In this document: piece after piece, positions 1 through 64,000 of the stretch
How positions within the stretch are numbered: the stretch's first letter is position 1
How the letters are laid out: every line of letters begins with the position of its first letter
Source: Vulcanimicrobiota bacterium
Lineage (GTDB): Bacteria > Vulcanimicrobiota > Xenobia > Xenobiales > JADMJV01
NCBI GenBank assembly: GCA_050250895.1
Contig: JBFWNU010000001.1
Span: 3,379,557-3,443,556, forward strand
Direction: 5' to 3'
DNA length: 64,000 nucleotides
Notes under the pieces: model-generated
What the model was told of the DNA's origin: nothing
The model's database searches: none
The model's input: the letters and a program-made list of their open reading frames with translations, nothing else
Made by a program: the position numbers and the translations under genes

Positions 1-2
1 CC

Positions 3-1865
3 TACCCCGATCTAGCCTATCTGAATGGCTCTGAAGTTCGCCTGGCCCTGGGGGACGGGGCCGGTGGGTTTGGGCCATCCCAGGTGGTGGCTACCCTGCC
101 TTCTGGTTTCGGAGTCTGGGAGGGCCTGAGTCGCCTGGATGCCAATCACGACGGAATTCCCGATCTGGTGACCCAGCAGCGTTTCTCGAACCAGTTCGGA
201 GCTCTTTTGCTCAAAGGCGATGGTGCCGGAGCGTTTGCCCAGGCGACGTCGGTTACCCTGCCCGGATCGGCGGCAAGTCTACGGACGGCGCGAGTCGACG
301 GGAACGAGTTTCCGGACTTCGTCAGTCTATCCAGAGATGGAAGTCCGACTACGTTCAAGCTCAATGTCGTGTTGGATGATGGAACCTCCGCCTCAACGGA
401 TTTAGGGTCGCTTAAGATCTTGAGTTACGGGCTGGGGGACTGGAACGGGGACGGCTTCGACGACCTCGTCATCGGCTTGTATCAGGGCGGGGTGCGTTTG
501 TATCTCGGGGACGGGTCGGGGACCTTTTCTCTGGCCGATGAGATCGTAACGACAGCAAGCGCCACCGAGCCTATCCTGGCCGATGTCACCGGGGATTTGG
601 TAACCGATCTGGTGGTGGATCTTCAGGACCGCCTGGTGCTGCTTCGCGGCAATGGTGTCGACCTCGGCATTCCACCCGAGACAGTCTTCCCCGGGTCTCT
701 TCAAGGTCCGCTGCGCTTGGTCGACGCTAACGGCGATGACAGGCCGGACCTTTTCGCTGTGGCCACCTTGGACCTGACCAGGAAGGGCGAAGCTATGGTG
801 CTGCTCGGCACCGGAGACGGCTCCTTCTGGGCCTCGTCCCGCTCGGCCGGTATCGTCGGGCTTGGTGACTTTCTTGGGGACCTGCTGTTAGATGTGGCGG
901 TGGCGCAGTCGACTCCGTTCGTTACCCTCGTTCCGGGCGCGAACCCAGGCGTTGCGGGCTTTCAGCCAGGCATCGTGCCTGAGAACGCCCTCTACGAAGA
1001 TTTCAATGGTGACGGCAAGCTCGATATTTTGCTACAGCGCTCCGATAGCGTGGGAGAACTCTGGCTCGGGGCCAACTTTGCCACCAACTTCGCGGCGCCG
1101 GTGGGCCCTGGAAAGGCGGCCGACCTCGACCTCGATGGTGACCTCGATCTGGTAACCTACGATGAAAGTGGTCTAAAGACTTACCGTAACGATGGACACG
1201 GCGGCTATACCCTGAGCGGCACTCTGCCCCTGAGCGGAAACCGCAAGTTCATCGAACTAGCCGATCTCAATCAGGACGGGTTGCCCGATCTGGTGATCTC
1301 AAGAACGTGGGAACGCGAGATCGACGTTGCCCTCAATCAGGGCGGAAGCTTCACCGTCTCGCACATCCTGTCGGCGCCGTCCCCTCCCGCTTCGCCGGTC
1401 GGCCCGGTGAAGGTGACCGATTTCAACCAGGACGGCAAGCCAGACCTGTTGGTGTCCATGGTGGGGCCCTACCACGCGTTCGGACTCTACGCCCTCGACG
1501 CTGTGGACGAGGATTTTCGCTCTCCGACCGGGACAGCGGCGCTTGACAGGGTTGGCATCACTGGCCTCGACTACTGGGGAGGGACCGGCACCGGCAACTT
1601 TTTCTATGGGACCCATTTTGACCTGAAGCATTCACCGGATACTTGCTTTGAAGTGGCAGACATCACCGGAGATGGAAAGTTGGACCTGTTGGTCGGACGG
1701 TCGTCCTACTCGGTGGTGTCGCTCTATACGCGTGCTTTGGGTGGAAGCTTCGAACACGTCGCCAATTGGATTTCACCCGGCGGACTCGGAGCGGTCGGAG
1801 ATACCAATGGAGATGGACGATTCGACCTGGTCGGCGGCAATGGCTCCGTTCTGCTGGGGCGATAG
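3..1865 (+). CDS. FG-GAP/VCBS repeat protein (5'-truncated by window edge)
   Basis: Many DxNGDGxxDL repeats (DWNGDGFDDL, DFNGDGKLDI, DLNQDGLPDL). The frame is open from position 3, upstream of the ORF-track start at 84. Confidence 0.88.
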   Translation, partial: YPDLAYLNGSEVRLALGDGAGGFGPSQVVATLPSGFGVWEGLSRLDANHDGIPDLVTQQRFSNQFGALLLKGDGAGAFAQATSVTLPGSAASLRTARVDGNEFPDFVSLSRDGSPTTFKLNVVLDDGTSASTDLGSLKILSYGLGDWNGDGFDDLVIGLYQGGVRLYLGDGSGTFSLADEIVTTASATEPILADVTGDLVTDLVVDLQDRLVLLRGNGVDLGIPPETVFPGSLQGPLRLVDANGDDRPDLFAVATLDLTRKGEAMVLLGTGDGSFWASSRSAGIVGLGDFLGDLLLDVAVAQSTPFVTLVPGANPGVAGFQPGIVPENALYEDFNGDGKLDILLQRSDSVGELWLGANFATNFAAPVGPGKAADLDLDGDLDLVTYDESGLKTYRNDGHGGYTLSGTLPLSGNRKFIELADLNQDGLPDLVISRTWEREIDVALNQGGSFTVSHILSAPSPPASPVGPVKVTDFNQDGKPDLLVSMVGPYHAFGLYALDAVDEDFRSPTGTAALDRVGITGLDYWGGTGTGNFFYGTHFDLKHSPDTCFEVADITGDGKLDLLVGRSSYSVVSLYTRALGGSFEHVANWISPGGLGAVGDTNGDGRFDLVGGNGSVLLGR

Positions 1866-1902
1866 GCCAGGGTTTTCAACTTTCGCGGAGTAATTGGACT
1901 GT

Positions 1903-4485
1903 ATGCGCCTTGTAGCCAGGGTGTCTGCTTTAATAGCGTATCTGCTGCTCGCGGCCTGCACGAATAGCCCGCTCGGCTTTGGGTCTGCTCCCGAAATGGG
2001 CACCGTCAACCTGGCCCCCGATCTGGTCCGCGACGGGCCCACGGGCACCCAGGTCGGTCTCTCTCAGCAAGCGGTCGGAGGCGAGCGCTACGTGGTCTTC
2101 CACACCGCCGACGCCCTGGTCGCCGAAGACACCAATGGGGTCGACGATGTCTATCTCAGAGACCTCGAGACCGGTCAGCTCGAGTTCATCAGTCGCACCC
2201 CGGGAGGAGCGGCCGGCAACGCGGCCAGCGCCTGGGCCACCGTCAGCATCGACGGGCGGATGGTGGCCTTCGAGTCGCGGGCCAGCGACCTGGTGACCGG
2301 CGACACCAACGGTTATCAAGACATCTTCGTGCGCGATCGCCAGGCCGGCACCACCACCCTCATCAGCCATCCAACCACTGGCGAGTCCGACGGCGACAGC
2401 CTCGACGCCCAGGTGGCCGGGCTCGGTTTGGCGGTGGTCTTCGCCTCGGGGGCCACCAACCTGGTGTCCGGCGACAGCAACGGCCACATCGATTGCTTTC
2501 ACTACAACCTGGGCACGGGTGCCCTGCAGCGCATCAGCCTCGACCGTGACGGCAACGAAGTGGTGGGCTCGGATTGCCTCGACCCGTCCATCTCTTACAC
2601 CGGCAACCAGGCTGTCTACACGTCGGCCGGCACCAACCTGCCGGGCTATAACGGCTATCGTCAAGTCTATGGCCTGCGCCTCAAGAACAGCAAGCCGTTC
2701 TTGCTGAGCTATCGCCCGGATCGCCAAGCCGGTTCCGGAGATTGCGCCTCTCCCACCATCTCGGCCTATGCCAAGCGGGTGGTGTTCACCTCGACGGCCG
2801 AAGACATCAGCCCCTCTGACGCCAACGGCAAGGCCGACATTTTTCTCTTCAACCTCGAGGTTTCTACCGGGCCCGCCCTGGTCTCGCTCAACGGGGACGG
2901 GCAACAACTCGATGATGATTGCACGGTCTCGGCGCTCAGCGGCGATGGCACCCGGGTCGCCTTCATCACCAGCGCCACCAACGTGGTCGCCGCCGACAGC
3001 GACAGCCAGCCCGACGCTTACCTGCGCGACCTCGACAGCGGCGAGGTCTGGCTGATGAGCCAGAATGTCGACGGCGAAAAGGCCAACGGTCCCAGTGGCG
3101 GGCTCAGCCTTTCGCTCTCGGGCGAGGGAGTGGCCTTCGGCAGCACCGCCACCAACCTGGCCGAGAGCTACCTTGTGCCGGGGGTCTACTGGCGCAAGCT
3201 CGGCTCGACCCTGGTGCTCAGCTCGGATGCCCCCTTTGTTTCCGAGCTGACCCTATCTCCTGAAGAGGCCAATCTGACCGTAAGCGCCACCCAACAGTTC
3301 ACCGCCCTGGCCGACGGGGTCGATGTCTCGGCCGACTGCAAGTGGACGTCGAGTGACGAGGCCATCGCGACCGTCTCCGCGGAGGGCCTGGTGACCGGCG
3401 TCAGTGGCGGCGAGGTCACCATCCGGGCCATCTACGGAGGGCATCTGGTCGAGGAGTCCCTGCGAATTCGGCCGATGCTGGTGCTGACGCCATCGAACTA
3501 CCTCTTCAATATCGATATCAACGGTCAGGTCACCGAGCTAGCCACCACCAGCACCGGCGGCTGGACCTCGGTCCTGGACCCGGCCGGTCGCTACCTGTAC
3601 GTGCGCACCACGAATGCCCTCGAAACCTGGGAACTCGGCCTCGACGTCAGCCTGACGCGAGTGCACACGCTACCGTTGGAGACGGCTAAACGCATGCGAA
3701 TGATCGTGGACCCCCTGAATCGCTTTCTGTTCGTGTACGAACCCGAGCTTGACCGTTTAGACAGTTATCGCCTCGGTCCGACCGGCGAACTTGAGCTGAT
3801 TCAATCAATCTCGGTCTTTGTGTTTAACCCGCCTTCGAATCGTCCCCACAAGATGGTGTGTTCGCCCGATGGCCACTACTTATATTTTGTGCACCCGTAT
3901 TACTCGGCTCTTAACCCGTTTCGAATCGAGAGCGACGGCCGCCTGACGGTCCTGGCCGCGGAGATCGATGACAGTGTTCAGCTTTTACTCGTCGACAAGA
4001 CCAGAAATCTTCTCTACACTTTAGACTATTCGCTGCCGCCGAAGCTGAATTGGTATCGCATCGGGTCCGACGGCTACCCGCTTCTGCAAGGCTCGATGGC
4101 TTTGGATGTCTCTTGGGGACGGACCTTCGACACGCCAGACATCGCTCTTGCGCCTGACGGCAGTTATCTGTTTCTTCTTTACGCGCTTAGAGACACCGCT
4201 GGTGAGCCCTCGCTCTATGACGGGACACTCCACGCGCTGCGACTCGACACCGATGGTACTCCGACCCATCTCGAGCCGGCCCTGCGAGGGTCGACGGCCG
4301 GAGATTGGTTGTGTGTGACCAGTGATAGCAAGAAAGTCGTCTTCTCGGAAGACTACTACCAATACTTCCAACCTCCCAACATCGGCCGCAATCAAAAGAT
4401 TTCATTCGTGTCGGTCGACGAGGACGGTGGACTCTCCGTGTCGCAAGAGTTCGTCCGCTCCGGCCGGCTTCTGCCCACACCCTAA
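1903..4485 (+). CDS. Lipoprotein with TolB/PD40-like propeller, Big_2 Ig domain and C-terminal lactonase-like beta-propeller
   Basis: Lipobox LLLAAC, repeats SxDGRxVAF..ASDLVxGDTNG..DIFVRD, Ig motif WTSSDEAIATVS..GLVTGV, and C-terminal DPxGRYLY repeats. Confidence 0.85.
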   Translation: MRLVARVSALIAYLLLAACTNSPLGFGSAPEMGTVNLAPDLVRDGPTGTQVGLSQQAVGGERYVVFHTADALVAEDTNGVDDVYLRDLETGQLEFISRTPGGAAGNAASAWATVSIDGRMVAFESRASDLVTGDTNGYQDIFVRDRQAGTTTLISHPTTGESDGDSLDAQVAGLGLAVVFASGATNLVSGDSNGHIDCFHYNLGTGALQRISLDRDGNEVVGSDCLDPSISYTGNQAVYTSAGTNLPGYNGYRQVYGLRLKNSKPFLLSYRPDRQAGSGDCASPTISAYAKRVVFTSTAEDISPSDANGKADIFLFNLEVSTGPALVSLNGDGQQLDDDCTVSALSGDGTRVAFITSATNVVAADSDSQPDAYLRDLDSGEVWLMSQNVDGEKANGPSGGLSLSLSGEGVAFGSTATNLAESYLVPGVYWRKLGSTLVLSSDAPFVSELTLSPEEANLTVSATQQFTALADGVDVSADCKWTSSDEAIATVSAEGLVTGVSGGEVTIRAIYGGHLVEESLRIRPMLVLTPSNYLFNIDINGQVTELATTSTGGWTSVLDPAGRYLYVRTTNALETWELGLDVSLTRVHTLPLETAKRMRMIVDPLNRFLFVYEPELDRLDSYRLGPTGELELIQSISVFVFNPPSNRPHKMVCSPDGHYLYFVHPYYSALNPFRIESDGRLTVLAAEIDDSVQLLLVDKTRNLLYTLDYSLPPKLNWYRIGSDGYPLLQGSMALDVSWGRTFDTPDIALAPDGSYLFLLYALRDTAGEPSLYDGTLHALRLDTDGTPTHLEPALRGSTAGDWLCVTSDSKKVVFSEDYYQYFQPPNIGRNQKISFVSVDEDGGLSVSQEFVRSGRLLPTP

Positions 4486-4778
4486 AGCTGGAGCAGGCCG
4501 GCCCGGGTCAGCAGCTTCAGCACGCGTTGGACCTGGCTGGACTCTTTGAGGACCACCAGGCGCTTGCCCGAGGCTCGCAGTTCAGCCGACAGTTCGCCCA
4601 GCAGGTGGGCTCCGGCCGAGTCGATGAAGTCGACCTCTTCGAGGTCGAGGCCGACCGCCTGTTCGCGGTGGGCCAGGCGTTCGACCTCGCGGCGCAGGTA
4701 CTCGCGGCTGGCGCGGTCGAGTTCGCCCCGGGCCTGAACCACAGGCAGGCCGTGGATGGTGGATTGCTTGACTAGCAA
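4482..4778 (-). CDS. STAS domain anti-sigma-factor antagonist
   Basis: GELD..., LDLEEVDFIDSAG motif containing the phosphorylatable Ser. Confidence 0.88.
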   Translation of the reverse strand: MLVKQSTIHGLPVVQARGELDRASREYLRREVERLAHREQAVGLDLEEVDFIDSAGAHLLGELSAELRASGKRLVVLKESSQVQRVLKLLTRAGLLQL

Positions 4779-4852
4779 AATGACAACTCCCTTCCCAGCC
4801 TTCTAACCGGCCAGAGCCGGAAAGGATTCCCGTGGCAGAGCGAAAACCATAA

Positions 4853-5188
4853 TTGATGACAGCATTCGACCGCGACAGGGCTCTCAAGACCTTCGGAAGT
4901 ACCGAGGTGCTGCGCGAGGCCGGGCGGGTCTATCTGGAAGAGGCGGCCGGTATGTTCGAGCGCATCCGAAAAGCCGCCGAAGCTCGCGATTTTGGCGAGC
5001 TGCGCGAGAGCGCCCACTGGATCAAAGGCGGCATGACCTATCTGCACGCCGCTGCGGCCGCCGACCTCGCCCGCTCTATCGAAGAGTTGGCCAAAGCCGA
5101 GCAGGTCGAGGGGCTCGACCAGGCGGTAGCGCGGCTGGGCGACGAGATGAAGGCCCTGGAAGAAGAGCTGCGAGCCGAGGGTTGGTAG
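4853..5188 (+). CDS. Hpt histidine phosphotransfer protein
   Basis: AHWIKGG matches the Hpt motif (AHxLKG); helical 111-aa protein. Confidence 0.85.
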   Translation: MMTAFDRDRALKTFGSTEVLREAGRVYLEEAAGMFERIRKAAEARDFGELRESAHWIKGGMTYLHAAAAADLARSIEELAKAEQVEGLDQAVARLGDEMKALEEELRAEGW

Positions 5189-5302
5189 CTACGGGCGTTC
5201 GTCCCCAGGCGGTCCAGCTAGCGCAGTAAACTTTTAACGAATGTCAGCGGGCTGTAAGTAGCCCGTTGGCTGACTGACACCCGCCTGCCCTAGACTGTCG
5301 GC

Positions 5303-6709
5303 ATGATGATCGGAAAGCCACTCACCCGCGCGACCTCTCGCCCGACCGTTCGAAGCCACCAAGCCGAGAACCTCGGGACCATTCAGGAGATGGTCGAGAT
5401 TCGGCGGCAGGAACCGGGACTGCAAATGGCCGCCTGGGTCGAACTCGCCCAACGCAGGCTCGACCAAACCGAGGCAGCCCTGCAAGGGATGAAGACGATT
5501 CCGGGGCTCTGTCTGCGCCAGCAATGGGCTCTCCAGAGGCTCGAGCGGCGGGCCGCCAGAGCGGAGTGTCAAACCGATCGCCTGGCCGCAATTCGAGGCG
5601 GTATCACGGTGCTGGCCAGCTTGCCGACCGATGAGCTACACTCAGCGGCGGTCGGCAAAGCGGCCTACCGGTTGGTGGCCCGCTCGAACGAGGAGGCGCC
5701 CACGGTTCGTCGCACCGTTCTCGAGTCTGGCATCGACACGCTCTACGATGTGGTAGGCATTGGCACCAACCCTCACGTCAAAACCGAACTGCCTCTGCAG
5801 GGCTCGCCCGACGACCCCCTCTTCATGACCGATCTTTTGAGCCTGGACCCCGACTTCCGGGGCCTTCCCCAGCAGGCAAGGCGGAACCCCCCGGGGTTGC
5901 CCCAACCGCTGAAGCCCTCGGGGCAGCCCATCACCCCTCGGATGAGAGCCCTGATGAGCACCCGCCAGGAGGCCATCATAGCCCTCGAGCGAGCCAATCG
6001 CAGGGATGAACTGGCCTCGCGGCCGGACCTGATCCAGGACCGAAACTACGTCATCCAGGGGCTTAGAGAATTCGATGACGCGACCCTTCTCGAAGTCCTC
6101 GGTCGAGCCCCCCGGGTGCAGGCGGGCACAGCTAGCCTGAGTGGCCCTGACCGAGTCGGGAGGTGGTTGGCGTGGGGCGTCTCCGCGACGGCCTGGGCGC
6201 TGGTCCCCGCCCTCGGTCTGGCCCTGGGCCAGGTGGTGGGTCAAACGACGAACCTTGCCTCGATTCCTGACGGGCTAGAAATAGCCGGCTTTCTCGGGGG
6301 GTTCCTGGGCACTGTACCGGGAGTCCTGCTAAGCCACGTTGCCGGAATCTGTTGGCGCGAGCAAGTCGAATACGCGCAGTCCCAGGGTGCAAAGGTGATG
6401 CGCGGAGAGCCCCTGATCATTTCGGCCCTGGAGGCCTCAGCCGATCTACCACCTGTGCAACAATCAGGGCTGCAATTCTCCAGGCAAGAGATTCTTCAGG
6501 CGGCGGCCGCCGAACTGGCAAAGAGCCAGACCGCCGACGAGATTCGGGAGCGCTCGACGCACCTGCGACTGCTCGAAAGGGCGCCCGGCGCCAATGCCGC
6601 GGAAATCCACGACTGGTTGCTGACGAACAAATTCGGGCAGTCGGCTTCCCTACTGCGAGCCGCGGTCGACGCCATGCTTGCCGACCAAAGCCCGGAATCC
6701 AAGCCCTGA
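5303..6709 (+). CDS. Hypothetical protein with two hydrophobic segments
   Basis: 468-aa ORF with two TM-like stretches around aa 290-350; no recognised motif. Confidence 0.65.
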   Translation: MMIGKPLTRATSRPTVRSHQAENLGTIQEMVEIRRQEPGLQMAAWVELAQRRLDQTEAALQGMKTIPGLCLRQQWALQRLERRAARAECQTDRLAAIRGGITVLASLPTDELHSAAVGKAAYRLVARSNEEAPTVRRTVLESGIDTLYDVVGIGTNPHVKTELPLQGSPDDPLFMTDLLSLDPDFRGLPQQARRNPPGLPQPLKPSGQPITPRMRALMSTRQEAIIALERANRRDELASRPDLIQDRNYVIQGLREFDDATLLEVLGRAPRVQAGTASLSGPDRVGRWLAWGVSATAWALVPALGLALGQVVGQTTNLASIPDGLEIAGFLGGFLGTVPGVLLSHVAGICWREQVEYAQSQGAKVMRGEPLIISALEASADLPPVQQSGLQFSRQEILQAAAAELAKSQTADEIRERSTHLRLLERAPGANAAEIHDWLLTNKFGQSASLLRAAVDAMLADQSPESKP

Positions 6710-6766
6710 CCCGGCAGGGCGGGCTTCGAGGTTTTTCTGACGGACGGCGCTGCGAGTCCGAGGATG

Positions 6767-6794
6767 AAAAGGCCCCCGTCCGAAGACGGGGGCC
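6767..6794 (-). terminator. Intrinsic terminator on the minus strand
   Basis: Minus strand reads GGCCCCCGTC-TTCG-GACGGGGGCC-TTTT: perfect 10-bp stem, cUUCGg loop and U tract. Confidence 0.75.
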
Positions 6795-6850
6795 ACTAGC
6801 ACCGGGCTCGGGGGGGGGCTTCGCCCTGCGTGCCAGTGAAGCACTCTTTC
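6767..6850 (-). ncRNA. Candidate structured small RNA
   Basis: Stem CACTGGCAC/GTGCTAGTG encloses a GGGC-GAA-GCCC hairpin and a C-run, directly followed by the minus-strand terminator. No credible minus-strand CDS here. The 5' end is uncertain. Confidence 0.4.
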
Positions 6851-6907
6851 TCAAAGAAGAAATTTGCCCTTCAGCGATTAGGCAAAAAGCTGGATTTGTT
6901 TTCAATG

Positions 6908-6935
6908 TTAACCTGGCTGTAACAATCTCGCAATC
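6908..6935 (+). promoter_or_regulatory. 11-bp-phased direct-repeat motif (OmpR/GlnR-like site)
   Basis: TTAACC-n5-GTAACA-n5-GCAATC; near-copy at 11755-11782. Confidence 0.4.
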
Positions 6936-7108
6936 CCAATCCTGGCGTGAAAGGGGCGGCTCTGACTTGAAAGTGCCGGGGGCAAAGTTTGTTTCAGTAG
7001 GTGGAATTTTCTGACACTCAAGCCATCGATTTCCATTCGGTCGATTTGCGCCTGTTTAGATTTTCCAACAGGCAGGGAGGCCGGACGGGCCGCCTTGAAG
7101 TGCGCCCC

Positions 7109-7789
7109 ATGTCCGACTACGGTTGGGATGCCATTCGCGAAGGTGAGGCTCCCGGGCAATTGGTCCTGGATCCCGAGACGCGGCTCGAGAGTGCGGTGGT
7201 CAGCCTCGGCGTGTTCTCGTTTTTGCTGGGGTTTGTCGGCTTGCTCAACGCTTATGCCAGGCACCTGGGCTGGTTGGATGCCTCGCTCTGGCTGACGGTG
7301 GCGGCTCTGGGGGCCGGGCTGGTGTTCTTGCGCAACCGCCTCGACGACCACTACGTACTCGATTTCGACCGTCGAGAAGTGCGTTTTCATCGCTACTTCT
7401 TCAGCCACCGGGTGCAGCGTCTGTCGTGCCACTTTGACCAGGTCGAGGCGCTGGTGCTTGAGCCGAGGCCGCGCGCCAACAGTCGGGGCCTTCACTGGGA
7501 TTACGGCCTGACGGTCTTCGCCCTGAACCGGCGCCGCATTCGGGTCCTGCCGGCCTGCGAGCCTGACTATGAAACGGTGGCTCGAGCCGGGCGGATGGTA
7601 TCCGAGCGGATGACGGTGCCTTTCTTCGAGGGTGAGGCGGAGAAGCAACTTCGGGTCGAGGCCCGGCCCGAGGGCAGACGCTTCAGCTACCACCCCTACT
7701 CGACCCTCCCGGGCGTGATCGCGGCTTTCGTGGTGCTGGGCTTTCTGGTCTTCGTAGTCGTCGGCATCTGGTGGTCCGGGTCACGGTGA
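7109..7789 (+). CDS. Hypothetical membrane protein
   Basis: Three TM-like segments; stop overlaps the next start (GTGA). Confidence 0.7.
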   Translation: MSDYGWDAIREGEAPGQLVLDPETRLESAVVSLGVFSFLLGFVGLLNAYARHLGWLDASLWLTVAALGAGLVFLRNRLDDHYVLDFDRREVRFHRYFFSHRVQRLSCHFDQVEALVLEPRPRANSRGLHWDYGLTVFALNRRRIRVLPACEPDYETVARAGRMVSERMTVPFFEGEAEKQLRVEARPEGRRFSYHPYSTLPGVIAAFVVLGFLVFVVVGIWWSGSR

Positions 7790-10038
7790 AGTTCAAGCAG
7801 TGGGTGGGCGAGCAGGCTGCCGACCTGGTCGTGCACGAGTGTCCCGGGCTGCTGGGATTTCGGCGTAAACTGGCGGATGTTTACTGTTGGGTGATTTTCC
7901 GCTCGACCTCCAAAGAGGATTTTTTTCTGGCCAGAGTTGGCAGCTCGTACATGGGCACGCTCGAGCTGGCCTGGCCTTTCACCCCCTTCACGGTAACGCG
8001 TGAATTCGAGGTTCCCGGCCGTCCGGCGTGGCTCGACCAGCTCGAGGAGATCTTTGGGGCGACCCGCGAGCAGCTTCTGGCCGACGCCGAGGTGCGCAAG
8101 GTCATCTCGAGGGCGGCCGCCGGCGGGGGTAGGGTAGACGCTGGCTTGCTCGAGCAATACGAGGACGAATTCGTAGGCTATCTGGCCGGCTACCTGGACC
8201 AGACCGAGAAGCTCGAGCGTCCCCCCGAACTCGATAGCTTCTTGGAACAACTTAAGTCTGAGGGGGCCAAAGAGTCAGAAGGTGCCTTTACGGTCGACAT
8301 CCGCAAAGCTCGCGAGAAGTTGCGCGAGTATCAGCTCGCTTCGCCGGCCGAATTCGTGGTTCACCTGCTGGCGGCCGGTGCGGCCGGCCGGGCCCGCCAG
8401 GTCGAGGTTCACGTCGATGCTGACGACCTCATCGTCGAGTTGGATGTGGCCAGCCTGGACGAGGCCGAACTCGACGCCCTGGTGGGCGTGCTGATGCAGG
8501 CCGACCTCGAACCCCGAACGATGATGAAGCAAGAGCTAGTGCTGGCCCTCAATTCGGCCAGTCAGCTCGGGCCGCGCTGGCTGCGCCTCGACAGCGGCGC
8601 CTGGCGGCGAGATTTGACCCAGGGCTGGGACGAGCCACTTCAGCCCCTCGACCCGCCGGTCTCGGGGATGCGAGTGCACTTTCGCCGGCCCCTGGGGCTC
8701 GAAGTGGTCGATCGGTTTCTCCGGGCTCTGGCCAGGGAACATCCCGAGTTCGACGTCATCCGCCGGCGCTGTCCGCATCTGCCGATGCCGGTCCGAATGG
8801 GTGACAAAGAGTTATCGAGCCCGATCGATTGCTCGGCCTTTGGGGCCGTCTGGTATTTCATCCATCCGCACTGCCCCCTCTGGCTGGAAGGTCGAGCGGC
8901 TCACCATTTCGAGTTCGCCTCACCGGGACCATACTCGATTCTGGTCGGGCTGCAAGGTCCCAGCAACGACCTGGTGGTGCAGCGCAACGGTCTGGTGTAT
9001 GAACGTCCCGAGGTGGACTCTCGGTTGCCCTTCGTGGTGGTCGAAGCCCCGAATCTGCCCACCGATCTTTCCCATCAGAAGCTGGTGGATTCTCAGGTCT
9101 TTCAGCGTTTTTGCAAGCATCTCGAAGAGGTCGAGAAGCAAGTCATCGAGCAGACCGTCGAGGAGTTGGCTCAAGAATGCCGGGATCAGATCCTGGCCTG
9201 GGCCATCCAGGGGGTTCGAGCCGCCCAGTCGGTGCCTTGCGTGCCTCGCCTGGGCAGCACGCCGCTGAGCTGGAGAGTCTTTCTGGGCCAGTCGGAGCGC
9301 GAGCGATTCTACACCACCCGGGAGTGGGCTCACCCGCCTTTGCCCGGCGACCTGATCTATTCGATCGCCGAGAGCAACCTCAAAGCCGTCGGCCGTAAGC
9401 TCATTTTGACCTGTGCCGATGACCGGCTGGAGAAGGCTCAACAATGGTGGACCCGGCATCAGCAGTGGCTCGAGCTTGCGCCGGCCCCGGTGGCTCTCGA
9501 GCTGCCCTGTTTGTCCACCACCCGCACCGAGTTGTCGGACGCCGTCACCCTGTTGATGGGCCTGCAGCAGGTCAAAGTTCCCGGGGCTCTGGGCTCGGTG
9601 CTCGAGCTGCGCGCCCAGGGACGACCGCTCGAGACCATCCCGGACGACCTCTTGCCGCGCGGCGTGGCGGCCAGCGTCAATGACCCTGAACTGCGCATGG
9701 ACTCGGATTGGAAGCATGTCGAGCGGGATGAGACCTTCGATAAGGTCATCGCTAACCTGCAAGCGCTACTGCCCGAACTCTATCGCAAGGCCGTGCAGGA
9801 ACACAGGGACAACCCCCAGTTGCGGATCCACCTGATCTACTACGCGGCCTTTTGTCTTGGCCGCTGGCACGAGATGCCACCGTGGTACTACGAGATCAAG
9901 CTCTTTACCCTCAAGAATGGGCGCGGTTTGAGCCTTGATGAATTGCAGCGGCGTATGGTCCACGGAAGCCTCGAATTGCGCAAGGACCCCTGGACACAAC
10001 CGGCCCTGGACCACCTGCTGAAAACGCTCTACCGCTAG
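7786..10038 (+). CDS. Hypothetical protein with an 'ESEGxFT..KAREKL' GHKL-like module
   Basis: Long ORF; segment ESEGAFTVDIRKAREKLREYQL resembles the N-terminus of 37296-38633. Confidence 0.7.
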   Translation: MKFKQWVGEQAADLVVHECPGLLGFRRKLADVYCWVIFRSTSKEDFFLARVGSSYMGTLELAWPFTPFTVTREFEVPGRPAWLDQLEEIFGATREQLLADAEVRKVISRAAAGGGRVDAGLLEQYEDEFVGYLAGYLDQTEKLERPPELDSFLEQLKSEGAKESEGAFTVDIRKAREKLREYQLASPAEFVVHLLAAGAAGRARQVEVHVDADDLIVELDVASLDEAELDALVGVLMQADLEPRTMMKQELVLALNSASQLGPRWLRLDSGAWRRDLTQGWDEPLQPLDPPVSGMRVHFRRPLGLEVVDRFLRALAREHPEFDVIRRRCPHLPMPVRMGDKELSSPIDCSAFGAVWYFIHPHCPLWLEGRAAHHFEFASPGPYSILVGLQGPSNDLVVQRNGLVYERPEVDSRLPFVVVEAPNLPTDLSHQKLVDSQVFQRFCKHLEEVEKQVIEQTVEELAQECRDQILAWAIQGVRAAQSVPCVPRLGSTPLSWRVFLGQSERERFYTTREWAHPPLPGDLIYSIAESNLKAVGRKLILTCADDRLEKAQQWWTRHQQWLELAPAPVALELPCLSTTRTELSDAVTLLMGLQQVKVPGALGSVLELRAQGRPLETIPDDLLPRGVAASVNDPELRMDSDWKHVERDETFDKVIANLQALLPELYRKAVQEHRDNPQLRIHLIYYAAFCLGRWHEMPPWYYEIKLFTLKNGRGLSLDELQRRMVHGSLELRKDPWTQPALDHLLKTLYR

Positions 10039-10523
10039 GTCTGGCCCGGCAGGCGACAGCGCCGCACGATCTGGTGGCGCTCGATTTCGAAACCCAACGC
10101 CTTCTGGACTCGTAGGGCCGCCTGGTTGTTGGCCGAGATGGTGCCCACCAGGTACTTGAGCCCGCGCGCGGCCACCAATTGCGAGGCCTTTTCGATCAGA
10201 CGCTTGACGGTCATTCCCCCGCGAAATTCAGGCGTGACGGCAATGTCGACGATGAACCCCTGGCGCTCGCCGGTGGCCGGTTCGACGTGATTGAGTTGGA
10301 CCAGGATATAGCCCTTGAGGCGATGGTCTTTGGTGGTCTCCACCAGCAGCAGCGTGTTGCGGTCACGACCCAGTGTCTCTTCGAGGTCGGCCAGCGAATC
10401 GAGCATGGCCTGCTGCACCTGTTCGGGAGTCGCCTCGCGGGTTGTCGGCAGGCTGTGCAGGATCGATTCCACCGCCAGTGCGCGGATGGCCGCCAGGTCT
10501 TCTTTGCGAGCCAGGCGGATCAC
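10035..10523 (-). CDS. GNAT family N-acetyltransferase
   Basis: MIRLARKEDL start, IAVTPEFRGG, N..ALR..KALGF motifs. Confidence 0.85.
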   Translation of the reverse strand: MIRLARKEDLAAIRALAVESILHSLPTTREATPEQVQQAMLDSLADLEETLGRDRNTLLLVETTKDHRLKGYILVQLNHVEPATGERQGFIVDIAVTPEFRGGMTVKRLIEKASQLVAARGLKYLVGTISANNQAALRVQKALGFEIERHQIVRRCRLPGQT

Positions 10524-11707
10524 AGCTCGACCTCGAGTGCCCGCAAGCGGCGAAAGCCCACGCTGGGATAATGGCTGGGTCTGGTCGCCAGGCGGGCCGA
10601 AGGCCAGCGTCGCAAGACACCTTGCCAGGCTGCCCTGGCCTCCATACGGGCCAGAAAGGCTCCCAGGCAGAAATGGATACCGATGCCGAAAGCCAGATGG
10701 CGCGTGGCCGCCCGGTCGATATCGAAGCGATCCGGTTCGGCGAACTGGCTCGGGTCACGATTGGCCGCGCCGATGCAGAGATTCACGCACTGGCCGGCCC
10801 GCACTAGCTTGCCAGCCACCTCGACGTCCTCGGTGGCGTAACGGCTGGTGATCTGGCTGGGGCCGTCGTAGCGAAGCACCTCTTCGAGCACCGCCGCCAT
10901 GCGCTCGGGCTCGGCCACCAGCCGGGCCGTCTGCTCGGGGTGCTCGAGCAGGGCCAGCAGTCCGTTGCCGATCAGGTTGGTGGTCGTGTCGTGGCCGGCC
11001 GCGAACAGCAGGGTGGCCAGGCCCAGGATATCGTCATCTTGCAGGCCTTCGACAGCCAAAAGATCGCTGAGCAGATCGTCGGCCGGCTGGCTGCGCCGCT
11101 GGGCGATCAGCTCGGTGAAATAGGCCTCCATGGCAGCCAGGCTGGCGGCTCCCTGAACCACCACCTCGGGGGCGGGGCCGTCACTGCCCAGAAACGAGAC
11201 CAGATCGTGAGACCACCCTTCAAAGCTGGCCACCTCCTCGGGGGGAGCGCCCAGAATGTCGGCGATGGTCAAGACCGGCAGGGGAGAGGCCAGCACCGCC
11301 AGTAAATCGGCTTGCCCCGGCCCGACGGGATCGAGCAGATGATCGACCCGTGCGGCGACGATGCCTTCCATACGACTGAGGCTTTTGGGAGTGAACACTT
11401 TGGCCACCAGAGCGCGCAACTGGTCGTGGCGGGGTGGGTCCATGAAGAGCAACCACGAACTCAGGCGCCGCTCGACAGCCGAGAGATCGAGCCCCTCGAT
11501 CCCCAGCCGCTTGGTAAAGTCGCTGACCCGGCCAACCGAGAAACGGTCGTCTTTCTTCAGGCTGGCGATGTCGGCATAGCCGGTCAAGAACCAGGCCCCC
11601 CAGCTCTCGCTCCAGTGGACGGGGTCGAGTTTTCGCAGCAGATGATAGACCGGATAAGGATTGCGTTGCATCTGATCTCTGAATCTAGCCAGCAGGTCGG
11701 CGGACAC
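10520..11707 (-). CDS. Cytochrome P450
   Basis: AGHDTT I-helix, EEVLR (ExxR), heme motif FGIGIHFCLG, DPPRH. GTG start at 11707 is inferred. Confidence 0.95.
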   Translation of the reverse strand: MSADLLARFRDQMQRNPYPVYHLLRKLDPVHWSESWGAWFLTGYADIASLKKDDRFSVGRVSDFTKRLGIEGLDLSAVERRLSSWLLFMDPPRHDQLRALVAKVFTPKSLSRMEGIVAARVDHLLDPVGPGQADLLAVLASPLPVLTIADILGAPPEEVASFEGWSHDLVSFLGSDGPAPEVVVQGAASLAAMEAYFTELIAQRRSQPADDLLSDLLAVEGLQDDDILGLATLLFAAGHDTTTNLIGNGLLALLEHPEQTARLVAEPERMAAVLEEVLRYDGPSQITSRYATEDVEVAGKLVRAGQCVNLCIGAANRDPSQFAEPDRFDIDRAATRHLAFGIGIHFCLGAFLARMEARAAWQGVLRRWPSARLATRPSHYPSVGFRRLRALEVEL

Positions 11708-11743
11708 CCGGGGGTCTTCGTGGCTAAAAGTTGCTCGTCCTAT

Positions 11744-11782
11744 GTTACAAAAGCTTAAACATGTGGTCACAACCTGGCAATC
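11744..11782 (+). promoter_or_regulatory. 11-bp-phased direct-repeat motif
   Basis: GTTACA(11744), TTAAAC(11755), GTCACA(11766), GCAATC(11777) in the divergent P450/Gly-rich gene spacer. Confidence 0.4.
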
Positions 11783-11833
11783 TCTGGGAGCTACCCTGGT
11801 AATACAGATCTTTAGGCGGAGGTTCGTAAAGTC

Positions 11834-12262
11834 ATGGGTGGAGTACGTGCAAAACAATCAGCCAGCGTAGAGTTTCATGCCAGTTGCAGCGTGGGCGGTG
11901 GATGTAACGATTTCCGGAACACCAATTGCGGTGGCGCCCACCACTCCCACGAGGGTGGTCACTGTCACGAAGGCGGGCGCAATCACGGCTGTCAAGAGAA
12001 TCGTGGTTGTCACGAGAACCGCGGCTGTGGCGAACAGCGCGGGTGCGGCCAGAGTAATGGCCTCTGCTCCGGGGGCGGTCTTGGTCAGGGTGGCGAGATC
12101 GGCAACCTGGTGAACCAACTGCTGGGCGCGATCAACCAGATGACCGGCGGGGCTCTGGGTAACCTCGGCGGCCAGGGCGGCTTCGGCCAAGGGCACGGCG
12201 GCGGCTGCGGTTGCGGCGGCGGCGGCCCGTTCGGGTTTGCCGGCAACAACATCTTGTTCTAA
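11834..12262 (+). CDS. Gly/Cys/His-rich low-complexity protein
   Basis: GGAGG RBS upstream, 6-aa repeats GC[QHG]E[NQ]R, and a terminator downstream. Confidence 0.7.
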   Translation: MGGVRAKQSASVEFHASCSVGGGCNDFRNTNCGGAHHSHEGGHCHEGGRNHGCQENRGCHENRGCGEQRGCGQSNGLCSGGGLGQGGEIGNLVNQLLGAINQMTGGALGNLGGQGGFGQGHGGGCGCGGGGPFGFAGNNILF

Positions 12263-12274
12263 CCATTCAAGAAC

Positions 12275-12314
12275 AAAGCAAAGAAGCCCCGAGTCCCTCG
12301 GGGCTTTTTGCTTT
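12275..12314. terminator. Bidirectional intrinsic terminator
   Basis: AAAGCAAAGAAGCCCCGAG-TCC-CTCGGGGCTTTTTGCTTT between convergent genes. Confidence 0.85.
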
Positions 12315-13653
12315 AGCCGATACGGCGCATCAGGTCGGCGGCCGGGGTAAAGACGGCTCGGGCCTTGTCGAGGGCAAAGCGGTCCTGGCTGTCGAGCAAG
12401 CCTTGCATCACCTCGAGACCCTCGTCGATTCGTTCCAGCAGTTGAGCATGCAGAGCCTGTTGTTCGGCGTTCATGCGAGCCGGCGGGGTGGTGTGGTGCT
12501 TTTCGGCCAGCGACTCGAGGATGCCGAGGCCGGCTTCCATCTCTTCCCGCGTGGCCCGACCGGCACAGTAGGCGTCGCCCAGGCTGAGCAAGCTCTCGAA
12601 AGCCAGCGGTAACGCGCCCTCGCGTTCGCTAGCAGTTAGACCGTCGCTCGAGACCAGGTCCACCTCTTCGCCACCCTCCTCCGAAACGGCCGTCAAGAAC
12701 ATGGCCAGATTGTGGCCGGCTGCCTCGAGGAAGGGCCACTCGGGCTCAAGAGCGGCGGGGGTCTCGCCCAGCTCGCCCAGACGGTCGAGGATCTCGCAGA
12801 CCTGATCGACAGCGTCGGTGAGAATCAGCTCTTTATAGACCGAATCGATTTTCTCGCGCAGGCCTCGGCGACACTGCTCGAGCGAACGTCGAAAGTCGTC
12901 GGCGCTGGCTTTACCGTCGGCCAGGCGCCGGCCGGTAGAAAAGACCAGATTGACCCAGGCCACCTCGGTGGGGCCGCCCTGGCCCAGCTCGCGCTCGAGC
13001 TGCATGCCCAGCTCGGCAACGAGAGTGTCGGATAGGCGCATCGTCTCTTCGCGAAAGACGCTGGCAAACTCGGCCCGGTCCCCGCCGCTCTCGCCCTTCT
13101 TGAGCCCGTCGGCCCACAGGCGACACTCTTCGGCCACGTCGTCGAGAGCGCGCTCCACCACCGCTCGTGATTCGGGGGTTTCGATCCGCTCGAGGGCGCC
13201 GGTCAGGCCCGTGCGAAAGGCCGGATACTCCTCGAGCAGAGCGATGGTGTGGCGAGAATGGCCCTGGCCGGCCGCAAAGGCCTCGAGGTGCGTCAGCAGA
13301 CGATTTAGATAGGGCAACAGGGCTGGGCCCTGGTTGAAACGGTCGGCGTGCTGCTGGCGCGAGGCGCGGATCTGCTCGCGACATTGCAGCGCGCGCTGAG
13401 CCAACGGTTCGAGCTGCTGCTCGTCAGCCCGGCTCAGTTCGTCGACGGCGGCTCGATAGTCGTCGAGGGCTTCTTCGAGGGCGACGCACTGCTGGGCGGT
13501 CAGCTCGGGATTATCCTCTGACTCAGCGGCGAACTGGGTGCAGGCCTGCTCGAGTTGGGGGGCCAGCTGAGCGGCCAGCTCGTGGACCCTGGCCAGATCC
13601 TTGCTCTGGGCGGCGCTGAAAAGGTCGTCGATGGTGATCACTGGTGAAGTCAT
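12313..13653 (-). CDS. Hypothetical all-helical acidic protein
   Basis: 446-aa ORF ending at the terminator; no recognised motif. Confidence 0.7.
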   Translation of the reverse strand: MTSPVITIDDLFSAAQSKDLARVHELAAQLAPQLEQACTQFAAESEDNPELTAQQCVALEEALDDYRAAVDELSRADEQQLEPLAQRALQCREQIRASRQQHADRFNQGPALLPYLNRLLTHLEAFAAGQGHSRHTIALLEEYPAFRTGLTGALERIETPESRAVVERALDDVAEECRLWADGLKKGESGGDRAEFASVFREETMRLSDTLVAELGMQLERELGQGGPTEVAWVNLVFSTGRRLADGKASADDFRRSLEQCRRGLREKIDSVYKELILTDAVDQVCEILDRLGELGETPAALEPEWPFLEAAGHNLAMFLTAVSEEGGEEVDLVSSDGLTASEREGALPLAFESLLSLGDAYCAGRATREEMEAGLGILESLAEKHHTTPPARMNAEQQALHAQLLERIDEGLEVMQGLLDSQDRFALDKARAVFTPAADLMRRIG

Positions 13654-13722
13654 GGCGGAGATTTCTCCGAGGTCGGGACCAATCCTACGAGGCTCCCGGC
13701 TCTGGTGGGCGAAGCTCTAAAA

Positions 13723-14529
13723 ATGCGCCGGCTGGTCATCTTCGTTTTGCTGTTGTCACAGCTCGGCTGGGCCGACGATGTGGCCAGCCTGGTCACCGAC
13801 ATGCGGGGGATCGCGCGCGACCTGATCGGGCAGGGGGCGGCGCGCCAGGAATACGAGGAATTCGTCAAGCGCCATCAACTCAAGGCTCTCTCCTATCCGA
13901 CCTACATCAAGAACAAGCTGGCCTTCGAGGCCACCCGCGACGCCGGCCTGTGGCACATCGGTTATCGCATCACCGACGAAGAGCCCAACTCCGACCAGAT
14001 TTGGAGGCAGTGGCGCCAGCTGTCGCGAGTGGGTAGGGGTCAGGTCACGGCTCAAGCCGAGTGCGACGAACTCTCGGCCCTCTATGCCTTTCTGGCTCGT
14101 AAGTTGGGGGTCAACGGGGTAGGGTTGTTCTGGCCCACCTCAAACCACACCGTGGCCGTTTGGCAACTTACCGACTCGCAGGGCAGTCCGGTGCGAGTGG
14201 TGGTTCCGACGACGCCAATTTTCCTGGGTCGCCATGACGGCTTTGACGCCCGCGGCTTTGATCCGTGGAAGCAAGAGGTGATTTACGAGTATGGGCGAGG
14301 CGATGCCCCCGATGACTTTCCCCTGGCGCCCGGTCTGACTCGCTTCTTCCTGCAGCAGTTGCGCGACTACGGAGGCGCCTCGCAAAAGCTTCTGCACGAA
14401 CTGCGCTACCTGCGTCAAGAAGCGTGGCTGGGCAAGCGTTCTGAGTCAAAGCTCTCGGCCCTGGAACGGCACTTCACCTCGTCCCCCGACCAGCGCGCCA
14501 TCGCAGCCTTCAGGCGCAGCTTCCCCTGA
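13723..14529 (+). CDS. Secreted hypothetical protein, possibly transglutaminase-like
   Basis: Signal peptide MRRLVIFVLLLSQLGWA; Cys/His pattern AECDELSAL...NHTVAVW. Confidence 0.65.
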   Translation: MRRLVIFVLLLSQLGWADDVASLVTDMRGIARDLIGQGAARQEYEEFVKRHQLKALSYPTYIKNKLAFEATRDAGLWHIGYRITDEEPNSDQIWRQWRQLSRVGRGQVTAQAECDELSALYAFLARKLGVNGVGLFWPTSNHTVAVWQLTDSQGSPVRVVVPTTPIFLGRHDGFDARGFDPWKQEVIYEYGRGDAPDDFPLAPGLTRFFLQQLRDYGGASQKLLHELRYLRQEAWLGKRSESKLSALERHFTSSPDQRAIAAFRRSFP

Positions 14530-14563
14530 AGGCTCCGGCCCCGAGCATGAGGAATGGAGCGCC

Positions 14564-17500
14564 ATGCGTTCCCAGGCTCCCCGGATACCGGGGGTGGAGC
14601 TGCTCGATGAGTTAGGGGCGGGGGCTCGCAACCTGGTCTTTCGCGGGCGCCGCCGCGGCCGGGAGGCGGCCATCAAGCTTCCCCGGCGACGCCATGAGCC
14701 CGAGCAGACCTACGAGGAGTATCGCCGCGAGGCCGGCCTTCAGGCCCGCGTGCGAGGGGCCGGTCTGCCCGAGGTTTACGAGGTGGGACGCAGCGGGGCC
14801 ACTCCATTCCTGGTGAGCGAGTTTGTCGAGGGCGTCTCCCTGGCGGAAAAGCTCAAGAGTGGTCCGCTCTCTAGCGAGCAAGTGCGGCGCCTGGCGATGG
14901 AATTGGCCCAAACCCTGGGGGTTGTCCACGAGCGCGGGCTGGTCCATCGCGACGTCAAGCCCTCCAACGTCATGTTGACCCCTGAGGGTCGGGCCCGCCT
15001 GATCGATTTTGGATTGGCCAGCCGCTCCTATTTGCAAGAGCACGGCACTCTCACCGGTACTTTCCTCTACGCCGCCCCCGAGCAGACCGGCATGCTCTGC
15101 CGGGCCGTCGATGGCCGAGCCGATCTCTACTCCTTGGGAGCCTTGCTCTTCGAATGTCTTACCGGGGCACCGCCCTTCAAGGCCAACGATGCGGCCGAAC
15201 TCATCCGGCTGCACGCGGTAGCGCCGGTGCCGCCTTTGAGCAGTCTTTGTGCGGCCCCGGCCGACCTGGTGACCATCGTCGAGAAGCTGCTGGCCAAAGA
15301 TCCCGACGATCGGTTCGAGAACGCCTGGAAGTTGCTGAACTCGCTGGGGGTGCTGGCCGAGGTACCCATCGAGAGTGTCTTTCTGGGCAGAGATCAAGAG
15401 CTCGCTCGGCTCGAAAAGGAGTGGGGTCGCGCCCTGGAGGGTCGAGGCCGGATGGGCGTGATCGCTGGCGAGTCAGGTTGCGGCAAAACGATGTTGGTCG
15501 AGACCTTCGCGCGTGGATGCAGCCGCCACCTGGTGCTGCGGGGCAAGTGCGATCCCACCCGTACCAACCCGTTTGCTCTCTTGCTCGAACTCTTTTCGGA
15601 TCTGCCCCAGACACCCGAAGTGGCCCGGGCCGCGGGCGAGAGCGCGCGACTGCTGGCCGGCTTCTCGCCGCGGTTGGCCTGGCTCGAGCCCGACGGCCAG
15701 GCCCCTGGCGAAGTGGACCCGGCCCAGTATTATCAGGTGTTGACCGATTTTTGGCTAGCCCTGGCCCGCCAGCCTCTGCTGGTGGTGATCGACGATCTCC
15801 AGTGGCTGGACCCGTCGAGCGCGCAGATCCTCAAGCGGGTGATGGAAAGCCTGGCTCGCACTCGCTGCCTGCTGCTGGCTACCCACCGCAACCCGGAGTC
15901 GAGCGAATTCGAGAATCTCGTCCTCTGTCGCCTGGCTCCTTTGACGGCGAGCCAGACCGAGCAACTGGTGACCGAATTGCTCGGGGCGCCACCTGAAGCA
16001 AATCTGATCGAGCAGGTCATTTTGGCCGCCGGTGGCAACCCGCTGGCCACCGTGGCTACAGTCGAGGCCGCGCTCGACGCGGGCGTTTTCGTGCCGCATT
16101 GGGGCGGCTGGCGAGTCGAGAGCGAGGGACTGACAGCGCTGGAGCTGTCGGGCGACGTGATGGAGTTGGTCCTGCGCCGGCTCGACCACCTTGCTCCCGA
16201 GCAGCGTCGGGTGCTCGAGGCGGCCGCGGTTTTGGGCCTGCGCTTCGAGTCCGGACTGTTGCGAGAAGTCACCCGTTGTGCCGAAGAAGAGCTGTACACC
16301 GTGCTGGCCGAGGCCTGTCGATTGAGGCTGCTAGAAGCGCATCCGGGTGGAATTTATCGGTTCGTGCATGATCGCGTTCGCGAGGCTCTATCTGGCCTCG
16401 ACGAGGAGCTTCGACGAGAGCTTCACCTACGGGCGGCGCGAGCGCTGGCCGACCAGCCCGCCAATCTTTTCGCCCGGGCCGAACACTACTGGTCGGCCAC
16501 CGCCGGGCAGCCAGACGCGGCCACCGCCCAGGCGTGCGAGCAGGCCGCGAGTCTGGCCCTGGAGCGAGCCGCAGCCGACGAAGCCTATCTGTTTTTTACG
16601 CGCGCCGAGAGCAGCCGTCCCCCGGGCATCGAGGTAACGGCCGCCTATCAGCAGTCCTTTGGCGAAGCTTGCTAACGGTCGGGTCACTTTCAGGAGGGGA
16701 TGCGACGCCTGAGCGCGGCCCTGGAAAAATCCCAGGACCCCCTCTCTCGAGCCGAGACCCACCGCCAGCTGGCCCTGCTCAACGTCACCTTTGGCGACAG
16801 CACTCGAGCCGTGGCTCATCTGCGCTCGGCCTTTGCCGAGCTGGGTATTCGCAAGGCCGCCAGTCCCTTCGGGCGAGCCCTTTCTTCGGTTGGTCATCTG
16901 CTCGGCTTCGGGGCGAACCGGGTGCCGGCCGAAGCGGGCATTCGCCTGGCCGTGGTGGCTTGCCGGGCTTGCCTGGCCGAAGGCCATGTGGGGGAGGCGA
17001 TCGAGGCCCTGGCGGTGGGCACGAAACTAGCTCGTCGCGTCGAGCTTTGCCCCTCGCTGGTGCTGCTCACCAGCATGCAGGCCGTGGCTCTGGCCGGGGG
17101 CGGCTGGTTGGGTGCCGCCGAGCGGCGCCAGGCTCAGGCCGAGCGAATGGCCGAGCAATTGGGCGACCCCAGTGTGCAGGCGCAGCTGGGGCTGACCCGC
17201 ACTTTCTACCTCCGCACCCGCGGCGATGAAGTCGCGGCCGCCGCCAACAGCGAAGAGTGTCTGTTGGAACGAGGGGCCTGGCTGGCCACCCCCGACTATC
17301 TCTTGATGTGCGGCGATCTGGCCCACAACCTGCACTTTCGCGGCTTGCCCGGACCCTCGCGCGACTGGTTGGATTTCAGCGTGAAGAGAGCTCGCCACGA
17401 GAACTATCCTTTCACCGTCATCGGCCCCATCGCGCCCACCATGGCCATGCTCGGGCGTCCGGCCGAGGCCCGCGACCAGCTCGAGCGGAACAACCCGCCC

Positions 17501-19510
17501 GCCGATGCTTCTCCGTTGCGTTTGGCCACCCATCTCGAGGCGAGATTGCACCTGCTGTTGGAGAGCGGTGAACTCGGCCAGGAAGCCGACCGCATCATCG
17601 AAGAGTTCGATAACCTGGGGCTCTACATCCAGACCGCCCCCATCCAGGTGCGAGCCTTCTTCATTCTGGAAGGGTATGCTAGGCTGCGGCAGAGCGAGGC
17701 GGGTCCGATTCGCCATCAAGAACTCAAGAAGGCCTTGGGCCGGCTGGCGCGGGATCGCAAATTGCCTCTCTTCCGGGCCAGTCATGACGCGATCGAGGCG
17801 GGTTATGAGCGTCTCTGCGGCCGGCTTGGGCGAGCCGAGCGGCTGCTGATCAAAGCTGACGAGCTGGCCCGGCGCCACGACAACCTGGTGGTGCGCGTCG
17901 AAGTGGCCCGTCAGCGCGCCTGGATTCTTCAAGCTCGAGGCCACCAGCAAGCCGCCTGGCGAGAGGCCCGTCTGGCCGCTTCGATGGCCGCCGAGGTCGG
18001 TTGGCTGTCGGCGGCCCAGACGCTCGAGCGACAGTTCGGATTAGAACGCCGTTCTGCAAGCTTCGACAGCTCCGGCTCGGGGTCGTCCCAGAGTGCCATG
18101 ACCCTCCGGCTGCAACGCCATCTGGAGGCTTTGCTCGAGGTGACCTCGGCGGCTCATCAAACCTTCGATCCGGTGGCGCTCGGGCAGCTGATGCTCAAAG
18201 AGTTGCTGCGCCTGTTCGGAGCCGAGCGGGCCTATCTTTTTCTCGACGAACGGGGCCAGTTGACGTTTCAGGCCGGTCTTTCCTCGGCGGGGCAAACCTT
18301 GGAGGCCGGCGGTGACTACAGCCGCACCGTCATCGAGCGGGTGGCCCGCACCGGCGAGCCGCTGCTGCTGAGCGGCACCGACGAGGGCGAAGTGCTGGGC
18401 TCGGCCAGCGTAGTGGCCCACGACCTGCGCAGCATTGTGGCCGTGCCCCTGGCTTTGCGCGATCGTTCGCTGGGTGTGGTCTATCTTGATAGCCGCCTGG
18501 CTCGGGGCGTGTTCGGGCCCGATGACGTCAGCATCTTGCAGGCCCTGGCCTATCAGGTGGCCGTCACTCTCGAGATGGCCCGATCGGCCAGCCTGGAAGT
18601 GCAGGTGCGGGCCGAGCGCGAGCAACGTCGCCTGGCCGAGCAGTTGAGCGAGTTCATCGGCACCATCCTTCCGCTTTTGGAGCAAGAGGCAATCCTCGCT
18701 TGCACTCTGGATCTGCTCGAATCGCTCACCGGCTATGAGTCGGCCTATGTGATGTTGGCAACGGCCGGCCAGTTCGAGGCGGGACCGGTTCGCGGCCAGC
18801 CTGTCTCGAGCCTCGAGGGCGCACCTCTCGAGTTGGTGGGCGAGGGTGTCTCGCTTTTCTCTGCCTGGCTCAAAGGCGGTCGTAGCCGCCTGGGAATGGT
18901 GGTGCTCGAGCGGGCCAGTGACCGCCCCTTCACTCGGCGGGAACAAGAGTTGACCCTGGCCTGTTTGGGCTACGCCGGCATGGCCATCGAGAACGCCAGG
19001 CTGTTCGCCGACGTCGAACGGCTGGCCACCACCGACGAGTTGACCGGGGCCAACAATCGGCGCCACTTTTTCGCTCGAGCCGAAGAGGAGTTCCGGCGCG
19101 CCGACCGATTGGGCCATAGCCTCTGTCTGGCTCTGTTCGACATCGACCACTTCAAGAAGTTCAACGATACCTACGGCCACGCGGTGGGCGACCTGGTCTT
19201 GAGCACCACCTCGAAGCGCTGCCAGGCTTGTTTGCGTAGCATCGACATCATGGGTCGGTATGGTGGTGAGGAGTTCGCCGTGGTATTGGTGGGCACCGGG
19301 CTAGACGACGCCGTGGCCACGGCCGACCGCTTGCGCAGAGCGGTTGGCGACGAACCGTTCGACACTCCTCACGGCCCGTTACAGGTGAGCATCAGCCTGG
19401 GCGTGGCTCTACGCGGCTCGGATGAGGCCGTGGAGACGGTGCTGGAACGAGCCGACCAGGCCCTCTATCGGGCTAAGGATGCGGGGCGGAATCGCGTCGA
19501 GCGCGGCTAG
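14564..19510 (+). pseudogene. Ser/Thr kinase-AAA ATPase-TPR-GAF-GGDEF protein split by an in-frame TAA at 16673-16675
   Basis: Kinase HRDVKPSN/DFG/APE, Walker A GESGCGKT, DDLQW, GAF and GRYGGEEF. ORFs 14564-16675 and 16700-19510 share one frame, separated only by TAA plus 8 sense codons. Confidence 0.8.
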
Positions 19511-20294
19511 CCGACCACTGGTCGATCATCACCAGCGTGGCCAGCCAGGCCATGCCCGTGGCCCAGCCGGCGGCCACATCCGAAGGGTAGTGAACCCCCA
19601 GCACCAGACGGCTGGTTCCCACAAAACAACCCACGCTCACCAGAACGGTCGACAGAGCCATCCAGCGCTCGCGAAGACGGCTGCGTAGCAGGTAGGCCAG
19701 CAGCCCATAGATGAGAATCGAGGCCGCCGCATGCCCGCTGGGAAAACTGAAGTTCGACTCGGTCAGCAGGGGCTGATCGAATTGGGGTCGCTCGCGCTGA
19801 TAGATCATCTTGAGCACCTGCACCAACAGGCCGTTGCCGAGCAGTCCGACCACCCACAGGGTCAGGGCCCGTTTGTGCTTGGTAAACAGGAAGAACAAAC
19901 CCACCCCGAAGCCCAGCAGATAGCTCATCTCGCGTCCCGCCAGGAAGGTTACCACCCGAAAAAAGTGGACCTCGAAGGGGCTGGCCTGGTGATGAGCCGC
20001 GTGTACGAAGGCCAGATCCCAATCGTCCACCCACTCACCCTCGGTGACCCAGTCGGCCAGGTGTAGAAAGGCCGAACTGGCCAGAAACAGACCCAGCAGA
20101 GCCAGGCCCGAAGCGGTTAACAGGCGTTTCAAGACAGGCTGCAGTACTTTTGGAGCCTGCCAACTCTCCAGGCGGGGCCAGATGCTGGTCAGCAGGCGAT
20201 AGGCCGAGAAAATGACCAGAAGCAGCATCAGGGTCATCAGCAGAGCGGTCTCGAAAGGGTGCCCCCCCAGCAGTTTGGCTAGATCCTCTATCAT
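19473..20294 (-). CDS. PAP2 family membrane phosphatase
   Basis: K....RERP, SFPSGH and SRLVLGVHYPSDV motifs. Confidence 0.92.
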   Translation of the reverse strand: MIEDLAKLLGGHPFETALLMTLMLLLVIFSAYRLLTSIWPRLESWQAPKVLQPVLKRLLTASGLALLGLFLASSAFLHLADWVTEGEWVDDWDLAFVHAAHHQASPFEVHFFRVVTFLAGREMSYLLGFGVGLFFLFTKHKRALTLWVVGLLGNGLLVQVLKMIYQRERPQFDQPLLTESNFSFPSGHAAASILIYGLLAYLLRSRLRERWMALSTVLVSVGCFVGTSRLVLGVHYPSDVAAGWATGMAWLATLVMIDQWSASRARRDSAPHP

Positions 20295-21235
20295 GCGGCG
20301 CGTGCCTGTTCCTGTTGAGGCTCCGCTTGGCGAACTCCCTGCCACAGGGTGTGATAGATGATCAGCCCATAGACAGCCGGGAGGATGACGTCGACCACTC
20401 GAAAGACGGCCGTGGCCACGGCAGCCTGGTTGAGAGACAAGGAGGTCTTTTGAGCCATGAAGGCGACCATCCCGGCCTCGGTCACGCCAGCCCCGGCCGG
20501 CAGAGGAGAAAGCCGTCCCAGCAGGGTGGGAATCACGAAGGCCGCGGCCAGCGGCCACGGCTCGAAGGGCAAGTCGAGCGCGTAGACCACCAGAAATAGG
20601 TTACCCACGCTGGTCAGGTTGGCGAGCGTGGTCCAGAAAAGGGACCAGCCCAGCACTCTACGGTCCCACAGCAGGGCCATGGCTTCGAAGAAGTTGTTGC
20701 AGCGATCCTCGGGCAGGACCTTGCGCAGGCCACCTTTGATCCAGGCTCGACTCTTCTCGATGGCCAGCACGGTGATGAGGGCGAGCAACAGCAGGCTCAA
20801 GACCACCGCCGGGATGCGAAGCTGGGGATACCAGTAGCAGAGCACGATTCCGGTCACCAACAAAAAGAACTGGTCGAGCCCGCTGTTGGCCAGTACGGGG
20901 CCAGCGGTTTTCTCGACCGGCACGCCCAGCTGGCTCATGGTGGCCGCGCGAAAAGCCACCCCACCGGGCAGCAGGCTGGCGGCCTGGCTGCCGGCATAAC
21001 CCCACAACACCGAACGCCTGTCGACTTCGGTGACGGCCTCCATCAGGATGCAGAACCGGGCCGCCTTGGCCAACAGATAGACGGCCGATAGGAAGACCAT
21101 CAAGCCCAGGCTAGACCAGCTGAAGTGCTGCCAGGCCGAGCGCATCGCCTGGGCGTCGAGATACTTGAACCCGGCCACGAAGACACCCACCAGGGTCAAC
21201 ACCGATAGAACGCGATTGAGGGTAGTGGTGTTCAT
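20291..21235 (-). CDS. Lysylphosphatidylglycerol synthase TM / UPF0104 flippase-like protein
   Basis: Polytopic; PLPAGAGVTEA and AVFRVV motifs; translationally coupled to both neighbours. Confidence 0.8.
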   Translation of the reverse strand: MNTTTLNRVLSVLTLVGVFVAGFKYLDAQAMRSAWQHFSWSSLGLMVFLSAVYLLAKAARFCILMEAVTEVDRRSVLWGYAGSQAASLLPGGVAFRAATMSQLGVPVEKTAGPVLANSGLDQFFLLVTGIVLCYWYPQLRIPAVVLSLLLLALITVLAIEKSRAWIKGGLRKVLPEDRCNNFFEAMALLWDRRVLGWSLFWTTLANLTSVGNLFLVVYALDLPFEPWPLAAAFVIPTLLGRLSPLPAGAGVTEAGMVAFMAQKTSLSLNQAAVATAVFRVVDVILPAVYGLIIYHTLWQGVRQAEPQQEQARAA

Positions 21236-22137
21236 CGCTCCTCCGGCAGCCACAGTTCCAGGGCGGCGGGCAAGACGTCGACCGTCACCCACAGGCCCCC
21301 ATTGGGGTCCTCGGGTAGTTGCCAAAACTCGGCGTCGTGGTGGATCGGAAAGCCGTTCCACAAGAATTCGAGTTGGCTCACCGAGTCGCTGCGGACACTC
21401 TCACATTGAGGAGTCTCGTCGGCCGCCAGGGCCCGTAAATAGGTCAGATACGACTCGCGTTCAGACTCTTTCACCCGGATGATCTCCAGGCGACCGTCGT
21501 CAATTTTTGCATGCGGAGCCAGACCCAACCGGGGACCCACGGCGTTGGTATTCATAGCCTCGAGCAACAGGTACGGGCCTTCCTCTTCCCGGCCGTCCAG
21601 GCGAATACGCTGGCAGCTGGACGGGGATTCGAGCAAGACTTCGGCCAGGGTAGCCGCCCCCCGCAGAACGCTCTTGCCATTGTCAGGGCGATAGCGCGAG
21701 AGCGACTCGGCGTAAAGACCGAAGCCGCCGCCTTCGAGGAAAAAGCAGTCCCCCCAGGGAGCCTGAATGCGCCCCACATCCATCGGTTGGCGGCGCGGGT
21801 TGGCCAGACCGGCCAGCACTTCAAATGGGTCGCCCATCACTCCCAGGGCATGCCCGACATTGTTGGCCGTGCCGTTGGGGACGAGCGCCAGCGGGATCTT
21901 CTTGCCGATGAGTCGGGTGGCTACCGCCCGCAGCGTCCCGTCGCCCCCTACCGCGACCACCAGACCCTTGGCTTCGGGCAGGATCTGGTCGAGGTCGTGT
22001 TCGGTGCGAGTGGCTCGGTAGACGGGCTCAAAGCCTGCCTTCTCCAGAGCCTGCTGATATTGCTTGGATTGGTCTTCGGCGCTTCCGCCAGCGTTCGGGT
22101 TATAGATCAGCAAAGCTTCCTTGGGGGTGGTAGGCAA
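21232..22137 (-). CDS. Diacylglycerol/lipid kinase family protein
   Basis: IYNPNAG, GGDGT, PNGTANN motifs. Confidence 0.92.
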   Translation of the reverse strand: MPTTPKEALLIYNPNAGGSAEDQSKQYQQALEKAGFEPVYRATRTEHDLDQILPEAKGLVVAVGGDGTLRAVATRLIGKKIPLALVPNGTANNVGHALGVMGDPFEVLAGLANPRRQPMDVGRIQAPWGDCFFLEGGGFGLYAESLSRYRPDNGKSVLRGAATLAEVLLESPSSCQRIRLDGREEEGPYLLLEAMNTNAVGPRLGLAPHAKIDDGRLEIIRVKESERESYLTYLRALAADETPQCESVRSDSVSQLEFLWNGFPIHHDAEFWQLPEDPNGGLWVTVDVLPAALELWLPEER

Positions 22138-22231
22138 CTCGATATCCTCGCATCAAAGGTTCTCTACTCAGGCTACCTGGACGGGCCCCCTTCGACTATA
22201 CCCAGCGGGTGAATGCCCCCCCATCCTGGTG

Positions 22232-22261
22232 GAGAGCCCCGGCTGTTACACCGGGGCTCTC
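22232..22261 (-). terminator. Hairpin downstream of sodA
   Basis: GAGAGCCCCGG-n8-CCGGGGCTCTC perfect 11-bp stem; no U tract. Confidence 0.55.
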
Positions 22262-22282
22262 TGGGCCTTTGACGGAACTTGA

Positions 22283-22903
22283 TCAGGCTTCGACAAAGCG
22301 CTTTGCGACTTCTGTCCAGTTGATGATCTTGAAAAACGCGTCGACATAGTCGGCGCGACGGTTCTGGTAGTTGAGATAGTAGGCGTGCTCCCACACGTCG
22401 ACGCCGAGCAGGGGAATGTGACCCTTCATATGGGGGCTATCCTGATTGGGAGTCGAGTGGATCTTCAACTCGCCAGCGGCCAGACACAGCCAGGCCCAAC
22501 CGCTGCCGAACTGTCCGGTGGCGGCTTCTTTGAACTTCTTCTGAAAACCCTCGAGGTCGCCGAAGTGCTTTTTGATGGCTTGAGCCAGGGCTCCACCGGG
22601 TTTGCTTTCGCCGCCCGGAGCGATGACGTTCCAGAAGAGCGAGTGGTTGGCGTGACCGCCGCCGTTGTTGCGAACGGCTTCGCGGATATCCTCGGGGATA
22701 CTGCCGATGTTGCGTAGCAGTTCTTCGACGGTGCGGCCCTGCAGGTCCGAGTGGCCTTCGAGGGCTTTGTTGAGTTTATCGACATAACCCTGATGGTGCT
22801 TGGTGTGGTGAATCTTCATGGTGGCCGCATCGATCACGGGTTCGAGAGCAGCGTAGTCGTAGCCGAGAGCAGGCAATTGAAACTTGGTTTTAGTGGTACT
22901 CAT
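22283..22903 (-). CDS. sodA: Superoxide dismutase [Mn]
   Basis: HHTKHHQGY, NNGGGHANH, FGSGWAWL, DVWEHAYY; AAAGGAG RBS. Confidence 0.96.
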   Translation of the reverse strand: MSTTKTKFQLPALGYDYAALEPVIDAATMKIHHTKHHQGYVDKLNKALEGHSDLQGRTVEELLRNIGSIPEDIREAVRNNGGGHANHSLFWNVIAPGGESKPGGALAQAIKKHFGDLEGFQKKFKEAATGQFGSGWAWLCLAAGELKIHSTPNQDSPHMKGHIPLLGVDVWEHAYYLNYQNRRADYVDAFFKIINWTEVAKRFVEA

Positions 22904-23001
22904 GGGGTCCACTCCTTTCTAGGTGTACCCGATTATCCTAGCGGCGCGCCGGGGATAGGGTCTTGACCCACTCGGATAGCCCCCCTCCCCGCTACCGGAT
23001 A

Positions 23002-23169
23002 TCACGGGCAGCCGGCCGGTGTGCGGAGCGGTCTGACACTGGCCACGAGGTCGGGCTGGTTCACGCGCGCGTTGGCGAGTTCGCCTTTTCGCTCGATGGC
23101 GTAGCCGATGAGGGCCAGCACGAAGAGGTAGAAGACGGCTAGTCCGGCCGAGGCGGTGATAACTAACAT
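23002..23169 (-). CDS. Small single-TM protein
   Basis: AGGAGG RBS before the ATG; hydrophobic N-terminus. Confidence 0.55.
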   Translation of the reverse strand: MLVITASAGLAVFYLFVLALIGYAIERKGELANARVNQPDLVASVRPLRTPAGCP

Positions 23170-23215
23170 GACAACCTCCTTGAGGGGGCCGACCCGCGGG
23201 TCGGCCCCCAATCTT

Positions 23216-23965
23216 CTAAACTTGAGTGAGTCCGCCGTCGGCCACCAGCTCGGCGCCCACCACGAACGAAGAGTCGCTGCTAGCTAGGAACAAAGCGGCG
23301 GAGGCCAGCTCTTCAGGGCGGCCGAAGCGCTTGAGGGGAATCTCTTGCACGACCTGCTGTTGCCAGGCTTCTTGTTCCTGCTGGCTCAGTCCGATAGTCT
23401 CGAAGATGGGCGTGGCCACCGGGCCCGGGCTGATGGCGTTGACCCGGATGCCGCGGCCGATCAGCTCGGCCGAAAGGGTTCGAGCCAGTGATCTGAGGGC
23501 GGCTTTCGAGGCCGAATAGACGCTGGTGTTGGGCATGCCCGACTGGTTGGCCACCGAGGTGTTGAGCACGATCGAGGCTCCGTCGGCCAGGTACGGAAGG
23601 GCCTTCTGAATGGCGAAGTAAGGGCCTTTGAAGTTGACCTGCAAGAGGTGGTCAAAGTGGGCCTCGTCGACCTGGTCGATGGGGGCGAAGGCAGCCACGC
23701 CCGCGTTGAGGAAGAGCACGTCGACTTTGCCCCAGGCCCGGTCGACCTGGGAGAAAAGCTGGGTGAGATGTTGGGGGTCCGAGATATCCCCCTGAATGGC
23801 CAGGACCTGGTCGCCCAACTCGCCAGCGGCCTGGTCGAGCACTTCCTGGCGGCGCCCGGTGATGGCCACGCGGGCCCCTTCTTTAAGGAAGAGCCTGGCG
23901 GCGGCCAGGCCGATGCCGCTACTGCCTCCGGTGATGACTGCAACTTTGTTTTCAAGTCTACTCAT
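23216..23965 (-). CDS. SDR family oxidoreductase
   Basis: TGGSSGIG, NAG, YSASK, IRVNAISPG. Confidence 0.95.
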   Translation of the reverse strand: MSRLENKVAVITGGSSGIGLAAARLFLKEGARVAITGRRQEVLDQAAGELGDQVLAIQGDISDPQHLTQLFSQVDRAWGKVDVLFLNAGVAAFAPIDQVDEAHFDHLLQVNFKGPYFAIQKALPYLADGASIVLNTSVANQSGMPNTSVYSASKAALRSLARTLSAELIGRGIRVNAISPGPVATPIFETIGLSQQEQEAWQQQVVQEIPLKRFGRPEELASAALFLASSDSSFVVGAELVADGGLTQV

Positions 23966-24012
23966 TTGGGAATCCTTTCGGGACGGGTTTCGATAGACGC
24001 ATTCAATCATAG

Positions 24013-24028
24013 TTGACCGGTCGGTAAA
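24013..24028. promoter_or_regulatory. TetR-type operator-like palindrome next to a -10 element of the SDR gene
   Basis: TTGACCGGTCGGTAAA is an imperfect palindrome; minus-strand TATGAT follows 1 nt later. Confidence 0.45.
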
Positions 24029-24095
24029 GTGATGTCCGTCACCGTTGTGTCAGGTCTGTCTTGACAGTCTCCGGGTCTGGCGCTAGCATCGAGAG

Positions 24096-24446
24096 ATGTG
24101 GACACTCAAGCAGAGGGCGATGGCCTGCTCGTTTTGCGGGCACGACGAGAAGACCGTAGCCAAGCTGATCGCCGGCCCCCCGGGTATCTTTATTTGTGGC
24201 GGCTGCGTCGGATTGTGCCAGCAGGTGCTCAGGGGCGACGCCACTCCGGATTTCTCCCGGCTCGACCAACTTTCTGAACTCGAACTGTTGGCGTCGCTCA
24301 AGGCGACCCAGGATTGCGTAGCCGCCGTCGAGGGGATGCTGGCCGAACGGGTCGCGCAACTGCGTCTGCGGGGAGTAGCCTGGCAAGAGATCGGCCAGGC
24401 TTTGGGAATTTCGCGCCAGGCCGCCTGGGAACGATTTCGAGTTTAA
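24096..24446 (+). CDS. ClpX C4-type zinc finger fused to an HTH
   Basis: CSFCG..KLIAGP..FICGGCV; C-terminal WQEIGQALGISRQAAWERF. Confidence 0.85.
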   Translation: MWTLKQRAMACSFCGHDEKTVAKLIAGPPGIFICGGCVGLCQQVLRGDATPDFSRLDQLSELELLASLKATQDCVAAVEGMLAERVAQLRLRGVAWQEIGQALGISRQAAWERFRV

Positions 24447-24667
24447 CTCACCTGATGCGCGATCAAACCTCGTCTTGCGACGCTATCACGCCCAACTGCT
24501 GCGTCGCGGTCACCACTGCGGTGCGCCCCTCCGGGAGCTTCGCAGCCAATACAACCTGGTATTATCCGCTCCTCGCATTTGAACGCGCTATCGCCGCAAT
24601 CCTTCGCCCCGGCTACGCATCAGGCGGCTTTAACGAACTTGTGACCGGCTGTGGTTAGCCTCATCCG

Positions 24668-25348
24668 GTGAGCAACATCGACATTCATCTCAAGATCGAC
24701 CGCCACCGGTCGGGTAACACTCGCATCCACGGCCGCGTGGGGGCCGACCAGCACGACGTCAACGTCTGGAAAGGTCCACAACCTGGCGATGCCTACATCG
24801 AGGGACGCCAGAACGGGCAGCCCACCACGCTGCGCATCAACGGTGCCTTTTCGGACAGTGGCCAGGCCATTTTCGGCCGGGTGGCCGGAGTGCCGTTCAA
24901 AGGCAACTGGGCTCAGCAAGAGAGCGACGGCGACGCCCGGCTCGACCTGAACAAAGCCAATCTGACCATCGACAATGATCCCGCTGCCGGGACCACCGAG
25001 TCAAAAGGGACCGCTGTCAAGAGCAGCGGCAAAGTGGTCAACGCCGAAGGCGACGAAGAATTGACCCTTTTGGCTGACGGCCGCCGTATCAATCTTAGCG
25101 TGGACCGACAGCCGGGCGGCAACATCGAACTGCGCGGCCGCAGTGGAGACGGAAATTTTCGTGTCACCATGCGCCGCCACGGCCGCGAAGGCGACCTTCA
25201 GGTCGACGGTAGCTTGCCCGAGAACCTGGCTTTGCTACCCGTCATGTGGGAACTCTACGGCGACGACTCGGTCGAACCGCCGGCCAAGCCCCTGACCATG
25301 GGGGCGGCGGCAACCTTGAGCGCGTTCTGGGACACGCACCTGCGTTAG
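24668..25348 (+). CDS. Hypothetical beta-rich protein
   Basis: 226-aa ORF with typical codon usage, convergent with the radical SAM gene. Confidence 0.65.
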   Translation: MSNIDIHLKIDRHRSGNTRIHGRVGADQHDVNVWKGPQPGDAYIEGRQNGQPTTLRINGAFSDSGQAIFGRVAGVPFKGNWAQQESDGDARLDLNKANLTIDNDPAAGTTESKGTAVKSSGKVVNAEGDEELTLLADGRRINLSVDRQPGGNIELRGRSGDGNFRVTMRRHGREGDLQVDGSLPENLALLPVMWELYGDDSVEPPAKPLTMGAAATLSAFWDTHLR

Positions 25349-26862
25349 CGCGGCGGGGGAGTGCCCACCAGCGACGGGTCCCAGAAATCGCCCGACTCAT
25401 AGATGTGGCGCACCTGGCAGTAGATGAGCAGCGATTTGCTCACCGCCTCGGAGGCGGGCGTGCCTCGCCAGCGCAGACTCTGCTCTGTTAGCCGGCGCTC
25501 GCCATCACCTCGTTTGCGTAGCCGGTCCAAGAGCTGCAAAGCTACGGTCGACACTCCGGCTTCGGGACGGCAAGCTACGACCGGAGCGGGCCGCCCCACC
25601 AGCAGGCGCGCCATGGCTTCCAGCCGGCGCCCGTAGTTGTCGGGAGCATACAGATTGTTGGCCAGCCATCGTTGCCCCTCGACCAGTTGCTCGAGTGAGA
25701 AACCAGCGGGCTTGATGTTGGTCTGCCAGGGCCAGCCGAAGGCCACCTCGCGATCCTCCAGTCGCCCCTCGCGTCGGAGCCGGGCGTAAAGCGGGGTGCC
25801 CATCGGGGCCACCAGGCTAGAAAGAGTGAAAAGTGGCACGGGCGACTCCTGGGCGAAGGCAAATTGCCGCTCGAAAATGCTGGGGTCGTCGTTGTCAAAG
25901 CCGACCATCATTCCGGCGTGGACCAGAATTCCGTGCTCGAGAAATCGGCTGATGTCGGCGATCAAATCCCTCCCGACGTTCTGTCGTTTGCCGGTTTCTC
26001 GAAGGCTCGCCTCGTTAGGCGTTTCGACTCCGATGAAGACTTCACTCAGACCGGCCGAAGCCGCCAGTTCGAGCAGTTGGGGATCGCGGGCAGCGTCGAT
26101 CGAGGCCTGAGTTGCCAGCAGCACAAAGTTGCCTCGGCGCCGATTCCAGTCGCGAACCGCCTCGAGCACCTCGCGCGCCCGGGCGCGATGCACCAGGAAA
26201 TTGTCGTCGCAGACGAAGACCCGCGAGGCCCCGGCTGCGAGCAGCCCGTCGAGTTCTTGCAAGATGTTGGCCACCGGCTTAAACCGCTGACGGCGGCCCA
26301 GATACTGAATGACATCACAGAACTCACATTGGAACGGACATCCTCGCGACGTCTGAAGAGCCCCCAGCCGGGCGCGTTTGACCAGGTCGCGGCTCCATCG
26401 CGGGATAGGACTGGTCTCTAACTCGGGTCGCGTCCCCAGATAGGTGTCCCCGGCCTGACCCCGAGCCAGATCCGAAAAGAGCCCCTCGGCGATCTCTTCG
26501 ATCTCTCCGGTCACCAGCACATCGCAATGATCGCGCACCGCTTCAGGATCGAGGGTGACCCCGGGACCCCCCATAACGACGGTTAGTCCCCGTCGGCGAT
26601 AGCTGTCGCCGAGGGCCCGCATGCGAGGCAACTGGCTCGACTTGCCGGTGATGGCCACCACCGAGCCGTCAAAGTCGAGAGAGGCGGGGGTAAGGCGCTC
26701 GTCGCACACATGCACCTCGAAGAACGGTTCGGCCATGCTGGTCAGGGTGGGCAACACCAGGTCGGCGATGGCGGCCAGGGGCGTGGCTCCCCACTCGCGG
26801 GCGCAGTCAAGCTCGAAGAACGAGGGGGGAGCGGACGGGTTGATCAGGTAAAGGCTAGGCAC
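25345..26862 (-). CDS. B12-binding domain radical SAM enzyme
   Basis: TSRGCPFQCEFC (CX3CX2C) and N-terminal cobalamin-domain VVMGGPGVT. The GTG start overlaps the upstream stop. Confidence 0.92.
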   Translation of the reverse strand: MPSLYLINPSAPPSFFELDCAREWGATPLAAIADLVLPTLTSMAEPFFEVHVCDERLTPASLDFDGSVVAITGKSSQLPRMRALGDSYRRRGLTVVMGGPGVTLDPEAVRDHCDVLVTGEIEEIAEGLFSDLARGQAGDTYLGTRPELETSPIPRWSRDLVKRARLGALQTSRGCPFQCEFCDVIQYLGRRQRFKPVANILQELDGLLAAGASRVFVCDDNFLVHRARAREVLEAVRDWNRRRGNFVLLATQASIDAARDPQLLELAASAGLSEVFIGVETPNEASLRETGKRQNVGRDLIADISRFLEHGILVHAGMMVGFDNDDPSIFERQFAFAQESPVPLFTLSSLVAPMGTPLYARLRREGRLEDREVAFGWPWQTNIKPAGFSLEQLVEGQRWLANNLYAPDNYGRRLEAMARLLVGRPAPVVACRPEAGVSTVALQLLDRLRKRGDGERRLTEQSLRWRGTPASEAVSKSLLIYCQVRHIYESGDFWDPSLVGTPPPR

Positions 26863-29578
26863 CGAGAGTCCCCAATATCCTGAGATGGTGTTCCAGGGCC
26901 CTGGGGCGCAGAGACGCCACCACATCGGGCCAGCGAAGTTCCAGATTCAGGGCCAGGGAACGGGTCAGAAACTCGACTCGTTCGTCGACCGTTCCGTAGG
27001 CGGGCTGGGCCACTTCGACGAATTCGCCGCGGACCTGACCGGTGGGGGTAATCTGGGGATAGAAGGCCAGCAGTCGGGCCCCCGTTTCGACCGCCAGACG
27101 GGCGGCGCCCGAGCGAAACACGCGCCTTCGCCCACGAAATGCGACCACCACCCCGTCTTCACCGTCGTCCCAATCCACGGCCACCACTGCCACCCCTGCG
27201 CGGGAAAGTGCTCGTCGAGCCAGGTCCAACTGAATGAGGGACTCGGCGGTGGGATGCTGGGCGGGGTAGCCGAGTTGGCGTCGGGCCATCGTGCCCAGGC
27301 GGCCCACCGCCGCCAGGGGTCGGCCGGGGAAGGCCTCAGGGCCTAGCAGCAGGGGATTGAGCCGCGAATGGACGATGGCTAACACCGTTCCCCCTTCGGG
27401 CTCACTCCAGCCGCAGGCTGTAGTCCACTCGCTAGAGATGGCGTGGCGCCGCCATCGTGACCAGGTGTTGGCCAGCATGAAGCGGGTCAGTAGCGGGCTC
27501 CAGGGTTGCTCCACCTGGCTGACTTCGAGCAGTTGACGCAAAAGACCGAGCTCGGACCTCCACAGCCTGGTTGCCAGCCAGGGCTGGCTCAGCAGCCTGG
27601 TCAGCAGCCACGATCCCGCGGCATAAGGCAGAACCAGTCGACCCCATTGGGGTCCTCGTTCCCGCACCAGAGAAAGCCAGTTTTTGGCGGGCTTGTGTGG
27701 CCGTCCCGGGGGCGGGGCAGAAGGCGGTTGCATCGGGGGTGATTGGCCCATCACTAGAGCCACCAATCCATTCACGGTAGGTTCCTCGGCCAGGGCCTCA
27801 ACAGAAATCTCCACCGCCAATTGAGCCTCGAGACTCCAGATCAGATCCACCAGCGCGAGCGAGTCCAGGCCAACCGTCAGCAGATTAGCGTCGGCGTCCA
27901 GGGATTGACCCGTCTTGCTCTCGAGAACCCTGAGCACGTAGCGGACCAGGCTCTGGGGCGTTCGCTGGCGGGGAAGAGTGGGCTGGGTCGGGCCCCACCC
28001 CCTTAGCAGGTATGCTGCTCGGCAGGCTTGACGACGGAGTTTGCCGCTGGTGGTTACCTCGAGAAAGCCGGCTTCGACCAGGCGAACATCGGCCAGAACC
28101 AACCCGTGATGGTGCCAGATGGCGTGGCGCAAGTCGGCAGCCAGGAGCTCTTGCTGGGGGGGCGACAAAGATGACCGGCGTAGCTCGCCGATGAGCACCG
28201 CCGACTCGGTCGACTCACCGCCAGCCCGGATGCCGACCACGGCGACCCGCCGCAATCGATTTCCGCCAGCCTGCAGGGCTGTGTCTTCGAGGGGAGCGGG
28301 CGGGAAGTTGCGGCCTCCGCAGATGAGCATATCATCTTGACGTCCCACCACGTAAAGTTGACCGTTCTCGCAATAGCCGCGGTCGCCGGTGTGAAGCCAG
28401 CCGTCCTCGATGACCGCCGGTCCGTCCTCGAGATAGCCCGCCATGAGCGAGTGGGACCGGACCAGAATTTCTCCTGGTTGGCCATCCGAAACCATGCCGT
28501 GTTCTCCCCAAATGGCCACCTGGTTGCCCGGCAGGGCCGGACCGCAACTGACGACATCGTGGTCGTTCACCAGCATTCCGCCGTCGCTGATGGTCACCGC
28601 ACAAGTGGCCTCGGCCAGGCCGTAGCCGGCTCGAAAGGTCTCGGGACGAGCGCCGAAGGCTGCAAATTTTTGCCAGAAGTTGCGCATGGTTTCTGCTTGG
28701 ATCGGCTCTCCTCCATTGGCTACGATCCTCAGACTGCTCAGGTCAAGACCCGCCAGGTCCCGGGCTCGTGACCTGGTGGTGGCGTGATGATAGCCCCAGT
28801 TCGGCATGAAGATCATGCTGCCCGAGAATTCGCTGACGGCGCGAAACAGCAGCGAGGGGTTGCGCACCCACCGGGTGGGTGGCAGGGTGACCAGACGACC
28901 CCCGACTAAAAGCGGCATCAACAGATTCACCACCAGTCCAGCGTCGTGGTACCAGGGCATCCACCCTACCGCCACGTCGTCAAGGCCGAACGGAAAGGTG
29001 CGGGCCACGCAGTCGACCTGGCTCAACAGAGCGTGGGCCGAGATGAGCACGCACTTCGAGGCGCCGCTGGTGCCGCTGGTGAACTGCAAGAAGGCCGGCT
29101 CGGTGGCGGCTACCCTTCGGCCTTGAGCCTGCCGCTCGGGCAACCTGGCCGGGTCAAACTCGAGCACCGGGCAGGCTGCCTCAAGCTCGGCCCCGGGGGC
29201 GGCCACGACCGCCCGAATCGAGTATTTCTCCACCCGGGCAGCCAGGGTCGGCCCATAGACATCGGTGCGCCGGTATTGCGAGAGGTAGGGCAGGACAGCG
29301 GGAACCATCCCGGCGTAGAGGGCGCCCAGGAAGGCCAGGATCATGGCCAGGTCGTGCTCGCCCGCCAACAAGACGCGGCTGCCCGGCTCGAGACCGGCCG
29401 CCTCGAACCAGGCTGCGCTCCGGCGCACCCGTTGCAGCAACTGCCGATAGCTGACTTTTTCCTCGAGGTCTGGCTTGGGTAGTGACACCACTCCCCAGCT
29501 TCTGAGATCAGGCTCATCCCAGCGATCCAGAAGGTCGGCCAGGGGCGTGTCACAGTCGCCCCGAAGGCCGTGGGGCAT
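26855..29578 (-). CDS. Fatty acyl-AMP ligase + ACP + LpxL/LPLAT-like acyltransferase tridomain protein
   Basis: FLQFTSGTSG, WMPWYHDAGL, GYGLAEAT, TGDRG, TTSGK; ACP GLDSL; C-terminal VAVD...FRGRRRVFRSGAARLAVETGA. Confidence 0.85.
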   Translation of the reverse strand: MPHGLRGDCDTPLADLLDRWDEPDLRSWGVVSLPKPDLEEKVSYRQLLQRVRRSAAWFEAAGLEPGSRVLLAGEHDLAMILAFLGALYAGMVPAVLPYLSQYRRTDVYGPTLAARVEKYSIRAVVAAPGAELEAACPVLEFDPARLPERQAQGRRVAATEPAFLQFTSGTSGASKCVLISAHALLSQVDCVARTFPFGLDDVAVGWMPWYHDAGLVVNLLMPLLVGGRLVTLPPTRWVRNPSLLFRAVSEFSGSMIFMPNWGYHHATTRSRARDLAGLDLSSLRIVANGGEPIQAETMRNFWQKFAAFGARPETFRAGYGLAEATCAVTISDGGMLVNDHDVVSCGPALPGNQVAIWGEHGMVSDGQPGEILVRSHSLMAGYLEDGPAVIEDGWLHTGDRGYCENGQLYVVGRQDDMLICGGRNFPPAPLEDTALQAGGNRLRRVAVVGIRAGGESTESAVLIGELRRSSLSPPQQELLAADLRHAIWHHHGLVLADVRLVEAGFLEVTTSGKLRRQACRAAYLLRGWGPTQPTLPRQRTPQSLVRYVLRVLESKTGQSLDADANLLTVGLDSLALVDLIWSLEAQLAVEISVEALAEEPTVNGLVALVMGQSPPMQPPSAPPPGRPHKPAKNWLSLVRERGPQWGRLVLPYAAGSWLLTRLLSQPWLATRLWRSELGLLRQLLEVSQVEQPWSPLLTRFMLANTWSRWRRHAISSEWTTACGWSEPEGGTVLAIVHSRLNPLLLGPEAFPGRPLAAVGRLGTMARRQLGYPAQHPTAESLIQLDLARRALSRAGVAVVAVDWDDGEDGVVVAFRGRRRVFRSGAARLAVETGARLLAFYPQITPTGQVRGEFVEVAQPAYGTVDERVEFLTRSLALNLELRWPDVVASLRPRALEHHLRILGTLGA

Positions 29579-31298
29579 GCTGGATTGCCTGGTCACCGTC
29601 TCGTCACGAGATTTTCTAGTGGGTACGATGGTGATGTTGGGATCATTTGTCCGCCACCATCCGGACTTCGTCGGGGAGCTGATGGTGGTCCATGACGATC
29701 TCGACCCAGAGCAGCAAGAATGGTTGCAGCAACGGATTGGAAGGGCGGTCGGCTTCGTCCCTGCCGACCCTTCCCTGGTGGGTGCCACCGCTCTGTTGCG
29801 GCACCGATTGGCGCGATTTGAGCGACGTTATCGTCAGTTCTACTCATTGCAGGCAATTTCACTCGAGGGCTACCGAAAGGTAATCTTCTGCGACAGTGAC
29901 ACCCTTTTCCTTGCGCCCGTCCGGGACCTCTTCCAAGAGTCGTCCGAGTTGTTGGCCTGCCGGGATCGGATGACCATCCTGGGCCAACGCCGCTGCCGTA
30001 GAACCTTCGAGCCGGCTCCGCACAATGCGTTTGAAGCGACCTTCAATGCGGGTTTCATGGTATTCGATGGCAGCCGGCTCGGGGCCCCGGTCTTCGAGTC
30101 GGCTCTACGCTGGCTACGCCCAGAAATTCTGGCTGAGGTGCCGAATCACACCGATCAGTTTGTCCTGAATCATCTTTATGAGGGACGGGTCCACTGGCTC
30201 AGCAATCGATACAATTTCTTGCTGTCGGTGGCCCAAGAGCTTTTTGGCCAGGGGGGCCTCGAGGCGTCGCAGGTGCGAGTGGTTCACTTTGCCGGCAACG
30301 ACGCGACTCCCTGGACCGACTATCAAGCGACACCCCCAACTCGGGTCTTCTATGAGGCCTGGCACCAACTGGCCGACGAGCTGCTTCGGGTCGGCTTGTC
30401 GGCGTATTCCAACCCGCAAGGCCCGGGTGGGAACTACCTGGCCCACGGCCTGGTCTGGCGGTCTGAGGTGCCCCTCGAGGCGCCCCGGACCGGCAGGCCG
30501 CCTGACGTAAGAATTCGTTGGGGAGCGACGCCTGAACCTGATGCCAGTTGGAAGCGACTTCCTTATGGCTGGGCCAAACCCGACCAGTTTCTGGCCATCA
30601 CCCCTGGGGGCGGACGCCTGTGGGTCTCTCGGGGCCAAGAGATTTGTCTCGACCAGCAGTCAGAGGACCCGCAGCTATTCTGGCTCTATTTGGTGGGCCT
30701 GGCTACCGGGGCTCTGTTGCTCGAGCGGGGTGAGTTGGTCCTGCATGGAGATGCCGTGGTGCTCGACGACCGGGCCGTGGTTTTAGGCGGACCGTCAGGT
30801 TGCGGCAAGTCCACGCTGGCCTGTCAGTTGGGCGGCCGTCTGCTTTGCGACGACGTGACGGTGGTGCGCAACAGCCCCGCCGGTCTGACCGTGTTGGCGG
30901 GCCTGGGGCCGCTTAAACCTCGGCTGCTTGGCCTGGCCAAGAACGGCCATCCGGCGCAAGAGGTCTTGAGCGGCCGGCCTGCCCGAGCGGCTATCCCCAT
31001 CGAGCCGGCAGGTTCCCAGTTTCCGCTGGCGGCAGTCTATCTCCTCGACCAGCCCCCGGCCAGGATCCGGGGAGCGCGCCTGGCGGCCCTGGCCAAGACG
31101 CTGTTCTATCGGCCCGAACTGGCCGCCGCCCTGGGGCGCGCTCGGGAGAACTTCGACCACTTGCAGACTCTAGCCAGGACCCGGGTGGTGGGGCTCGAGT
31201 CCGCCGACCCGGCCGAGCAATCCAGGCGTATTCTTGCCGACCTGGAAGGAAAGATTTTCTGTCCCCCCGAGGAAGAGAGCGGCCATGGCCTGGTTTGA
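29577..31298 (+). CDS. GT8 glycosyltransferase fused to an HPr-kinase-like (lasso-peptide kinase type) domain
   Basis: GT8 motifs CDSD, FNAGFMV, DQFVLN, YNF, VHFAG; kinase LHGDAV..GPSGCGKSTL..LLCDDV. Confidence 0.85.
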   Translation: MLDCLVTVSSRDFLVGTMVMLGSFVRHHPDFVGELMVVHDDLDPEQQEWLQQRIGRAVGFVPADPSLVGATALLRHRLARFERRYRQFYSLQAISLEGYRKVIFCDSDTLFLAPVRDLFQESSELLACRDRMTILGQRRCRRTFEPAPHNAFEATFNAGFMVFDGSRLGAPVFESALRWLRPEILAEVPNHTDQFVLNHLYEGRVHWLSNRYNFLLSVAQELFGQGGLEASQVRVVHFAGNDATPWTDYQATPPTRVFYEAWHQLADELLRVGLSAYSNPQGPGGNYLAHGLVWRSEVPLEAPRTGRPPDVRIRWGATPEPDASWKRLPYGWAKPDQFLAITPGGGRLWVSRGQEICLDQQSEDPQLFWLYLVGLATGALLLERGELVLHGDAVVLDDRAVVLGGPSGCGKSTLACQLGGRLLCDDVTVVRNSPAGLTVLAGLGPLKPRLLGLAKNGHPAQEVLSGRPARAAIPIEPAGSQFPLAAVYLLDQPPARIRGARLAALAKTLFYRPELAAALGRARENFDHLQTLARTRVVGLESADPAEQSRRILADLEGKIFCPPEEESGHGLV

Positions 31299-31851
31299 CG
31301 GTCACGTGCGTGACCTGGGTGGGATTGACGAGCAACTGTTAGCACCGTTGCGCCAGCAAGTTTTGGAACGGGCCGACTTCTGGGCCGGAGCCGACCGCCT
31401 AAAGCCCAACCATTTTGCCTGTTTCGAGGGGGCGGCCGAGCATATCGTCTTTCGCTATCCCCAGAGCCCGTCCGACCACCGGCAGTCGGGCGACTTTCCG
31501 TTCTATCGCAAGTGGGCGCCTTTGATCGAACCCATCATCGAAGCCGCCACGGTCAGTTACGGGTTTGCGCGGGGACAGGCCTCGCGCATCATGCTGGCCA
31601 AACTTCGGGCCGGCGGCGAACTGGGGGTGCACGTTGACGCCGCCCCGTCGGCCGAGGTCCCGCACAAGATCCATGTCCCGCTGGTGACCAAGCCCGAAGT
31701 GGTCTTTATCGCCGAAGACGAGGCTTATCACCTGTCCGCTGGGCGGGCCTGGGAGGTCAATAATCGGGTTCTGCATGGTGGGCGCAACCCTTCGACCATC
31801 GACCGGATTCACTTGATTTTTGACTACTTTGACGCCCATGACTTGCACTGA
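31285..31851 (+). CDS. Aspartyl/asparaginyl beta-hydroxylase (Fe/2OG)
   Basis: HVD...IHVPL...NN..LHGGRN..DRIHLIFD. Confidence 0.88.
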   Translation: MAWFDGHVRDLGGIDEQLLAPLRQQVLERADFWAGADRLKPNHFACFEGAAEHIVFRYPQSPSDHRQSGDFPFYRKWAPLIEPIIEAATVSYGFARGQASRIMLAKLRAGGELGVHVDAAPSAEVPHKIHVPLVTKPEVVFIAEDEAYHLSAGRAWEVNNRVLHGGRNPSTIDRIHLIFDYFDAHDLH

Positions 31852-32797
31852 GGCCACTCGGTTCAAAGCTTGTCCCGGCATGACCGCCTGGTTGCTCGAG
31901 CGACAGGTCAGCCTGCTGGTCACCGGCTATGCCAGCGCCCGCCTCTTTCTGGTTGGCAGCCAGCAGGGCCGATTGAGCTTCCAGGAGCGGGACTTCGTGC
32001 CGTGTATGGGGGTGGCTGCCCATCGAGGCCTGATTTACCTCGGCACCCGTACCAGTCTCTGGAGCTTCGACCCCAAGCCCGGATACCTCAAGCCGGTTCG
32101 CTGCTGGGTGACCGACAACGTGCGCATTCACGATGTCGGGGTCGACCGGGTTGGAACTCCCCTGCTGGTCAACACCCTGCACAACTGTCTGGTGACTCCA
32201 CGCTCGCGGGGTATCGGCTTTGAGGTGGTCTGGAAGCCCGACTTCATCAGTTCGACCGAACAGGGTGACCGCTGTCACCTCAACGGCCTGGCCATGCACG
32301 CCGGCCGGGCGTGTTTTGTCACCCTGGTGGCCCGCAGCGACGAGGTCGACGGCTGGCGCCAAAGCAAAGTAGGTGGCGGTTGTGTGGTCGAAGTGTCGAG
32401 CCAGCGGGTCGTGCTCGACGGCCTGACCATGCCCCACTCGCCCAGGCTTTACCGTGATCGTCTGTGGGTGCACGACTCTGGCAGCGGATGGTTGGGCTGG
32501 GTCGACCAGACTCGAGGACGATTCGTTCGCCACGCCTTTGTTCCGGGCTTTCCCAGAGGACTCTGCTTCTGCGGAGACTACGCCCTGGTTGGAGTTTCGA
32601 CCATCCGTTACTTTGGTCAGACCGAGTTTCCCATCGAGGCAGAGTTGACCAGTCGGGAACTCGACGATTTTTGCGGGGTCTGTGTGATCTGTCTCGAGAC
32701 GGGAGCCACGGTGGGGACGCTCTCGTTCGAGGGTCTGGCCGAGGTGTATGACCTGGAAGTGATCCCAGCCCCGCACCTCGAGTTGAGGTGGACTTGA
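31838..32797 (+). CDS. TIGR03032/DUF4915 family protein
   Basis: VNTLHNCL, WKPDFIS, DRCHLNGLA, GLTMPHSPR, PGFPRGL. Confidence 0.88.
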   Translation: MTCTEATRFKACPGMTAWLLERQVSLLVTGYASARLFLVGSQQGRLSFQERDFVPCMGVAAHRGLIYLGTRTSLWSFDPKPGYLKPVRCWVTDNVRIHDVGVDRVGTPLLVNTLHNCLVTPRSRGIGFEVVWKPDFISSTEQGDRCHLNGLAMHAGRACFVTLVARSDEVDGWRQSKVGGGCVVEVSSQRVVLDGLTMPHSPRLYRDRLWVHDSGSGWLGWVDQTRGRFVRHAFVPGFPRGLCFCGDYALVGVSTIRYFGQTEFPIEAELTSRELDDFCGVCVICLETGATVGTLSFEGLAEVYDLEVIPAPHLELRWT

Positions 32798-33342
32798 GCT
32801 GGTTCGAAGGCAAGATCCGTGAGCTGGGTCCGGTCAACTGTACCGAGCTGACGGCGATGGTCGAACGGACCTCGAAGGCGGTCTGGACAGCCCAGAGTTT
32901 TCGGCAAGATCATTATGCGGTGCACCACCAGACCCGCTCGCTCATTTTTCGCTTTCTGACCGGCGATGGGCTCGAGGGTGTAGACCAGCCCCCCTGGCTG
33001 GCCTGGAAGAGCCTGGTCGAGCCGGTCATCGCCCAGGCTGTTGAAAGCTACGGCTACCGGCAGGGGCGATGCGCCCGGATCATGCTGGCCAATCTGCCGG
33101 CAGGCTCGTCGATTTCACCCCATCGCGATGTCGGCGAGTCGTTCGCCCGCACCCATCGGCTGCATGTGCCTTTGCTCACCCATCCCGAGGTGTGCTTCGA
33201 ACTCGACGGCGAGCCCTTTCACCTGGCCCAGGGACATGCTTACGAAATCAACAATCTGCTCTCGCATGGGGTGACCAACCCGGGCCCAGGAGACCGCGTC
33301 CACCTCATCTTCGACTATTACGAGGCCTATGAACAGACCTAA
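32788..33342 (+). CDS. Aspartyl/asparaginyl beta-hydroxylase, second copy
   Basis: ISPHRD..HRLHVPL..EINNLLSHGVTN..DRVHLIFDY. Confidence 0.88.
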   Translation: MDLSWFEGKIRELGPVNCTELTAMVERTSKAVWTAQSFRQDHYAVHHQTRSLIFRFLTGDGLEGVDQPPWLAWKSLVEPVIAQAVESYGYRQGRCARIMLANLPAGSSISPHRDVGESFARTHRLHVPLLTHPEVCFELDGEPFHLAQGHAYEINNLLSHGVTNPGPGDRVHLIFDYYEAYEQT

Positions 33343-33964
33343 GGTTTTTGGAGTAGGCTTGCCCAAGACCGGCACCACTTCTCTGGGGCGCGCTCTCGAG
33401 TGGATGGGCTATCGGGTCTGCGGCGGGCTCGGTCAAAGGGTGCGCGCCCGGGTCGAGAGCGGCGACCCCATCGAGGCCGTGGTGCCAGAGTTGGTCGAGC
33501 GCGAAGTCGAGCGCCATGACGCTTTTCAAGATAATCCCTGGCCGGTGCTTTTTGAAGAGATGGCCCGACGGTTTCCCGATAGTCTTTTCGTCTTGACCCT
33601 GCGTCCCGAGCAGGAATGGCTGGCCAGCTTCGTTCGCCATTTCGGCTCACGGCACTCTCCCTTGCGCGAGTGGATCTTCGGGGCGGGAGCGCCGGAGGGT
33701 AACGAACAGGCCTATCTTGATTTCTTCCGAGTTCACTATCGTCGGGTCCTGGAGCATTTTGCCGACCAATCCCATCGGCTGTTGGTACTTCGCTTATGCG
33801 AGGGAGAAGGCTGGCAACCCTTGTGCCAGTTTCTGGGACAACCCCAGCCGGACCAGCCCTTTCCCCACCTCAACAGCGCTCGGGCCAGGGCCCAGCGCCA
33901 ACTGGATCAGGTGGTCGACGAGCTACGCCGGCAGCGACGTCACCAGTCCGAGTCGTTTTCGTAG
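33329..33964 (+). CDS. Sulfotransferase family protein
   Basis: KVFGVGLPKTGTTSL PAPS-binding loop; GWQPLCQFLG..FPHLN. Confidence 0.88.
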   Translation: MNRPKVFGVGLPKTGTTSLGRALEWMGYRVCGGLGQRVRARVESGDPIEAVVPELVEREVERHDAFQDNPWPVLFEEMARRFPDSLFVLTLRPEQEWLASFVRHFGSRHSPLREWIFGAGAPEGNEQAYLDFFRVHYRRVLEHFADQSHRLLVLRLCEGEGWQPLCQFLGQPQPDQPFPHLNSARARAQRQLDQVVDELRRQRRHQSESFS

Positions 33965-34713
33965 CCGAGTTCGAGCAGCAGGTCTCCAAAGCGTCTTTTG
34001 AACTCGCCTTTGATCTGGCTATTGAAGTGGTCACGCCAGTCTCCGGCGACTCCGCGCCGGTAGTGGTGATGGACGTCGACCTGACCGCGCGGGCGTCCCT
34101 GGCTCTGGGCCTCAAAGCCGTATCGGTCGAGGGCTTGCTCGAGCAATTCCTGGCAGTCGAGGCGCAAGAACGCAAAAGCCTGGTGCAAGACCGGTCGAGG
34201 CGACTCGATCAGGTCTTCAAAACGGAGTCTCAACAAGCGGTCGGACCACCCGCCACACTCGCGCAACTGCTCGAGGTAGACCGAGCTATAGTCAAGCTCG
34301 AGCAGCAGGCCTTGCTCCATGGGGAGGCTCTCGAGGCTTTGTCGGTGCTCGGCCTGGTAGGCGTGCCTCACCGGGTGGGAATAGCGGTGGGAATAGTAGC
34401 ACGAGACCAGCATGTCCCGCGGGTCTCGGATGAATTCACAGCCGCGGTAGTCGACTCTTTCCAATCGTTCGATCACAGCTGCGTGAGCGTTGCGGTGCAA
34501 GACCACATCCGAGCTGTTCAGGGCGCTTTCCCAACGGTGCAGCATTTGCAGCCAGGCGGCGATCGATTGGGGATGGCGGTGGGCGCGGGCGGGCAAGTGC
34601 TTGGGGCGATGCTCCTGAGTTAGGTCGAGGTCCAGGCCACGCGCTACGAACTTGACCACCTCGCGAACAAAGGTCGAGGCGCAACGGTGATGACACAGAA
34701 AGGCCCTGACCAT
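33940..34713 (-). CDS. Sulfotransferase domain protein
   Basis: HHRCAST, RDPRDMLVSCYYSH, RFEDL, HYRRGVAGDWRDHF. Confidence 0.88.
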   Translation of the reverse strand: MVRAFLCHHRCASTFVREVVKFVARGLDLDLTQEHRPKHLPARAHRHPQSIAAWLQMLHRWESALNSSDVVLHRNAHAAVIERLERVDYRGCEFIRDPRDMLVSCYYSHRYSHPVRHAYQAEHRQSLESLPMEQGLLLELDYSSVYLEQLRECGGWSDRLLRLRFEDLIESPRPVLHQAFAFLRLDCQELLEQALDRYGFEAQSQGRPRGQVDVHHHYRRGVAGDWRDHFNSQIKGEFKRRFGDLLLELGYENDSDW

Positions 34714-34714
34714 C

Positions 34715-36349
34715 TCACGCCTTGCCCGCCTCGACCCACTCCAAGAAGCGTCCCACCAGAATGGTCCGGACCAGGACCTTCAGGGCGAGATGGTAGGCCC
34801 CCGCCGAGAAATCGTCGTCGGCCGGAAGATGATGGAACAGGGGGCGAACCTGATCCCAGTCGATGAAGTGGTTGCAGAGTTGGCTGTTAGTCAGTCGCTC
34901 GAGTTCGCCGCGAAGCGCGGGCGCACAGCCGCGCAAACGGGCTTGCCAGCCAACGTCTTGCATGCCCACGGTGGACCGGTCGAGGACCAGGTCGGGCACG
35001 ATCCCTCGCAGGCTGTCGCGCACGGCCCGGCGCTTTTGTCCCTCGCGAGCAAAGAACTCGCGGGGGGCCTGCAGGCAGAACTCCACCATTCGAAGATCGG
35101 TGGTGGGGTCGAGTTCTTCCAGTCCAAAGCGCCCTCGCCAGTAGTTATGCAAAGCACCCACTTTGCCCCGCAGATAGATGCGCAAGAAACGACCGCGGGG
35201 GCTCTGGTCGATGGCTCGCAATCGCTTCTCGAGTTCCAGTTCTCGGGCTCGTTCCGGCCGCAGGGCGAGGTCGGCCTTGCGCACCGCGCTGCCCCGGCGA
35301 AGCCCAAGCGAGGTGGCCAGACGTTTCTTCCAGTTGGTCTTGGGCAGGCCCGAGGAGGAGAAGAGCAGATTGCCTCCCCGACCTCCGATGAGAACGGTCA
35401 AGCCAGTCTCGACGGCCCGGGCCGCGATCTTTTCTCCCCAGCCTCCGAAGAGATGACGGGCGGGCTCGCCGGTGAGAGCGTGCCACTGGTCGTCGATGGC
35501 GGCCAGCGGATCACCGGGATCGCGTACATACTCGATCTTCAGGTTGGGATATTGCACGAGCACAGCGTCGATGAAGGGCTCGTCGCGATAGCTACGCCCA
35601 GGCGGCGCGGGCGCCTGACAATCTTCGGGTGGCAAGTAGGTGAAGCAGGGAAACTTTCGCTCGGGCCTTTGCCGGGCCGCCAGGCACGCTACCGAAGTCG
35701 AGTCCAACCCTCCGCTCAGGTGAAAGCCCACCTGTGTGTCCTGGGTCAGACAGTCCTCGACGGCGCAGGTGAAGAGGTCTCGAAACCGAGACTCGAGTTC
35801 GGGCAATTCCCCTCGACGCAGAGGACGATGCCAACGAAAGTCCGCCGGAGACCAATAGCTCTGGATTCGCGTCTGTTGTCCGTCAAAAAGCAAGAGATGA
35901 CCCGGGGGAAGCTGGCGCAGGTCTTTAAACATAGTGCGGCTGGGCTCGGCTGTGCGCAAACCGCCTCCCACCAGCGCTGCGGCCACCGCCAACGGGTCGA
36001 CCTCGGTCCCCACGCCGGGCAATTGCCGTAACCGGCGGATGTGGTTCGACAGCCAGAGCGGGTCGCCCGAACGATAGTAGAGGGTTCGGCCCCCCAGCGG
36101 TCCTCGGATGGCCACCAGCCTTCGTTCCTCGGTGTTCCAAAAGACGGCGCAAAAGTCATGGGCGACCCGGCTGCATTCGGCCGCCCCTTTGCTCAAGTAG
36201 GCCGCCAACAAGTGCTGCACGCCGCTGGCATCGACGGGAAGGTCAGACCGAAAGCGGGCGTCGGCCACGCCGAGCCAGGGCCCCACGGCTTCGCCGGACC
36301 CGCCGCCGACTGCGACCCGCCCATCGACTTCAAGGCAGAAATCAGCCAA
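34715..36349 (-). CDS. Asparagine-synthetase-like lasso cyclase (C protein)
   Basis: LSGGLDS PP-loop, GGRGGN, DPTTDLRMVEFCL. It lacks the N-terminal catalytic Cys of true AsnB and lies directly downstream of precursor A1. Confidence 0.85.
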   Translation of the reverse strand: MADFCLEVDGRVAVGGGSGEAVGPWLGVADARFRSDLPVDASGVQHLLAAYLSKGAAECSRVAHDFCAVFWNTEERRLVAIRGPLGGRTLYYRSGDPLWLSNHIRRLRQLPGVGTEVDPLAVAAALVGGGLRTAEPSRTMFKDLRQLPPGHLLLFDGQQTRIQSYWSPADFRWHRPLRRGELPELESRFRDLFTCAVEDCLTQDTQVGFHLSGGLDSTSVACLAARQRPERKFPCFTYLPPEDCQAPAPPGRSYRDEPFIDAVLVQYPNLKIEYVRDPGDPLAAIDDQWHALTGEPARHLFGGWGEKIAARAVETGLTVLIGGRGGNLLFSSSGLPKTNWKKRLATSLGLRRGSAVRKADLALRPERARELELEKRLRAIDQSPRGRFLRIYLRGKVGALHNYWRGRFGLEELDPTTDLRMVEFCLQAPREFFAREGQKRRAVRDSLRGIVPDLVLDRSTVGMQDVGWQARLRGCAPALRGELERLTNSQLCNHFIDWDQVRPLFHHLPADDDFSAGAYHLALKVLVRTILVGRFLEWVEAGKA

Positions 36350-36352
36350 TGG

Positions 36353-36493
36353 TCACGACAAGGCGTAAGAAGGAGCAGTCCCCCCGCCGTCGCCCGGATT
36401 GGTATCCATGTTGGTAGCCAGGGTGTTGGAGATATCGAGGCGCGTGAGAACGGGGGCGTTCCACGGTCTGCGCAGGCTGGGCTCATTACTCAT
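36353..36493 (-). CDS. Lasso-type RiPP precursor A1: MSNEPSLRRPWNAPVLTRLDISNTL-ATNMDTNPGDGGGTAPSYALS
   Basis: Manually translated 46-aa ORF with a WxxPxLxxLDIxxT leader; stop lies 3 nt before the cyclase start. Confidence 0.88.
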   Translation of the reverse strand: MSNEPSLRRPWNAPVLTRLDISNTLATNMDTNPGDGGGTAPSYALS

Positions 36494-36567
36494 TGCCAGC
36501 CGTTTCGACGGCCTCAATCGGGGCCCTGCTGAAGGATTAGCGCGACCGATGCCAAAAGCGACAATCG

Positions 36568-36834
36568 ATGCTCTCGCGCAGTAACAACATCGTCGCTAGC
36601 GAACTTGATGGGGACCTCGTCATGATGAGCGTGGATACCGGTAATTACTATTCTCTCGACGAGGTGGGAGCGGCCATCTGGGAGCTGCTCGACCAGCCCC
36701 GTCCGACCGGTGAACTCGTAGAAGGGTTAGTCAAACGCTTCGAGGTCGAGCGCGAGACCTGTCTGGAAGATATCAAGCCCTTTTTGGCCGAACTGTTAGC
36801 CGAGGGGATCTTGATCGAGACCGCTCAAGATTGA
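36568..36834 (+). CDS. PqqD family RiPP recognition element (lasso B1)
   Basis: DGDLVMMSVDTGNYYSLDEVGAAIWELL..FEVERETCLEDI..FLAELLAEGIL. Confidence 0.93.
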   Translation: MLSRSNNIVASELDGDLVMMSVDTGNYYSLDEVGAAIWELLDQPRPTGELVEGLVKRFEVERETCLEDIKPFLAELLAEGILIETAQD

Positions 36835-36965
36835 TAACTGCCCATTCCGCCCCCGCCATCTGGCGGGTTGCCAGCGAGGGTGGTAGAGAGCGTGTTGGCG
36901 ATCTCGAGCCGGGTTAGCCGGGGTGCCCGCCAGGCACGGCGCGGCATTTCTTGTATGTCTGACAT
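36825..36965 (-). CDS. Lasso-type RiPP precursor A2: MSDIQEMPRRAWRAPRLTRLEIANTL-STTLAGNPPDGGGGMGSYQS
   Basis: Manually translated 46-aa ORF, paralogous to A1 (RRxWxAPxLTRL[DE]IxNTL, NPxDGGG, SY..S). Confidence 0.88.
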   Translation of the reverse strand: MSDIQEMPRRAWRAPRLTRLEIANTLSTTLAGNPPDGGGGMGSYQS

Positions 36966-37006
36966 AGCCGAAGCTTCGGCTTCGGGTAGGTCAGTCCTGC
37001 CTCAGA

Positions 37007-37198
37007 TTAGAAGGCGAAGGCGCTGGTCAGATTGGCCACCAGATCGTTGGCCTCGTCGTCGTCCTCGAAGGCCTCGGCGCCCAGGTTGATGTGGTCGCAA
37101 GGGGCGACCGTCCCCGCCACTTCGGGAGCCTGGCCGGCAAAACTCCAGAGTTGATTCTGGTTCTGGAGTTGACTGGTGGAGATGTAAGTGTCTTTCAT
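37007..37198 (-). CDS. Small acidic hypothetical protein
   Basis: 63-aa ORF with a GAGG RBS, co-oriented upstream of A2. Confidence 0.55.
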   Translation of the reverse strand: MKDTYISTSQLQNQNQLWSFAGQAPEVAGTVAPCDHINLGAEAFEDDDEANDLVANLTSAFAF

Positions 37199-37295
37199 CG
37201 TCGTGAAACCTCGCTGCCCTTTGATTCTGCCACAGCAGCCTTAAAGAAACCTTGAGCCCGCCAGGGATCTCGCCTTGACGACGGAAGGTCGGGGC

Positions 37296-38633
37296 ATGAA
37301 GCGCCCTTCACAACTCGAGCAGTTTCTTGAGAGCCAGCAGGAGGTCGGCCAGACCGAGTCCCATGGCGCCTTTACCATCGCCCGAGACGAGGCGCTCAGA
37401 AAACTGGCCTCGTTTCGGCTGCCCTTCGAGCGCGCCTGGGTACTCAAGATCGTGCAGGCGGCGGTGGCCTCGGGGGCGCCTTCGCTCGACATCAAGCAAA
37501 CCTCCACCGATACCGAATTCCACTTCGCCGCTCCCAAGAGCTGGACGCTCGAGCGGTTGGAGGCGGCCTTCTTCAACCCCCAAATGTCAGGAGATCGCGC
37601 CCTGGACCATCTCCTGGCGGGTCTGTGGGGCGCCAGCCTCAACGATGGCCGGCCTTTCCAACTGCTCTGGCCCGGCTGCCCCGAATCGCTGATCTGGTCG
37701 GGCCGCGAGATGACCCGCATCCAGGACCCCGAACCGGTGAGACAAATGCAACTGGTGGTCTCGCACCGGCGCCTCGAGGAAGGCAAGGGGATCTTCGGTA
37801 TTCGCTACATTCAGGCCGCCCAGCGCAACGCCGACATTCTCAAGACGCTGACCCACCGGGCCTTCACCTGTTCCATTCCGCTGCGGGTCGACGCCCGTCG
37901 CATGGACGCCCTGCCGCTCTCTCCCAATCACGGTTATAGCCAGGCCAATCATCCCGTCTGTGTGGGCTGGGCCCCCGGCGGTTCGCTTGTCCTGCCGCCG
38001 GGGACCTTCGCGGGTGTGCTCCCCTCCGAACAGACCCACAAAAAAGAGGCCACGCGCTCGCTATCTTCTCAGGTGGAACGGCCAGCCGTGCCCGACACTA
38101 ACAAGGTTGTGGCCGCCTGGCTGATGACCACGCATTTTGAAGAGGTCAAAAGCGGCAAGAGCAAGACCTGGAAGCTGCGCGACCAGGCCAGCAAGCTCTA
38201 CTGGGTTCATGACGGGGTGATTCTTGGCTCGGAAGAACTCTTTCCCATCGAGAGGTCTGTTTCCATCGGAGTGTTTGCAGACGCGGGCGACCTCAAACTG
38301 GACGTCACCGGCTTCGGCATCATCCACGAAGAGGCGCACGAGGCCCGCAGGAAGCGAGTGCTGCAGACGGCGGCCGCCGCTTTCGAAGCGGTCCCGGTCA
38401 TCTCGCTGCAGGGCCTGGTCGAGGATGCCCAGCAATCGGGTCGCTCGGTAGGCACCGTCATGGCGGTGGGGGGAGTGTTGACGCTGGCCCTATCGCCCTT
38501 GCACTCGTTGATGTTCTTCGCCGGGGCCGCCTTTTCTTATTACACGGCCGGCAACGTCGAGGCCGGCATCGAGAGTGGTTTGCAGACGGCCCTTTCTGAC
38601 CTGCGGGCTCAGTACTTGTCCGAGTGGGGTTAG
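37296..38633 (+). CDS. Hypothetical protein, same N-terminal module family as 7786-10038, with C-terminal TM
   Basis: ESHGAFTIARDEALRKLASFRL..KIVQAAVASGA. Confidence 0.7.
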   Translation: MKRPSQLEQFLESQQEVGQTESHGAFTIARDEALRKLASFRLPFERAWVLKIVQAAVASGAPSLDIKQTSTDTEFHFAAPKSWTLERLEAAFFNPQMSGDRALDHLLAGLWGASLNDGRPFQLLWPGCPESLIWSGREMTRIQDPEPVRQMQLVVSHRRLEEGKGIFGIRYIQAAQRNADILKTLTHRAFTCSIPLRVDARRMDALPLSPNHGYSQANHPVCVGWAPGGSLVLPPGTFAGVLPSEQTHKKEATRSLSSQVERPAVPDTNKVVAAWLMTTHFEEVKSGKSKTWKLRDQASKLYWVHDGVILGSEELFPIERSVSIGVFADAGDLKLDVTGFGIIHEEAHEARRKRVLQTAAAAFEAVPVISLQGLVEDAQQSGRSVGTVMAVGGVLTLALSPLHSLMFFAGAAFSYYTAGNVEAGIESGLQTALSDLRAQYLSEWG

Positions 38634-38717
38634 AGTGTGCCATGGCCAAGCTTCTGACCGACGCAAAGGGATTCTGCTAGCAGAGGGCGGCCGTCCGCGG
38701 GGGGCGAAGCCTGGTGA

Positions 38718-39086
38718 ATGGAAGAAGAACGCATCGATCCGGAGGATATTCGCCGTCTATCTCGCGGTCTGACGGCTTGCAACGTAGGGTTAGGCGGCTA
38801 TCTGGCCATCACTGTTTTTCTTGGGATTGGCACTTTGCGCGAGTTGTTCGAGGGGATGGCCCTGGCCCTGCCTTTGACTACCAAACTGCTGCTCGGGCCG
38901 CTGGCTCTGCTGACGCCGATCGCGCTGGTGCTAGCGGTGGTGGCCAAAGAGGTTATCTTGAGTGGAAGGCCGCTCCAGAGCCTGCGGGTCAATATCTACT
39001 TCCTGGTGGGTTTCGTGGTGCTGTGGATGTTCATGCTGAAAGGCATGCTCGCGCCCTTGTATCAGCTGATCGGCAACCTGGGCTAG
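38718..39086 (+). CDS. Small membrane protein resembling PilC/GspF fragments
   Basis: LFEGMALALPLTT and C-terminal LAPLYQLIGNLG. Confidence 0.55.
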   Translation: MEEERIDPEDIRRLSRGLTACNVGLGGYLAITVFLGIGTLRELFEGMALALPLTTKLLLGPLALLTPIALVLAVVAKEVILSGRPLQSLRVNIYFLVGFVVLWMFMLKGMLAPLYQLIGNLG

Positions 39087-39087
39087 A

Positions 39088-39648
39088 CTATTTTCGGTCG
39101 CCGCCACCCATCAAGAACGGCTCGGGTTGGCGGGGATTGAGCCGCTGAGCCACCTCGTTGTTGAGGCGCGCCGAGAAGGTCTCGTGATCGTCGCGGTTCG
39201 AGATGTTGACCGGGCCGAGTTCGGCCCGCACCTGGGCGGTCACCTCAGCGCGACGAGCGGCTTGCGCCTCTTCGAAATCGTTGAGCCCGCCCACGATGGA
39301 CGCACGGGGGCGAGCAGCATCGCCGGAGCCGGCATTACCAGCATTTCCCGCATCACCAGCGTTGCCAGCGTCGCCAGCGTTGCCAGCGTCGCCAGCGTTG
39401 CCCGCGTCACCAGCGTTGCCTGCGCCCCCGGCGTTGCCCGCGCCACCCACTGCGGCGGGAGCGTCGCTGGCGAACTGTTGCCAACCCTGATTGGCGGCGT
39501 TCGAGCCAGATAGCATCTGGAGGAGCAGGTTGAGCAGCTCGGCCAAACCGGGCTGTTGCTGGGCTGTTCCGGTCTGAATTCCGTTGTTGGAGAAGCCGAC
39601 AGGGGAGAAGTTGGGTTGTTGAAAGTTGATTCCTGAAATGGTCGCCAT
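39088..39648 (-). CDS. Gly/Asn-rich, Cys-free harpin-like protein with (AGN/AGD) repeats
   Basis: GAGGAGG RBS; LAELLNLLLQML helix; tandem AG[ND] repeats. Confidence 0.7.
   Translation of the reverse strand: MATISGINFQQPNFSPVGFSNNGIQTGTAQQQPGLAELLNLLLQMLSGSNAANQGWQQFASDAPAAVGGAGNAGGAGNAGDAGNAGDAGNAGDAGNAGDAGNAGNAGSGDAARPRASIVGGLNDFEEAQAARRAEVTAQVRAELGPVNISNRDDHETFSARLNNEVAQRLNPRQPEPFLMGGGDRK
39333..39447 (-). repeat. In-frame 9/18-bp tandem repeat encoding AGNAGD
   Basis: Plus strand reads GTTGCCAGC-GTCGCCAGC iterated. Confidence 0.85.
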
Positions 39649-39723
39649 GTCGGCCTCCTCGCGTGGTGTGTGCTTATCTTATGGGCCAGGTATGGAGCCG
39701 AGGTTGGAAACGAGCCGGAAACA

Positions 39724-39761
39724 TGTTGAAAATTTGTTGCAGTTTGTTGCGGGAATGTTGC
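39724..39761 (-). promoter_or_regulatory. Four helically phased direct repeats (GCAACA on the minus strand)
   Basis: TGTTG at 39724, 39735, 39745 and 39756 (spacing 11/10/11), upstream of the 39648 start. Confidence 0.55.
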
Positions 39762-40116
39762 CTTTGCGCCAGGGCCTAACTGCAGGTTCCGGTGGCGATC
39801 CCGCAGTTGACCGCATCGGCGGCGCCCAGGCAGGAGTTCGAGCAACAGGCTCGCCACCCCTCGAGAATTTCTCTCCCCAGTCGCTGGACAACCTGGATTC
39901 GAGGGTGGCTAACAGTCGTGGGTCGTTGGCTCGTACCCCCCATCCAACCCCAAGGGTGGTTCGCTCCAGGGTGACTTGCATTGAGTGGGATTCGGGGAGG
40001 CTGGTCGCTATCCTGGTCGTCATATTCGGGCCCGCGGAATAGGAGGATTCTACTGTTAAACTGGTTTTGCCTCGGACGATGGAGTAAGCGAGGGAGAAAG
40101 GCGGAGAGGACGTTCG

Positions 40117-40761
40117 ATGCGAATTCTGCTGGTTGCTCCTGGAGCGGCCGAATCCCAGGCCCTGGCCGAGGAGCTGCGACGGCTCCTGGCGCTCGAGGTC
40201 GTCATCGTCAGTAGCGCCGATGATGCTCTGTACCAACTGCGCGATGCTCGCGACTTTGCGTTAGTGGTGACCGAACTAGACTTGCGCGGCCAGTCCGGGC
40301 TCGAGCTGGCGGCCACGGTGAGGAGCCGGCAACGCACGCGCCATATCCCCATTCTCGTCTGCGGCGAGGATACCACCACGGACACCATCGTGGCTCTCGC
40401 CCGCGTGGGTATCCGTCACTACCTGGCCAAGCCGTTTTCGGCCGAGGCGTTGCGCGCCAAGTTGCGGGCTTGCTTTGAGACCGGCGCGGTCAGGCTGCCC
40501 CGAAAGCAGCGCCTGATGTTGCTGCTGGAGCTTGATGACGAGGGCGTCGAGGAATTGACGACCTTTCTGGCCGACTCGATCGGCCAGCTGGTCGAGCAAT
40601 TCGAATGTTCCCCCGGAATGCTCTCTTCGGTCGGCCAGCTCTTGTTGCCTGAAGTCTGGAGCAAAGTCGAGCAAGCCCAGTTGGCCAAACATCAGGGCGT
40701 GTCCATTGTCAGGCGCCTCGAGGCCTACCGCGCGGAGCGGCGCAACCGGGCTCTAGGCTGA
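40117..40761 (+). CDS. Atypical response regulator (receiver domain)
   Basis: MRILLV..LVVTELDL..SGLEL..TRHIPIL..YLAKPF; the phosphoacceptor position appears to be Glu. Confidence 0.8.
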   Translation: MRILLVAPGAAESQALAEELRRLLALEVVIVSSADDALYQLRDARDFALVVTELDLRGQSGLELAATVRSRQRTRHIPILVCGEDTTTDTIVALARVGIRHYLAKPFSAEALRAKLRACFETGAVRLPRKQRLMLLLELDDEGVEELTTFLADSIGQLVEQFECSPGMLSSVGQLLLPEVWSKVEQAQLAKHQGVSIVRRLEAYRAERRNRALG

Positions 40762-40867
40762 CTCTCCCGTTCACATGCTTGTTACATGGCCTGGGAGCCA
40801 GCCGAGATCGGACCGACCTTCGAGCTCTAACATCATCCCAGACCACAACGTGAAGGGATACACACAC

Positions 40868-41557
40868 ATGATCATTTCGCCGCACCAACACGCCCACTCC
40901 GGTAACTTCCTGGCTGGCCCGACGGGTGGGCACCACCACGGTCCAGTCGGCGGCTCATCGAGCCAGCCCGGAGACCGCATCCAAATCTCCATGGAGGCTC
41001 AAATGTCGGTAGGCACCGGCGGTCGGCAGTCGGCCAATCCATTGCTGGCTGGGCTGCAGGACAACTTTGGCCCTCAGGGAGCCAATCAGTGCGGCCGCCC
41101 GGGTCAGGGGGGCGCCAGGGGCGCCGAGGCCCGGCTGCGACGCGGACTAGAGCGCTGCCAGCAGGCCCGGAGCCCCAGGCAGCGCCAGGCGGCGGGAACC
41201 GAACTGAGGAACGAGTACCAGAGCTGCAAAGCCCAGCAGGTTCGCCTGAATCCGGGGCTTGAGGTCAAAGTTCTCTTGACCCTGTTGATGATGGGAGCGG
41301 GCGACCAGCAGGGCGGCCAGGCGGGCGGCGGGCAACAGTGCCCCGGGGGCCAGGGCGAGTCGGGCGACCGCGGTGGCTGCCACAAGCCCAAGGACAAAGA
41401 CAAGTGCAAGGACAAGCACCACGACCGCGACCACGACCACGACAAAGGCAAACGCTGCAAAGACAAGCAAAAAGCTGAGCCGAACCGCCTTCGGGAGATC
41501 ACCCACGGGCCCAAGGGCGGTCCGGCCCGGATCGGGGGAACGACCAGGGTCGCCTGA
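40868..41557 (+). CDS. Gly/Gln-rich protein with a Lys/Asp/His/Cys-rich tract
   Basis: GAAGGG RBS; DRIQISMEA motif; CHKPKDKDKCKDKHHDRDHDHDK. Confidence 0.65.
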   Translation: MIISPHQHAHSGNFLAGPTGGHHHGPVGGSSSQPGDRIQISMEAQMSVGTGGRQSANPLLAGLQDNFGPQGANQCGRPGQGGARGAEARLRRGLERCQQARSPRQRQAAGTELRNEYQSCKAQQVRLNPGLEVKVLLTLLMMGAGDQQGGQAGGGQQCPGGQGESGDRGGCHKPKDKDKCKDKHHDRDHDHDKGKRCKDKQKAEPNRLREITHGPKGGPARIGGTTRVA

Positions 41558-44500
41558 TTCGTCTTATTGCTTCTGGGCACGCATCGTGCCCAGGAGCTCG
41601 GGCGAGGGCATCGGCGTAGGTGGTCAATAGTTGAATTTCCTCAGGGCCGAACGCTAGCGGATCTCGATCGCACAGGTGTAGCACTCCCAACAGGTCTTGT
41701 TCGGTGGAGAGAGGGATAGTGATGGACCGGCCGTGAGCGTCATCGGAGTGGCTGACGGGACGCAACAATCGCTGCGAACCCTCGCCTCGTCCCAACATGG
41801 CCTTGAAGATGGGGTGGACGTGCTCGCTTGGATCTGGATCGCCAGCCTGTGAGACTCTCTCCAATTCCATCGGAACGCGCCAATCCGTGAATCCCACCCA
41901 GGCCCCCGTGTAGCCAGCCCGATCGACCATGGTCTGGCAGACATTGGCAACCAGCTCCTGTTCGGGAGTGTCGAGATCGGTTCGGGCCAAAATCGGCAAC
42001 AAGGTGAGCAGTTGCCGGCTTTTGGCAAAAAGCCGCCCGGCCTGGCGCTGGAGAGTGACATTTTCGCCCGAGCAAAGCAGTCCCACCGGCTGCCCGGCGG
42101 CGTCCCTTAGGATGGCCCGGCGGAAGAAAAAGTGCTGACGCCCCTGGCTGGTCTGCAAGCTCCCTTCCCAGCCCCGCGGGAATTCGCCCTGGCCGAGGAA
42201 AAAGAGGCGACCCTCAGCTGCCGGCTCGGGCTGCGATGCGTCCAGAATACTCAAACCCAGGCTAAGACCCGTATCGTGATCCGACGGCGAGTTGAGGCGA
42301 CAAATTCGGCCCTGCTCGTCGATCACCATCAAAAGGCCTCCGGCCAGTTCAAAGAGCTGAGCAAGGTCGGTCTCCTGCTCGCTCACCACCAGCCGCTCCA
42401 AGGCACCATGACTATCGAGTAGCGGGGCCAGGCCGAGCGTGCAGGCTACAGGTTGGCCGGCCTGTGACCGGTAGACCGTCTGGGTCAAGGCGCGTCCCCG
42501 GGTCAACTGCTCCCATACCGGTTCGTTGCGAGTCAACTGGCCAAGCAGCTTCGCGGGGTCGGGTTCTTCTCGGTCACGGTAACGAGAGTTGGCGAATTGG
42601 ACGGTGCCCTGGGAGTCGGTCAGCAGAAGGGGAAAGGGGCAGTGCTCAGCCGCCAGCGAGGACGGCAGGGCACGCTCGAAGGCCACCTTTTGCGGGGTGA
42701 TATCCACGAAGGTCAACACCGCTCCCACAATAATGTTCTCGAGGGTCCGATACGGCATGATGCGGAGCGAATAGAAGCGTCCATCGCGACCGGTCACCTC
42801 CACCTCGTGGCTCACCAGGGTGGCCAGAACCTCACGCACATCCTCGACCAGTCTGGCTTGATCGTAGTCTAGCCGCGGCGCAATGTCGCTCAGCGGCCGC
42901 CCAACATCAGACGGAATGAGATGACTAACCTGGGTGGCAGAGGGGGTAAAGCGCACGATGCTCAAGTCGTTTCCCACGAAGATCATGGCAATCTCGGTGC
43001 TGCTGAGCAGATTGGTCATGTCGGCGGCCGTCTGGAGCAAGTCCTCGTTTTTTGCTCGAAACTCGACATTCACGGTGGTCAGCTCTTCATTGAGCGATTG
43101 CAACTCTTCTTTGGATGTCTCCAACTCTTCGTTGGTGCTTTGCAGCTCCTCGTTGGAGGATTGCAGCTCCTCGTTAGCTGCCTTGAGTTCTTCGTTGCTG
43201 GTCTCGAGTTCTTCGATGGTGGCGCGCAGATATTGCTGAGCCGCGATGAGATCGCTCTCGAGTTCACGCACCCGCCGACCGTCGCTGGCCGCTTCCTCGG
43301 ACTGTCCCGGGGCTTGCCTGGAACGAAATACGACCAGCAAAGAACCGGCTGAGCCAGGACCGAGGGGCTCGACGGTGGCGTCGACCAGCCAGGCCTCGCC
43401 CCCGTCTTCCAACCTTATGCCCTCAAACGAGACGGCCTTGCCGGTCTGGGCAACCTGGGCCACGGACGTCATCAGGCTAACCCTCAGTTCCTTTTTGGCC
43501 AGGGCCATGAGGTTGAGGGTCGCCTCCCCGCGCGGAGGGTCCAGGAACCGACCCGAAGGACCGTGGATGTAGACCACCTCGCCGCGGTGGTCGACCACTA
43601 CCCCGGTGGGGCAGTGCCGTTCTAGCAAGGCGGCTTGAACCGAGAGCTTGACGTCAGGGACGGGGGCAAGCGGCCGTCGGCCGGCCGGAAACGGGGCCTG
43701 GGCGGGTGCCCTGGGGAGCGAAAGAGGCGTGTTCCAGGGCGTAGGGATGTCGGTCTTGACAAAGAGCTTCCAGCGCTTGTCGAGGACCTCGAACAGATCC
43801 GACTCGCCGATCGTTTCCGAGTTGCCCAGGAAGAGGATCCCGCCGGGCTTGAGGGCGTAGTGAAAGAGCCCCAGGATACGTTGCTGCAACTCGGGTTGCA
43901 GGTAAATCAACAGGTTGCGGCAGCTGATGAGGTCCAGCCTCGAAAAGGGGGGGTCGTTGAGCAGGCTTTGCTCGGCGAATATCAGCACGTCGCGAAGCCG
44001 CTGGCGAACATGATAGGAGTTTCCGATTTTGTCGAAGTAGGCCGTCAGCCGCTCGGGGGCCACATCCAGGGCGATTCCCTCCGGGTAGATTCCCCTGCGG
44101 GCGATGTCGATGGCGCTGGCATCGATATCGCTTGCGAATACGGCGACTTTTAGCCGCCGCCCGATGGCTTCCAGCCGCTCGAGCAAAAGCATCGCGATAG
44201 AATAGGCCTCCTCCCCTGTCGAACAAGCCGGGACCCAGGCCCTGACCACATCATCGGGTCCTCGGCTCTCGTCGAGCAGGCTAGCAATGACCTCTTCGAG
44301 GCTTTGGAAGGCGTCTGGGTCCCGGAAGAAGCTGGTAACCCCGATGAGCAGTTCTCTCGAGAGGCGGTCGAGCTCGGTCGGCTCTGCTTGCAGAAAAGCC
44401 AGATACTCCGCCAGTCCGTCGATGCGCTGGCGAGCCATGCGGCGTTCGACCCGGCGTCGAATGGTGTTCTCTTTGTAGAGCGAAAAATCGTGGCCCGTCC

Positions 44501-45140
44501 GTGTTCGGAGCACAAGGAGCAGGTCTTTGAGCGAGGGGCCGGCCTCCTCGTCCGGCCATGCCTGGGCTTGCGGCCCCGGCACCAGGAGAAGCCGGCTCAG
44601 TCGGGAGGGCATGTCCTCTACTGCCAGGGTCCAGTCGACCACGCCTGCCGTGAGGGCGCTACGCGGCATGGCATCGTATTCGGCTCCGGTAGGATCTTGA
44701 ACGGCCGTCACTCCACCGCTCTCTTTGATGGCCGCCAGACCCAGGGTCCCGTCGGAACCGGTCCCGGAGAGGATCAGGCCGGCCCCAAACTCACCAGCCT
44801 CCTGGGCCAGGGAACGGAAGAAGAAGTCGATGGGAGTCAGGGGGCTGCCGGGCGAGGCGAGTTCGACCAGCTGAAAATGCTGCCGGAAGAGCCTCGTGTA
44901 AGCGCCCGGGGGGGATACATAGACGGTGTTGGGCGCGATCGGCATACCGTCCTCGATCTCTACCACCGGGATCTGGGTATGCTTGCTCAACAGTTCTGGT
45001 AGCAGGCTGCGATGCCCAGGCTTGGCGTGTTGCACGATGACAAAGGCCATGCCCGGCTCGGACGGGACGTGTTCCAGGAACGCCTCAAGCGGCTTGAGGC
45101 CTCCGGCCGAGGCGCCGATGCCGACCACGGGAAACTTCAC
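41499..45140 (-). CDS. CheB/CheR fusion with coiled coil, PAS and GAF domains (true end probably 41564)
   Basis: GASAGG, VQH, SGTGSDG (CheB); IGVTSFFRD, ACSTGEEAYS, ISCRNLLIY (CheR); SNEELQS heptads. Confidence 0.92.
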   Translation of the reverse strand: MKFPVVGIGASAGGLKPLEAFLEHVPSEPGMAFVIVQHAKPGHRSLLPELLSKHTQIPVVEIEDGMPIAPNTVYVSPPGAYTRLFRQHFQLVELASPGSPLTPIDFFFRSLAQEAGEFGAGLILSGTGSDGTLGLAAIKESGGVTAVQDPTGAEYDAMPRSALTAGVVDWTLAVEDMPSRLSRLLLVPGPQAQAWPDEEAGPSLKDLLLVLRTRTGHDFSLYKENTIRRRVERRMARQRIDGLAEYLAFLQAEPTELDRLSRELLIGVTSFFRDPDAFQSLEEVIASLLDESRGPDDVVRAWVPACSTGEEAYSIAMLLLERLEAIGRRLKVAVFASDIDASAIDIARRGIYPEGIALDVAPERLTAYFDKIGNSYHVRQRLRDVLIFAEQSLLNDPPFSRLDLISCRNLLIYLQPELQQRILGLFHYALKPGGILFLGNSETIGESDLFEVLDKRWKLFVKTDIPTPWNTPLSLPRAPAQAPFPAGRRPLAPVPDVKLSVQAALLERHCPTGVVVDHRGEVVYIHGPSGRFLDPPRGEATLNLMALAKKELRVSLMTSVAQVAQTGKAVSFEGIRLEDGGEAWLVDATVEPLGPGSAGSLLVVFRSRQAPGQSEEAASDGRRVRELESDLIAAQQYLRATIEELETSNEELKAANEELQSSNEELQSTNEELETSKEELQSLNEELTTVNVEFRAKNEDLLQTAADMTNLLSSTEIAMIFVGNDLSIVRFTPSATQVSHLIPSDVGRPLSDIAPRLDYDQARLVEDVREVLATLVSHEVEVTGRDGRFYSLRIMPYRTLENIIVGAVLTFVDITPQKVAFERALPSSLAAEHCPFPLLLTDSQGTVQFANSRYRDREEPDPAKLLGQLTRNEPVWEQLTRGRALTQTVYRSQAGQPVACTLGLAPLLDSHGALERLVVSEQETDLAQLFELAGGLLMVIDEQGRICRLNSPSDHDTGLSLGLSILDASQPEPAAEGRLFFLGQGEFPRGWEGSLQTSQGRQHFFFRRAILRDAAGQPVGLLCSGENVTLQRQAGRLFAKSRQLLTLLPILARTDLDTPEQELVANVCQTMVDRAGYTGAWVGFTDWRVPMELERVSQAGDPDPSEHVHPIFKAMLGRGEGSQRLLRPVSHSDDAHGRSITIPLSTEQDLLGVLHLCDRDPLAFGPEEIQLLTTYADALARAPGHDACPEAIRRIRRPWSFPRSGPDRPWARG

Positions 45141-45176
45141 GGGCGCGTCTTCTCCACGAGGTGGTTCGTGGCCTCG

Positions 45177-47485
45177 TCAGAGGTCCATCGGCAAAACAAC
45201 CCGGACGGTGGTGCCCCGGCCGGCCTCGGAAAGCACTCGGATTTCGCCCAGGTGCCGGCGGACGATACCCAGCGCTTCGGAAAGCCCCATCCCTCGCCCC
45301 AGGCATTTGGTGCTGTAGAAGGGCTCGAACATGCGAGACTTCTGCTCCTGGGTCATGCCTTTGCCCGTGTCGGAAACCTCCAGGTAGGCGCGCGGCTTCT
45401 CGCCGCTCAGGACTCCCACGCTCAGCGTGACTTTGCCGGCCTCGGGAGGAAGTGCCTCGACGGCATTCCCTACCAGGTTGCGGATCAGGATCTTCATCAG
45501 GGCGGGGTCGCCCCAAACCTCGGCCTCAGGTTGCTCGAAACGCATTTCCAGGCTGGAAGTCCCCACCATGGCTCGCAACTCGGGCTCCAACGAGCGTAGC
45601 AGCTGACCCAGGCTCTGTCGCCTGGGCAGAAAGGCGCCCTCGCCCGAATAGGACAGCATCTTTTGGCATAGTTCACCGGCCCGGCGGGCGGCCGTTTCGA
45701 TCTCGGCGAACTGCTCCTGGCTCGGGTCGTGAGGGTCGGCTTGGGCCGCCAGGAGATCGACGTAACCACTTGAAGCCAATTGTTGAAATCATGGGCCACC
45801 CCCGCCGAGAGTCTCCCCAGTCCTTCATGGCGGCGTGCGGTCTCTAGCTCGGCCCGCAACTGAGCCGCCTTGCGTTCGCTCTCGCGCTGGCTGGTCACGT
45901 CGCTAATCACGACCCTCAGACGCGCGTCTCCCGGCTCGGGACGACTCTCGAATCGGGCCAGGAATGGTCCTCGGTTTCCGCCCCGCATGCGAACCTCGCA
46001 AGTCGACACCTCGCCGACAGCCAGGCGCGCGAGTTCACGGGCGTCCGCCTCCACTGCCAGAGTTGCCAATCTCACCCCGGCCAGCTCTCGGCGTTGGATT
46101 CCCAGTAGCCAGGTGGCCGTCAAGTTGGCCGAACGAACTCTCCCGGCTTGATCCAGGGTCAGATAGCCCACCGGGGCGTGTTCGTAGAGGTCGCGGTAGT
46201 TGTCGCGACTGGCCTCGAGCTCCCGTTGGGCTCGTTGAAGCTCTTCGTTCTGCAGCTCGAGTTCGAGGTGGTGAACCTGGAGTTCGTGCAGCAGATGAGC
46301 CACTCGGTCGGGGGTCAACTCGGCCAGTTCGGCTTGTTCGGCGGAGTTGGGTGGGCGGGTCTCGAGCAGGTGCAGGGCGCGGTCGCGCAGGCGCGAGAAG
46401 ACGCGAGGCAACACCTCGCCGAGCAGCCGCGCCTGTTCGGCACTGGGGCTCGAGTCCTGAGGACGTTCGAGCGGGATGACCACGGTCACGGTGGTGCCTT
46501 CCCCCGGGCTCGTCTCGAGCTTGCAGTGCCCCCCAAAGAGTTCCGCCCTTTCCCTGATCGAATCGAGTCCCACCCCGTTTCCGTCGGGCCGGGCCGACTC
46601 GTGCTGGGAGCCCCGTCCCTGGTCGCTGACGCTGAGCCACACCTTCTGATCGGCCTCCGCCAGTGTCACTCTGGCAGAGGCCGAGCCAGAGTGTCTCACG
46701 ACATTGCTGAGGGCTTCTTGAACGATTCTAATCAGGTTGCTCTGCAGAAGCGGGGCCACCCGATCGACCAGGGTCGGCTCGAGCTCAAGCCGCACCTCGA
46801 GGTCGGTTTCGTTGCGCACCCGTTCGATGACCCGCTCGAGAGCTGGCAATAGACCGGTCTCTTCCAGCCCGCTCGGGCGCAGTTGGTCGACCAATTTTCG
46901 CCCCTCGGCCACGGCTTCGTCGAGGGCGCCCGTGACTACCTCAAACAGCGAGCCAGTCTTCGGGTCAAGGTTTTGTCCGAGCTTCTCGAGGGTGAGCCTG
47001 GCTCCGATGATCTGCTGGAGCAGACCGTCGTGAAGTTCTCGGGCAACATGGATTCGCTCGGCTTCCTGAGCCTCGAGCAGACCGCTGGCAACCCCCTTCA
47101 GCCTTTCTTTGGCCACCTCGAGGGCCTTGCGTTCCCGCATTTCGCGGCGCAGATCGTGGAGTATCAGAGTATGGCAGGATAGGTTCGCGGATGACCACAA
47201 GGCCAGCTGGCACTCCACCGGGAGGGCGAGACCATCGGCCCCTACCAGCCAGGCCAGATGACTCGTCGAGGGTTCGGGAGACAGCGCTTGAAGCCACTCG
47301 CTCAGATCGGACCAACTCGAGGCCAGCCACTCGTCCGGTCGGGTGGGTAGCCGTCCGGCCACCCCCAACCACTTGAGCACGGCAGCACTGGCTCTAAGAA
47401 CGCGGCCGTCTCCATCGATGGTCAGAATGGCCACGGAGGTCGAATTGAAAAAATCGCTCGGCGAGCGGTCCAAACCTGGCTGCAT
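45177..47485 (-). pseudogene. Double histidine kinase (PAS-HisKA_3-HATPase-PAS-HisKA-HATPase), frameshifted near 45767
   Basis: ARELHDG..EALSNVVRH..GLDSIRER, then AHDFNN. The second HATPase (NAVEA, DTGKGM, FEPFYSTK, GMGL) is in another frame. Confidence 0.82.
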
Positions 47486-47767
47486 GTCACCCCCGGCCAG
47501 GCGCAAAATGGCGACCCTCGCGGGACCGCCGCGGCTCACACCTGGACACGGCCAACTTCGTTTGTCGATATCGTTCACCTGTCGAATGGGTCCGAAAAGC
47601 ATTTTGGGCCCGCTCTGGTTGGCTTGAAGGCATCTGGAGGAAGGCGGCTAATTACCTCCTCGGGGGGGTTTACGCTACGGTGTGTCCGACGCCATCGGCG
47701 ACGGCGAAGTGGACCCTTCAAGACGTTTCGACCGTGTCGGTTGGTGCGGTGTTGAGGAGTTGCTTTA

Positions 47768-48820
47768 ATGAATGTCACGAGCGCTAAGATCCTGGTCGTC
47801 GACGATGACTCGGGGGTCGTTCGGCTGGTAACCAAAGTGCTGCACCAGCAAGGCTACAGCCAGGTCCACGGCACTACCGAGGCCACCGAGGTGATCGACA
47901 TCTGCCGGGACTTCCAACCAGATCTGTTATTGCTCGATCTGAACATGCCGGGCCTGAGCGGGTTGGAGATTTTGGAGTTGTTACAGGGCGAGACCTACGA
48001 CTTCGAGCCTGTCTCGGTCATCGTGCTAACCGGCGAGCGAGCCCGCGAGGCGCGAATCGAGGCCCTGCGTCTGGGGGCCCGAGATTACATCGTCAAGCCG
48101 TTTGATTTCGAGGTGGTGGCCCGCATCAAGAATCTGCTGGAACGCCACCTGCTGAGCAAAGAGGTTTATTTCCACAATCGGGAGTTAGAAGAAAAGGTGC
48201 GTCTGCGCACCGCCGACCTCGAGAACGCCCAGCTCGAGACGGTGAAGCGCCTGGGCATCGCGGCCGAGTATCGAGACGATGATACGGGCGTGCACGTGAC
48301 CCGGATGAGTTCCTACGTGGGGCGATTGGCACGGGCCCTGGGCGAGCCTGAGCGCGGGTCCGACCTGATCCAGTGGGCGGCCAAGTTGCACGACATCGGC
48401 AAAATCGCTATTCCTGACGCCATTCTCTTGAAGCCCGGCAAGTTGACCTTCGAAGAATTCGAGCAGATGAAGCAACACACGGTCATCGGGGCCAGAATCT
48501 TGTCAGGGGCCCAATCGGAATTGTTGCAAATGGCCGAAGTCATCGCCTTGAGTCATCACGAGAAGTGGGACGGGAGCGGTTATCCAGAGGGGCTGGCCGG
48601 AGACGCTATACCCAGGGTGGCGCGCATGGTGGCGGTGTGCGACGTGTTTGACGCGCTGACTTCGTCGCGGCCCTACAAGAAGGCCTGGACGGTGGAGGCT
48701 GCCCTGGAAGAGATTCGGCGCGGTCGGGGTCAGCATTTCGACCCCGAGCTGGTGGACGTTTTTTTGGAGAATTTCGAAGCGATCGTGGGCCGCGAAGGGA
48801 GCGCCCTGGGTGAACGGTGA
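47768..48820 (+). CDS. Response regulator with HD-GYP phosphodiesterase (RpfG-like)
   Basis: LLDLNMP; LHDIGK; [11 protein letters not shown]. Confidence 0.95.
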
Positions 48821-49460
48821 CCTGATGGACGACGCGCTGGTGGCCCGGGCGGGTACGGTTTTATTCCCTTTCTTTCGAGCCCTGGCCCACGACATGGCGG
48901 GGCCGCTCACCATCACCCTGGGCACCGTGCAACTCTCGCTTCGCTTGTTGCCAAAGGGGGCAGAATGGCGCGAGGACTTTCAGGAGATCGAGTCGGCCAC
49001 CGAGAAGCTTCGAGACTTCACGGGCAACCTGAGCCGCCTGTCACGCTATTTGCCCGAAGAGCGGCAGGACTCGGCTCAGGAACTGGTCGACGACCTGGAA
49101 TACCTGACCACTTCGGTGGCTCGACGCAGTGGCGTGCCTTTTGATTTCGTTCGCCGTGGCCAGACCCGACCTTTCTCGGTGAAAGGCAACCCCTGGCTGT
49201 TGAGGGCAGGGTGCCTCGCTTTGCTCGGCAGCGCGGTCGGCCAGAGCGGCGCCCGGGTCGAGTGCGACTGCACTGACCATCAGCTCACTTTGAGGCTGGT
49301 CGGGGCTCAACACAGCGACGCCGGCTTGCCGCGTCCGGATCAGGCCGGCTGCTTTAGCCTGGGGGTCGAGTTGCTCGAGAGCCAGGGGGCGAAGATTGCG
49401 ACCGCCGGAGGCTGTCCCGAGATCACGCTGGTGGCAGCCGAAGACCCGTCTGATGGCTAA
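48810..49460 (+). CDS. Degenerate histidine kinase / phosphotransferase-like protein
   Basis: H-box [10 protein letters not shown]; ATP-binding N/G boxes are eroded. Confidence 0.6.
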
Positions 49461-52011
49461 CCCCTCTGAGGATAAAGACCTCCAAGCACGCTACCACCGG
49501 GCTACCCGGCTGTGCCAATTGCTGCAAGCTCAGAAGCGCATCGGTAAGCTCGTGCTCCAGCGCCGGAATCGGAAGGCTCTTTTGCAGGAGGCTTGCCAAA
49601 CTCTGGTCACAGAAGGCGGCTTTCTGCTGGCCTGGGGCGCCCTGTGGGACGGACAGAGTAAGACCCCCACCTATGTGGCCACTTCTCGAACAGACCAGGA
49701 TTTCTTGGTCAAGGTGCAGGCCGGTCGTTTCCCTCAATGCGTGAGGACATGCATGCAGCAAGGGGGAGTGACCAGGGTCAGCCAGCCTGACCAGTGCCCG
49801 GATTGTGTCTGCGGGTGCAGCCGGGCAGAAGGCGCGGTGCTGTGTCTGCGGCTCGAATATGGCAAGCAACTCATCGGCTTTCTCTCGGTCTGGCTCGATC
49901 CCGGCCTCCTGGCTGCGGAGGTAGAGGCCTTGTTGCAGGAAACGGTCGATGACCTGTCCCTGGCCCTCCATGAGCTGGACCCTCAGCCGGGCGAGGGGGG
50001 CCTTCACCTTCGTTACGCCCGTATGCGGCTGGCCCTGATCGAGTTCGCGGCGGAACACAATCTGCAAGATCTGTTGACACGGGTGCTCGACGAGGTGGGG
50101 GCCTCGGTGCGCAGTCCTCTGGGTTTCTTTCACTTCGTGGCCGAGGACCAGAACAGTCTTACCATGCAGCAATGGTCTACCTCGACCCGGGAGGGGTTGT
50201 GCCACGCCGATGCCGAGGCCAAACATTACCCCATCGACGAAGCAGGTCTCTGGGCTGATTGTGTCCGTACCGGCAGGACGATGGTCTACAACGACTACGA
50301 CGCACTCCCGCACAGGAAAGGACTGCCTGAAGGGCACGCCGAGTTGACCCGGCTTTTGCTGGCGCCGGTCCTGCGCGGCAATCTCGTGGTGGCCATCCTC
50401 GGCTTTGGCAACAAGCCAGAAGAATACACCGAGCGCGACGTCGAACTGGTCTCGTTTTTTGCCGACGTCACCTGGGAGATCGTGCGCCAAAAGCGCACCC
50501 ATCTGGAGCAAGAGCGTTTGCTGCGAGCCGTCGAGCAGGTGGACGAAATGGTCGTGATTACCGACGACCAGGGGATTATCGAGTATGTCAACCCCGCTTT
50601 CGAGCGGGTTACCGGCTATTCTCGTGCCGAGGCGATAGGTCAGAACCCACGCCTCTTGCAGAGCGGCGAGCACGACCCGGCCTTCTATCAGGAACTGTGG
50701 AGCACGATCACGGCCGGTCGCACTTTTTGTAGCCGCATGATCAACCGCAAGAAGGATGGCACTCGCTTTACCGAGGAGGCGACCATTTCGCCGGTGCGGG
50801 ACCGGGCCGGCAAGATCACCAACTATGTGGCCGTCAAGCGCGACATCTCGGCCCGGTTGGCTTTGGAAGATCAGCTTCGACAATCGTTGAAGATGGAGTC
50901 GGTGGGGCGGTTGGCCGGTGGGGTGGCCCATGATTTCAACAATGGCCTCAACGTCATCCTGGGCCATGCTGAACTCGCCCTCGCTTCCCTGTCGCCCGAG
51001 GATCCGCTCTATGCGGAGTTAAGCGAGATTCGCAAAGCGGCCATTCGTTCGGCTGGCCTCACCCGTCAACTCCTGGCCTTCGCCCGGCGTCAGTCCGTGG
51101 CCCCGGAGGTGCTCGACCTCAACCACGCCCTGGAGGACCTGCTCAATATGCTGCGCCGTCTCATGGGAGAAAATATCGAACTCCTGTGGCGAGCCGGCCC
51201 TGACCTGTGGCACGTGCATCTGGACCCTGCGCAGCTGTATCAGGTGCTGGTGAATCTGTGTGTCAATTCACGCGACGCCATTGCCGAGCACGGTAGGGTC
51301 ACGATCGAGACCGGGAACGTAGTCTTGGACGAAGCCTACTGTTCAACTCACCGAGGGGCCCGACCGGGCGAGTTCGTCTGTTTGACGGTCAGCGACGACG
51401 GCTGTGGCATGGACGAGCAGACTCGCGCTAAGGTGTTCGAACCGTTCTTTACCACCAAGCCGCTGGGGAGTGGCACGGGCCTGGGGCTGGCGACCGTCTA
51501 TGGCATCGTCAAGCAGAACGAGGGCTTTGTCTTCGTCGACAGCGAGCCGGGCCATGGTACAACCTTTAGGCTTTACTTTCCGCGCCATCTCGGCGAGGGT
51601 CCCATCCAGCGGACCGACGCCAGCGCGCTCGAATTTCCCACCGGCAACGGCCAGACGATCCTGGTGGTGGAGGACGATGCGGCGATTCTCAAGTTGGCCC
51701 GCAGAATGCTAGGACACCTCGGATACAAAGTGTTGACCGCGTCCGGGCCTCTGCAGGCGCTGGAGTTGGCCGAGCAAGAGCCGGGCCCCATCGATTTGCT
51801 GCTCACCGATGTCATCTTGCCAGAGATGAACGGCCGGCAGCTAGCCGAGCGACTAGGTTCTCTTATGCCGGGACTTCGGCTGCTCTACATGTCGGGCTAC
51901 ACGGCCGACATCATCACCTCTCACGGGATCGTCGAGGAGGGGTTGCAGTTGTTGGGTAAACCGTTCTCGGTGGCAGAGCTGGCGGCCGCCGTCGGCAAAG
52001 CTCTGGGTTGA
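49453..52011 (+). CDS. Hybrid sensor kinase GAF-GAF-PAS-HisKA-HATPase-REC
   Basis: [36 protein letters not shown]. Confidence 0.95.
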
Positions 52012-52056
52012 CCCGAGCACGAAGGTTATCGGCGGACCCTTTCCGTAACCAGGCAG

Positions 52057-54285
52057 GTGGACAGCTTCAACATTCTCCTGCTCGAAGACGATTTCGCCTT
52101 CCGCGAAGCGGTGACGGAGGAACTCACCGAAGCCGGCTACCATGTCACCCCGGTGGCCGGGGGCACCGAAGCGGTGGCCCGCATTGCCGAGATCAGTTAC
52201 GATCTCGTGATCGTGGATATCCGGATGAAGGGAATCGACGGTCTCGAGGCCCTGGCCCGCATGCGCGACCATCAGCAGGATCTGGCCTGCATCGTGATGA
52301 CCGGTTTCGCCGAGGAAGAGGCGGCTGTGCGAGCCGCCCGCCTGGGCGTGCGAGGATACCTTCGCAAGCCTTTCAAATTGCGGGAGTTGCTCGATTGCGT
52401 AGAGGGGGTCGTGCGGGGGCAACGTCGTCGTCGCAGCCAGGAGGAGGTCTATGAAGAGCTGGCCGAGTCGCTCAGATGGTCGGCTCGGGCCATTTCGAAG
52501 CTGAGCGGCAAGCCCGAACTCGAGCAGGCCGTCGAAGTGGCCGAAGCCCTGACCGGTCATCTGGGCTGGGATCCTTTGCGCTGTGCCCGGACCCAGCTGC
52601 TGGCTTCGGCGGCCGGGGCGGGGCTGAGCCCCCCTGCAACCCTGGCCGAGGCGGCTTTGAATCTACCAGAGCGCTGGGACGGGACCGGTCCGCGTGCGGT
52701 CCAGGGCGAGGCCATCCCCCTCGACGCTCGAGTGGTCTCGCTGGCGCTGGCCAAAGCCGCCGGCCAGCCGCCGGCCGGCCAGTGCGACCCGTACTTGCTG
52801 GATTCGCTGGAGCGTCTCTCTCCTCCCGAGGGGCGCCAGGCCTGGCGCCGGCGTCGTAAGCTGCTGGGTCTGGGTCAAACCCTACTGCAGATCGGCGAGC
52901 TGTCGGGCGCAGCCGTTGCCTTCGCCGAGATCGTCCGCGGGCAGCCCGAGGGGCCCGATGCGGTCACGGCCTATCTCGGTTGGTCGCGCTGCTGCCCGGG
53001 TCAAGAAGGCGAGCAGTTGCTCGAAAAGGCTCTCGAGTGTGCCCGCCGAGCGGGACCGCTGGTCCAGGCCCGCTGTTGCCTCGAAGTCGGGCTGCGGCTG
53101 CGCGAGGCCCAGCCCGACCGGGCCCGAGAACTGCTGCACCAGGCGCTCGATGGGCTGGGCGAGGGCTCCGAGCGAGAAGTGACCAGGTTAGCTTTGTGGC
53201 AACCTCCCGCACCGTTTCCAACTCACGAACTCAAACGCGTGCTGGGGCCGCGGACCGAGGCGGCCGCGGGTTGGATGCTGCCCCTGGTGGCCCAGGGCCT
53301 GAGCGAGGGCTATCTCGAGCGGGCCCTGGCGACGCGCTACTTTCTGGGTCATCCCGCCTCGATCATCGGGGCTCTGGAACGGGGCGTCCTCGACCCTCGC
53401 CAGCGGGCGGCGGTAGCGGGTTGCCTAACCCCTCAGGGCTGGCCTCATCGGCTGGTCGAACTGCTCAAGGACGATCCCGACCCTCAGGTCCGCAAAGCGG
53501 CCAACGGAAGTCTGGCCGCGGCCGTGGAAGGGCAGCTGCCGATTCTGCGCATTTACTCGCTGGGAGCCTTCGAGGTGCTGGTGGGCGAATCGCCCATCGG
53601 CGGCAAACAGTGGAAGGGCAACAAGAATCGCTACCTGTTAGCCCTGCTGGCCTCGCGCGAGGCGCCAGCCAGTGACGAGGTGCTCATCGACATCTTCTGG
53701 CCCGACTCTCACGAGACCGGCAAACGCGGTCTCTACAACGCCGTCTCGCTGTACCGGCGCATTCTCAAACCGGAAGGGTGGGAGGGTCCCACCGACTACA
53801 TCCAGCGAGACCTGACCGGCATCGGCCTCAATCCCGAGCGTGAGCACTGGCACGATCTCAGCGAATTGCGAGGCCTGCTGCGCGAACTCAAGGACGAGGT
53901 TCAGGCGGAACGGGCGGTGGTGCGCGGCCGCCAGGTGGTCGACCTCTATCGCGGTCCCTATCTTGATGGCTGCTACCTCGACTGGGCGATCCGCCAGCGC
54001 GATTCGCTCGAACTCGAGGTGATCGAGGGCTTGCTCACCGCCGCTGGCCTGGCTTCGGGGGCCGAGCTGTATCAAGAGGCGATGGAACTCAGTGGTCAGG
54101 TGTGCGAGTATGACAACTGCAACCAGCCTTCCCACTTGCTCTACATGGAATCTTGCCTATCCCTCGGTCGTCCCGAGCAGGCTCTGCGACGTTTCGGGGA
54201 CCTCGAGAAGGCCCTCTCGCGCGAGATGGGTATCGAGCCCTCGACCGACCTGTTGCGAGCCTACCACAAAGCTAAACTCCTTTAG
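52057..54285 (+). CDS. REC + TPR/HEAT + SARP-type (wHTH-BTAD) regulator
   Basis: N-terminal receiver; LRIYSLGAFEV, LYRGPYLDG, GIEPS BTAD motifs. Confidence 0.85.
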   Translation: MDSFNILLLEDDFAFREAVTEELTEAGYHVTPVAGGTEAVARIAEISYDLVIVDIRMKGIDGLEALARMRDHQQDLACIVMTGFAEEEAAVRAARLGVRGYLRKPFKLRELLDCVEGVVRGQRRRRSQEEVYEELAESLRWSARAISKLSGKPELEQAVEVAEALTGHLGWDPLRCARTQLLASAAGAGLSPPATLAEAALNLPERWDGTGPRAVQGEAIPLDARVVSLALAKAAGQPPAGQCDPYLLDSLERLSPPEGRQAWRRRRKLLGLGQTLLQIGELSGAAVAFAEIVRGQPEGPDAVTAYLGWSRCCPGQEGEQLLEKALECARRAGPLVQARCCLEVGLRLREAQPDRARELLHQALDGLGEGSEREVTRLALWQPPAPFPTHELKRVLGPRTEAAAGWMLPLVAQGLSEGYLERALATRYFLGHPASIIGALERGVLDPRQRAAVAGCLTPQGWPHRLVELLKDDPDPQVRKAANGSLAAAVEGQLPILRIYSLGAFEVLVGESPIGGKQWKGNKNRYLLALLASREAPASDEVLIDIFWPDSHETGKRGLYNAVSLYRRILKPEGWEGPTDYIQRDLTGIGLNPEREHWHDLSELRGLLRELKDEVQAERAVVRGRQVVDLYRGPYLDGCYLDWAIRQRDSLELEVIEGLLTAAGLASGAELYQEAMELSGQVCEYDNCNQPSHLLYMESCLSLGRPEQALRRFGDLEKALSREMGIEPSTDLLRAYHKAKLL

Positions 54286-54325
54286 GAGGCTTGCGGCCGA
54301 CCTGAGGAGGGCTTAGTATCAGACT

Positions 54326-54904
54326 ATGCTCGCCCATCGCGAAAGACGCTCCTTTTCCCCAGAGGAGTACCTGGCTTTAGAAGAGCGCAGCCAGACCCGC
54401 AGCGAGTACTATCAGGGCGACATCTACTCGATGACCGGCGGCTCGGTCGAGCATAACCAGATCGTCCGCAATCTCGCCGGGGCGCTGCTTCCCCAGCTCA
54501 AAGGGGGCGCGTGCCAGCTTTTTGTGTCAGACCTGAGGCTCTGGGTGGCTCAACACCAGTTGTTCACCTATCCCGACCTCTATGTCGTCTGTGGTGAACT
54601 ACCGCGCTTCGAGGGCCGTCGCGATACCCTGACCGACGCGACCCTTATTGTCGAGATTCTCTCACCATCGACCGAGGTCTATGACCGAGGCGAGAAGTTT
54701 CTCTTCTATCAGTCCTTGCCGTCCTTTCGAGAATACGTGTTGGTGGCCCAGGACCGCTCTCTGCTCGAACGCAGAACCCTGACCAGACCTGGCGAATGGC
54801 TTTCTTCCCAATTCACCGCTGCCGAGGATCGGGTCGAACTGGCCAGCGTCGGGGCTGACCTCGTGGTCGGGGACCTCTATCATCAGGTCGCCTTTCCCGG
54901 TTAG
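54326..54904 (+). CDS. Uma2 (DUF820) family endonuclease-like protein
   Basis: SPEEYL..RSEY..G, YPD, VEILSPST..YDRGEK..Y..LPS..EYVLV. Confidence 0.93.
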   Translation: MLAHRERRSFSPEEYLALEERSQTRSEYYQGDIYSMTGGSVEHNQIVRNLAGALLPQLKGGACQLFVSDLRLWVAQHQLFTYPDLYVVCGELPRFEGRRDTLTDATLIVEILSPSTEVYDRGEKFLFYQSLPSFREYVLVAQDRSLLERRTLTRPGEWLSSQFTAAEDRVELASVGADLVVGDLYHQVAFPG

Positions 54905-54950
54905 TCCGCGGTTCACGTTCTTTTCAGTGTCAACGGGTAGGCTGGTGAGC

Positions 54951-57900
54951 ATGAATGTGCAGCCATACCCTTCCGCCGGAGGGAAGAAGTCTTCTCGAAG
55001 AGCCGCCAAATCTTCGAAGTCACACCCCAAGAAGCCGTCGACCCCGCCCAAAAGCGACCCCGCTTCCAGGCCGACCTTCGCCGAGCCCAGCCTTTCGCCC
55101 GACGGCAAAGAGTTAGTCTTCGTCTCGGGCGGCGACATCTGGACTGCACCCAGCCAAGGCGGCGAGGCCCGGCTGCTGCTGTCGGACCCGGCCACCGAGT
55201 CGCGTCCGTTGTTCTCGCCTGACGGCCAGCAATTGGCCTTCGTGTCCAATCGCTCCGGCCACGCCAATGTCTATACGCTTGCGGTCGACACGGGTCAGGT
55301 GAAGCGGCTCACCTACTCTGACAGCAACGACAGCCTCGAGGCCTGGTCGCCCGACGGCAAGTATCTCTATTTCTCCAACGGCAGTCAGGATATCGAAGGT
55401 TGCCGTGACATCTTTCGCATCCCCAGCGGCGGCGGCACTCCGATGCCGGTCAGCGCCGACCGATTTACCGATGAATACTTTGCCGCCCCCTCGCCAACCG
55501 GCGAGGGACTGGCCTTCACCGGCCACGGCACTGGCACCCACCAGTGGTGGCGCAACGGCCACTCCAACCTGGACCGTTCGCAGATTTATCTGCACCAGGA
55601 TGGCGACTATCAGCAGTTGACCGACGGCGACTCCAAGGACATGTGGCCCATGTGGAGCCCCGACGGCCAGAACCTCTACTTCGTCTCTGACCGGAGCGGA
55701 ACCGAGAATATCTGGGTGCGCTCCATGGAGGACGACAACCCTCGCCAACTGACGCACTTTAACGCGGGGCGGGTGCTCTGGCCCAGCATCGCTTCTGACG
55801 GCAAGTCGATCGTGTTCGAACGCGATTCGAAGCTCTACTGCATGAACACCAAGAGCGGCCGCAGCCACGAGGTGCCCATCACTCGCCGCGGAGCCCCGGC
55901 CAGCGTCGCTCCCGAACGCCGGGACCTGAGCGGTGAACTCGATTCTTTCACCCTTTCCCCTGACGGCAAGAAGGTCGCTTTTCTAGCCCACGGCGAGGTT
56001 TTCGCCGCCCCGGCGGGCAAAGGCGGACCGATCCATCGGGTCACCGCTTCGGCCGCCGAAGAATTCGGTCTGGTGTGGTCTCCCGATAGCCAGAAGCTGG
56101 CTTATGTTTCCCAGCGCGACGGCGAGCGTCATCTTTATCTCTATGACTTCCTGACCAGCCACGAGACGCAACTGACCAGCGCCAAAGCGGGCGACGGCAA
56201 TGCTTGTTTTTCACCCGACGGCAAGAACCTGGCCTTCGTGCGCCAGGGCAAGACCCTGTGCAGCCTGAACCTGGCCAACGGCAAAGAAAAGGTGCTGGCC
56301 GAGGGTCTCTTCGGTCAACCGCCCTTTGATATGGGCCGGCCCATCGCCTGGTCGCCCGATAGCCGCTGGGTCGCCTATCGCAGCAGCGACGAGAACGCCT
56401 TCAACAACGCCTGGATCGTGCCCGCCAAAGGGGGCGAATCCCGCCAGGTGTCGTTCTTGCCCAACACCTTTGGCGACACCTTGAGTTGGAGCCCCAACGG
56501 CAAGTTCTTGCTGCTGGACTCGTCTCAACGAACCGAAAAAAGCGTCCTGACCCGGGTGGACCTGGTGGCTCCCCACGCCACCTTCGCCGAAGACGACTTT
56601 GCTGCTCTGTTCAAGCCCGAAGAGGCGGCCTCGAAAGAGCCGCTCACCGTCGAGATCGATTTTGCCGGCGTGCGCGAGCGCCAGCGCGTGGGCAATTTGC
56701 CCATCGATATTCAGAGCCAGACGATCAGTCCTGACGGCAAACTGGCTTTGCTGCACGGCCTCTCGGGTGGGCAATCCAATCTGTTCTTGCTGCCTCTGGA
56801 AGGCGACCACCGCGAACTGGTTCAGTTGACCAGCAGCCCCGGTTGGAAGCAAGACGCCCAGTTCTCGCCCGACCAAAAGCAGGTTTACTATCGCGAGAAT
56901 GGTGTCATCAAGACCGTCTCGGTCGAGGACCGCAGCACCCGCACACTCGATTTGTCGGCCACCATCGAAGTCGACTTCGCCAAGGAAAAGCAGGCTGCTT
57001 TCGAGCAGGCCTGGAGCTACCTGCGCGACCAGTTCTATGATCCCGGCATGCACGGGCTCGATTGGGAGGGCTTGCGCAACCACTATCAACCCCTCATCAC
57101 CGGGGCCGCCAATCCCGACGAGATGCGGCGCCAGCTGGCCTTGATGATGGGCGAGCTCAATGCTTCGCACCTGGGCGTGGGTGCCCCGGCTGGCGGTGGT
57201 CAGGTGGTGGGCCGCACCGGTCTTGATTTCGAGCGTGGCGAGTATGAAGATTCGGGTCGCTTCAAGGTCAGTGGCGTGCTGGCCGAGGGACCCGCCGGTC
57301 TGGCCGGCGTGAAGGTGGGCGATGTCCTCACCGCCGTCAACGGTGAGCCGCTCGAGGCGACCACCAACCTCGATCAGGTTCTATCCCATCAGGTGGGACG
57401 CAAGGTGGCCCTCACCCTCGAGTCGCAGGGCGACACCAAAGAGGTGGTGGTGGCTCCGGTCACGGCCGGCCAGGAGCGGAACTTGCGCTATCGCGAATGG
57501 GTCGATTCTAACCGGCAGAAGGTGGAGGAATTGAGCGGCGGGCGGCTGGGTTATGTCCACATCGCCGACATGTCCTCGGGCGCCCTCGAGCAACTCTATC
57601 AAGACCTCGACGCTACCAACCAGGCCCGCGAGGGAATCGTCATCGACGTTCGCAACAATAACGGCGGCTTCGTCAATGCCTATGCCCTCGACGTCTTTGC
57701 GCGCAAAGGCTATCTGAGCATGACCAACCGCGATACTCCCACCGCTCCGGCCCGGCGTCTGCTTGGCCAGCGCTCGCTAGAGCTGCCTACCATCCTGTTG
57801 ACCAATCGGCAGACGTTATCCGATGGCGAGGATTTCTCCGAAGGCTATCGGGCGCTCAAGCTGGGGAAAGTAGTGGGCGAGCCCACTTCGGGTTGGATCC

Positions 57901-58118
57901 TCTTTACCAGCGGGGCTGAATTGGTGGACGGCACCAGGATTCGTCTGCCCTTCTCGGAGGTGCTCGACCACCGAGGTCAGCCCATGGAGATGAATCCCCG
58001 ACCCGTCGATGTGGCTGTCGACCGGCCCCTGGGCGAGAGCTATACCGACAGGGATGTGCAGCTCGAGACGGCAGTTTCGGAGCTGTTGAGCCAGATGGAC
58101 GCCACCAAAGACGCGTAG
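54951..58118 (+). CDS. Tricorn-like S41 peptidase with PD40 propellers and PDZ
   Basis: [WF]SPDG repeats; GELNASH; DVRNNNGG; catalytic SDGE. Confidence 0.93.
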   Translation: MNVQPYPSAGGKKSSRRAAKSSKSHPKKPSTPPKSDPASRPTFAEPSLSPDGKELVFVSGGDIWTAPSQGGEARLLLSDPATESRPLFSPDGQQLAFVSNRSGHANVYTLAVDTGQVKRLTYSDSNDSLEAWSPDGKYLYFSNGSQDIEGCRDIFRIPSGGGTPMPVSADRFTDEYFAAPSPTGEGLAFTGHGTGTHQWWRNGHSNLDRSQIYLHQDGDYQQLTDGDSKDMWPMWSPDGQNLYFVSDRSGTENIWVRSMEDDNPRQLTHFNAGRVLWPSIASDGKSIVFERDSKLYCMNTKSGRSHEVPITRRGAPASVAPERRDLSGELDSFTLSPDGKKVAFLAHGEVFAAPAGKGGPIHRVTASAAEEFGLVWSPDSQKLAYVSQRDGERHLYLYDFLTSHETQLTSAKAGDGNACFSPDGKNLAFVRQGKTLCSLNLANGKEKVLAEGLFGQPPFDMGRPIAWSPDSRWVAYRSSDENAFNNAWIVPAKGGESRQVSFLPNTFGDTLSWSPNGKFLLLDSSQRTEKSVLTRVDLVAPHATFAEDDFAALFKPEEAASKEPLTVEIDFAGVRERQRVGNLPIDIQSQTISPDGKLALLHGLSGGQSNLFLLPLEGDHRELVQLTSSPGWKQDAQFSPDQKQVYYRENGVIKTVSVEDRSTRTLDLSATIEVDFAKEKQAAFEQAWSYLRDQFYDPGMHGLDWEGLRNHYQPLITGAANPDEMRRQLALMMGELNASHLGVGAPAGGGQVVGRTGLDFERGEYEDSGRFKVSGVLAEGPAGLAGVKVGDVLTAVNGEPLEATTNLDQVLSHQVGRKVALTLESQGDTKEVVVAPVTAGQERNLRYREWVDSNRQKVEELSGGRLGYVHIADMSSGALEQLYQDLDATNQAREGIVIDVRNNNGGFVNAYALDVFARKGYLSMTNRDTPTAPARRLLGQRSLELPTILLTNRQTLSDGEDFSEGYRALKLGKVVGEPTSGWILFTSGAELVDGTRIRLPFSEVLDHRGQPMEMNPRPVDVAVDRPLGESYTDRDVQLETAVSELLSQMDATKDA

Positions 58119-58146
58119 CCAACGCACTCGGGAGGCTGCCTTCTCA

Positions 58147-58497
58147 TCATTGCGCGCTGTCTTGAGGGTGACACAGGCAATAGACTCGGCTCCAGTCATC
58201 GAAAACGTGCAGCCCCGCCGCTTCGATGGCCCGTCGCAGGCGGGGCCTGGCGCCCACGTCGGGTCGGTTGAGCTTGACGAAGCCCAGGCTCTTCAACATC
58301 TCGGCCGGGTTCTCCGGCCATTCTCGGGTGGGCACGATGACGACGCCCGGGTAGGCGTGCAGAGGGTGACCTTCTTCGGCAAAGGCCGACGCCACCCAGG
58401 GGAGGTCGGTAGGGTCCGAAGGTAGATAGGTCTCCTCCTTCTGATGAGATTGCACGCAAGGCTCCAGGCCGTCACGACCCAGTCGGTAGATGAACAA
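58147..58497 (-). CDS. Hypothetical protein
   Basis: 116-aa ORF; start uncertain. Confidence 0.45.
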   Translation of the reverse strand: MFIYRLGRDGLEPCVQSHQKEETYLPSDPTDLPWVASAFAEEGHPLHAYPGVVIVPTREWPENPAEMLKSLGFVKLNRPDVGARPRLRRAIEAAGLHVFDDWSRVYCLCHPQDSAQ

Positions 58498-58513
58498 GGT
58501 TTCAGGTCCTCAG

Positions 58514-58693
58514 TCAGTTATCGCTCGTGGATTGGGTTCGAGAGCCGTCGGCCACCAGAATGATGTCGAGGCGGCTCAACAGCCCGAGTTCGGATAGGTA
58601 GCTCGCCATCTCGGTGAGGTGAGCTTCTTCGTCGATCAACCCGTCAACTCGGGTCATGATTTCAAGATTCGCCAGTAGCTGTCTCCATTTCAT
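58514..58693 (-). CDS. Small hypothetical protein
   Basis: 59-aa ORF (MKWRQLLANLE...) filling the gap after the CBS gene. Confidence 0.4.
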   Translation of the reverse strand: MKWRQLLANLEIMTRVDGLIDEEAHLTEMASYLSELGLLSRLDIILVADGSRTQSTSDN

Positions 58694-58737
58694 GGGACTA
58701 TCCTGCCAGCATGCGTTCGACAAGCTGTCAACACTTC

Positions 58738-59349
58738 TTACACCTGGTGCCGGCGGAGTTGATACAGAAGTCTGGCCATGTCCAGAGTGGTGATGATGCC
58801 CGCAATCCGGTTGGCCTCGTCGGTCACGAGAATTCTGTGAAGACGAAACGAGGTCATTAGACGCAGCACATCCTCGACCGAGTCGCTCGGTCGCACTTTG
58901 AGCGGAAACTTTGTCATGACATCGCCTGCAGTCAGGCTCTCGACTCGTCTGCGGAAATCTGGTAGTGCGAGGGTGGTGACGAGGTCGGTTTGCGAGACGA
59001 CGCCTTTGAGGGTCCCATCCTCTGCGGTGACGGGGACCCCTGTGATCATCCTGCGTAGCAGGGCGCCCGCGAGTTGGGTCAACTTCATGGCGACCGGCAC
59101 ACAGAAGACATCGGTGGTCATGATGTCCTTGACCGTGAGGGTGCGCAACTCGAACTGCCCGAGCATCTCGGGCATCCACTCCAGATGCTCTGCCTCGAAT
59201 TCCAGAAAGAGTTCTCGGAGGGCTTCTCGATCTTGACTGGTTTCAGACCGGATGGTCTGGGCAAAGTCCGACACGAGCACCTGCCCCCGACTATCCAGTT
59301 CCTCAAAGCCCAGGATGCGGGCCATTTCTTCGGTATTCATCACGCCCAT
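58738..59349 (-). CDS. CBS domain pair protein
   Basis: VKDIMT..ITGVPV..GVVSQTDL; AGDVMT..GIITTLD. Confidence 0.9.
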   Translation of the reverse strand: MGVMNTEEMARILGFEELDSRGQVLVSDFAQTIRSETSQDREALRELFLEFEAEHLEWMPEMLGQFELRTLTVKDIMTTDVFCVPVAMKLTQLAGALLRRMITGVPVTAEDGTLKGVVSQTDLVTTLALPDFRRRVESLTAGDVMTKFPLKVRPSDSVEDVLRLMTSFRLHRILVTDEANRIAGIITTLDMARLLYQLRRHQV

Positions 59350-59434
59350 GCTGTTTGTCCCCGAAAGCTGATAGTTGCGAGGGTAGCTTAAGGGACTATC
59401 ATCAACAGGCGCTCAACAGAAACGATCTCCAGCG

Positions 59435-60397
59435 TCAGGCACAGACGAGGGCCAGGGCGGAAAAAAACTCGGCTTCGGTCTCGACCCTTTTGACCGCCTC
59501 GAAGTGGTGAAATTCGCCGAACCGGCTGGCCAGTTTCAGCCATTGCTTGAGGCGCTTGAGCCTTCGCGACTCAGAATAGCCCCCGTGGGCCAGGCTGTGC
59601 TCGATCAGGCCGTGCAAGAGGTGCCCCCAGCCAGGGTCGTGGCCTGGGCACGGCAGACCGAGGGCTCTCGCGACCTGCAAGGGTAGGGCCGGATTGGCCA
59701 GGGCCCCTCGCCCCAGCATGAAGTGGATGCAGCCGGTTTGCTCCTGGCAACGGTGAAAGTCGTCTAGAGTCCAGATGTCGCCGTTGGCGACCAGGGGAAT
59801 ATCCAGGGCCGCGCGCACCTCTCCCAGCGGCTTCCAATAGACCGGTGGAGTATAGCCCTGGGTGCGAGTGCGGGCATGGATGGTGAGCCACGAGGCGCCC
59901 CCTTCAGCCGCCATGGCCGCATTCTCGTAGACCTCGTCAATACAGTCCCAGCCAAGCCTCAGCTTGGCCGAGACGGGTATCTCGGCAGGCACGGCCGCCC
60001 GCACCGCCGAGACCACGGCCCGAATGCGCTGGGGGTGCTTGAGCAGCGTGGCTCCTCCGTCGTGGCGATTGACGGTGGGCGCCGGGCATCCGAAGTTGAT
60101 GTCGATCCCGTTAGCCCCGGCTCGGCAGGCGGTGGCGGCGGACTTTGCCATAGCCTCCGGCTCCCCGCCCAGCAGCTGGACTTGCACGGGTAACCCGGTC
60201 AGGGTGCGAGCTCCGTGTCTTAGCTCGGGCACGTGCCGCTCGAAGACCTTGCGGGGGATGGGCAGCTGAGTGACGCGCAAGAACTCGGTCACGGCAAAGG
60301 TGAAGGCGCCGCAAGCTCCCTGAAGAGAGCGCATGGGAGCGTCGGTGATGCCGTCCATCGGAGCCAGGACGAGAGCGGGCGTATCAGCTTTGAGCAT
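59435..60397 (-). CDS. tRNA-dihydrouridine synthase (DusC-like)
   Basis: LAPMDG, VQLLG, IDINFGCPAPTV, IHART, ANGDI, MLGRG. Confidence 0.93.
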   Translation of the reverse strand: MLKADTPALVLAPMDGITDAPMRSLQGACGAFTFAVTEFLRVTQLPIPRKVFERHVPELRHGARTLTGLPVQVQLLGGEPEAMAKSAATACRAGANGIDINFGCPAPTVNRHDGGATLLKHPQRIRAVVSAVRAAVPAEIPVSAKLRLGWDCIDEVYENAAMAAEGGASWLTIHARTRTQGYTPPVYWKPLGEVRAALDIPLVANGDIWTLDDFHRCQEQTGCIHFMLGRGALANPALPLQVARALGLPCPGHDPGWGHLLHGLIEHSLAHGGYSESRRLKRLKQWLKLASRFGEFHHFEAVKRVETEAEFFSALALVCA

Positions 60398-60435
60398 CGT
60401 CGGCCATCTTAGCCGTAAAAGCTCAGGACCGCAAG

Positions 60436-61863
60436 CTAGGCCAGGGCTAGCTGGCTCTGCATCAGCCGCAGGGTGGTTTCAGTCCGCTGCGGGCCGTGTT
60501 GGCGGCCCAATTCTTGCACCGAGCTCTCTCCATCCAGGGCCGCCGCGAGCCTGGCCTGGTCGCCCTCCAGACGCTGCATCAGGGGCCACCCACACTCGTG
60601 CACCAGAAAGGCGTGGCCTTCACGATGGTCGGTGTACATGCTCACCCCCGCTTGGAGGCTGGGCCGCCAGTCGGGGTCGGGCCAGCCCGGGTCGTGAGCC
60701 GCGACCAGCGCGTCAAGCCAGGCCTCGATGCGGGTCGAGCCCTGGCGGTTGAACAGGGGTAACTCGGCCAATATCGACCAGCCTGGTAACCCCGGTTGTA
60801 GGCGGCGTATGAAGACCAGACCTTGACAGAGTTGATGAATGCCCTGCTCGGTGTAGCTGTCCAGGTAGGCTCGGTATTCGGCGCAGAACTTGGGCCAGGG
60901 CAAATTCTTGTCGATGTGGCGGTCGATGTAGTGATGAAGGCTGTAGCGGGCCCGCTCGAGCACCGCGATGCCCCACCCCTCTTGTCCCCCCAGCCAGTCC
61001 TGCAGCCGCTCCAAGTAGGTCCCTGCCCGCATGATCGGATAATCGAGGACCATCACGAAGGTACCGTGGTCGGCCAGCCTTTCGGGCAGGCCCCTTACCA
61101 AGCGTTCCGAGACCATCTCGCCACTGGGTCCGCCGGTTCGATGCAGGGCCATGGTGGGGTTGGGGGTGGCCACGAAAGGCGGATTGGCGGTGATCAAATC
61201 AAAGCTCTGTCCGCTCACCGGCTGGTAGAGATCGCCCTCTACGAACTCGCAGTTGGACAGCCCGTTGAGCGCGGCGTTGAAGCGAGAATAGGCGAGGGCT
61301 CGAGGGTTGAGGTCGACGCCCACCACCCTCTCGGCGTGAAAGCCGGCCAGGATCGCATGCACGCCGGAGCCGGTGCAAAGATCCAGGACCCGGCCCACGG
61401 GCCGTCGCGGAGTCAGACGGAGCAGGCTGAAGCTGTCTGCTCCCAATTGATAGACGTGGCCTGGCTGGTTGCTTCCGGGCAGAAGGGCAGGGTCGGTCAC
61501 GATCAGGGCCTGCTCGACCGGATAGATATCGACCCTCGCTTTGAGGCCCCGCTGGTTTTCTTCGAGTAGCCCCAACTCCAGACCCAGCTCGACTAGCGCT
61601 CCGCCGAGGCACTCTTCCACCTCGGAGCGCCGCAGGCGTCGGCGAGCAAACCAAAGACCGGCCATCCTGGCCACCGAGGACTGGTCGCGGTCGAGAAGCC
61701 AGCTGAGCCCTGGCAAGATGCCCAGCTTCGCCATGGGTAACTCGTCGAGTTCGAGCAGGCGGCAGAGGGCTTCTTCACTGTAGCCGAGTCCCTGGAGTTT
61801 TTGGCGAAGGTCCGGAATGAGGGCCCTCTGTTGGGAAGTAGGGGGGTGTTCCAGCGGCCGCAT
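60436..61863 (-). CDS. Class I SAM-dependent methyltransferase (HemK/MTS-like)
   Basis: VLDLCTGSG, VDLNPRAL, NPPF. Confidence 0.88.
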   Translation of the reverse strand: MRPLEHPPTSQQRALIPDLRQKLQGLGYSEEALCRLLELDELPMAKLGILPGLSWLLDRDQSSVARMAGLWFARRRLRRSEVEECLGGALVELGLELGLLEENQRGLKARVDIYPVEQALIVTDPALLPGSNQPGHVYQLGADSFSLLRLTPRRPVGRVLDLCTGSGVHAILAGFHAERVVGVDLNPRALAYSRFNAALNGLSNCEFVEGDLYQPVSGQSFDLITANPPFVATPNPTMALHRTGGPSGEMVSERLVRGLPERLADHGTFVMVLDYPIMRAGTYLERLQDWLGGQEGWGIAVLERARYSLHHYIDRHIDKNLPWPKFCAEYRAYLDSYTEQGIHQLCQGLVFIRRLQPGLPGWSILAELPLFNRQGSTRIEAWLDALVAAHDPGWPDPDWRPSLQAGVSMYTDHREGHAFLVHECGWPLMQRLEGDQARLAAALDGESSVQELGRQHGPQRTETTLRLMQSQLALA

Positions 61864-61966
61864 GGAAGAGGGTTGGCGACATCCGACGGGGCTCCTCTAA
61901 TTACACCGGGGCGTCGCCCGGGACTTGGGCCGCCGGCCTGAGCAAGCAGTTGAGAGGTAGGACCCC

Positions 61967-62287
61967 ATGGACCGACTGGACTATTTTGAGGAGAACGGCT
62001 ATTTCGACGCACTGTCTGACGCTGAACTCGACGCTTTGCGAAAGGCCCGCGACGACTATGGCGAGATCAAAGGTGACCTGCAGGCCCTGGTCTCCAAATT
62101 GAAAGGCAAGGGCCCCGCTCTGGAATTGCTGTCGGAGTTCTTGCTGCACGCGGTGGACCGCGCGGTCGTGAAAGCCCACGCTGAATTCTGCTGCTGTCTC
62201 GAACTCAAGAACGACGAAGTGCGCAAGCTCAACGCTCGGATCGACGAGCTGGAATTGCGTTTGGCTCAGCTGCTCAAAAATCCGTGA
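61967..62287 (+). CDS. Hypothetical coiled-coil protein
   Basis: GAGG RBS; 106-aa ORF. Confidence 0.65.
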   Translation: MDRLDYFEENGYFDALSDAELDALRKARDDYGEIKGDLQALVSKLKGKGPALELLSEFLLHAVDRAVVKAHAEFCCCLELKNDEVRKLNARIDELELRLAQLLKNP

Positions 62288-63144
62288 TCGGCGAGTTGCC
62301 AGGCGGCCAGCTCATCGGCCAGGGCTAAGGCCGCAGGGCTGCGGCGCTGGCCCGTCGGCCAGGTCACCCAGAGGCGGTGGACGATGGCCACCGGCGGGCT
62401 GGCCACGATGGCCAGGCTGCCGGCGGCCAGGCGATCGAGCACACAAACCAGCGGGATGACCGTCGCCCCCAGGCCGGCCTCGGCCAACCGGATGGCTACC
62501 TCGAGTTGATTGGTCTCGGCCACGATGCGACGGGGATAGCCGCGCGTGGGCCAGCCGTCGATGGCTTCGCCGCTGCCTTCGGGCACCCGCGGCACGATAT
62601 AGCCGAAGTCTCGCCAGTGGCCCGGCTCGCACCCGGCGGCCACGATCACCGAGGGGGCGTCGGGACCAGGCTCGGCCTCGAGGCCAGCCCGGGTGGGGGG
62701 AGTGGCCACCACTCCGAAGTCGAGCTCGCCCGCCAACAAGCGCCGCTCCATGGCGTCGGGTTCCATGGCCAACAGCTGGGGGCGCACCCGCGGGTGGTCG
62801 GCCAACAAGCGGGCGCACACGGCCGGCAGAATATACTGGCAAACCGAGTTCGTTCCACCCACGGCTACCGGGCCCGCTGGCCTGGAGCGGTCGGGCGGAG
62901 CAACCCGCTCGGCCAGTTCGTCGAGGGCCGCCAGCAGATTCTTGGCTTCTGAGGCCAGGGCGCTGCCGGCCGGCGTCAGTCCGCGCAAGCGGCGGTCCCG
63001 CACGATCAACGGGCCGAGCTGGCCTTCGAGGTTGGCGATGGCTTTGCCCACCGCTTGCGGAGAGACGTGCAGATACTCGGCTGCCGCCTGAAAACTGCCG
63101 AACTCGATCGAGGCCAGGAAATACCTCAATCCGTCGATGCTCAA
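62266..63144 (-). CDS. LysR family transcriptional regulator
   Basis: LRYF....GSFQAAAEYLHVSPQAV...I.NLE..LG; TTG start inferred. Confidence 0.9.
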   Translation of the reverse strand: MSIDGLRYFLASIEFGSFQAAAEYLHVSPQAVGKAIANLEGQLGPLIVRDRRLRGLTPAGSALASEAKNLLAALDELAERVAPPDRSRPAGPVAVGGTNSVCQYILPAVCARLLADHPRVRPQLLAMEPDAMERRLLAGELDFGVVATPPTRAGLEAEPGPDAPSVIVAAGCEPGHWRDFGYIVPRVPEGSGEAIDGWPTRGYPRRIVAETNQLEVAIRLAEAGLGATVIPLVCVLDRLAAGSLAIVASPPVAIVHRLWVTWPTGQRRSPAALALADELAAWQLADHGFLSS

Positions 63145-63274
63145 ACTCGGAGAAGAGAGAAACTGGGCGCTTTTCACAACTAGAAGTTTCGATATTAGCC
63201 AAGAAAATACTGCTTGCCTCACATTGGCGCGATCGGATAGGCTCTGCCTGCAAATCGCAACCAAGGAGTCCCTC

Positions 63275-64000
63275 GTGCCCACTAAGATTCTGATGCTTAT
63301 CGGAACCCGCCCGGAAGCCATCAAGATGGCTCCCGTCTACCAGGCTCTGGCCGACGATCCACGCTTTGACGTGCGCCTGGTCTCGACCGGCCAACACGGC
63401 GACCTGCTAGCCCAGGCGCTGGCCACCTTCGGCCTTGTGCCCGACCTCGATCTCGGCCTGATGAGCCCCGGCCAGTCGCTGGGGCAATTGGTCGGCCGCA
63501 TGTTGTCGGCTCTCGACACCGTGTTTGAGCGAGAGGCTCCCGATCAGGTGCTAGTCCATGGCGACACGGCCACCGGCTTCGCCGGAGCTCTGGCCGCGTT
63601 CTACCGCGGCCTGCCGTGTGCCCATGTCGAGGCGGGCCTGCGCAGCTATCGGCTGGACGCCCCCTTCCCCGAGGAGTTCCATCGCCAGGTGGTGGCCAAG
63701 GCCGCCTCGCTGCACTTTGCCCCCACCGCCGAAGCAGCCGCCAACCTCGAAGCCGAGGGGGTCGACCCGGCCCGCATCGTCATCACCGGCAGCACCTCGG
63801 TGGATGCCGTAGCCAGCGTGTTGGCGCGCCGCCCGCCGCGGCAGAAATTGGTGGTGGTCACGGCCCATCGGCGCGAGAACGGCCGAGCCCTGGCCGGCAT
63901 CCTCACGGCCGTGGGCGAGTTGGCCCAACGCTATCCCGACCATCGCTTCGTCTTTCCTCTGCATCCCAACCCGGCCGTGCGGGCGGCGGTGGCCAGATAT
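63275..64000 (+). CDS. wecB: UDP-N-acetylglucosamine 2-epimerase, non-hydrolysing (3'-truncated)
   Basis: AAGGAG RBS; IGTRPEAIKMAPV, TGQH, VHGDT, HVEAGLRS, PFPEE, TAHRREN. Confidence 0.93.
   Translation, partial: MPTKILMLIGTRPEAIKMAPVYQALADDPRFDVRLVSTGQHGDLLAQALATFGLVPDLDLGLMSPGQSLGQLVGRMLSALDTVFEREAPDQVLVHGDTATGFAGALAAFYRGLPCAHVEAGLRSYRLDAPFPEEFHRQVVAKAASLHFAPTAEAAANLEAEGVDPARIVITGSTSVDAVASVLARRPPRQKLVVVTAHRRENGRALAGILTAVGELAQRYPDHRFVFPLHPNPAVRAAVARY

Follow-up and report, generated by a model that had tools for sequence, protein, structure and literature searches.

We found that positions 25345-36965 of the window (the whole 64,000-nucleotide stretch of Vulcanimicrobiota bacterium DNA that was analyzed) likely carry a lasso-type RiPP cluster that is intact, belongs to the kinase-associated (paeninodin-like) kind, and has more tailoring genes than usual. 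The precursor, RRE, cyclase, and tailoring genes that an initial annotation had listed for this locus were all present, as borne out by Pfam and NCBIfam profile matches and by two 46-aa open reading frames. The same annotation had suggested a new peptide class, which is too strong a claim: the C-terminal Ser and leader motif of the precursors, together with the kinase, cyclase, and RRE genes, put the locus in the known kinase-associated lasso group. What it makes is probably a novel, multiply decorated member of that group rather than a new peptide class.

The two candidate precursors, A1 (P0001; 36825..36965, minus strand) and A2 (P0002; 36353..36493, minus strand, 3 nt upstream of the cyclase gene), are each 46 aa long and 56% identical to one another, and both have a WxxPxL leader motif and a C-terminal Ser. 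The RRE-binding leader motif is given as [Y/W]xxPx[L/V/I/F/A] in PMC13381572, where a W at the first motif position is described as nearly invariant among paeninodin-like precursors. A crude estimate over 45 codons put dN/dS between A1 and A2 at ~0.37, with synonymous sites near saturation; both therefore look like real coding genes. The pair appears to have been under purifying selection. We also aligned five candidate precursors from four loci of the genome (the 93-aa sequence from locus L011 was placed by force) and observed that the W, the P, a late Tyr, and the terminal Ser were invariant, the terminal Ser being present in both precursors here and in all three candidate precursors of the sister loci. 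Relatives of the precursors were not found in any other genome searched. Immediately upstream of A1, on the same strand, lies a 63-aa ORF (37007..37198, minus strand) of doubtful gene status, which matched no Pfam or NCBIfam family and has no paralogue within the genome.

Thr at position -2 of the cut site is the rule for lasso leaders. In A1 and A2, a T-L pair is followed three residues later by a second T-x before a small residue, and Thr would occupy -2 of the putative cut. Counted from the T-L cut, which is common to the paralogous precursors, the sole conserved acidic core residue takes position 10; counted from the second T-x, it takes position 7. With the homology-based cut, neither Asp nor Glu falls between core positions 7 and 9. 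Ring sizes in natural lasso peptides span 7-9 residues according to PMC8498205, which also reports a ten-residue ring made in vitro with the fusilassin/fuscanodin system of Thermobifida fusca. The locus offers a natural test case for whether lasso cyclases form rings of more than nine residues.

The RRE gene (lasso B1; 36568..36834, plus strand) encodes a PqqD-like protein (PqqD, 6.7e-21; lasso_PqqD_Bac, 82.3 bits against a cut-off of 80). The predicted complex of RRE and precursor scored 0.44, compared with 0.01 for the best control; contacts agreed by at least 93% between runs, and the pLDDT of the partner was at least 52. The prediction passed a mark that 58 of 80 solved complexes and 2 of 110 mismatched pairs had also reached; among those that did so with scores of 0.60 or below were only 7 of the 80 solved complexes and both mismatches. 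The model weakly supports the pairing, and the pass may reflect likeness only, because RRE-leader complexes have already been solved. The macrolactam cyclase gene (lasso C; 34715..36349, minus strand) encodes a 544-aa Asn-synthetase-like protein (Asn_synthase, 1.1e-23, 85 bits against a cut-off of 21) with an SGGLDS motif in the translation. Its best NCBIfam model was the lasso cyclase (1.8e-35), at 122.6 bits far under the cut-off of 525. The N terminus is ~50-80 residues shorter than in three paralogues (longest ORFs of 594-627 aa), and no close relative was found in the other genome contigs searched.

No B2 leader peptidase gene was found in the window, for which a whole-genome PF13471 search (E<=1) gave a single chance-level match (E=0.7, with three in-frame stops), and no exporter or transporter gene was found within the window; the initial annotation had remarked on neither absence. 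True B2 genes are present elsewhere in the genome, at C1:933 kb and C9:233 kb (96.6 and 82.3 bits, cut-off 33); one is an orphan and the other is inside another lasso locus. B2 is missing from three of the four lasso-type loci of this genome, and it lies inside the locus in both related genomes examined. The locus is also a natural test case for whether one B2 protease serves several clusters in trans.

The initial annotation described a tightly overlapping block, which held for two parts of the locus but not for the whole, where the strand switches five times. Five plus-strand genes (GT8-kinase, hydroxylase 1, TIGR03032, hydroxylase 2, and Sulfotransfer_4, in this order) overlap one another by 10-14 nt and are predicted to form one operon. 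The Sulfotransfer_1 gene, the cyclase gene, and A2 are spaced by 1-3 nt, and this second sulfotransferase is expected to be co-transcribed with the cyclase. The RRE gene is on the opposite strand to the cyclase, A1, and A2. All 12 cluster genes have open frames and intact motifs, with the overlapping starts and stops kept.

The first gene of the putative operon (29577..31298, plus strand, with its start at 29577 or 29628) encodes a GT8 glycosyltransferase (Glyco_transf_8, 4.2e-16) fused to an HPr-kinase-like P-loop kinase, with DSD and GPSGCGKST motifs in the translation. The GT8 domain had an Atlas structure match to GT8 (TM 0.85). The kinase domain matched HprK_rel_A (4.7e-07, 29.2 bits against a cut-off of 200) and Hpr_kinase_C (E=0.017), and its identity to the kinases that adjoin RRE/cyclase genes in three other loci of this genome is 41% (157 aa), 30% (237 aa), and 30% (269 aa). 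Another GT8-kinase fusion was not found in any other genome searched. Having a putative Ser kinase and a GT8 in one polypeptide makes coupled phosphorylation and glycosylation approachable with a 46-residue substrate.

Hydroxylase 1 (31285..31851, plus strand; Asp_Arg_Hydrox, 1.7e-06, 28.4 bits against a cut-off of 22.6), whose gene overlaps the GT8-kinase stop by 14 nt, and hydroxylase 2 (32788..33342, plus strand; Asp_Arg_Hydrox, 1.9e-10, 41.3 bits) are short Asp/Asn beta-hydroxylase-like Fe/2OG enzymes that are 36% identical. The gene between them (31838..32797, plus strand), which overlaps its neighbors by 14 and 10 nt, encodes a TIGR03032/DUF4915 six-bladed beta-propeller (4.7e-89, 293.6 bits against a cut-off of 251.5); its AlphaFold model has a pLDDT of 90.8 and matched generic propellers at TM 0.5-0.6. 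We observed no RRE, cyclase, kinase, hydroxylase, or sulfotransferase near TIGR03032 at 160 loci elsewhere (80 from genomes and 80 from metagenomes), and the commonest neighbor was an FG-GAP protein (32 of 80 loci). The occurrence of tailoring homologues without RiPP genes, which the initial annotation had named as evidence against its own reading, was found for one gene, TIGR03032. This uncharacterized family of more than 2,000 relatives here adjoins a small, defined candidate substrate. The Sulfotransfer_4-type enzyme (ST4; 33329..33964, plus strand; PF17784, 1.5e-33) has a PKTGTT loop, and its gene overlaps the hydroxylase 2 stop by 14 nt. The Sulfotransfer_1-type enzyme (ST1; 33940..34713, minus strand; PF00685, 3.9e-12) has a divergent N-terminal PAPS loop and matched profile positions 97-250 of 255 only; its gene is one base from the cyclase stop and has weak paralogues in two sister lasso loci. 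The genome has two APS kinase genes, and PAPS can therefore be made.

A sister locus of the same genome (L010), ~31-36 kb past the end of the window, contains genes for a cyclase, an RRE, a kinase, a GT8, a 2OG oxygenase, and several sulfotransferase-family proteins. Like the locus here, L010 has a divergent cyclase (minus strand) and RRE (plus strand) and is without B2, and its precursor has a terminal Ser and a late Tyr. Unlike the locus here, its GT8 and kinase are separate genes, its oxygenase is a 2OG-FeII_Oxy_3/TPR protein, it is without TIGR03032, FAAL, and rSAM, and its core has Glu7/Asp8. More generally, sister loci of this genome again place kinase, GT8, and sulfotransferase genes next to a cyclase and an RRE. 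Where the initial annotation had foreseen a phospho-, glyco-, sulfo-, hydroxy-, and lipo-modified peptide, the first four modifications are a reasonable reading because GT8 and kinase form one protein whose gene is translationally coupled to those for the hydroxylases and a sulfotransferase; lipidation and the +14 shift are less secure, adjacency being their only link. The lasso modifications treated in the reviews PMC8498205 and PMC9266682 are disulfide, phosphate, phospho-hexose, methyl, acetyl, hydroxyl, D-residue, citrulline, and succinimide; sulfate, a glycosyltransferase-installed sugar, and fatty acyl are absent from those treatments, in which a sulfotransferase gene beside lasso clusters is mentioned only as uncharacterized.

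The FAAL gene (26855..29788, minus strand) encodes a fatty acyl-AMP ligase (AMP-binding, 3.7e-57), a carrier protein (PP-binding, 1.8e-11), and a probable LpxL/PatA-like acyltransferase, all within a single protein; these coordinates are those of the longest ORF, and the true start is probably near 29578 or later. Of the FAAL-ACP-acyltransferase named in the initial annotation, Pfam upheld the FAAL and ACP parts, and the best NCBIfam match was a fatty acyl-AMP ligase (271 bits, under cut-off). The acyltransferase part was weakly supported: the C-terminal 288 aa matched PF03279 (E=0.016, 14.9 bits, under the cut-off of 22.3) and the PatA model (7.9e-06, 25.1 bits, under the cut-off of 209), with an Atlas feature score of 0.92 (22 of 30 matches in PF03279-carrying sets). 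The fold model of this domain has a pLDDT of 40, and no relatives of it were found in the other genomes searched. Overlapping or abutting the 3' end of the FAAL gene is an ORF for a B12-binding radical SAM enzyme of class B type (25345..26925, minus strand; Radical_SAM, 7.5e-15; DUF4070, 1.2e-06; B12-binding, 2.2e-06), which has a CxxxCxxC motif. Radical_SAM and DUF4070 were over their cut-offs, and B12-binding (27.9 bits) was just under 32.1; the best NCBIfam matches (PhpK-type, lipid B12-rSAM, and ApyD) were all far under cut-off.

These two genes are tied to the peptide pathway by adjacency only, and their membership is uncertain. Chances are roughly even that the FAAL-ACP-acyltransferase and the B12 radical SAM enzyme, both divergently transcribed, work on the peptide as well; if so, a sugar or hydroxyl would receive a fatty acyl group, which might be methylated. 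Falling slightly short of an even chance is the alternative that two pathways adjoin here, the lasso core and the GT8-kinase operon making the peptide and the FAAL and radical SAM genes forming an unrelated lipid or glycolipid module. In line with this alternative, the FAAL module shares with its neighbors only adjacency and a common divergent start region, the acyltransferase resembles lipid A and PIM acyltransferases, and the weak NCBIfam matches of the radical SAM enzyme include lipid and hopanoid enzymes. The lipid genes at 19.4-24 kb, upstream of the cluster (PAP2, LPG-synthase TM, a DAG-kinase-like gene, and SDR), would be an alternative home for the module, and no FAAL or rSAM paralogue is near any of the three sister lasso loci. 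However, the module is directly beside the GT8-kinase operon, with starts at most ~110 nt apart and no gene between them, and a search of 400 other genomes of the phylum found neither the module nor the remainder of the cluster, which fits a one-block gain. Furthermore, in the relative G008 a kinase-RRE-B2-cyclase run is followed on the same strand by an AMP-binding enzyme gene, and acyl-carrier-dependent lipidation of other RiPPs is described in the lipoavitides preprint (10.1101/2023.10.25.564083).

We then compared the locus with known systems. What the initial annotation said of paeninodin (C-terminal Ser, HPr-like kinase), pseudomycoidin (glycosylated), and canucin A (Asp-hydroxylated) agrees with the account in the review PMC8498205. 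Paeninodin-type clusters (PadeK, ThcoK, and SyanK), in their published descriptions, share with this locus a discrete RRE, an Asn-synthetase-like cyclase, an HPr-kinase-like enzyme, a terminal Ser, and a WxxP leader. In contrast to those clusters, the kinase here is fused to a GT8 glycosyltransferase, B2 and transporter are lacking, the acceptor Asp is at core position 10 or 7, and the two hydroxylases, the propeller, the two sulfotransferases, the FAAL-ACP-acyltransferase, and the rSAM are extra. The pseudomycoidin cluster, as here, couples a kinase (PsmK) to a sugar-adding enzyme; that enzyme (PsmN) has a nucleotidyltransferase fold, whereas here sugar addition would fall to a GT8 domain with a GT-A fold, and Pfam scans of the cluster ORFs found no nucleotidyltransferase family. 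CanE, the Fe/2OG hydroxylase of canucin A, acts on an Asp of the linear lasso precursor (PMC8498205), and we propose the same here. CanE beta-hydroxylates a C-terminal Asp, whereas the two short AspH/LpxO-family proteins here would target an internal Asn or Asp because the precursors end in Ser.

In the pathway that we favor for the kinase-associated lasso cluster, the RRE would bind the leader, and the linear precursor would be the substrate for tailoring, as for the known kinases and CanE. The kinase domain would phosphorylate the terminal Ser, and the fused GT8 would place a hexose nearby, either on that phosphate or at a neighboring Ser, Thr, or Tyr. The two hydroxylases would target the NPxDGGG stretch, at its conserved Asn, its conserved Asp, or both, and the PAPS-dependent sulfotransferases may modify the conserved Tyr 2-3 residues before the end, or a sugar or hydroxyl. 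A B2 peptidase encoded elsewhere in the genome would then remove the leader, and the cyclase would link the new N terminus to the only conserved Asp, giving a ring of 10 residues if the cut is after the conserved T-L or 7 if it is after the second T-x. The boldest version combines the first natural ten-residue-ring lasso-type peptide, a sugar-phosphate made at the C-terminal Ser by a bifunctional kinase-glycosyltransferase, beta-hydroxy-Asn/Asp, Tyr-O-sulfate, a fatty acyl added to a sugar or hydroxyl by the FAAL-ACP-acyltransferase, an orphan B2 serving three protease-less clusters, and TIGR03032 as a peptide-handling partner of the modifying enzymes; we consider this whole combination unlikely.

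A product that is not a threaded lasso, and is instead a branched-cyclic macrolactam or linear like the linear polyphosphorylated peptides, is possible but doubtful. Such a product would be consistent with the missing B2, with the short and divergent cyclase, and with an acceptor Asp at core position 10 by the homology-based cut, beyond the natural 7-9 given in PMC8498205. Kinase-bearing RRE clusters with linear products do exist (PMC13381572). The LPP clusters of Bacillota, as described by Popov et al. (2026, PMC13381572), share with this locus an RRE and an HprK-like kinase, do not need B2 in the cluster, and are often beside glycan genes; they have YxxP leaders, an archaeal-type signal peptidase, and an NTP transferase and are without a cyclase. 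Here, however, the leader has W rather than the Y of the linear family, an intact cyclase gene is immediately downstream of A2, and no archaeal-type signal peptidase is over the cut-off in the genome (TIGR02228, maximum 18.7 bits genome-wide against 51.85, with no match in the window). The ten-residue ring attained in vitro with fusilassin/fuscanodin also argues against a non-lasso product.

We regard it as quite improbable that the cluster is decaying or silent, that is, a duplicate lasso locus whose protease and exporter are gone and whose product is no longer made. The missing B2 and exporter, the N-terminally short cyclase, and the restriction of the locus to the source genome among the genomes searched would agree with decay. 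However, the open frames and intact motifs of all the cluster genes, the retained overlaps of starts and stops, and the dN/dS and saturated synonymous sites of the precursors speak against it, and the lack of B2 points to a shared arrangement rather than decay because only one of the genome's four lasso-type loci has a B2 of its own and an orphan B2 is present.

Least probable of all is that the GT8-kinase-to-ST4 operon modifies another protein or a glycan and is beside the lasso genes by coincidence: GT8 and sulfotransferase genes are common in glycan loci and TIGR03032 normally adjoins large FG-GAP proteins rather than RiPP genes, but a scan of 10 large window ORFs found no FG-GAP protein, the homology of the kinase domain to the kinases of three lasso loci extends along its length, and L010 again combines GT8, kinase, and sulfotransferases with a cyclase and an RRE.

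The interval 25345-36965 of the window holds 12 genes with hardly any intergenic space. On the minus strand, a B12-type radical SAM enzyme (rSAM; 25345-26925) and a fatty acyl-AMP ligase (FAAL) joined to a carrier protein and a C-terminal 288-aa domain (26855-29788) form a pair divergent from the adjoining plus-strand gene (29577-31298), which encodes a GT8 glycosyltransferase fused with an HPr-kinase-like domain. The plus strand continues with Asp/Asn-hydroxylase-like protein 1 (31285-31851), a TIGR03032/DUF4915 protein (31838-32797), Asp/Asn-hydroxylase-like protein 2 (32788-33342), and a Sulfotransfer_4 enzyme (33329-33964). A Sulfotransfer_1 enzyme (33940-34713), an Asn-synthetase-like cyclase (34715-36349) and precursor A2 (36353-36493) follow on the minus strand; a PqqD-type RRE (36568-36834, plus strand) and precursor A1 (36825-36965, minus strand) complete the block. 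The precursors were called as ORFs, the RRE exceeds the curated lasso B1 cut-off, and the remaining genes were assigned by family search. The family matches in the cluster, at E-values of 1e-6 to 1e-89, are therefore not due to chance. Translation showed the CxxxCxxC of the rSAM, the Ser motif of the carrier protein, the DSD motif of the GT8 domain, the Walker A loop of the kinase domain, the SGGLDS motif of the cyclase, and the PKTGTT loop of the Sulfotransfer_4 enzyme all in place. With these matches and intact catalytic motifs, the gene set listed by the initial annotation was confirmed. A promoter and terminator scan returned 3 and 5 sites, respectively, no excess over shuffles. We left a 226-aa ORF (24668-25348) out of the cluster because three genomes with orthologues of it, at 58-63% identity, do not have the cluster.

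Both precursors carry a WxxPxL leader motif and a terminal Ser. Discrete lasso RREs bind [Y/W]xxPx[L/V/I/F/A], with the W nearly invariant among paeninodin-like precursors (PMC13381572, a 2026 paper), and PadeK-type kinases phosphorylate a C-terminal Ser (PMC8498205). A1 and A2 are 56% identical in protein and 55% in DNA, with synonymous sites near saturation and a dN/dS of ~0.37 (a crude estimate from 45 codons), which argues for conservation at the protein level. We regard A1 and A2 as real precursors of the paeninodin kind. The predicted RRE-precursor complex gave weak support, scoring 0.44 against 0.01 for the best control, with contact agreement of at least 93% and a partner pLDDT of at least 52 across runs. 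Of 80 solved complexes, 58 reached the score mark, as did 2 of 110 mismatches; at ≤0.60, just 7 of the 80 solved complexes and both mismatches did so. Since RRE-leader complexes have already been solved, the pass may reflect likeness. The leader motif and terminal Ser of its precursors, together with the RRE, cyclase, and kinase, place the locus in the known kinase-associated lasso group, and the "new peptide class" proposed earlier was not borne out.

The five plus-strand genes from the GT8-kinase to the Sulfotransfer_4 enzyme overlap one another by 10-14 nt, an arrangement that we read as one translationally coupled operon. What links this predicted operon to the peptide pathway is its kinase domain, which is homologous to kinases in three other loci of the same genome (41%, 30%, and 30% identity over 157-269 residues by tblastn), each adjoining an RRE and a cyclase. 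These sister loci comprise L009 (YcaO, precursor, kinase, sulfotransferase, RRE, cyclase), L010 (cyclase, RRE, kinase, 2OG oxygenase, GT8, several sulfotransferase-family genes), and L011 (kinases, sulfotransferase, RRE, B2 leader peptidase, cyclase). Two loci of this genome unite a kinase, GT8, oxygenase, and sulfotransferase with a cyclase and an RRE, which is the main argument that these enzymes act on the peptides. The genome also has two APS kinase genes, so PAPS should be available. When five candidate precursors from the four loci were aligned, with the placement of the 93-aa L011 sequence forced, the leader W and P, a Tyr 2-3 residues before the end, and the terminal Ser were invariant; this late Tyr is therefore the best candidate for sulfation. 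The L011 sequence (L011:10559-10840, plus strand) is the sole precursor-like ORF between the RRE and B2 of that canonical locus on contig 9; its leader contains WxxP, Gly-Gly follows T-L, core position 9 is Glu, and the tail is very long, with Ser as its last residue. At L009:3832-9897 (G000:C1, ~2.162-2.168 Mb), which has no B2, the YcaO protein lies beside a four-Cys precursor ending in Ser, and the product may be an azoline- or thioamide-bearing lasso peptide.

The reading of the whole block as one heavily tailored lasso-type cluster held in part: kinase homology and the sister loci link the operon to a peptide pathway, whereas only position places the FAAL-ACP-acyltransferase and rSAM genes in the cluster, and we consider their membership tentative. 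A serious rival is that the pair is an independent lipid module, since lipid genes occur a few kb upstream; however, in G008, a relative of the same family, an AMP-binding gene lies downstream of a kinase-RRE-B2-cyclase run on the same strand. The lipid-gene run in the window (19473-24010) consists of a PAP2 phosphatase, an LPG-synthase-type membrane protein, a DAG-kinase-like lipid kinase, and an SDR, and is interrupted by a superoxide dismutase (SOD) gene, upstream of the cluster. In the G008 locus (L200:2065-10832, on G008:C92), the strand that encodes the kinase, RRE, B2, and cyclase continues with an uncharacterised 283-aa gene, the gene for the AMP-binding enzyme, one for a fusion of PNPOx and P450, and an ATP-grasp gene of the sugar-transfer type, which make up another uncharacterised tailoring set. 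We assigned the 288-aa domain of the FAAL protein provisionally as an acyltransferase from three agreeing sub-threshold signals (PF03279 at E=0.016, a PatA model at 7.9e-06, and Atlas features at 0.92); its single-sequence fold had a pLDDT of 40 and was unusable. A PDB sequence search returned no useful match for this domain or for the GT8-kinase.

We then considered the TIGR03032 protein, which had 2206 relatives at E≤1e-10 among 3473 candidates, the three closest being 48-51% identical. Its contexts were sampled at 80 genome loci, chosen from at least 597 relatives, and at 80 metagenome loci, drawn from the 359 relatives listed, whose identity is 36-46%. The initial annotation had counted tailoring homologues that occur apart from RiPP genes as evidence against its proposal, and for TIGR03032 this was the pattern: tblastn matches to the RRE, kinase, hydroxylases, and sulfotransferases of the window lay near none of the 160 sampled loci, an Asn-synthetase-like match was found at 1, and an AMP-ligase match at 3. 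We therefore do not regard TIGR03032 in general as a RiPP family; its window copy, which overlaps both neighbouring genes of the operon, is an unusual case of recruitment. An FG-GAP repeat protein was the commonest neighbour (32 of 80 loci); in the window, 10 large ORFs were scanned and none encodes such a protein. No TIGR03032 gene was found in 15 genomes of the same family, and a full-text literature search for TIGR03032 or DUF4915 returned no paper. A confident structure model (pLDDT 90.8) folds as a six-bladed beta-propeller that had generic matches only, and we rejected a hidden Cys protease on this fold.

A whole-genome search with the family of B2, the transglutaminase-like leader peptidase, gave no credible match in the window. 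Four matches in the genome exceed the cut-off, two of which are B2-sized frames scoring as true B2 (96.6 and 82.3 bits; cut-off 33). The 96.6-bit protein is an orphan (L012:7383-7913, plus strand; G000:C1, ~933.4-933.9 kb) that lies 2.5 Mb from the cluster, directly after type II secretion E and F genes and far from any cyclase or RRE; the second lies inside L011. Three of the four lasso-type loci of this genome are without their own protease, and B2 is inside the lasso locus in both related genomes examined. The simplest reading for the B2-less loci is a trans-acting B2, and the orphan is a candidate shared protease of all three. Members of the linear polyphosphorylated peptide family have their leaders removed by an archaeal-type signal peptidase, and no such enzyme reached its cut-off in the genome.

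A T-L pair with a small residue after it is common to all five precursors. Cleavage after T-L would put the sole conserved Asp of A1 and A2 at core position 10; cleavage at the second conserved Thr, three residues later, would put it at position 7, with Leu or Met as the first residue. Natural lasso rings are given as 7-9 residues, and a ten-residue ring is described as an in vitro analogue only, in the fusilassin/fuscanodin system of Thermobifida fusca (PMC8498205). The cyclase N-terminus is 50-80 residues shorter than in its paralogues, the protein scored 122.6 bits against the curated lasso-cyclase model (cut-off 525), and a PDB sequence search gave one amidotransferase at 4.4e-11. Given the position of the Asp and the short, low-scoring cyclase, the product may or may not be threaded.

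The locus looks unique among the genomes and collections searched. The cyclase gave 47 pattern matches and no relatives in genome_contigs, and A2 matched only itself in a collection of 5.8 billion proteins. An A1+A2 profile gave 4 matches at E≤0.001 among 1.84 billion representatives, 2 of them the queries; the other two (19-24 residues within 2303- and 323-aa proteins) were taken as Gly-rich chance matches. Among 8000 scored candidates, the GT8-kinase fusion matched itself and one tandem GT8-GT8 protein, its nearest GT8 relative, and of 401 phylum genomes 4 others matched, in the kinase part only; the acyltransferase domain was found in 1 of the 401, its own genome. Five related genomes share ~68% nucleotide identity, too diverged for synteny, and matches there were limited to the SOD gene and the 226-aa ORF, at unlinked places. 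Support for the gene set comes from its predicted operon structure and the sister loci of the same genome.

Compared with the known kinase-associated lasso group, the locus differs in its GT8-kinase fusion, pair of short AspH-family hydroxylases, TIGR03032 propeller, possibly its acyl and methyl modules, the absence of a protease, and the position of the acceptor Asp. In the text available from two reviews (PMC9266682, PMC8498205), no lasso peptide is listed that is sulfated, glycosyltransferase-glycosylated, or lipidated, and a full-text literature search of main texts, mostly from outside subscription journals, found no lasso peptide with such modification combinations. Four features lend themselves best to testing: the putatively bifunctional kinase-glycosyltransferase, the proposed sulfation of the conserved Tyr, ring size, and the candidate shared protease.

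The cluster has signalling genes and a multi-copy 452-aa family as its neighbours and no ABC exporter at its flanks. On the strand of A1, 41 nt upstream of it, a 63-aa ORF (37007-37198, minus strand) whose C-terminal half is acidic may be co-transcribed with A1; this ORF had no family match and no paralogue in the genome. The 452-aa protein (37275-38633, plus strand) has no family match, its first ~120 residues match more than 40 places genome-wide, and it is a member of a large lineage-specific paralogue family. Further along, a 1213-aa protein (41499-45140, minus strand) combines a CheB methylesterase and a CheR methyltransferase with PAS and GAF domains. A stretch of ~115 nt (39328-39442), within an ORF with a weak collagen-repeat match, recurs at many places in each of the five related genomes searched (72-86% identity) and represents a repeat family.

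What the first reader, a model, noticed from the sequence alone, without database searches (positions are those of the whole stretch)
36353..36965. Two hidden 46-aa precursor genes flanking the RRE
Both are below the ORF-track cutoff. A1 is MSNEPSLRRPWNAPVLTRLDISNTL|ATNMDTNPGDGGGTAPSYALS and A2 is MSDIQEMPRRAWRAPRLTRLEIANTL|STTLAGNPPDGGGGMGSYQS. They share RRxWxAPxLTRL[DE]IxNTL, matching the spacing of the paeninodin leader ([YW]xxPxLxxLDVxxTx, from memory), plus core NPxDGGG and terminal SY-x(1-2)-S. Protein-level conservation with divergent codons supports real coding. A2 is antisense to the RRE gene and overlaps its last 10 nt.
Basis: seen in the sequence. Interest (0 to 1): 0.9.

Follow-up and report, generated by a model that had tools for sequence, protein, structure and literature searches.

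The report
Two lasso-peptide precursor genes flanking their chaperone
Two small sister genes on either side of a peptide-binding chaperone gene most likely encode the starting peptides of a knotted "lasso" natural product, in a cluster with many decorating enzymes but no leader-cutting protease.

Summary
Two 46-codon ORFs lie at 36353-36493(-) and 36825-36965(-). They flank a PqqD-type RRE gene (36568-36834,+), and the second overlaps its 3' end by 10 nt.

They are paralogues under protein-level constraint:
- Genome-wide tblastn gives E 2.8e-9.
- 25 of 45 aligned residues are identical in this frame, against 12/42 and 9/42 in the other frames. pN is 0.39 and pS 0.64.

Both carry the WxxPxL leader motif, a Thr-containing junction, an invariant Asp-Gly-Gly and a C-terminal Ser. 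The first sits one codon upstream of an Asn-synthase-type lasso cyclase.

They are not unannotated. Both are already on record as called proteins.

The kind is known: kinase-associated, paeninodin-like lasso clusters with several precursors. These features are unusual:
- There is no B2 leader peptidase in the window; the genome has only two, both elsewhere.
- The ring-closing Asp is at core position 10 if cleavage follows N-T-L.
- The cyclase is about 60 residues shorter at its N-terminus than its closest relative.
- The tailoring set is large: two sulfotransferases, two Asp/Asn hydroxylase-like proteins, a GT8-kinase fusion and DUF4915.

Close relatives elsewhere are very rare. Expression and product are untested.

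The parts
36353..36493 (-). pepA1: 46-aa precursor gene (leader about 25 aa, core about 21 aa, C-terminal Ser). A TTG at 36517 would give a 54-aa form.
   Evidence: NF033524 E 9.6e-4, below cut-off; on record as P0001
36825..36965 (-). pepA2: 46-aa paralogous precursor gene. Its last 10 nt overlap the 3' end of the RRE gene convergently.
   Evidence: on record as P0029; no curated family hit
36568..36834 (+). B1: stand-alone PqqD-type RiPP recognition element, 88 aa
   Evidence: Pfam PqqD 6.7e-21; NCBIfam lasso_PqqD_Bac 82.3 bits against cut-off 80; closest solved chains are 9x90_B (E 1.6e-13) and TbiB1 5v1u (E 1.7e-12)
34715..36349 (-). C: Asn-synthase-type lasso cyclase. 544 aa from the TTG at 36349; the form on record is 523 aa, which implies a GTG start at 36286. 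It is about 60 aa shorter at the N-terminus than its closest relative.
   Evidence: Pfam Asn_synthase 1.1e-23; NF033535 1.8e-35 but 122.6 bits against cut-off 525; residue 26 aligns to residue 87 of P0003; relatives are 601-659 aa
33940..34713 (-). Sulfotransferase (Sulfotransfer_1). It starts 1 nt after the cyclase stop, so it is in the pepA1-C operon.
   Evidence: 3.9e-12; coordinates
33329..33964 (+). Second sulfotransferase (Sulfotransfer_4), last gene of the plus-strand tailoring operon
   Evidence: 1.5e-33
32788..33342 (+). Asp/Asn beta-hydroxylase-family protein
   Evidence: 1.9e-10; paralogue of 31234-31851
31820..32797 (+). DUF4915 / TIGR03032 protein of unknown function. It is found only in this one of the genome's four lasso-type clusters.
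   Evidence: (4.7e-89)
31234..31851 (+). Asp/Asn beta-hydroxylase-family protein
   Evidence: 1.7e-6
29475..31298 (+). Fusion of a GT8 glycosyltransferase (residues 38-282) with an HprK-related kinase-like domain (about residues 320-570)
   Evidence: Glyco_transf_8 4.2e-16; HprK_rel_A 1.2e-6, far below cut-off; tblastn from the kinase-like protein of locus L016, 7.8e-17
36959..36994 (-). RNA hairpin whose 3' arm contains the pepA2 start codon
   Evidence: I3: 16-nt arms, 88% complementary; MFE -19.3 kcal/mol, z -3.19, 2 of 200 shuffles fold as well
37007..37198 (-). 63-aa ORF directly upstream of pepA2 on the same strand. Membership of the cluster is uncertain.
   Evidence: gene-like GC by codon position, 0.61/0.39/0.78; no family hit; no usable Atlas hit

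Best explanation
pepA1 and pepA2 are two real, paralogous precursor genes of a kinase-associated (paeninodin-like) lasso-peptide pathway.

Shown by sequence analysis:
- Both are intact ORFs conserved at the protein level.
- Both have a W-x-x-P-x-L leader, a Thr-containing junction, an invariant Asp-Gly-Gly and a C-terminal Ser.
- They flank a lasso-type RRE, and pepA1 heads an operon with the cyclase and a sulfotransferase.

Inferred:
- The RRE binds the WxxPxL leader of both peptides and presents them to the processing enzymes.
- The leader is removed by a B2 peptidase encoded elsewhere in the genome. The candidates are the orphan copy at C1:933526-933906 and the copy in the contig-9 cluster. 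Another protease could also do it.
- The cyclase joins the new N-terminus to the conserved Asp. The ring would have 10 residues if cleavage follows N-T-L, and 7 if it follows the second Thr-x three residues later.
- The C-terminal Ser is phosphorylated by the HprK-like domain, and the fused GT8 may add a sugar, as in pseudomycoidin.
- The two sulfotransferases and the two hydroxylase-like proteins decorate the conserved Ser-Tyr and Asn/Asp positions.
For: ORFs and overlap.

Paralogy and constraint:
- tblastn E 2.8e-9 genome-wide.
- 14 of 26 identical columns use different codons.
- 25/45 identical residues in this frame against 12/42 and 9/42 in the others; pN 0.39 against pS 0.64.
- ORFs overlapping on other frames or strands have no family hit (0 of 4).

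Context:
- The RRE scores above the curated lasso cut-off.
- The cyclase's best family is the lasso cyclase model.
- A sulfotransferase is translationally adjacent to the cyclase.
- A kinase-like domain lies 5 kb away.

Family resemblance:
- pepA1 hits the paeninodin precursor model at E 9.6e-4.
- W, P, L, I, D-G-G and the terminal S are invariant across 5 related peptides.
- The leader regex matches only 14 short frames in the whole genome. Four of them lie beside an RRE or cyclase.

Other genomes: small ORFs with the same W-x-x-P leader and a terminal Ser lie just upstream of, or divergent from, lasso cyclases in 4 of 80 fetched loci: L020 (E 4e-4), L019 (E 6.5e-4), L023 (0.038) and L018 (0.085).

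Synteny: a paralogous cluster 31 kb beyond the window has its 44-aa precursor convergent with the RRE operon, as pepA2 is here.

Complex prediction of RRE + pepA2, verdict weak support:
- Score 0.43 in each of 3 runs; best of 3 controls 0.00.
- The runs agree in at least 95% of contacts, and the partner's pLDDT is at least 53.
- The mark was reached by 51 of 78 solved complexes and 2 of 108 mismatched pairs.
- At 0.60 or under it was reached by only 5 of those 78 solved complexes and by all 4 mismatches that passed (of 180).
- Like complexes are solved (5v1v, 9x90), so the pass may reflect likeness only.

Literature:
- Trp-type leaders mark paeninodin-like precursors, and the RRE motif is [Y/W]xxPx[L/V/I/A/F/Y] (PMC13381572, sections 4, 6 and 9 read).
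- HprK-like kinases phosphorylate the C-terminal Ser, and putative sulfotransferase genes have been seen in such clusters (PMC8498205, passages).
- Pseudomycoidin is phospho-glycosylated and can be made without a leader peptidase (PMC6993621, abstract).
Against: - There is no B2 peptidase in the window. The genome has only two over the cut-off, both elsewhere.
- No exporter was seen between 26.8 and 45.1 kb.
- With the canonical Thr(-2) cut after N-T-L, the shared Asp is at position 10. The stated range is 7-9 (PMC9266682 and PMC5067487, passages).
- The cyclase lacks about 60 N-terminal residues relative to its closest relative. It scores far below the curated lasso-cyclase cut-off, 122.6 against 525 bits.
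- pepA2 hits no curated precursor family even at E <= 10.
- Relatives outside this genome are very few:
  - The exhaustive profile search of 1.84 billion representatives gave 6 hits. Three are clusters of this genome's own three peptides (one also holds close variants from other assemblies), one is a single 46-aa peptide (P0032, E 6e-5) whose context could not be fetched, and two are LRR false positives.
  - Among 400 other genomes of the phylum, 2 gave weak hits. One looks like chance and one is a 25-aa peptide without a cyclase.
  - Pattern scans of species genomes and a metagenome scan found no close relative.
- No sigma-70-like promoter or intrinsic terminator was found.
- The pepA2 start codon is buried in a stable hairpin.
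- There is no expression evidence of any kind.
Confidence: 0.7

Rival explanations
1. Both peptides are real RiPP precursors recognised by the RRE, but the mature product is not a threaded lasso. The peptides stay linear, or are closed in another way. They are phosphorylated, glycosylated, sulfated and hydroxylated, as in the linear polyphosphorylated peptides that share RRE, kinase and leader motif with paeninodin-like systems.
For: - No B2 peptidase in the cluster.
- The cyclase is N-terminally short and far below the curated cut-off.
- The acceptor Asp is at position 10 under the canonical cut (sequence).
- A genome of the same family carries kinase + RRE + a 25-aa WxxP peptide ending in Ser, with no cyclase within 18 kb by tblastn.
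- LPP clusters are described in PMC13381572 (section 6 read).
Against: - A full-length Asn_synthase domain with an intact SGGLDS motif follows pepA1 directly in the same operon.
- LPP precursors carry YxxP and use an SpI-type peptidase (PMC13381572, sections 6 and 9). No such peptidase domain was found among the 28 distinct ORFs scanned between 26.8 and 45.1 kb.
- Asp-Gly-Gly is invariant in all 5 related peptides, as expected of a ring acceptor.
Confidence: 0.15
2. The locus is a decaying or silent duplicate. pepA2, and perhaps the whole B2-less cluster, is no longer expressed or processed and persists only because the duplication is not old enough to have broken it.
For: - The genome holds four paralogous kinase/sulfotransferase lasso-type clusters, and only one has a B2 gene.
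- The pepA2 start codon is sequestered in a hairpin.
- pepA2 runs convergently into the RRE gene.
- The cyclase is truncated.
- No orthologous cluster was found in 60 relatives.
Against: - Synonymous sites are near saturation (pS 0.64) while the leader motif, Asp-Gly-Gly, Ser-Tyr and the terminal Ser are kept. Both frames are intact. That is hard to reconcile with neutral decay.
- All neighbouring genes are intact with gene-like GC by codon position.
Confidence: 0.1
3. The two ORFs are chance open frames in GC-rich DNA and encode nothing.
For: - They are short.
- No Shine-Dalgarno-like sequence lies at the usual distance (sequence).
- GC by codon position is not clearly gene-like: 0.51/0.60/0.72 and 0.62/0.62/0.64.
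Against: - Mutual tblastn E 2.8e-9 in the whole genome.
- The conservation is frame-specific.
- A third paralogue lies beside another RRE and cyclase.
- Position beside the RRE and cyclase.
Confidence: 0.02

Closest known systems
Paeninodin-like (kinase-associated) lasso peptide precursors and clusters (PadeA/B1/B2/C/K)
   Same: - Trp-type WxxPxL leader, Thr near the junction and a C-terminal Ser.
- Stand-alone PqqD-type B1 RRE above the curated NCBIfam cut-off.
- Asn-synthase-type cyclase.
- HprK-related kinase-like domain in the cluster.
- Putative sulfotransferase genes have been noted in such clusters (PMC8498205 passages; PMC13381572 section 9).
   Different: - No B2 peptidase and no exporter nearby.
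- pepA1 scores below, and pepA2 does not hit, the curated paeninodin precursor model.
- The shared Asp is at core position 10 under the canonical cut.
- The kinase domain is fused to a GT8 glycosyltransferase.
- Extra genes: two Asp/Asn hydroxylase-like proteins, DUF4915 and a second sulfotransferase.
- The RRE lies on the opposite strand between the two precursor genes.
Pseudomycoidin (Bacillus pseudomycoides psm cluster)
   Same: A kinase-associated lasso peptide whose terminal residue is phosphorylated and then glycosylated. In vivo it can be made without leader and leader peptidase (PMC6993621, abstract). This is a precedent for a cluster that works without a local B2 and for a sugar-adding enzyme next to the kinase.
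   Different: According to the review (PMC8498205, passages), glycosylation there is attributed to a nucleotidyltransferase, not a GT8. No sequence comparison with psm genes was made here.
Linear polyphosphorylated peptides (LPP; Popov et al. 2026, PMC13381572)
   Same: Discrete RRE, HprK-like kinase, a leader motif of the same [Y/W]xxP type, one to three precursor genes per cluster, and co-occurrence with paeninodin-like clusters.
   Different: LPP leaders carry Tyr, the clusters lack a cyclase, and they use an SpI-type signal peptidase. Here the leaders carry Trp, a cyclase follows pepA1, and no SpI-type peptidase was seen.
Multi-precursor lasso clusters (for example caulosegnins I-III from one cluster)
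   Same: Several precursor genes with similar leaders and divergent cores share one set of enzymes. This is stated in PMC13381572 section 4; the caulosegnin title was seen in the reference list of PMC8498205.
   Different: In this window the two precursor genes are not in tandem. The RRE gene separates them on the opposite strand. Caulosegnin gene order was not checked here.

Membership tests
Lasso peptide precursor (general) | Short ORF adjacent to a lasso cyclase and an RRE | tested here: met
   The pepA1 stop lies one codon before the cyclase TTG. The RRE lies 74 nt from the pepA1 start, and pepA2 overlaps the RRE 3' end.
Lasso peptide precursor (general) | Leader motif [Y/W]xxPx[L/V/I/A/F/Y] recognised by discrete RREs (PMC13381572 section 4) | tested here: met
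   W-N-A-P-V-L in pepA1 and W-R-A-P-R-L in pepA2.
Lasso peptide precursor (general) | Thr at the penultimate leader position (PMC10368454, abstract) | tested here: inconclusive
   Both peptides have N-T-L, and three residues later a second Thr-x (A-T-N and S-T-T). Either could be the junction, and the cleavage site is unknown.
Lasso peptide precursor (general) | Asp/Glu acceptor at core position 7-9 (PMC9266682 and PMC5067487, passages) | tested here: inconclusive
   The invariant Asp is at position 10 after an N-T-L cut, at 9 after a cut one residue later, and at 7 after the second Thr-x. pepA1 has an extra Asp, at position 5 counted from the N-T-L cut.
Lasso peptide biosynthetic cluster | B2 (transglutaminase-like) leader peptidase in the cluster | tested here: not met
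   PF13471 and NF033537 searches of the whole genome give only C1:933526-933906 and C9:232913-233287 over the cut-off. Neither lies in the window, which is C1:3379557-3443556.
Lasso peptide biosynthetic cluster | Threaded lariat topology of the product | not testable with these tools
   Needs MS/MS, NMR or protease and heat tests.
NCBIfam NF033524 paeninodin family lasso peptide | HMM score at or above the 27-bit cut-off | tested here: not met
   pepA1 scores 18.8 bits (E 9.6e-4). pepA2 has no hit at E <= 10.
Paeninodin-like (kinase-associated) lasso systems | C-terminal Ser in the precursor, plus an HprK-like kinase in the cluster | tested here: met
   Both peptides end in Ser. The kinase-like domain at about 30432-31175 is matched by the L016 kinase-like protein (7.8e-17) and by HprK_rel_A (1.2e-6, far below its cut-off). 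Kinase activity is untested.
NCBIfam NF033536 lasso PqqD-family chaperone (B1) | HMM score at or above the 80-bit cut-off | tested here: met
   82.3 bits.
NCBIfam NF033535 lasso isopeptide-forming cyclase | HMM score at or above the 525-bit cut-off | tested here: not met
   122.6 bits (E 1.8e-35). It is the best-scoring family but far below the cut-off. The Pfam Asn_synthase cut-off is met.
RRE-leader pair | Physical binding of the leader to the RRE | tested here: inconclusive
   The complex prediction gave weak support only: 0.43 against a best control of 0.00. Like complexes are solved, so the score may reflect likeness.

The most novel reading that the evidence does not exclude
This cluster, and its two B2-less sisters in the same genome, make lasso peptides by a route that needs no dedicated local leader peptidase, using an N-terminally minimal cyclase. 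The ring size lies outside or at the edge of the known 7-9 range: 10 residues, or 7 with Met or Leu at position 1. The product carries a combination of O-sulfation (conserved Ser-Tyr), beta-hydroxylation and phospho-glycosylation. I found no paper describing a characterised sulfated lasso peptide (18 papers listed; passages read in one review only). The RRE gene, embedded antisense between the two precursor genes and overlapping pepA2, would couple chaperone and precursor levels through convergent transcription.
Probability: 0.15. Interest if true: 0.7.

Novelty: new variant of a known kind. Interest (0 to 1): 0.4.

Why it matters
The two genes fix the substrates of an otherwise orphan tailoring cluster. 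Knowing both core sequences makes the chemistry directly testable by heterologous expression and mass spectrometry. The open questions are which Asp closes the ring, whether Tyr or Ser is sulfated, whether Asn or Asp is hydroxylated, and whether the terminal Ser is phospho-glycosylated.

The locus also gives a clean case for asking how lasso clusters without a B2 peptidase remove the leader. Three of the four related clusters in this genome lack one.

As a gene-finding result it is ordinary. Multi-precursor, kinase-associated lasso clusters are known, and both ORFs are already called in the public annotation.

Tried and rejected
- Sequencing runs: the look-up of sequencing runs on 34000-37300 listed none (no RNA holder listed).
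- Cyclase as a single query in genome contigs: 47 pattern matches, none confirmed.
- Cyclase in 60 relatives: only two distant Asn-synthase-like matches (34% identity, open frames of 896 and 882 aa).
- Word-based search with pepA1: found only itself.
- Two-peptide alignment: 285 pattern matches, none confirmed.
- P0034 as query: 472 pattern matches, none confirmed.
- Metagenome scan with a cyclase alignment: 8 loci at 26-40% identity, none with a Trp-type peptide. One (L108) has a Tyr-type lasso precursor.
- Remnant of the missing cyclase N-terminus upstream of the gene: none found.
- Promoter and terminator scan of 36000-37500: 0 and 0.
- Inversion hypothesis for the RRE: no flanking inverted repeats of note.
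- Protein Atlas: the nearest named clusters for pepA1 are lasso-leader families at 0.81, a lead only. The 63-aa ORF gave no usable hit.
- G138 hit of the phylum search: on inspection it lacks the Pro and looks like chance.
- The JBC paeninodin paper (PMC4919450) is not held, so paeninodin's own sequence and cluster details were not checked.
- Supplements of PMC13381572 and of the other papers were not seen. They may list clusters like this one.
Full report
OBSERVATION

- pepA1 runs from the ATG at 36493 to the stop at 36353 on the minus strand. A TTG at 36517 would add 8 residues.
- pepA2 runs from 36965 to 36825 on the minus strand.
- Between them, on the plus strand, lies an 88-aa gene at 36568-36834. 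Pfam calls it PqqD (6.7e-21). NCBIfam places it above the curated cut-off of the lasso PqqD-family chaperone model, 82.3 against 80 bits.
- pepA2 and this RRE gene converge and share 10 nt, 36825-36834.
- The pepA1 stop is followed, one codon later and in the same frame, by the TTG of a 544-aa Asn-synthase-type protein at 34715-36349. Its best NCBIfam match is the lasso cyclase model (1.8e-35), though it scores far below that model's cut-off.
- A Sulfotransfer_1 gene starts 1 nt after the cyclase stop.

IS IT MORE THAN CHANCE?

Yes.
- In a six-frame tblastn of the whole 9.5-Mb genome, the two peptides find each other at E 2.8e-9 (61% identity over 36 residues). The next hit (E 0.020) is a third paralogue beside another RRE and cyclase. 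Everything else is at E >= 0.05.
- Of the 26 identical alignment columns (stop included), 14 use different codons, including switches between the two Ser codon families.
- Read in the proposed frame, the two genes share 25 of 45 residues. Read in the other two frames, they share 12 of 42 and 9 of 42.
- Nei-Gojobori counts give pS 0.64 and pN 0.39. Synonymous sites are therefore near saturation while the protein is kept.
- The four ORFs that overlap them on other frames or strands have no Pfam hit at E <= 1.
- A regex for the leader motif matches 14 short frames in the entire six-frame translation. Three are pepA1, pepA2 and the third paralogue. A fourth lies between the RRE and B2 genes of a cluster on contig 9.

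NOT HIDDEN IN THE PUBLIC RECORD

The exhaustive and exact look-ups show that both 46-aa proteins are already on record. They are called proteins from an NCBI source, on a contig of the window's contig length.

WHAT THE PEPTIDES LOOK LIKE

- Both leaders carry W-x-x-P-x-L. Popov et al. 2026 (PMC13381572; sections 4, 6 and 9 read) give [Y/W]xxPx[L/V/I/A/F/Y] as the motif bound by discrete lasso RREs. They report that Trp at the first position is nearly invariant in paeninodin-like precursors.
- pepA1 weakly hits the NCBIfam paeninodin precursor model (E 9.6e-4, 18.8 bits, cut-off 27). pepA2 does not, even at E <= 10.
- Across five related peptides (pepA1, pepA2, the third paralogue pepA3, its close variant P0030 from another assembly, and P0032), the invariant positions are the initial Met, W, P, L, I, Asp-Gly-Gly and the terminal Ser.
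- The invariant Asp is the natural candidate for the ring acceptor.

Its position depends on the cut site.
- After N-T-L (Thr at -2, the canonical rule according to the abstract of PMC10368454), it is residue 10.
- After the second Thr-x, three residues later (A-T-N in pepA1, S-T-T in pepA2), it is residue 7, with Met or Leu as residue 1.
- Reviews give 7-9 as the range (PMC9266682 and PMC5067487, passages).

I cannot decide between these. It is one of the two features that a lasso specialist would want resolved.

THE CLUSTER

A plus-strand operon upstream encodes these proteins:
- a GT8 glycosyltransferase fused to an HprK-related kinase-like domain (29475-31298);
- two Asp/Asn beta-hydroxylase-family proteins (31234-31851 and 32788-33342);
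- a DUF4915/TIGR03032 protein (31820-32797);
- a Sulfotransfer_4 protein (33329-33964).

HprK-like kinases of paeninodin-type clusters phosphorylate the C-terminal Ser of the linear precursor. Putative sulfotransferase genes have been noted in such clusters without characterisation (PMC8498205, passages). Pseudomycoidin is phosphorylated and then glycosylated on its terminal residue (PMC6993621, abstract). The conserved Ser-Tyr two to three residues before the terminal Ser is an obvious candidate for sulfation. That is inference only.

WHAT IS MISSING

- No B2 leader peptidase lies in the window. Whole-genome six-frame searches with PF13471 and NF033537 give just two copies over the cut-off, at C1:933526-933906 and C9:232913-233287.
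- No exporter was seen among the ORFs scanned between 26.8 and 45.1 kb.
- The cyclase starts about 60 residues later than its closest relative. Its residue 26 aligns to residue 87 of P0003, at 36% identity. No remnant of the missing part lies upstream.

The genome holds four paralogous clusters of this kinase/sulfotransferase type:
- the window;
- L016 at 2.16 Mb;
- L103, 31 kb beyond the window's end;
- L104 on contig 9.

Only the contig-9 cluster has a B2 gene. Each has a Trp-type candidate precursor ending in Ser. In L103 the precursor gene converges on the RRE operon, as pepA2 does here. Earlier notes of this scan on L103 reached the same reading of a B2-less, heavily tailored lasso cluster. 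I found its 44-aa precursor independently.

RELATIVES ELSEWHERE

They are few.
- The profile of three peptides, searched exhaustively against 1.84 billion representatives, gave 6 hits at E <= 0.001. Three are the clusters of this genome's own three peptides; the third of these also holds close variants from other assemblies, one labelled as an Eremiobacteraeota MAG. One is a 46-aa peptide with the same layout (P0032, E 6e-5). Two are leucine-rich-repeat proteins that match by a repeated W-x-T-P-x-L-K-E-L-D motif and are false positives.
- Among 400 other genomes of the phylum, 2 gave weak hits. One looks like chance. The other is a 25-aa WxxP peptide ending in Ser, next to a kinase-like gene and an RRE, with no cyclase within 18 kb.
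- Pattern scans of species genomes and a metagenome scan found no close relative.
- More distant support comes from 80 loci fetched with a related cyclase. In four of them, small ORFs with a W-x-x-P leader and a terminal Ser lie 0.2-0.4 kb from the cyclase gene: upstream on the same strand in three, divergent in one (L020, L019, L023, L018).

RRE BINDING

- The one complex job (RRE + pepA2, no alignments) gave a verdict of weak support: score 0.43 in each of three runs, against 0.00 for the best of three controls.
- The runs agree in at least 95% of contacts, and the partner's pLDDT is at least 53.
- By the tool's calibration, the mark was reached by 51 of 78 solved complexes and 2 of 108 mismatched pairs. 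At 0.60 or under, it was reached by only 5 of those 78 solved complexes and by all 4 mismatches that passed (of 180).
- RRE-leader complexes of this family are solved: TbiB1 5v1u/5v1v, and 9x90, which match this RRE at E 1.7e-12 and 1.6e-13. The score may therefore reflect likeness rather than this pair's binding.

MECHANISM AND RIVALS

My best reading (0.7) has three parts.
- There are two functional paralogous precursors of a paeninodin-like lasso pathway.
- The leader is removed in trans.
- The ring is closed on the conserved Asp, and the tail is decorated at its C-terminus.

The main rival (0.15) keeps the peptides as real RiPP precursors but makes the product linear or otherwise non-lasso. 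It points to the absent B2, the short cyclase, the off-range Asp, and the cyclase-less kinase-RRE-peptide locus in a related genome. A decaying duplicate (0.1) is disfavoured by the pattern of substitutions. Chance ORFs (0.02) are contradicted.

NOVELTY AND INTEREST

The kind is known: a multi-precursor, kinase-associated lasso cluster. This example is a new variant because of the missing B2, the ring-position problem, the short cyclase, the tailoring set and the antisense-embedded RRE. I searched the paper library for 'lasso peptide' with 'sulfotransferase' (18 papers listed, passages read in one review). I found only the statement that such genes exist, and no characterised sulfated lasso peptide. 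Supplements could not be seen. I score interest at 0.4. The finding is correct and gives a useful handle for natural-product work, but it is not a surprise to the field, and part of it was already noted by this scan on the sister cluster.

Noticed in passing
L016:7926-8075 (-) and L016:4646-11897 (= G000 C1:2160645-2167896): A third paralogue, pepA3 (49 aa), has the same WxxP leader, a Cys-rich core and a C-terminal Ser. It sits directly upstream of a YcaO cyclodehydratase (1.2e-85) and a ThcOx/nitroreductase-type dehydrogenase. Divergent from these are a kinase-like gene, a sulfotransferase, a PqqD RRE and a lasso-type cyclase, again with no B2. This looks like a lasso/azol(in)e hybrid cluster. 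A peptide with the same core, apart from one residue, is on record from a MAG labelled Eremiobacteraeota (P0034).
   Followed up: partly
L001:1306-1836 (+) (= G000 C1:933382-933912): An orphan lasso B2-type peptidase gene (NF033537, 97.1 bits) sits after a GspF-like gene, far from any cyclase. It is a candidate trans-acting leader peptidase for the three B2-less clusters.
   Followed up: partly
L104:8556-8837 (+) (G000 C9): The only cluster in the genome with a B2 gene has the order kinase, kinase, sulfotransferase, RRE, candidate precursor, B2, cyclase. It holds an unusually long (about 93 aa) candidate precursor with a W-E-N-P leader and a C-terminal Ser, between the RRE and B2 genes.
   Followed up: partly
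window 36959-36994 (-), and 36499-36514 (-): A stable hairpin (-19.3 kcal/mol, z -3.19) buries the pepA2 start codon. A smaller hairpin with the same CGAA loop ends 6 nt before the pepA1 start codon, but it is not significant on its own (z +1.2 in 61 nt). This may be a shared regulatory RNA element of the duplicated genes.
   Followed up: partly
window 36347-36355 (-): The pepA1 stop codon (TGA) and the cyclase TTG start are in the same reading frame, separated by a single codon. The same frame is expected by chance one time in three. The cyclase form on record starts 21 codons further down.
   Followed up: partly
window 37007-37198 (-): A 63-aa acidic ORF lies 41 nt upstream of pepA2 on the same strand. 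Its GC by codon position is gene-like (0.61/0.39/0.78). It has no family hit, no paralogue in the genome and no usable Atlas hit. It could be co-transcribed with pepA2.
   Followed up: partly
L102:7456-8812 (+) (G007, same family, other genus): This locus has a kinase-like gene, a PqqD RRE and a 25-aa WxxP peptide ending in Ser, in a row, with no cyclase within 18 kb by tblastn. It resembles the linear polyphosphorylated peptide type more than a lasso cluster.
   Followed up: partly
window 37275-38633 (+): This 452-aa ORF has no Pfam or NCBIfam hit, but tblastn gives more than 30 matches across the genome (best 47% identity on contig 5). It belongs to a large lineage-specific paralogue family of unknown function.
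   Followed up: no
window 41499-45140 (-): A 1213-aa fusion protein combines CheB methylesterase, CheR methyltransferase, PAS and GAF domains.
   Followed up: no
window 26855-29788 (-): A 977-aa protein carries AMP-binding and phosphopantetheine-binding domains and a weak acyltransferase-like tail. It borders the tailoring operon. Whether it belongs to the cluster is unknown.
   Followed up: no

Follow-up and report, generated by a model that had tools for sequence, protein, structure and literature searches.

Can a lasso peptide close its ring on the tenth residue of the core? This question is raised by two small genes on the minus strand of the window (the whole stretch of DNA analysed, 64,000 nucleotides), which we read as paralogous lasso precursor genes, A1 and A2. 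A1 (36353..36493, minus strand) encodes 46 residues with a WNAPVL leader motif, an Asn-Thr-Leu junction, Asp at core positions 5 and 10 and a C-terminal Ser; its ORF was listed as 36353..36517 (-), within which the 46-residue peptide starts at an internal ATG at 36493. [quoted passage not shown] A2 (36825..36965, minus strand) is also 46 residues long, is 56% identical to A1 and carries a WRAPRL leader motif and a C-terminal Ser, with 330 bases between the two genes. Counting from Asn-Thr-Leu, the initial annotation had placed an Asp at core position 10 in both peptides (ATNMDTNPGD in A1, STTLAGNPPD in A2) and had seen no other acidic residue in the A2 core. This arithmetic was confirmed from the translations: A1 has the extra Asp5, and A2 has no Asp or Glu besides Asp10.

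The same annotation had set these counts against a known range of 7–9 residues, and the literature agrees. According to PMC13352647, lasso peptides are structurally characterised only with rings of 7, 8 or 9 residues, and 7–9 is likewise stated in PMC8498205, PMC6993621 and PMC12214591. A review argues that a ring of more than 9 residues does not grip the tail tightly enough (PMC12427821). Literature searches found no natural lasso ring of 10 residues, and the published sets of PMC10368454 (Fig. 2/S14) and Kretsch et al. may hold the same spacing. Ring-size priors favour registers that keep 7–9. A1 offers two candidates for the Thr at the penultimate leader position, Thr24 and Thr27, and with a count from the second of these the rings shrink to 7 residues, with Met (A1) or Leu (A2) in first place, as had also been claimed. 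The tails had been described as Gly-rich with few bulky residues, and this holds: Gly makes up 3/11 residues in A1 and 5/10 in A2, and the main bulky residue is Tyr. Tails of this composition suit a small ring better than a large one, an observation that speaks against ten residues.

Several lines of evidence bear on whether A1 and A2 are real genes. Both are present in protein databases, as P0001 (A1) and P0002 (A2), identical letter for letter. Both leaders contain the [Y/W]xxPxL motif that is bound by the RRE in lasso precursors (PMC10368454, PMC13381572). Across the leader from Arg8 to Leu25, 13/18 residues are identical between A1 and A2 and 7/18 codons differ only synonymously. Moreover, Thr24, Leu25 and Asp35 have each been retained through synonymous change. 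Amino-acid conservation drops right after Leu25, with 6/9 changes at positions 26–34 being nonsynonymous. Against the paeninodin family model NF033524, A1 scores 18.8 bits (cut-off 27), and A2 gave no match at E up to 1. A promoter and terminator scan of 36200–37400 found nothing.

The surrounding genes are those of a lasso cluster. Only 4 bases separate the A1 stop from the start of a gene for an Asn-synthetase-like lasso cyclase of 523–544 residues (34715..36349, minus strand; PF00733, E 1.1e-23; NF033535, 122.6 bits, cut-off 525). The opposite strand carries, between the two precursor genes, the gene for B1, an 88-residue PqqD-type leader-recognition protein (36568..36834, plus strand; PF05402, E 6.7e-21; NF033536, 82.3 bits against a cut-off of 80). 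Given the cyclase and B1 context, the paralogy and the synonymous changes, we judge A1 and A2 to be genuine predicted lasso precursor genes under purifying selection.

The cyclase gene is followed immediately, in the same orientation, by a sulfotransferase gene (33940..34713, minus strand; PF00685, E 3.9e-12). A converging plus-strand operon (29475–33964) begins with a 607-residue protein that combines a GT8 glycosyltransferase with a weak HprK-like segment at residues 415–471 (29475..31298; PF01501, E 4.2e-16; TIGR04352, 27.9 bits against a cut-off of 200). It continues with an Asp/Asn hydroxylase-like protein (31234..31851, plus strand; PF05118, E 1.7e-06), a TIGR03032/DUF4915 protein (31820..32797, plus strand; PF16261, E 4.7e-89; TIGR03032, 293.6 bits) and an Asp/Asn beta-hydroxylase-like protein (32788..33342, plus strand; PF05118, E 1.9e-10), and ends with a second sulfotransferase (33329..33964, plus strand; PF17784, E 1.5e-33). 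Pfam detected no Hpr_kinase domain in the GT8 protein, and the TIGR04352 segment is the sole kinase-like signal in the cluster, which lacks a B2 gene, a transporter and a stand-alone kinase. A Tyr 3–4 residues from the end and a terminal Ser are common to all four precursors read in this genome (A1, A2 and the precursors encoded at 2.164 Mb and 3.477 Mb), and sulfotransferases are found in all four of its B1+cyclase clusters. Judging by its domains, the GT8/HprK-like protein is a candidate modifier of the C-terminal Ser.

If a lasso is made, where does the leader peptidase come from? No B2 gene (Cys-protease, PF13471) was found in the 64-kb window, and the four PF13471 matches of the genome all lie elsewhere. 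The four B1+cyclase clusters are that of the window, those at 2.166 Mb and 3.477 Mb on contig 1 and that at 0.233 Mb on contig 9. Only two of the PF13471 genes are good ones, namely that of the contig 9 cluster and an orphan near 933 kb on contig 1, next to genes of type II secretion; both proteins retain the Cys and His motifs. B2 is absent from 3/4 of the B1+cyclase clusters, and supply in trans therefore looks like the rule in this genome.

To ask where such a peptidase might cut, a complex of B1, A1 and the orphan B2 (residues 30–176) was modelled. The model scored 0.74, and the best of 3 controls scored 0.01; the pass mark used is reached by 51/78 solved complexes and 2/108 mismatched pairs. 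At least 58% of contacts are common to the runs, and the partner pLDDT is at least 81. The confident A1 contacts with B2, those of low expected error, are made by residues 17 and 19–26, ending at Ala26. The B2 side of the interface includes residues 116–118 and 147–151, which hold Cys117 and His150 (counted on the translation), the presumed catalytic pair. B1 Tyr27 also touches B2 in the model, in agreement with a report that an RRE Tyr acts in the S2 pocket (PMC10368454). Because the modelled A1 contacts stop at Ala26 on the catalytic Cys/His region, the model leans towards Leu25-Ala26 as the scissile bond, with residues it does not name counted as uncertain and not as absent. B1 and B2 are a textbook pair, so the pass could stem from resemblance to complexes already known and is no proof of binding by this copy.

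The leader itself gives a second indication of the cut. From the Trp to Thr-Leu, the A1 and A2 leaders have the spacing, and largely also the sequence, of the 2.164 Mb precursor (Pro, Leu-Asp-Ile, two residues, Thr-Leu), which continues as Ala1...Asp9, a canonical predicted ring. The residue that follows Thr-Leu is Ala in A1 and Ser in A2, both classical first ring residues, and the two further precursors read in this genome likewise have Thr-Leu and then a small residue at the junction.

We then looked for relatives of the precursors. Two profiles were run in word-indexed searches against 5.8 billion proteins, and each returned 3 proteins: A1, A2 and P0003 with one and A1, A2 and P0032 with the other. 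A full HMM search of 1.84 billion representatives gave 6 matches at E up to 0.001, consisting of these same four proteins and two leucine-rich-repeat proteins (585 and 716 residues), which were dropped as spurious HMM matches. P0003 is a paralogous type encoded elsewhere in the same genome (2.164 Mb), and P0032 (46 residues, E 6e-5, on one short assembly contig) is the single true outside relative in the HMM search. Scans of species-representative genomes yielded no close precursor copy and one 12-residue chance match, and a metagenome scan with the precursor profile found none among 251 candidate stretches. A profile search of 41 related genomes produced 19 non-self matches, from which 5 were kept (L037, L038, L053, L054 and L055). 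L036, an ORF of 25 codons in which only six residues follow the junction, was set aside, and 13 matches were dropped as frames without a plausible peptide. Extending the profile search to 401 related genomes gave 11 new matches, of which 1 was kept (L062); L047 and L048 were left out as unclear.

Nine credible related precursors result: the 2.164 Mb type (L007/P0003), P0032, L038, L055, L037, L054, L053, L062 and the precursor at 3.477 Mb (L076:9128-9262). The Thr taken as -2 lies 10 residues after the Pro of WxxP in 5, 11 in 2 and 13 in 1, and in L053 an Ala occupies +10. With the core taken to begin two residues further on, an Asp or Glu falls at core position 7, 8 or 9 in 9/9 of them, and A1 and A2, with Thr at +10, are alone in giving position 10. 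The extra residue in the ring count is therefore deemed, on these sequences, to be specific to the A1/A2 pair and to have been kept through paralogue divergence.

Is the cyclase equally distinct? Its reading frame is intact and the PP-loop SGGLDS is invariant in the cyclase alignment, in which stretches of the N-terminal domain present in relatives are absent from it, so that this domain is reduced. In NCBIfam it matches the lasso isopeptide cyclase model NF033535 best, though far below cut-off. Among 5.8 billion proteins the nearest relative is 36% identical and the next 29%. The three paralogous cyclases of the genome are 24–26% identical to it, and it is the only short one of the four (545 residues of open frame, compared with 612, 632 and 628). 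A metagenome scan with the cyclase pair found 5 loci at 27–40% identity, on contigs of 1.5–4.6 kb, and a motif scan of these loci found no precursor. A PDB sequence search with the cyclase had the hydroxyamidotransferase 7ylz as its sole match, and the ESM Atlas gave three unnamed clusters at score 0.90. An AlphaFold2 model of the cyclase, built from a 6-row alignment, reached a mean pLDDT of 55, with values below 50 over the N-terminal 145 residues, and was rejected as a query for fold search.

Locally, the Asn-Thr-Leu register is thus favoured by leader homology, by the type of junction, by the drop in conservation after Leu25, by the modelled interface and by a cyclase unlike its paralogues. 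A ring of 10 residues is also within reach of at least one cyclase, since fusilassin ring variants of 7–10 residues are tolerated (PMC13352647). The reading we prefer, tentatively and at somewhat less than even chances, is a cut after Thr24-Leu25 followed by a ring from Ala1 (A1) or Ser1 (A2) to Asp10; here we infer the cut site, ring closure, threading and all tailoring.

This preference has to be weighed against a register in which the second Thr (Thr27) stands at -2, the leader is three residues longer than that of paeninodin-type relatives and the ring runs from Met1 (A1) or Leu1 (A2) to Asp7. We regard it as unlikely, yet a serious competitor, since it keeps both hard rules, Thr(-2) and a ring of 7–9, and 7-residue rings are known (huascopeptin; PMC12427821). 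The initial annotation had proposed aligning homologous precursors to see which Thr-Asp spacing is invariant, and on this point the alignment sides with the second Thr: in A1, A2, P0032 and L038 its distance to the Asp is 8 in 4/4, whereas that of the first Thr is 11, 11, 10 and 10. When A1, A2 and P0032 are aligned, Thr27 is the one Thr shared by all three, Thr24 being variable, and the residue two after the second Thr is hydrophobic in all four precursors (Met, Leu, Phe and Phe). In the 3.477 Mb precursor, Thr(-2) lies 13 residues after the motif Pro, as does Thr27, and Glu7 aligns with Asp35; moreover, the window B1 is closest to the B1 of that cluster (35% identity, against 28% for the 2.166 Mb cluster). 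A Gly-rich tail with small side chains would suit a tight ring, and an odd first residue has a precedent in the Asn of metanodin (PMC12670498). However, the leader up to Thr24-Leu25 is homologous in spacing to that of the canonical 2.164 Mb precursor, where the cut is predicted at this very place. The three residues that would end the longer leader are poorly conserved (1/3 identical between A1 and A2), no contact beyond Ala26 is named in the complex model, and a Thr(-2) so far from the motif occurs in only 1/9 of the related precursors. Alternatively, Leu could stand at -2, with a cut after Leu25-Ala26 (Leu-Ser in A2) and a ring from Thr1 to Asp9. By their own Thr(-2), P0032 and L038, the two closest relatives, give predicted rings that start with this same Thr and end with Asp9, so that the four aligned rings would share Thr, Thr/Asn, a hydrophobic residue and then Asp9 and Gly. 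A penultimate residue other than Thr has been validated in BsfA (Ile), Ile, Val or Ala is predicted there in other kinase-type precursors (PMC10368454), and the relative L053 has Ala where Thr is expected. Against this, no natural precedent for Leu(-2) was seen, and the Ile-to-Leu variant of BsfA was barely cleaved (PMC10368454); a Thr is present one residue earlier, at the canonical place, and the B2 enzymes of the genome presumably also serve Thr(-2) precursors. We consider this cut improbable.

Lastly, there may be no lasso at all, the peptides remaining linear or branched (phosphorylated, sulfated or glycosylated) or the cluster decaying after loss of B2. The window has no B2 gene, the cyclase has a reduced N-terminal domain and reaches 122.6 of the 525 bits demanded, close homologues of the precursors are scarce in large databases, and RRE, kinase and glycosylation genes are also found in a linear sister family (PMC13381572). 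These linear polyphosphorylated peptides (LPP) differ in lacking a cyclase, in encoding a SipW-like signal peptidase and in a leader of the YxxP type (PMC13381572), and the cluster in the window departs from them on each count: a cyclase is adjacent, its leaders bear WxxP, the mark of the paeninodin type, and no S26-type signal peptidase (PF10502) was matched in the window, the 3 matches of the genome all lying on other contigs. Furthermore, the cyclase has an intact frame, a retained PP-loop and a start 4 bases after the A1 stop; the leader motif is kept in both precursors, as are Thr24, Leu25 and Asp35, these three through synonymous change; and with 3/4 of the B1+cyclase clusters lacking B2, supply in trans looks normal here. 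An outcome without a lasso is, in our view, the least probable of those considered. Taken together, the oversized ring of the initial annotation is supported by leader homology, the drop in conservation and the B1/A1/B2 model, and is weakened by the invariance of the second Thr, the fixed spacing from that Thr to the Asp and the 3.477 Mb precursor.

How does this cluster compare with known systems? On their sequence, A1 and A2 are best described as predicted precursors of a paeninodin-type lasso peptide. They share with paeninodin (Paenibacillus dendritiformis) the WxxP leader, which is nearly invariant in that family (PMC13381572), and the C-terminal Ser, which is the phosphorylation site of paeninodin (PMC8498205); sulfotransferase genes, as in the window, have been noted in paeninodin-like clusters (PMC8498205). 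The paeninodin ring joins the N-terminal Ala to an inner Asp (PMC6993621), and by the same count the Asp of the window precursors falls at 10. A further likeness is the split B1 of the NF033536 type. The ring acceptor of paeninodin is Asp9. The window cluster also differs from that of paeninodin in lacking B2, a transporter and a stand-alone kinase, and A1 falls below the family cut-off and A2 has no match.

The C-terminal Ser is also shared with pseudomycoidin (Bacillus pseudomycoides), where it is phosphorylated and then glycosylated (PMC6993621). The authors of that study propose that the bulky C-terminal phosphate or sugar keeps the tail threaded, for a normal ring, and report that the lasso can form with the cyclase alone (PMC6993621). 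The initial annotation had put forward the same kind of lock for a large ring, and bulky C-terminal groups may act in this way in A1 and A2; genes for enzymes of this sort are present, encoding the two sulfotransferases and the GT8 protein with its weak HprK-like tail. In contrast to the window, the pseudomycoidin ring follows the 7–9 rule, its cluster encodes both B1 and B2, and its glycosylation needs psmN, of the NTP-transferase type, whereas the window has GT8 fused to a weak kinase-like segment (PMC6993621).

In ring size there is a likeness to fusilassin/fuscanodin, where a lasso cyclase accepted engineered macrocycles of 7–10 residues (PMC13352647), so that a 10-residue ring is possible both chemically and enzymatically. 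There the 10-residue ring is engineered and not natural, and the precursor, from an actinobacterial system, has a YxxP leader and a native ring of 9. If the second Thr stood at -2, A1 and A2 would join huascopeptin in the rare class of 7-residue rings. Huascopeptin, however, has Gly as its first residue, not Met or Leu, and is not of the kinase/sulfotransferase type.

Two further systems show annotation rules giving way. BsfA (Bradymonas sediminis) is a kinase-type precursor that breaks the Thr(-2) rule, with Ile(-2) established by in vitro cleavage, and its cut site, too, was worked out from leader-motif spacing; it differs from A1 and A2 in a predicted Gly1-Asp8 ring, in YxxPxL at -17 to -12, in phosphorylation on the ring residue Ser3 and in having its own B1 and B2 in the cluster (PMC10368454). 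In metanodin, from a soil metagenome, one annotation rule is broken, the first residue being Asn, and the case was resolved by trusting Thr(-2) and ring size and then confirmed by MS (PMC12670498). Metanodin differs in its canonical ring size and complete cluster and is not of the kinase type (PMC12670498). There it is the first-residue rule that yields while Thr(-2) and ring size hold, an observation that runs against a 10-residue ring (PMC12670498).

Under the reading we tentatively prefer, with the cut after Thr24-Leu25, B1 (36568-36834) would bind the WxxPxL leader, and a peptidase encoded elsewhere, most likely the orphan B2 on contig 1 at ~933 kb, would cut after Thr24-Leu25. Cleavage would free Ala (A1) or Ser (A2) as the new N-terminus, and the divergent short cyclase (34715-36349) would link the new amine to the single invariant Asp, through its side chain. 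The product would be a 10-residue macrolactam, one residue above any described natural lasso ring. The C-terminal Ser, and probably the conserved Tyr, would be decorated by the GT8/kinase-like enzyme and the sulfotransferases, and these decorations may help to hold the tail within the wide ring.

What appears to be new, judging from the genes, is that in a lasso cluster of the kinase/sulfotransferase type the precursors fall outside the accepted ring-size count. It is conceivable, although we would put it somewhat below the cut and ring just described, that these are the first natural lasso peptides with a 10-residue macrolactam, made by a specialised short cyclase, in which threading is kept, or is deliberately switchable, by sulfate or phospho-sugar on the Ser-Tyr...Ser tail instead of by bulky side chains. 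A ring of 7–9 residues is built into tools for finding and modelling lasso peptides, LassoPred accepting Asp/Glu only at 7, 8 and 9 (PMC12214591). If the ring has seven residues and starts with Met or Leu, then leader length and first residue vary more than the rules assume. If a natural 10-residue ring is confirmed, the chemical space of the family would be wider and genome mining would be shown to miss a class of precursors, and engineering would gain a cyclase with a new ring-size preference. A lock made by tail modification, if true, would offer a new route to stabilising, or to releasing, a mechanically interlocked peptide.

An orphan lasso-type B2 leader peptidase (PF13471, E 8e-27) is encoded elsewhere on contig 1 of the same genome, on the plus strand at approximately 933,380-933,910 (positions 5383-5913 of stretch L031). 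Genes for type II secretion proteins E and F immediately precede it and all cyclases are far away. This peptidase is likely the leader peptidase common to those clusters that encode B1 and a cyclase without a peptidase of their own.

Two further clusters on contig 1 were found without a B2 gene. The sister cluster lies ~33 kb past the end of the window (approximately 3,474,400-3,483,400; L076:4408-13409) and comprises a cyclase, a divergent B1, a 2OG oxygenase, an HprK-like kinase and a GT8 glycosyltransferase, together with four or five sulfotransferase-like genes. Its 44-residue precursor (L076:9128-9262, minus strand) carries Thr-Leu followed by Gly-Gly, with acidic residues at Glu7/Asp8. 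The other, a second paeninodin-like precursor cluster, is located at approximately 2,161,800-2,167,900 (L030:5832-11897), with its precursor on the minus strand (L007:1453-1602). The core of this precursor is rich in Cys, and by count the ring is the canonical Ala1-Asp9. A YcaO gene sits immediately downstream, and the other neighbours encode an HprK-like kinase, a sulfotransferase, a PqqD protein and a cyclase. The product could be a lasso peptide additionally bearing azol(in)e or thioamide groups. A peptide nearly identical to this precursor has been annotated at NCBI, in an assembly that carries the label Candidatus Eremiobacteraeota.

In the relative genome G007, a 25-codon ORF (L036:1504-1581, plus strand) encodes a perfect lasso-type leader, WxxPxI and then Thr-Ala. 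Only six residues follow the junction, the last of them Ser, and a hairpin lies downstream. Its length is insufficient for a lasso peptide, and this ORF may therefore represent a decoy, a remnant or a different kind of product.

Within the window, a perfect 14-base palindrome is found immediately ahead of the A2 start (36966-36990). A 63-codon ORF (37007-37198), on the minus strand like A2, precedes that gene by 41 bases; its GC3 of 0.78 is gene-like and it has no family matches. Downstream of B1 and on the same strand (plus), 37275-38633 encodes a 452-residue protein with no matches in Pfam or NCBIfam, whose C-terminus is hydrophobic in appearance. The tailoring operon is adjoined by two minus-strand genes (25345-29788), one for a B12-binding radical SAM protein and the other for a 977-residue protein with AMP-binding and carrier domains. 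If they belong to the lasso cluster, these would be candidates for roles such as acylation or methylation.

Lastly, the tailoring operon encodes, on the plus strand at 29475-31298, a fusion protein that combines a GT8 glycosyltransferase domain with a P-loop segment of weak similarity to HprK. This differs from pseudomycoidin, for which the kinase and the NTP-transferase are separate (PMC6993621). If the HprK-like segment is real, this one protein would suffice to decorate the C-terminal Ser with a phospho-sugar.
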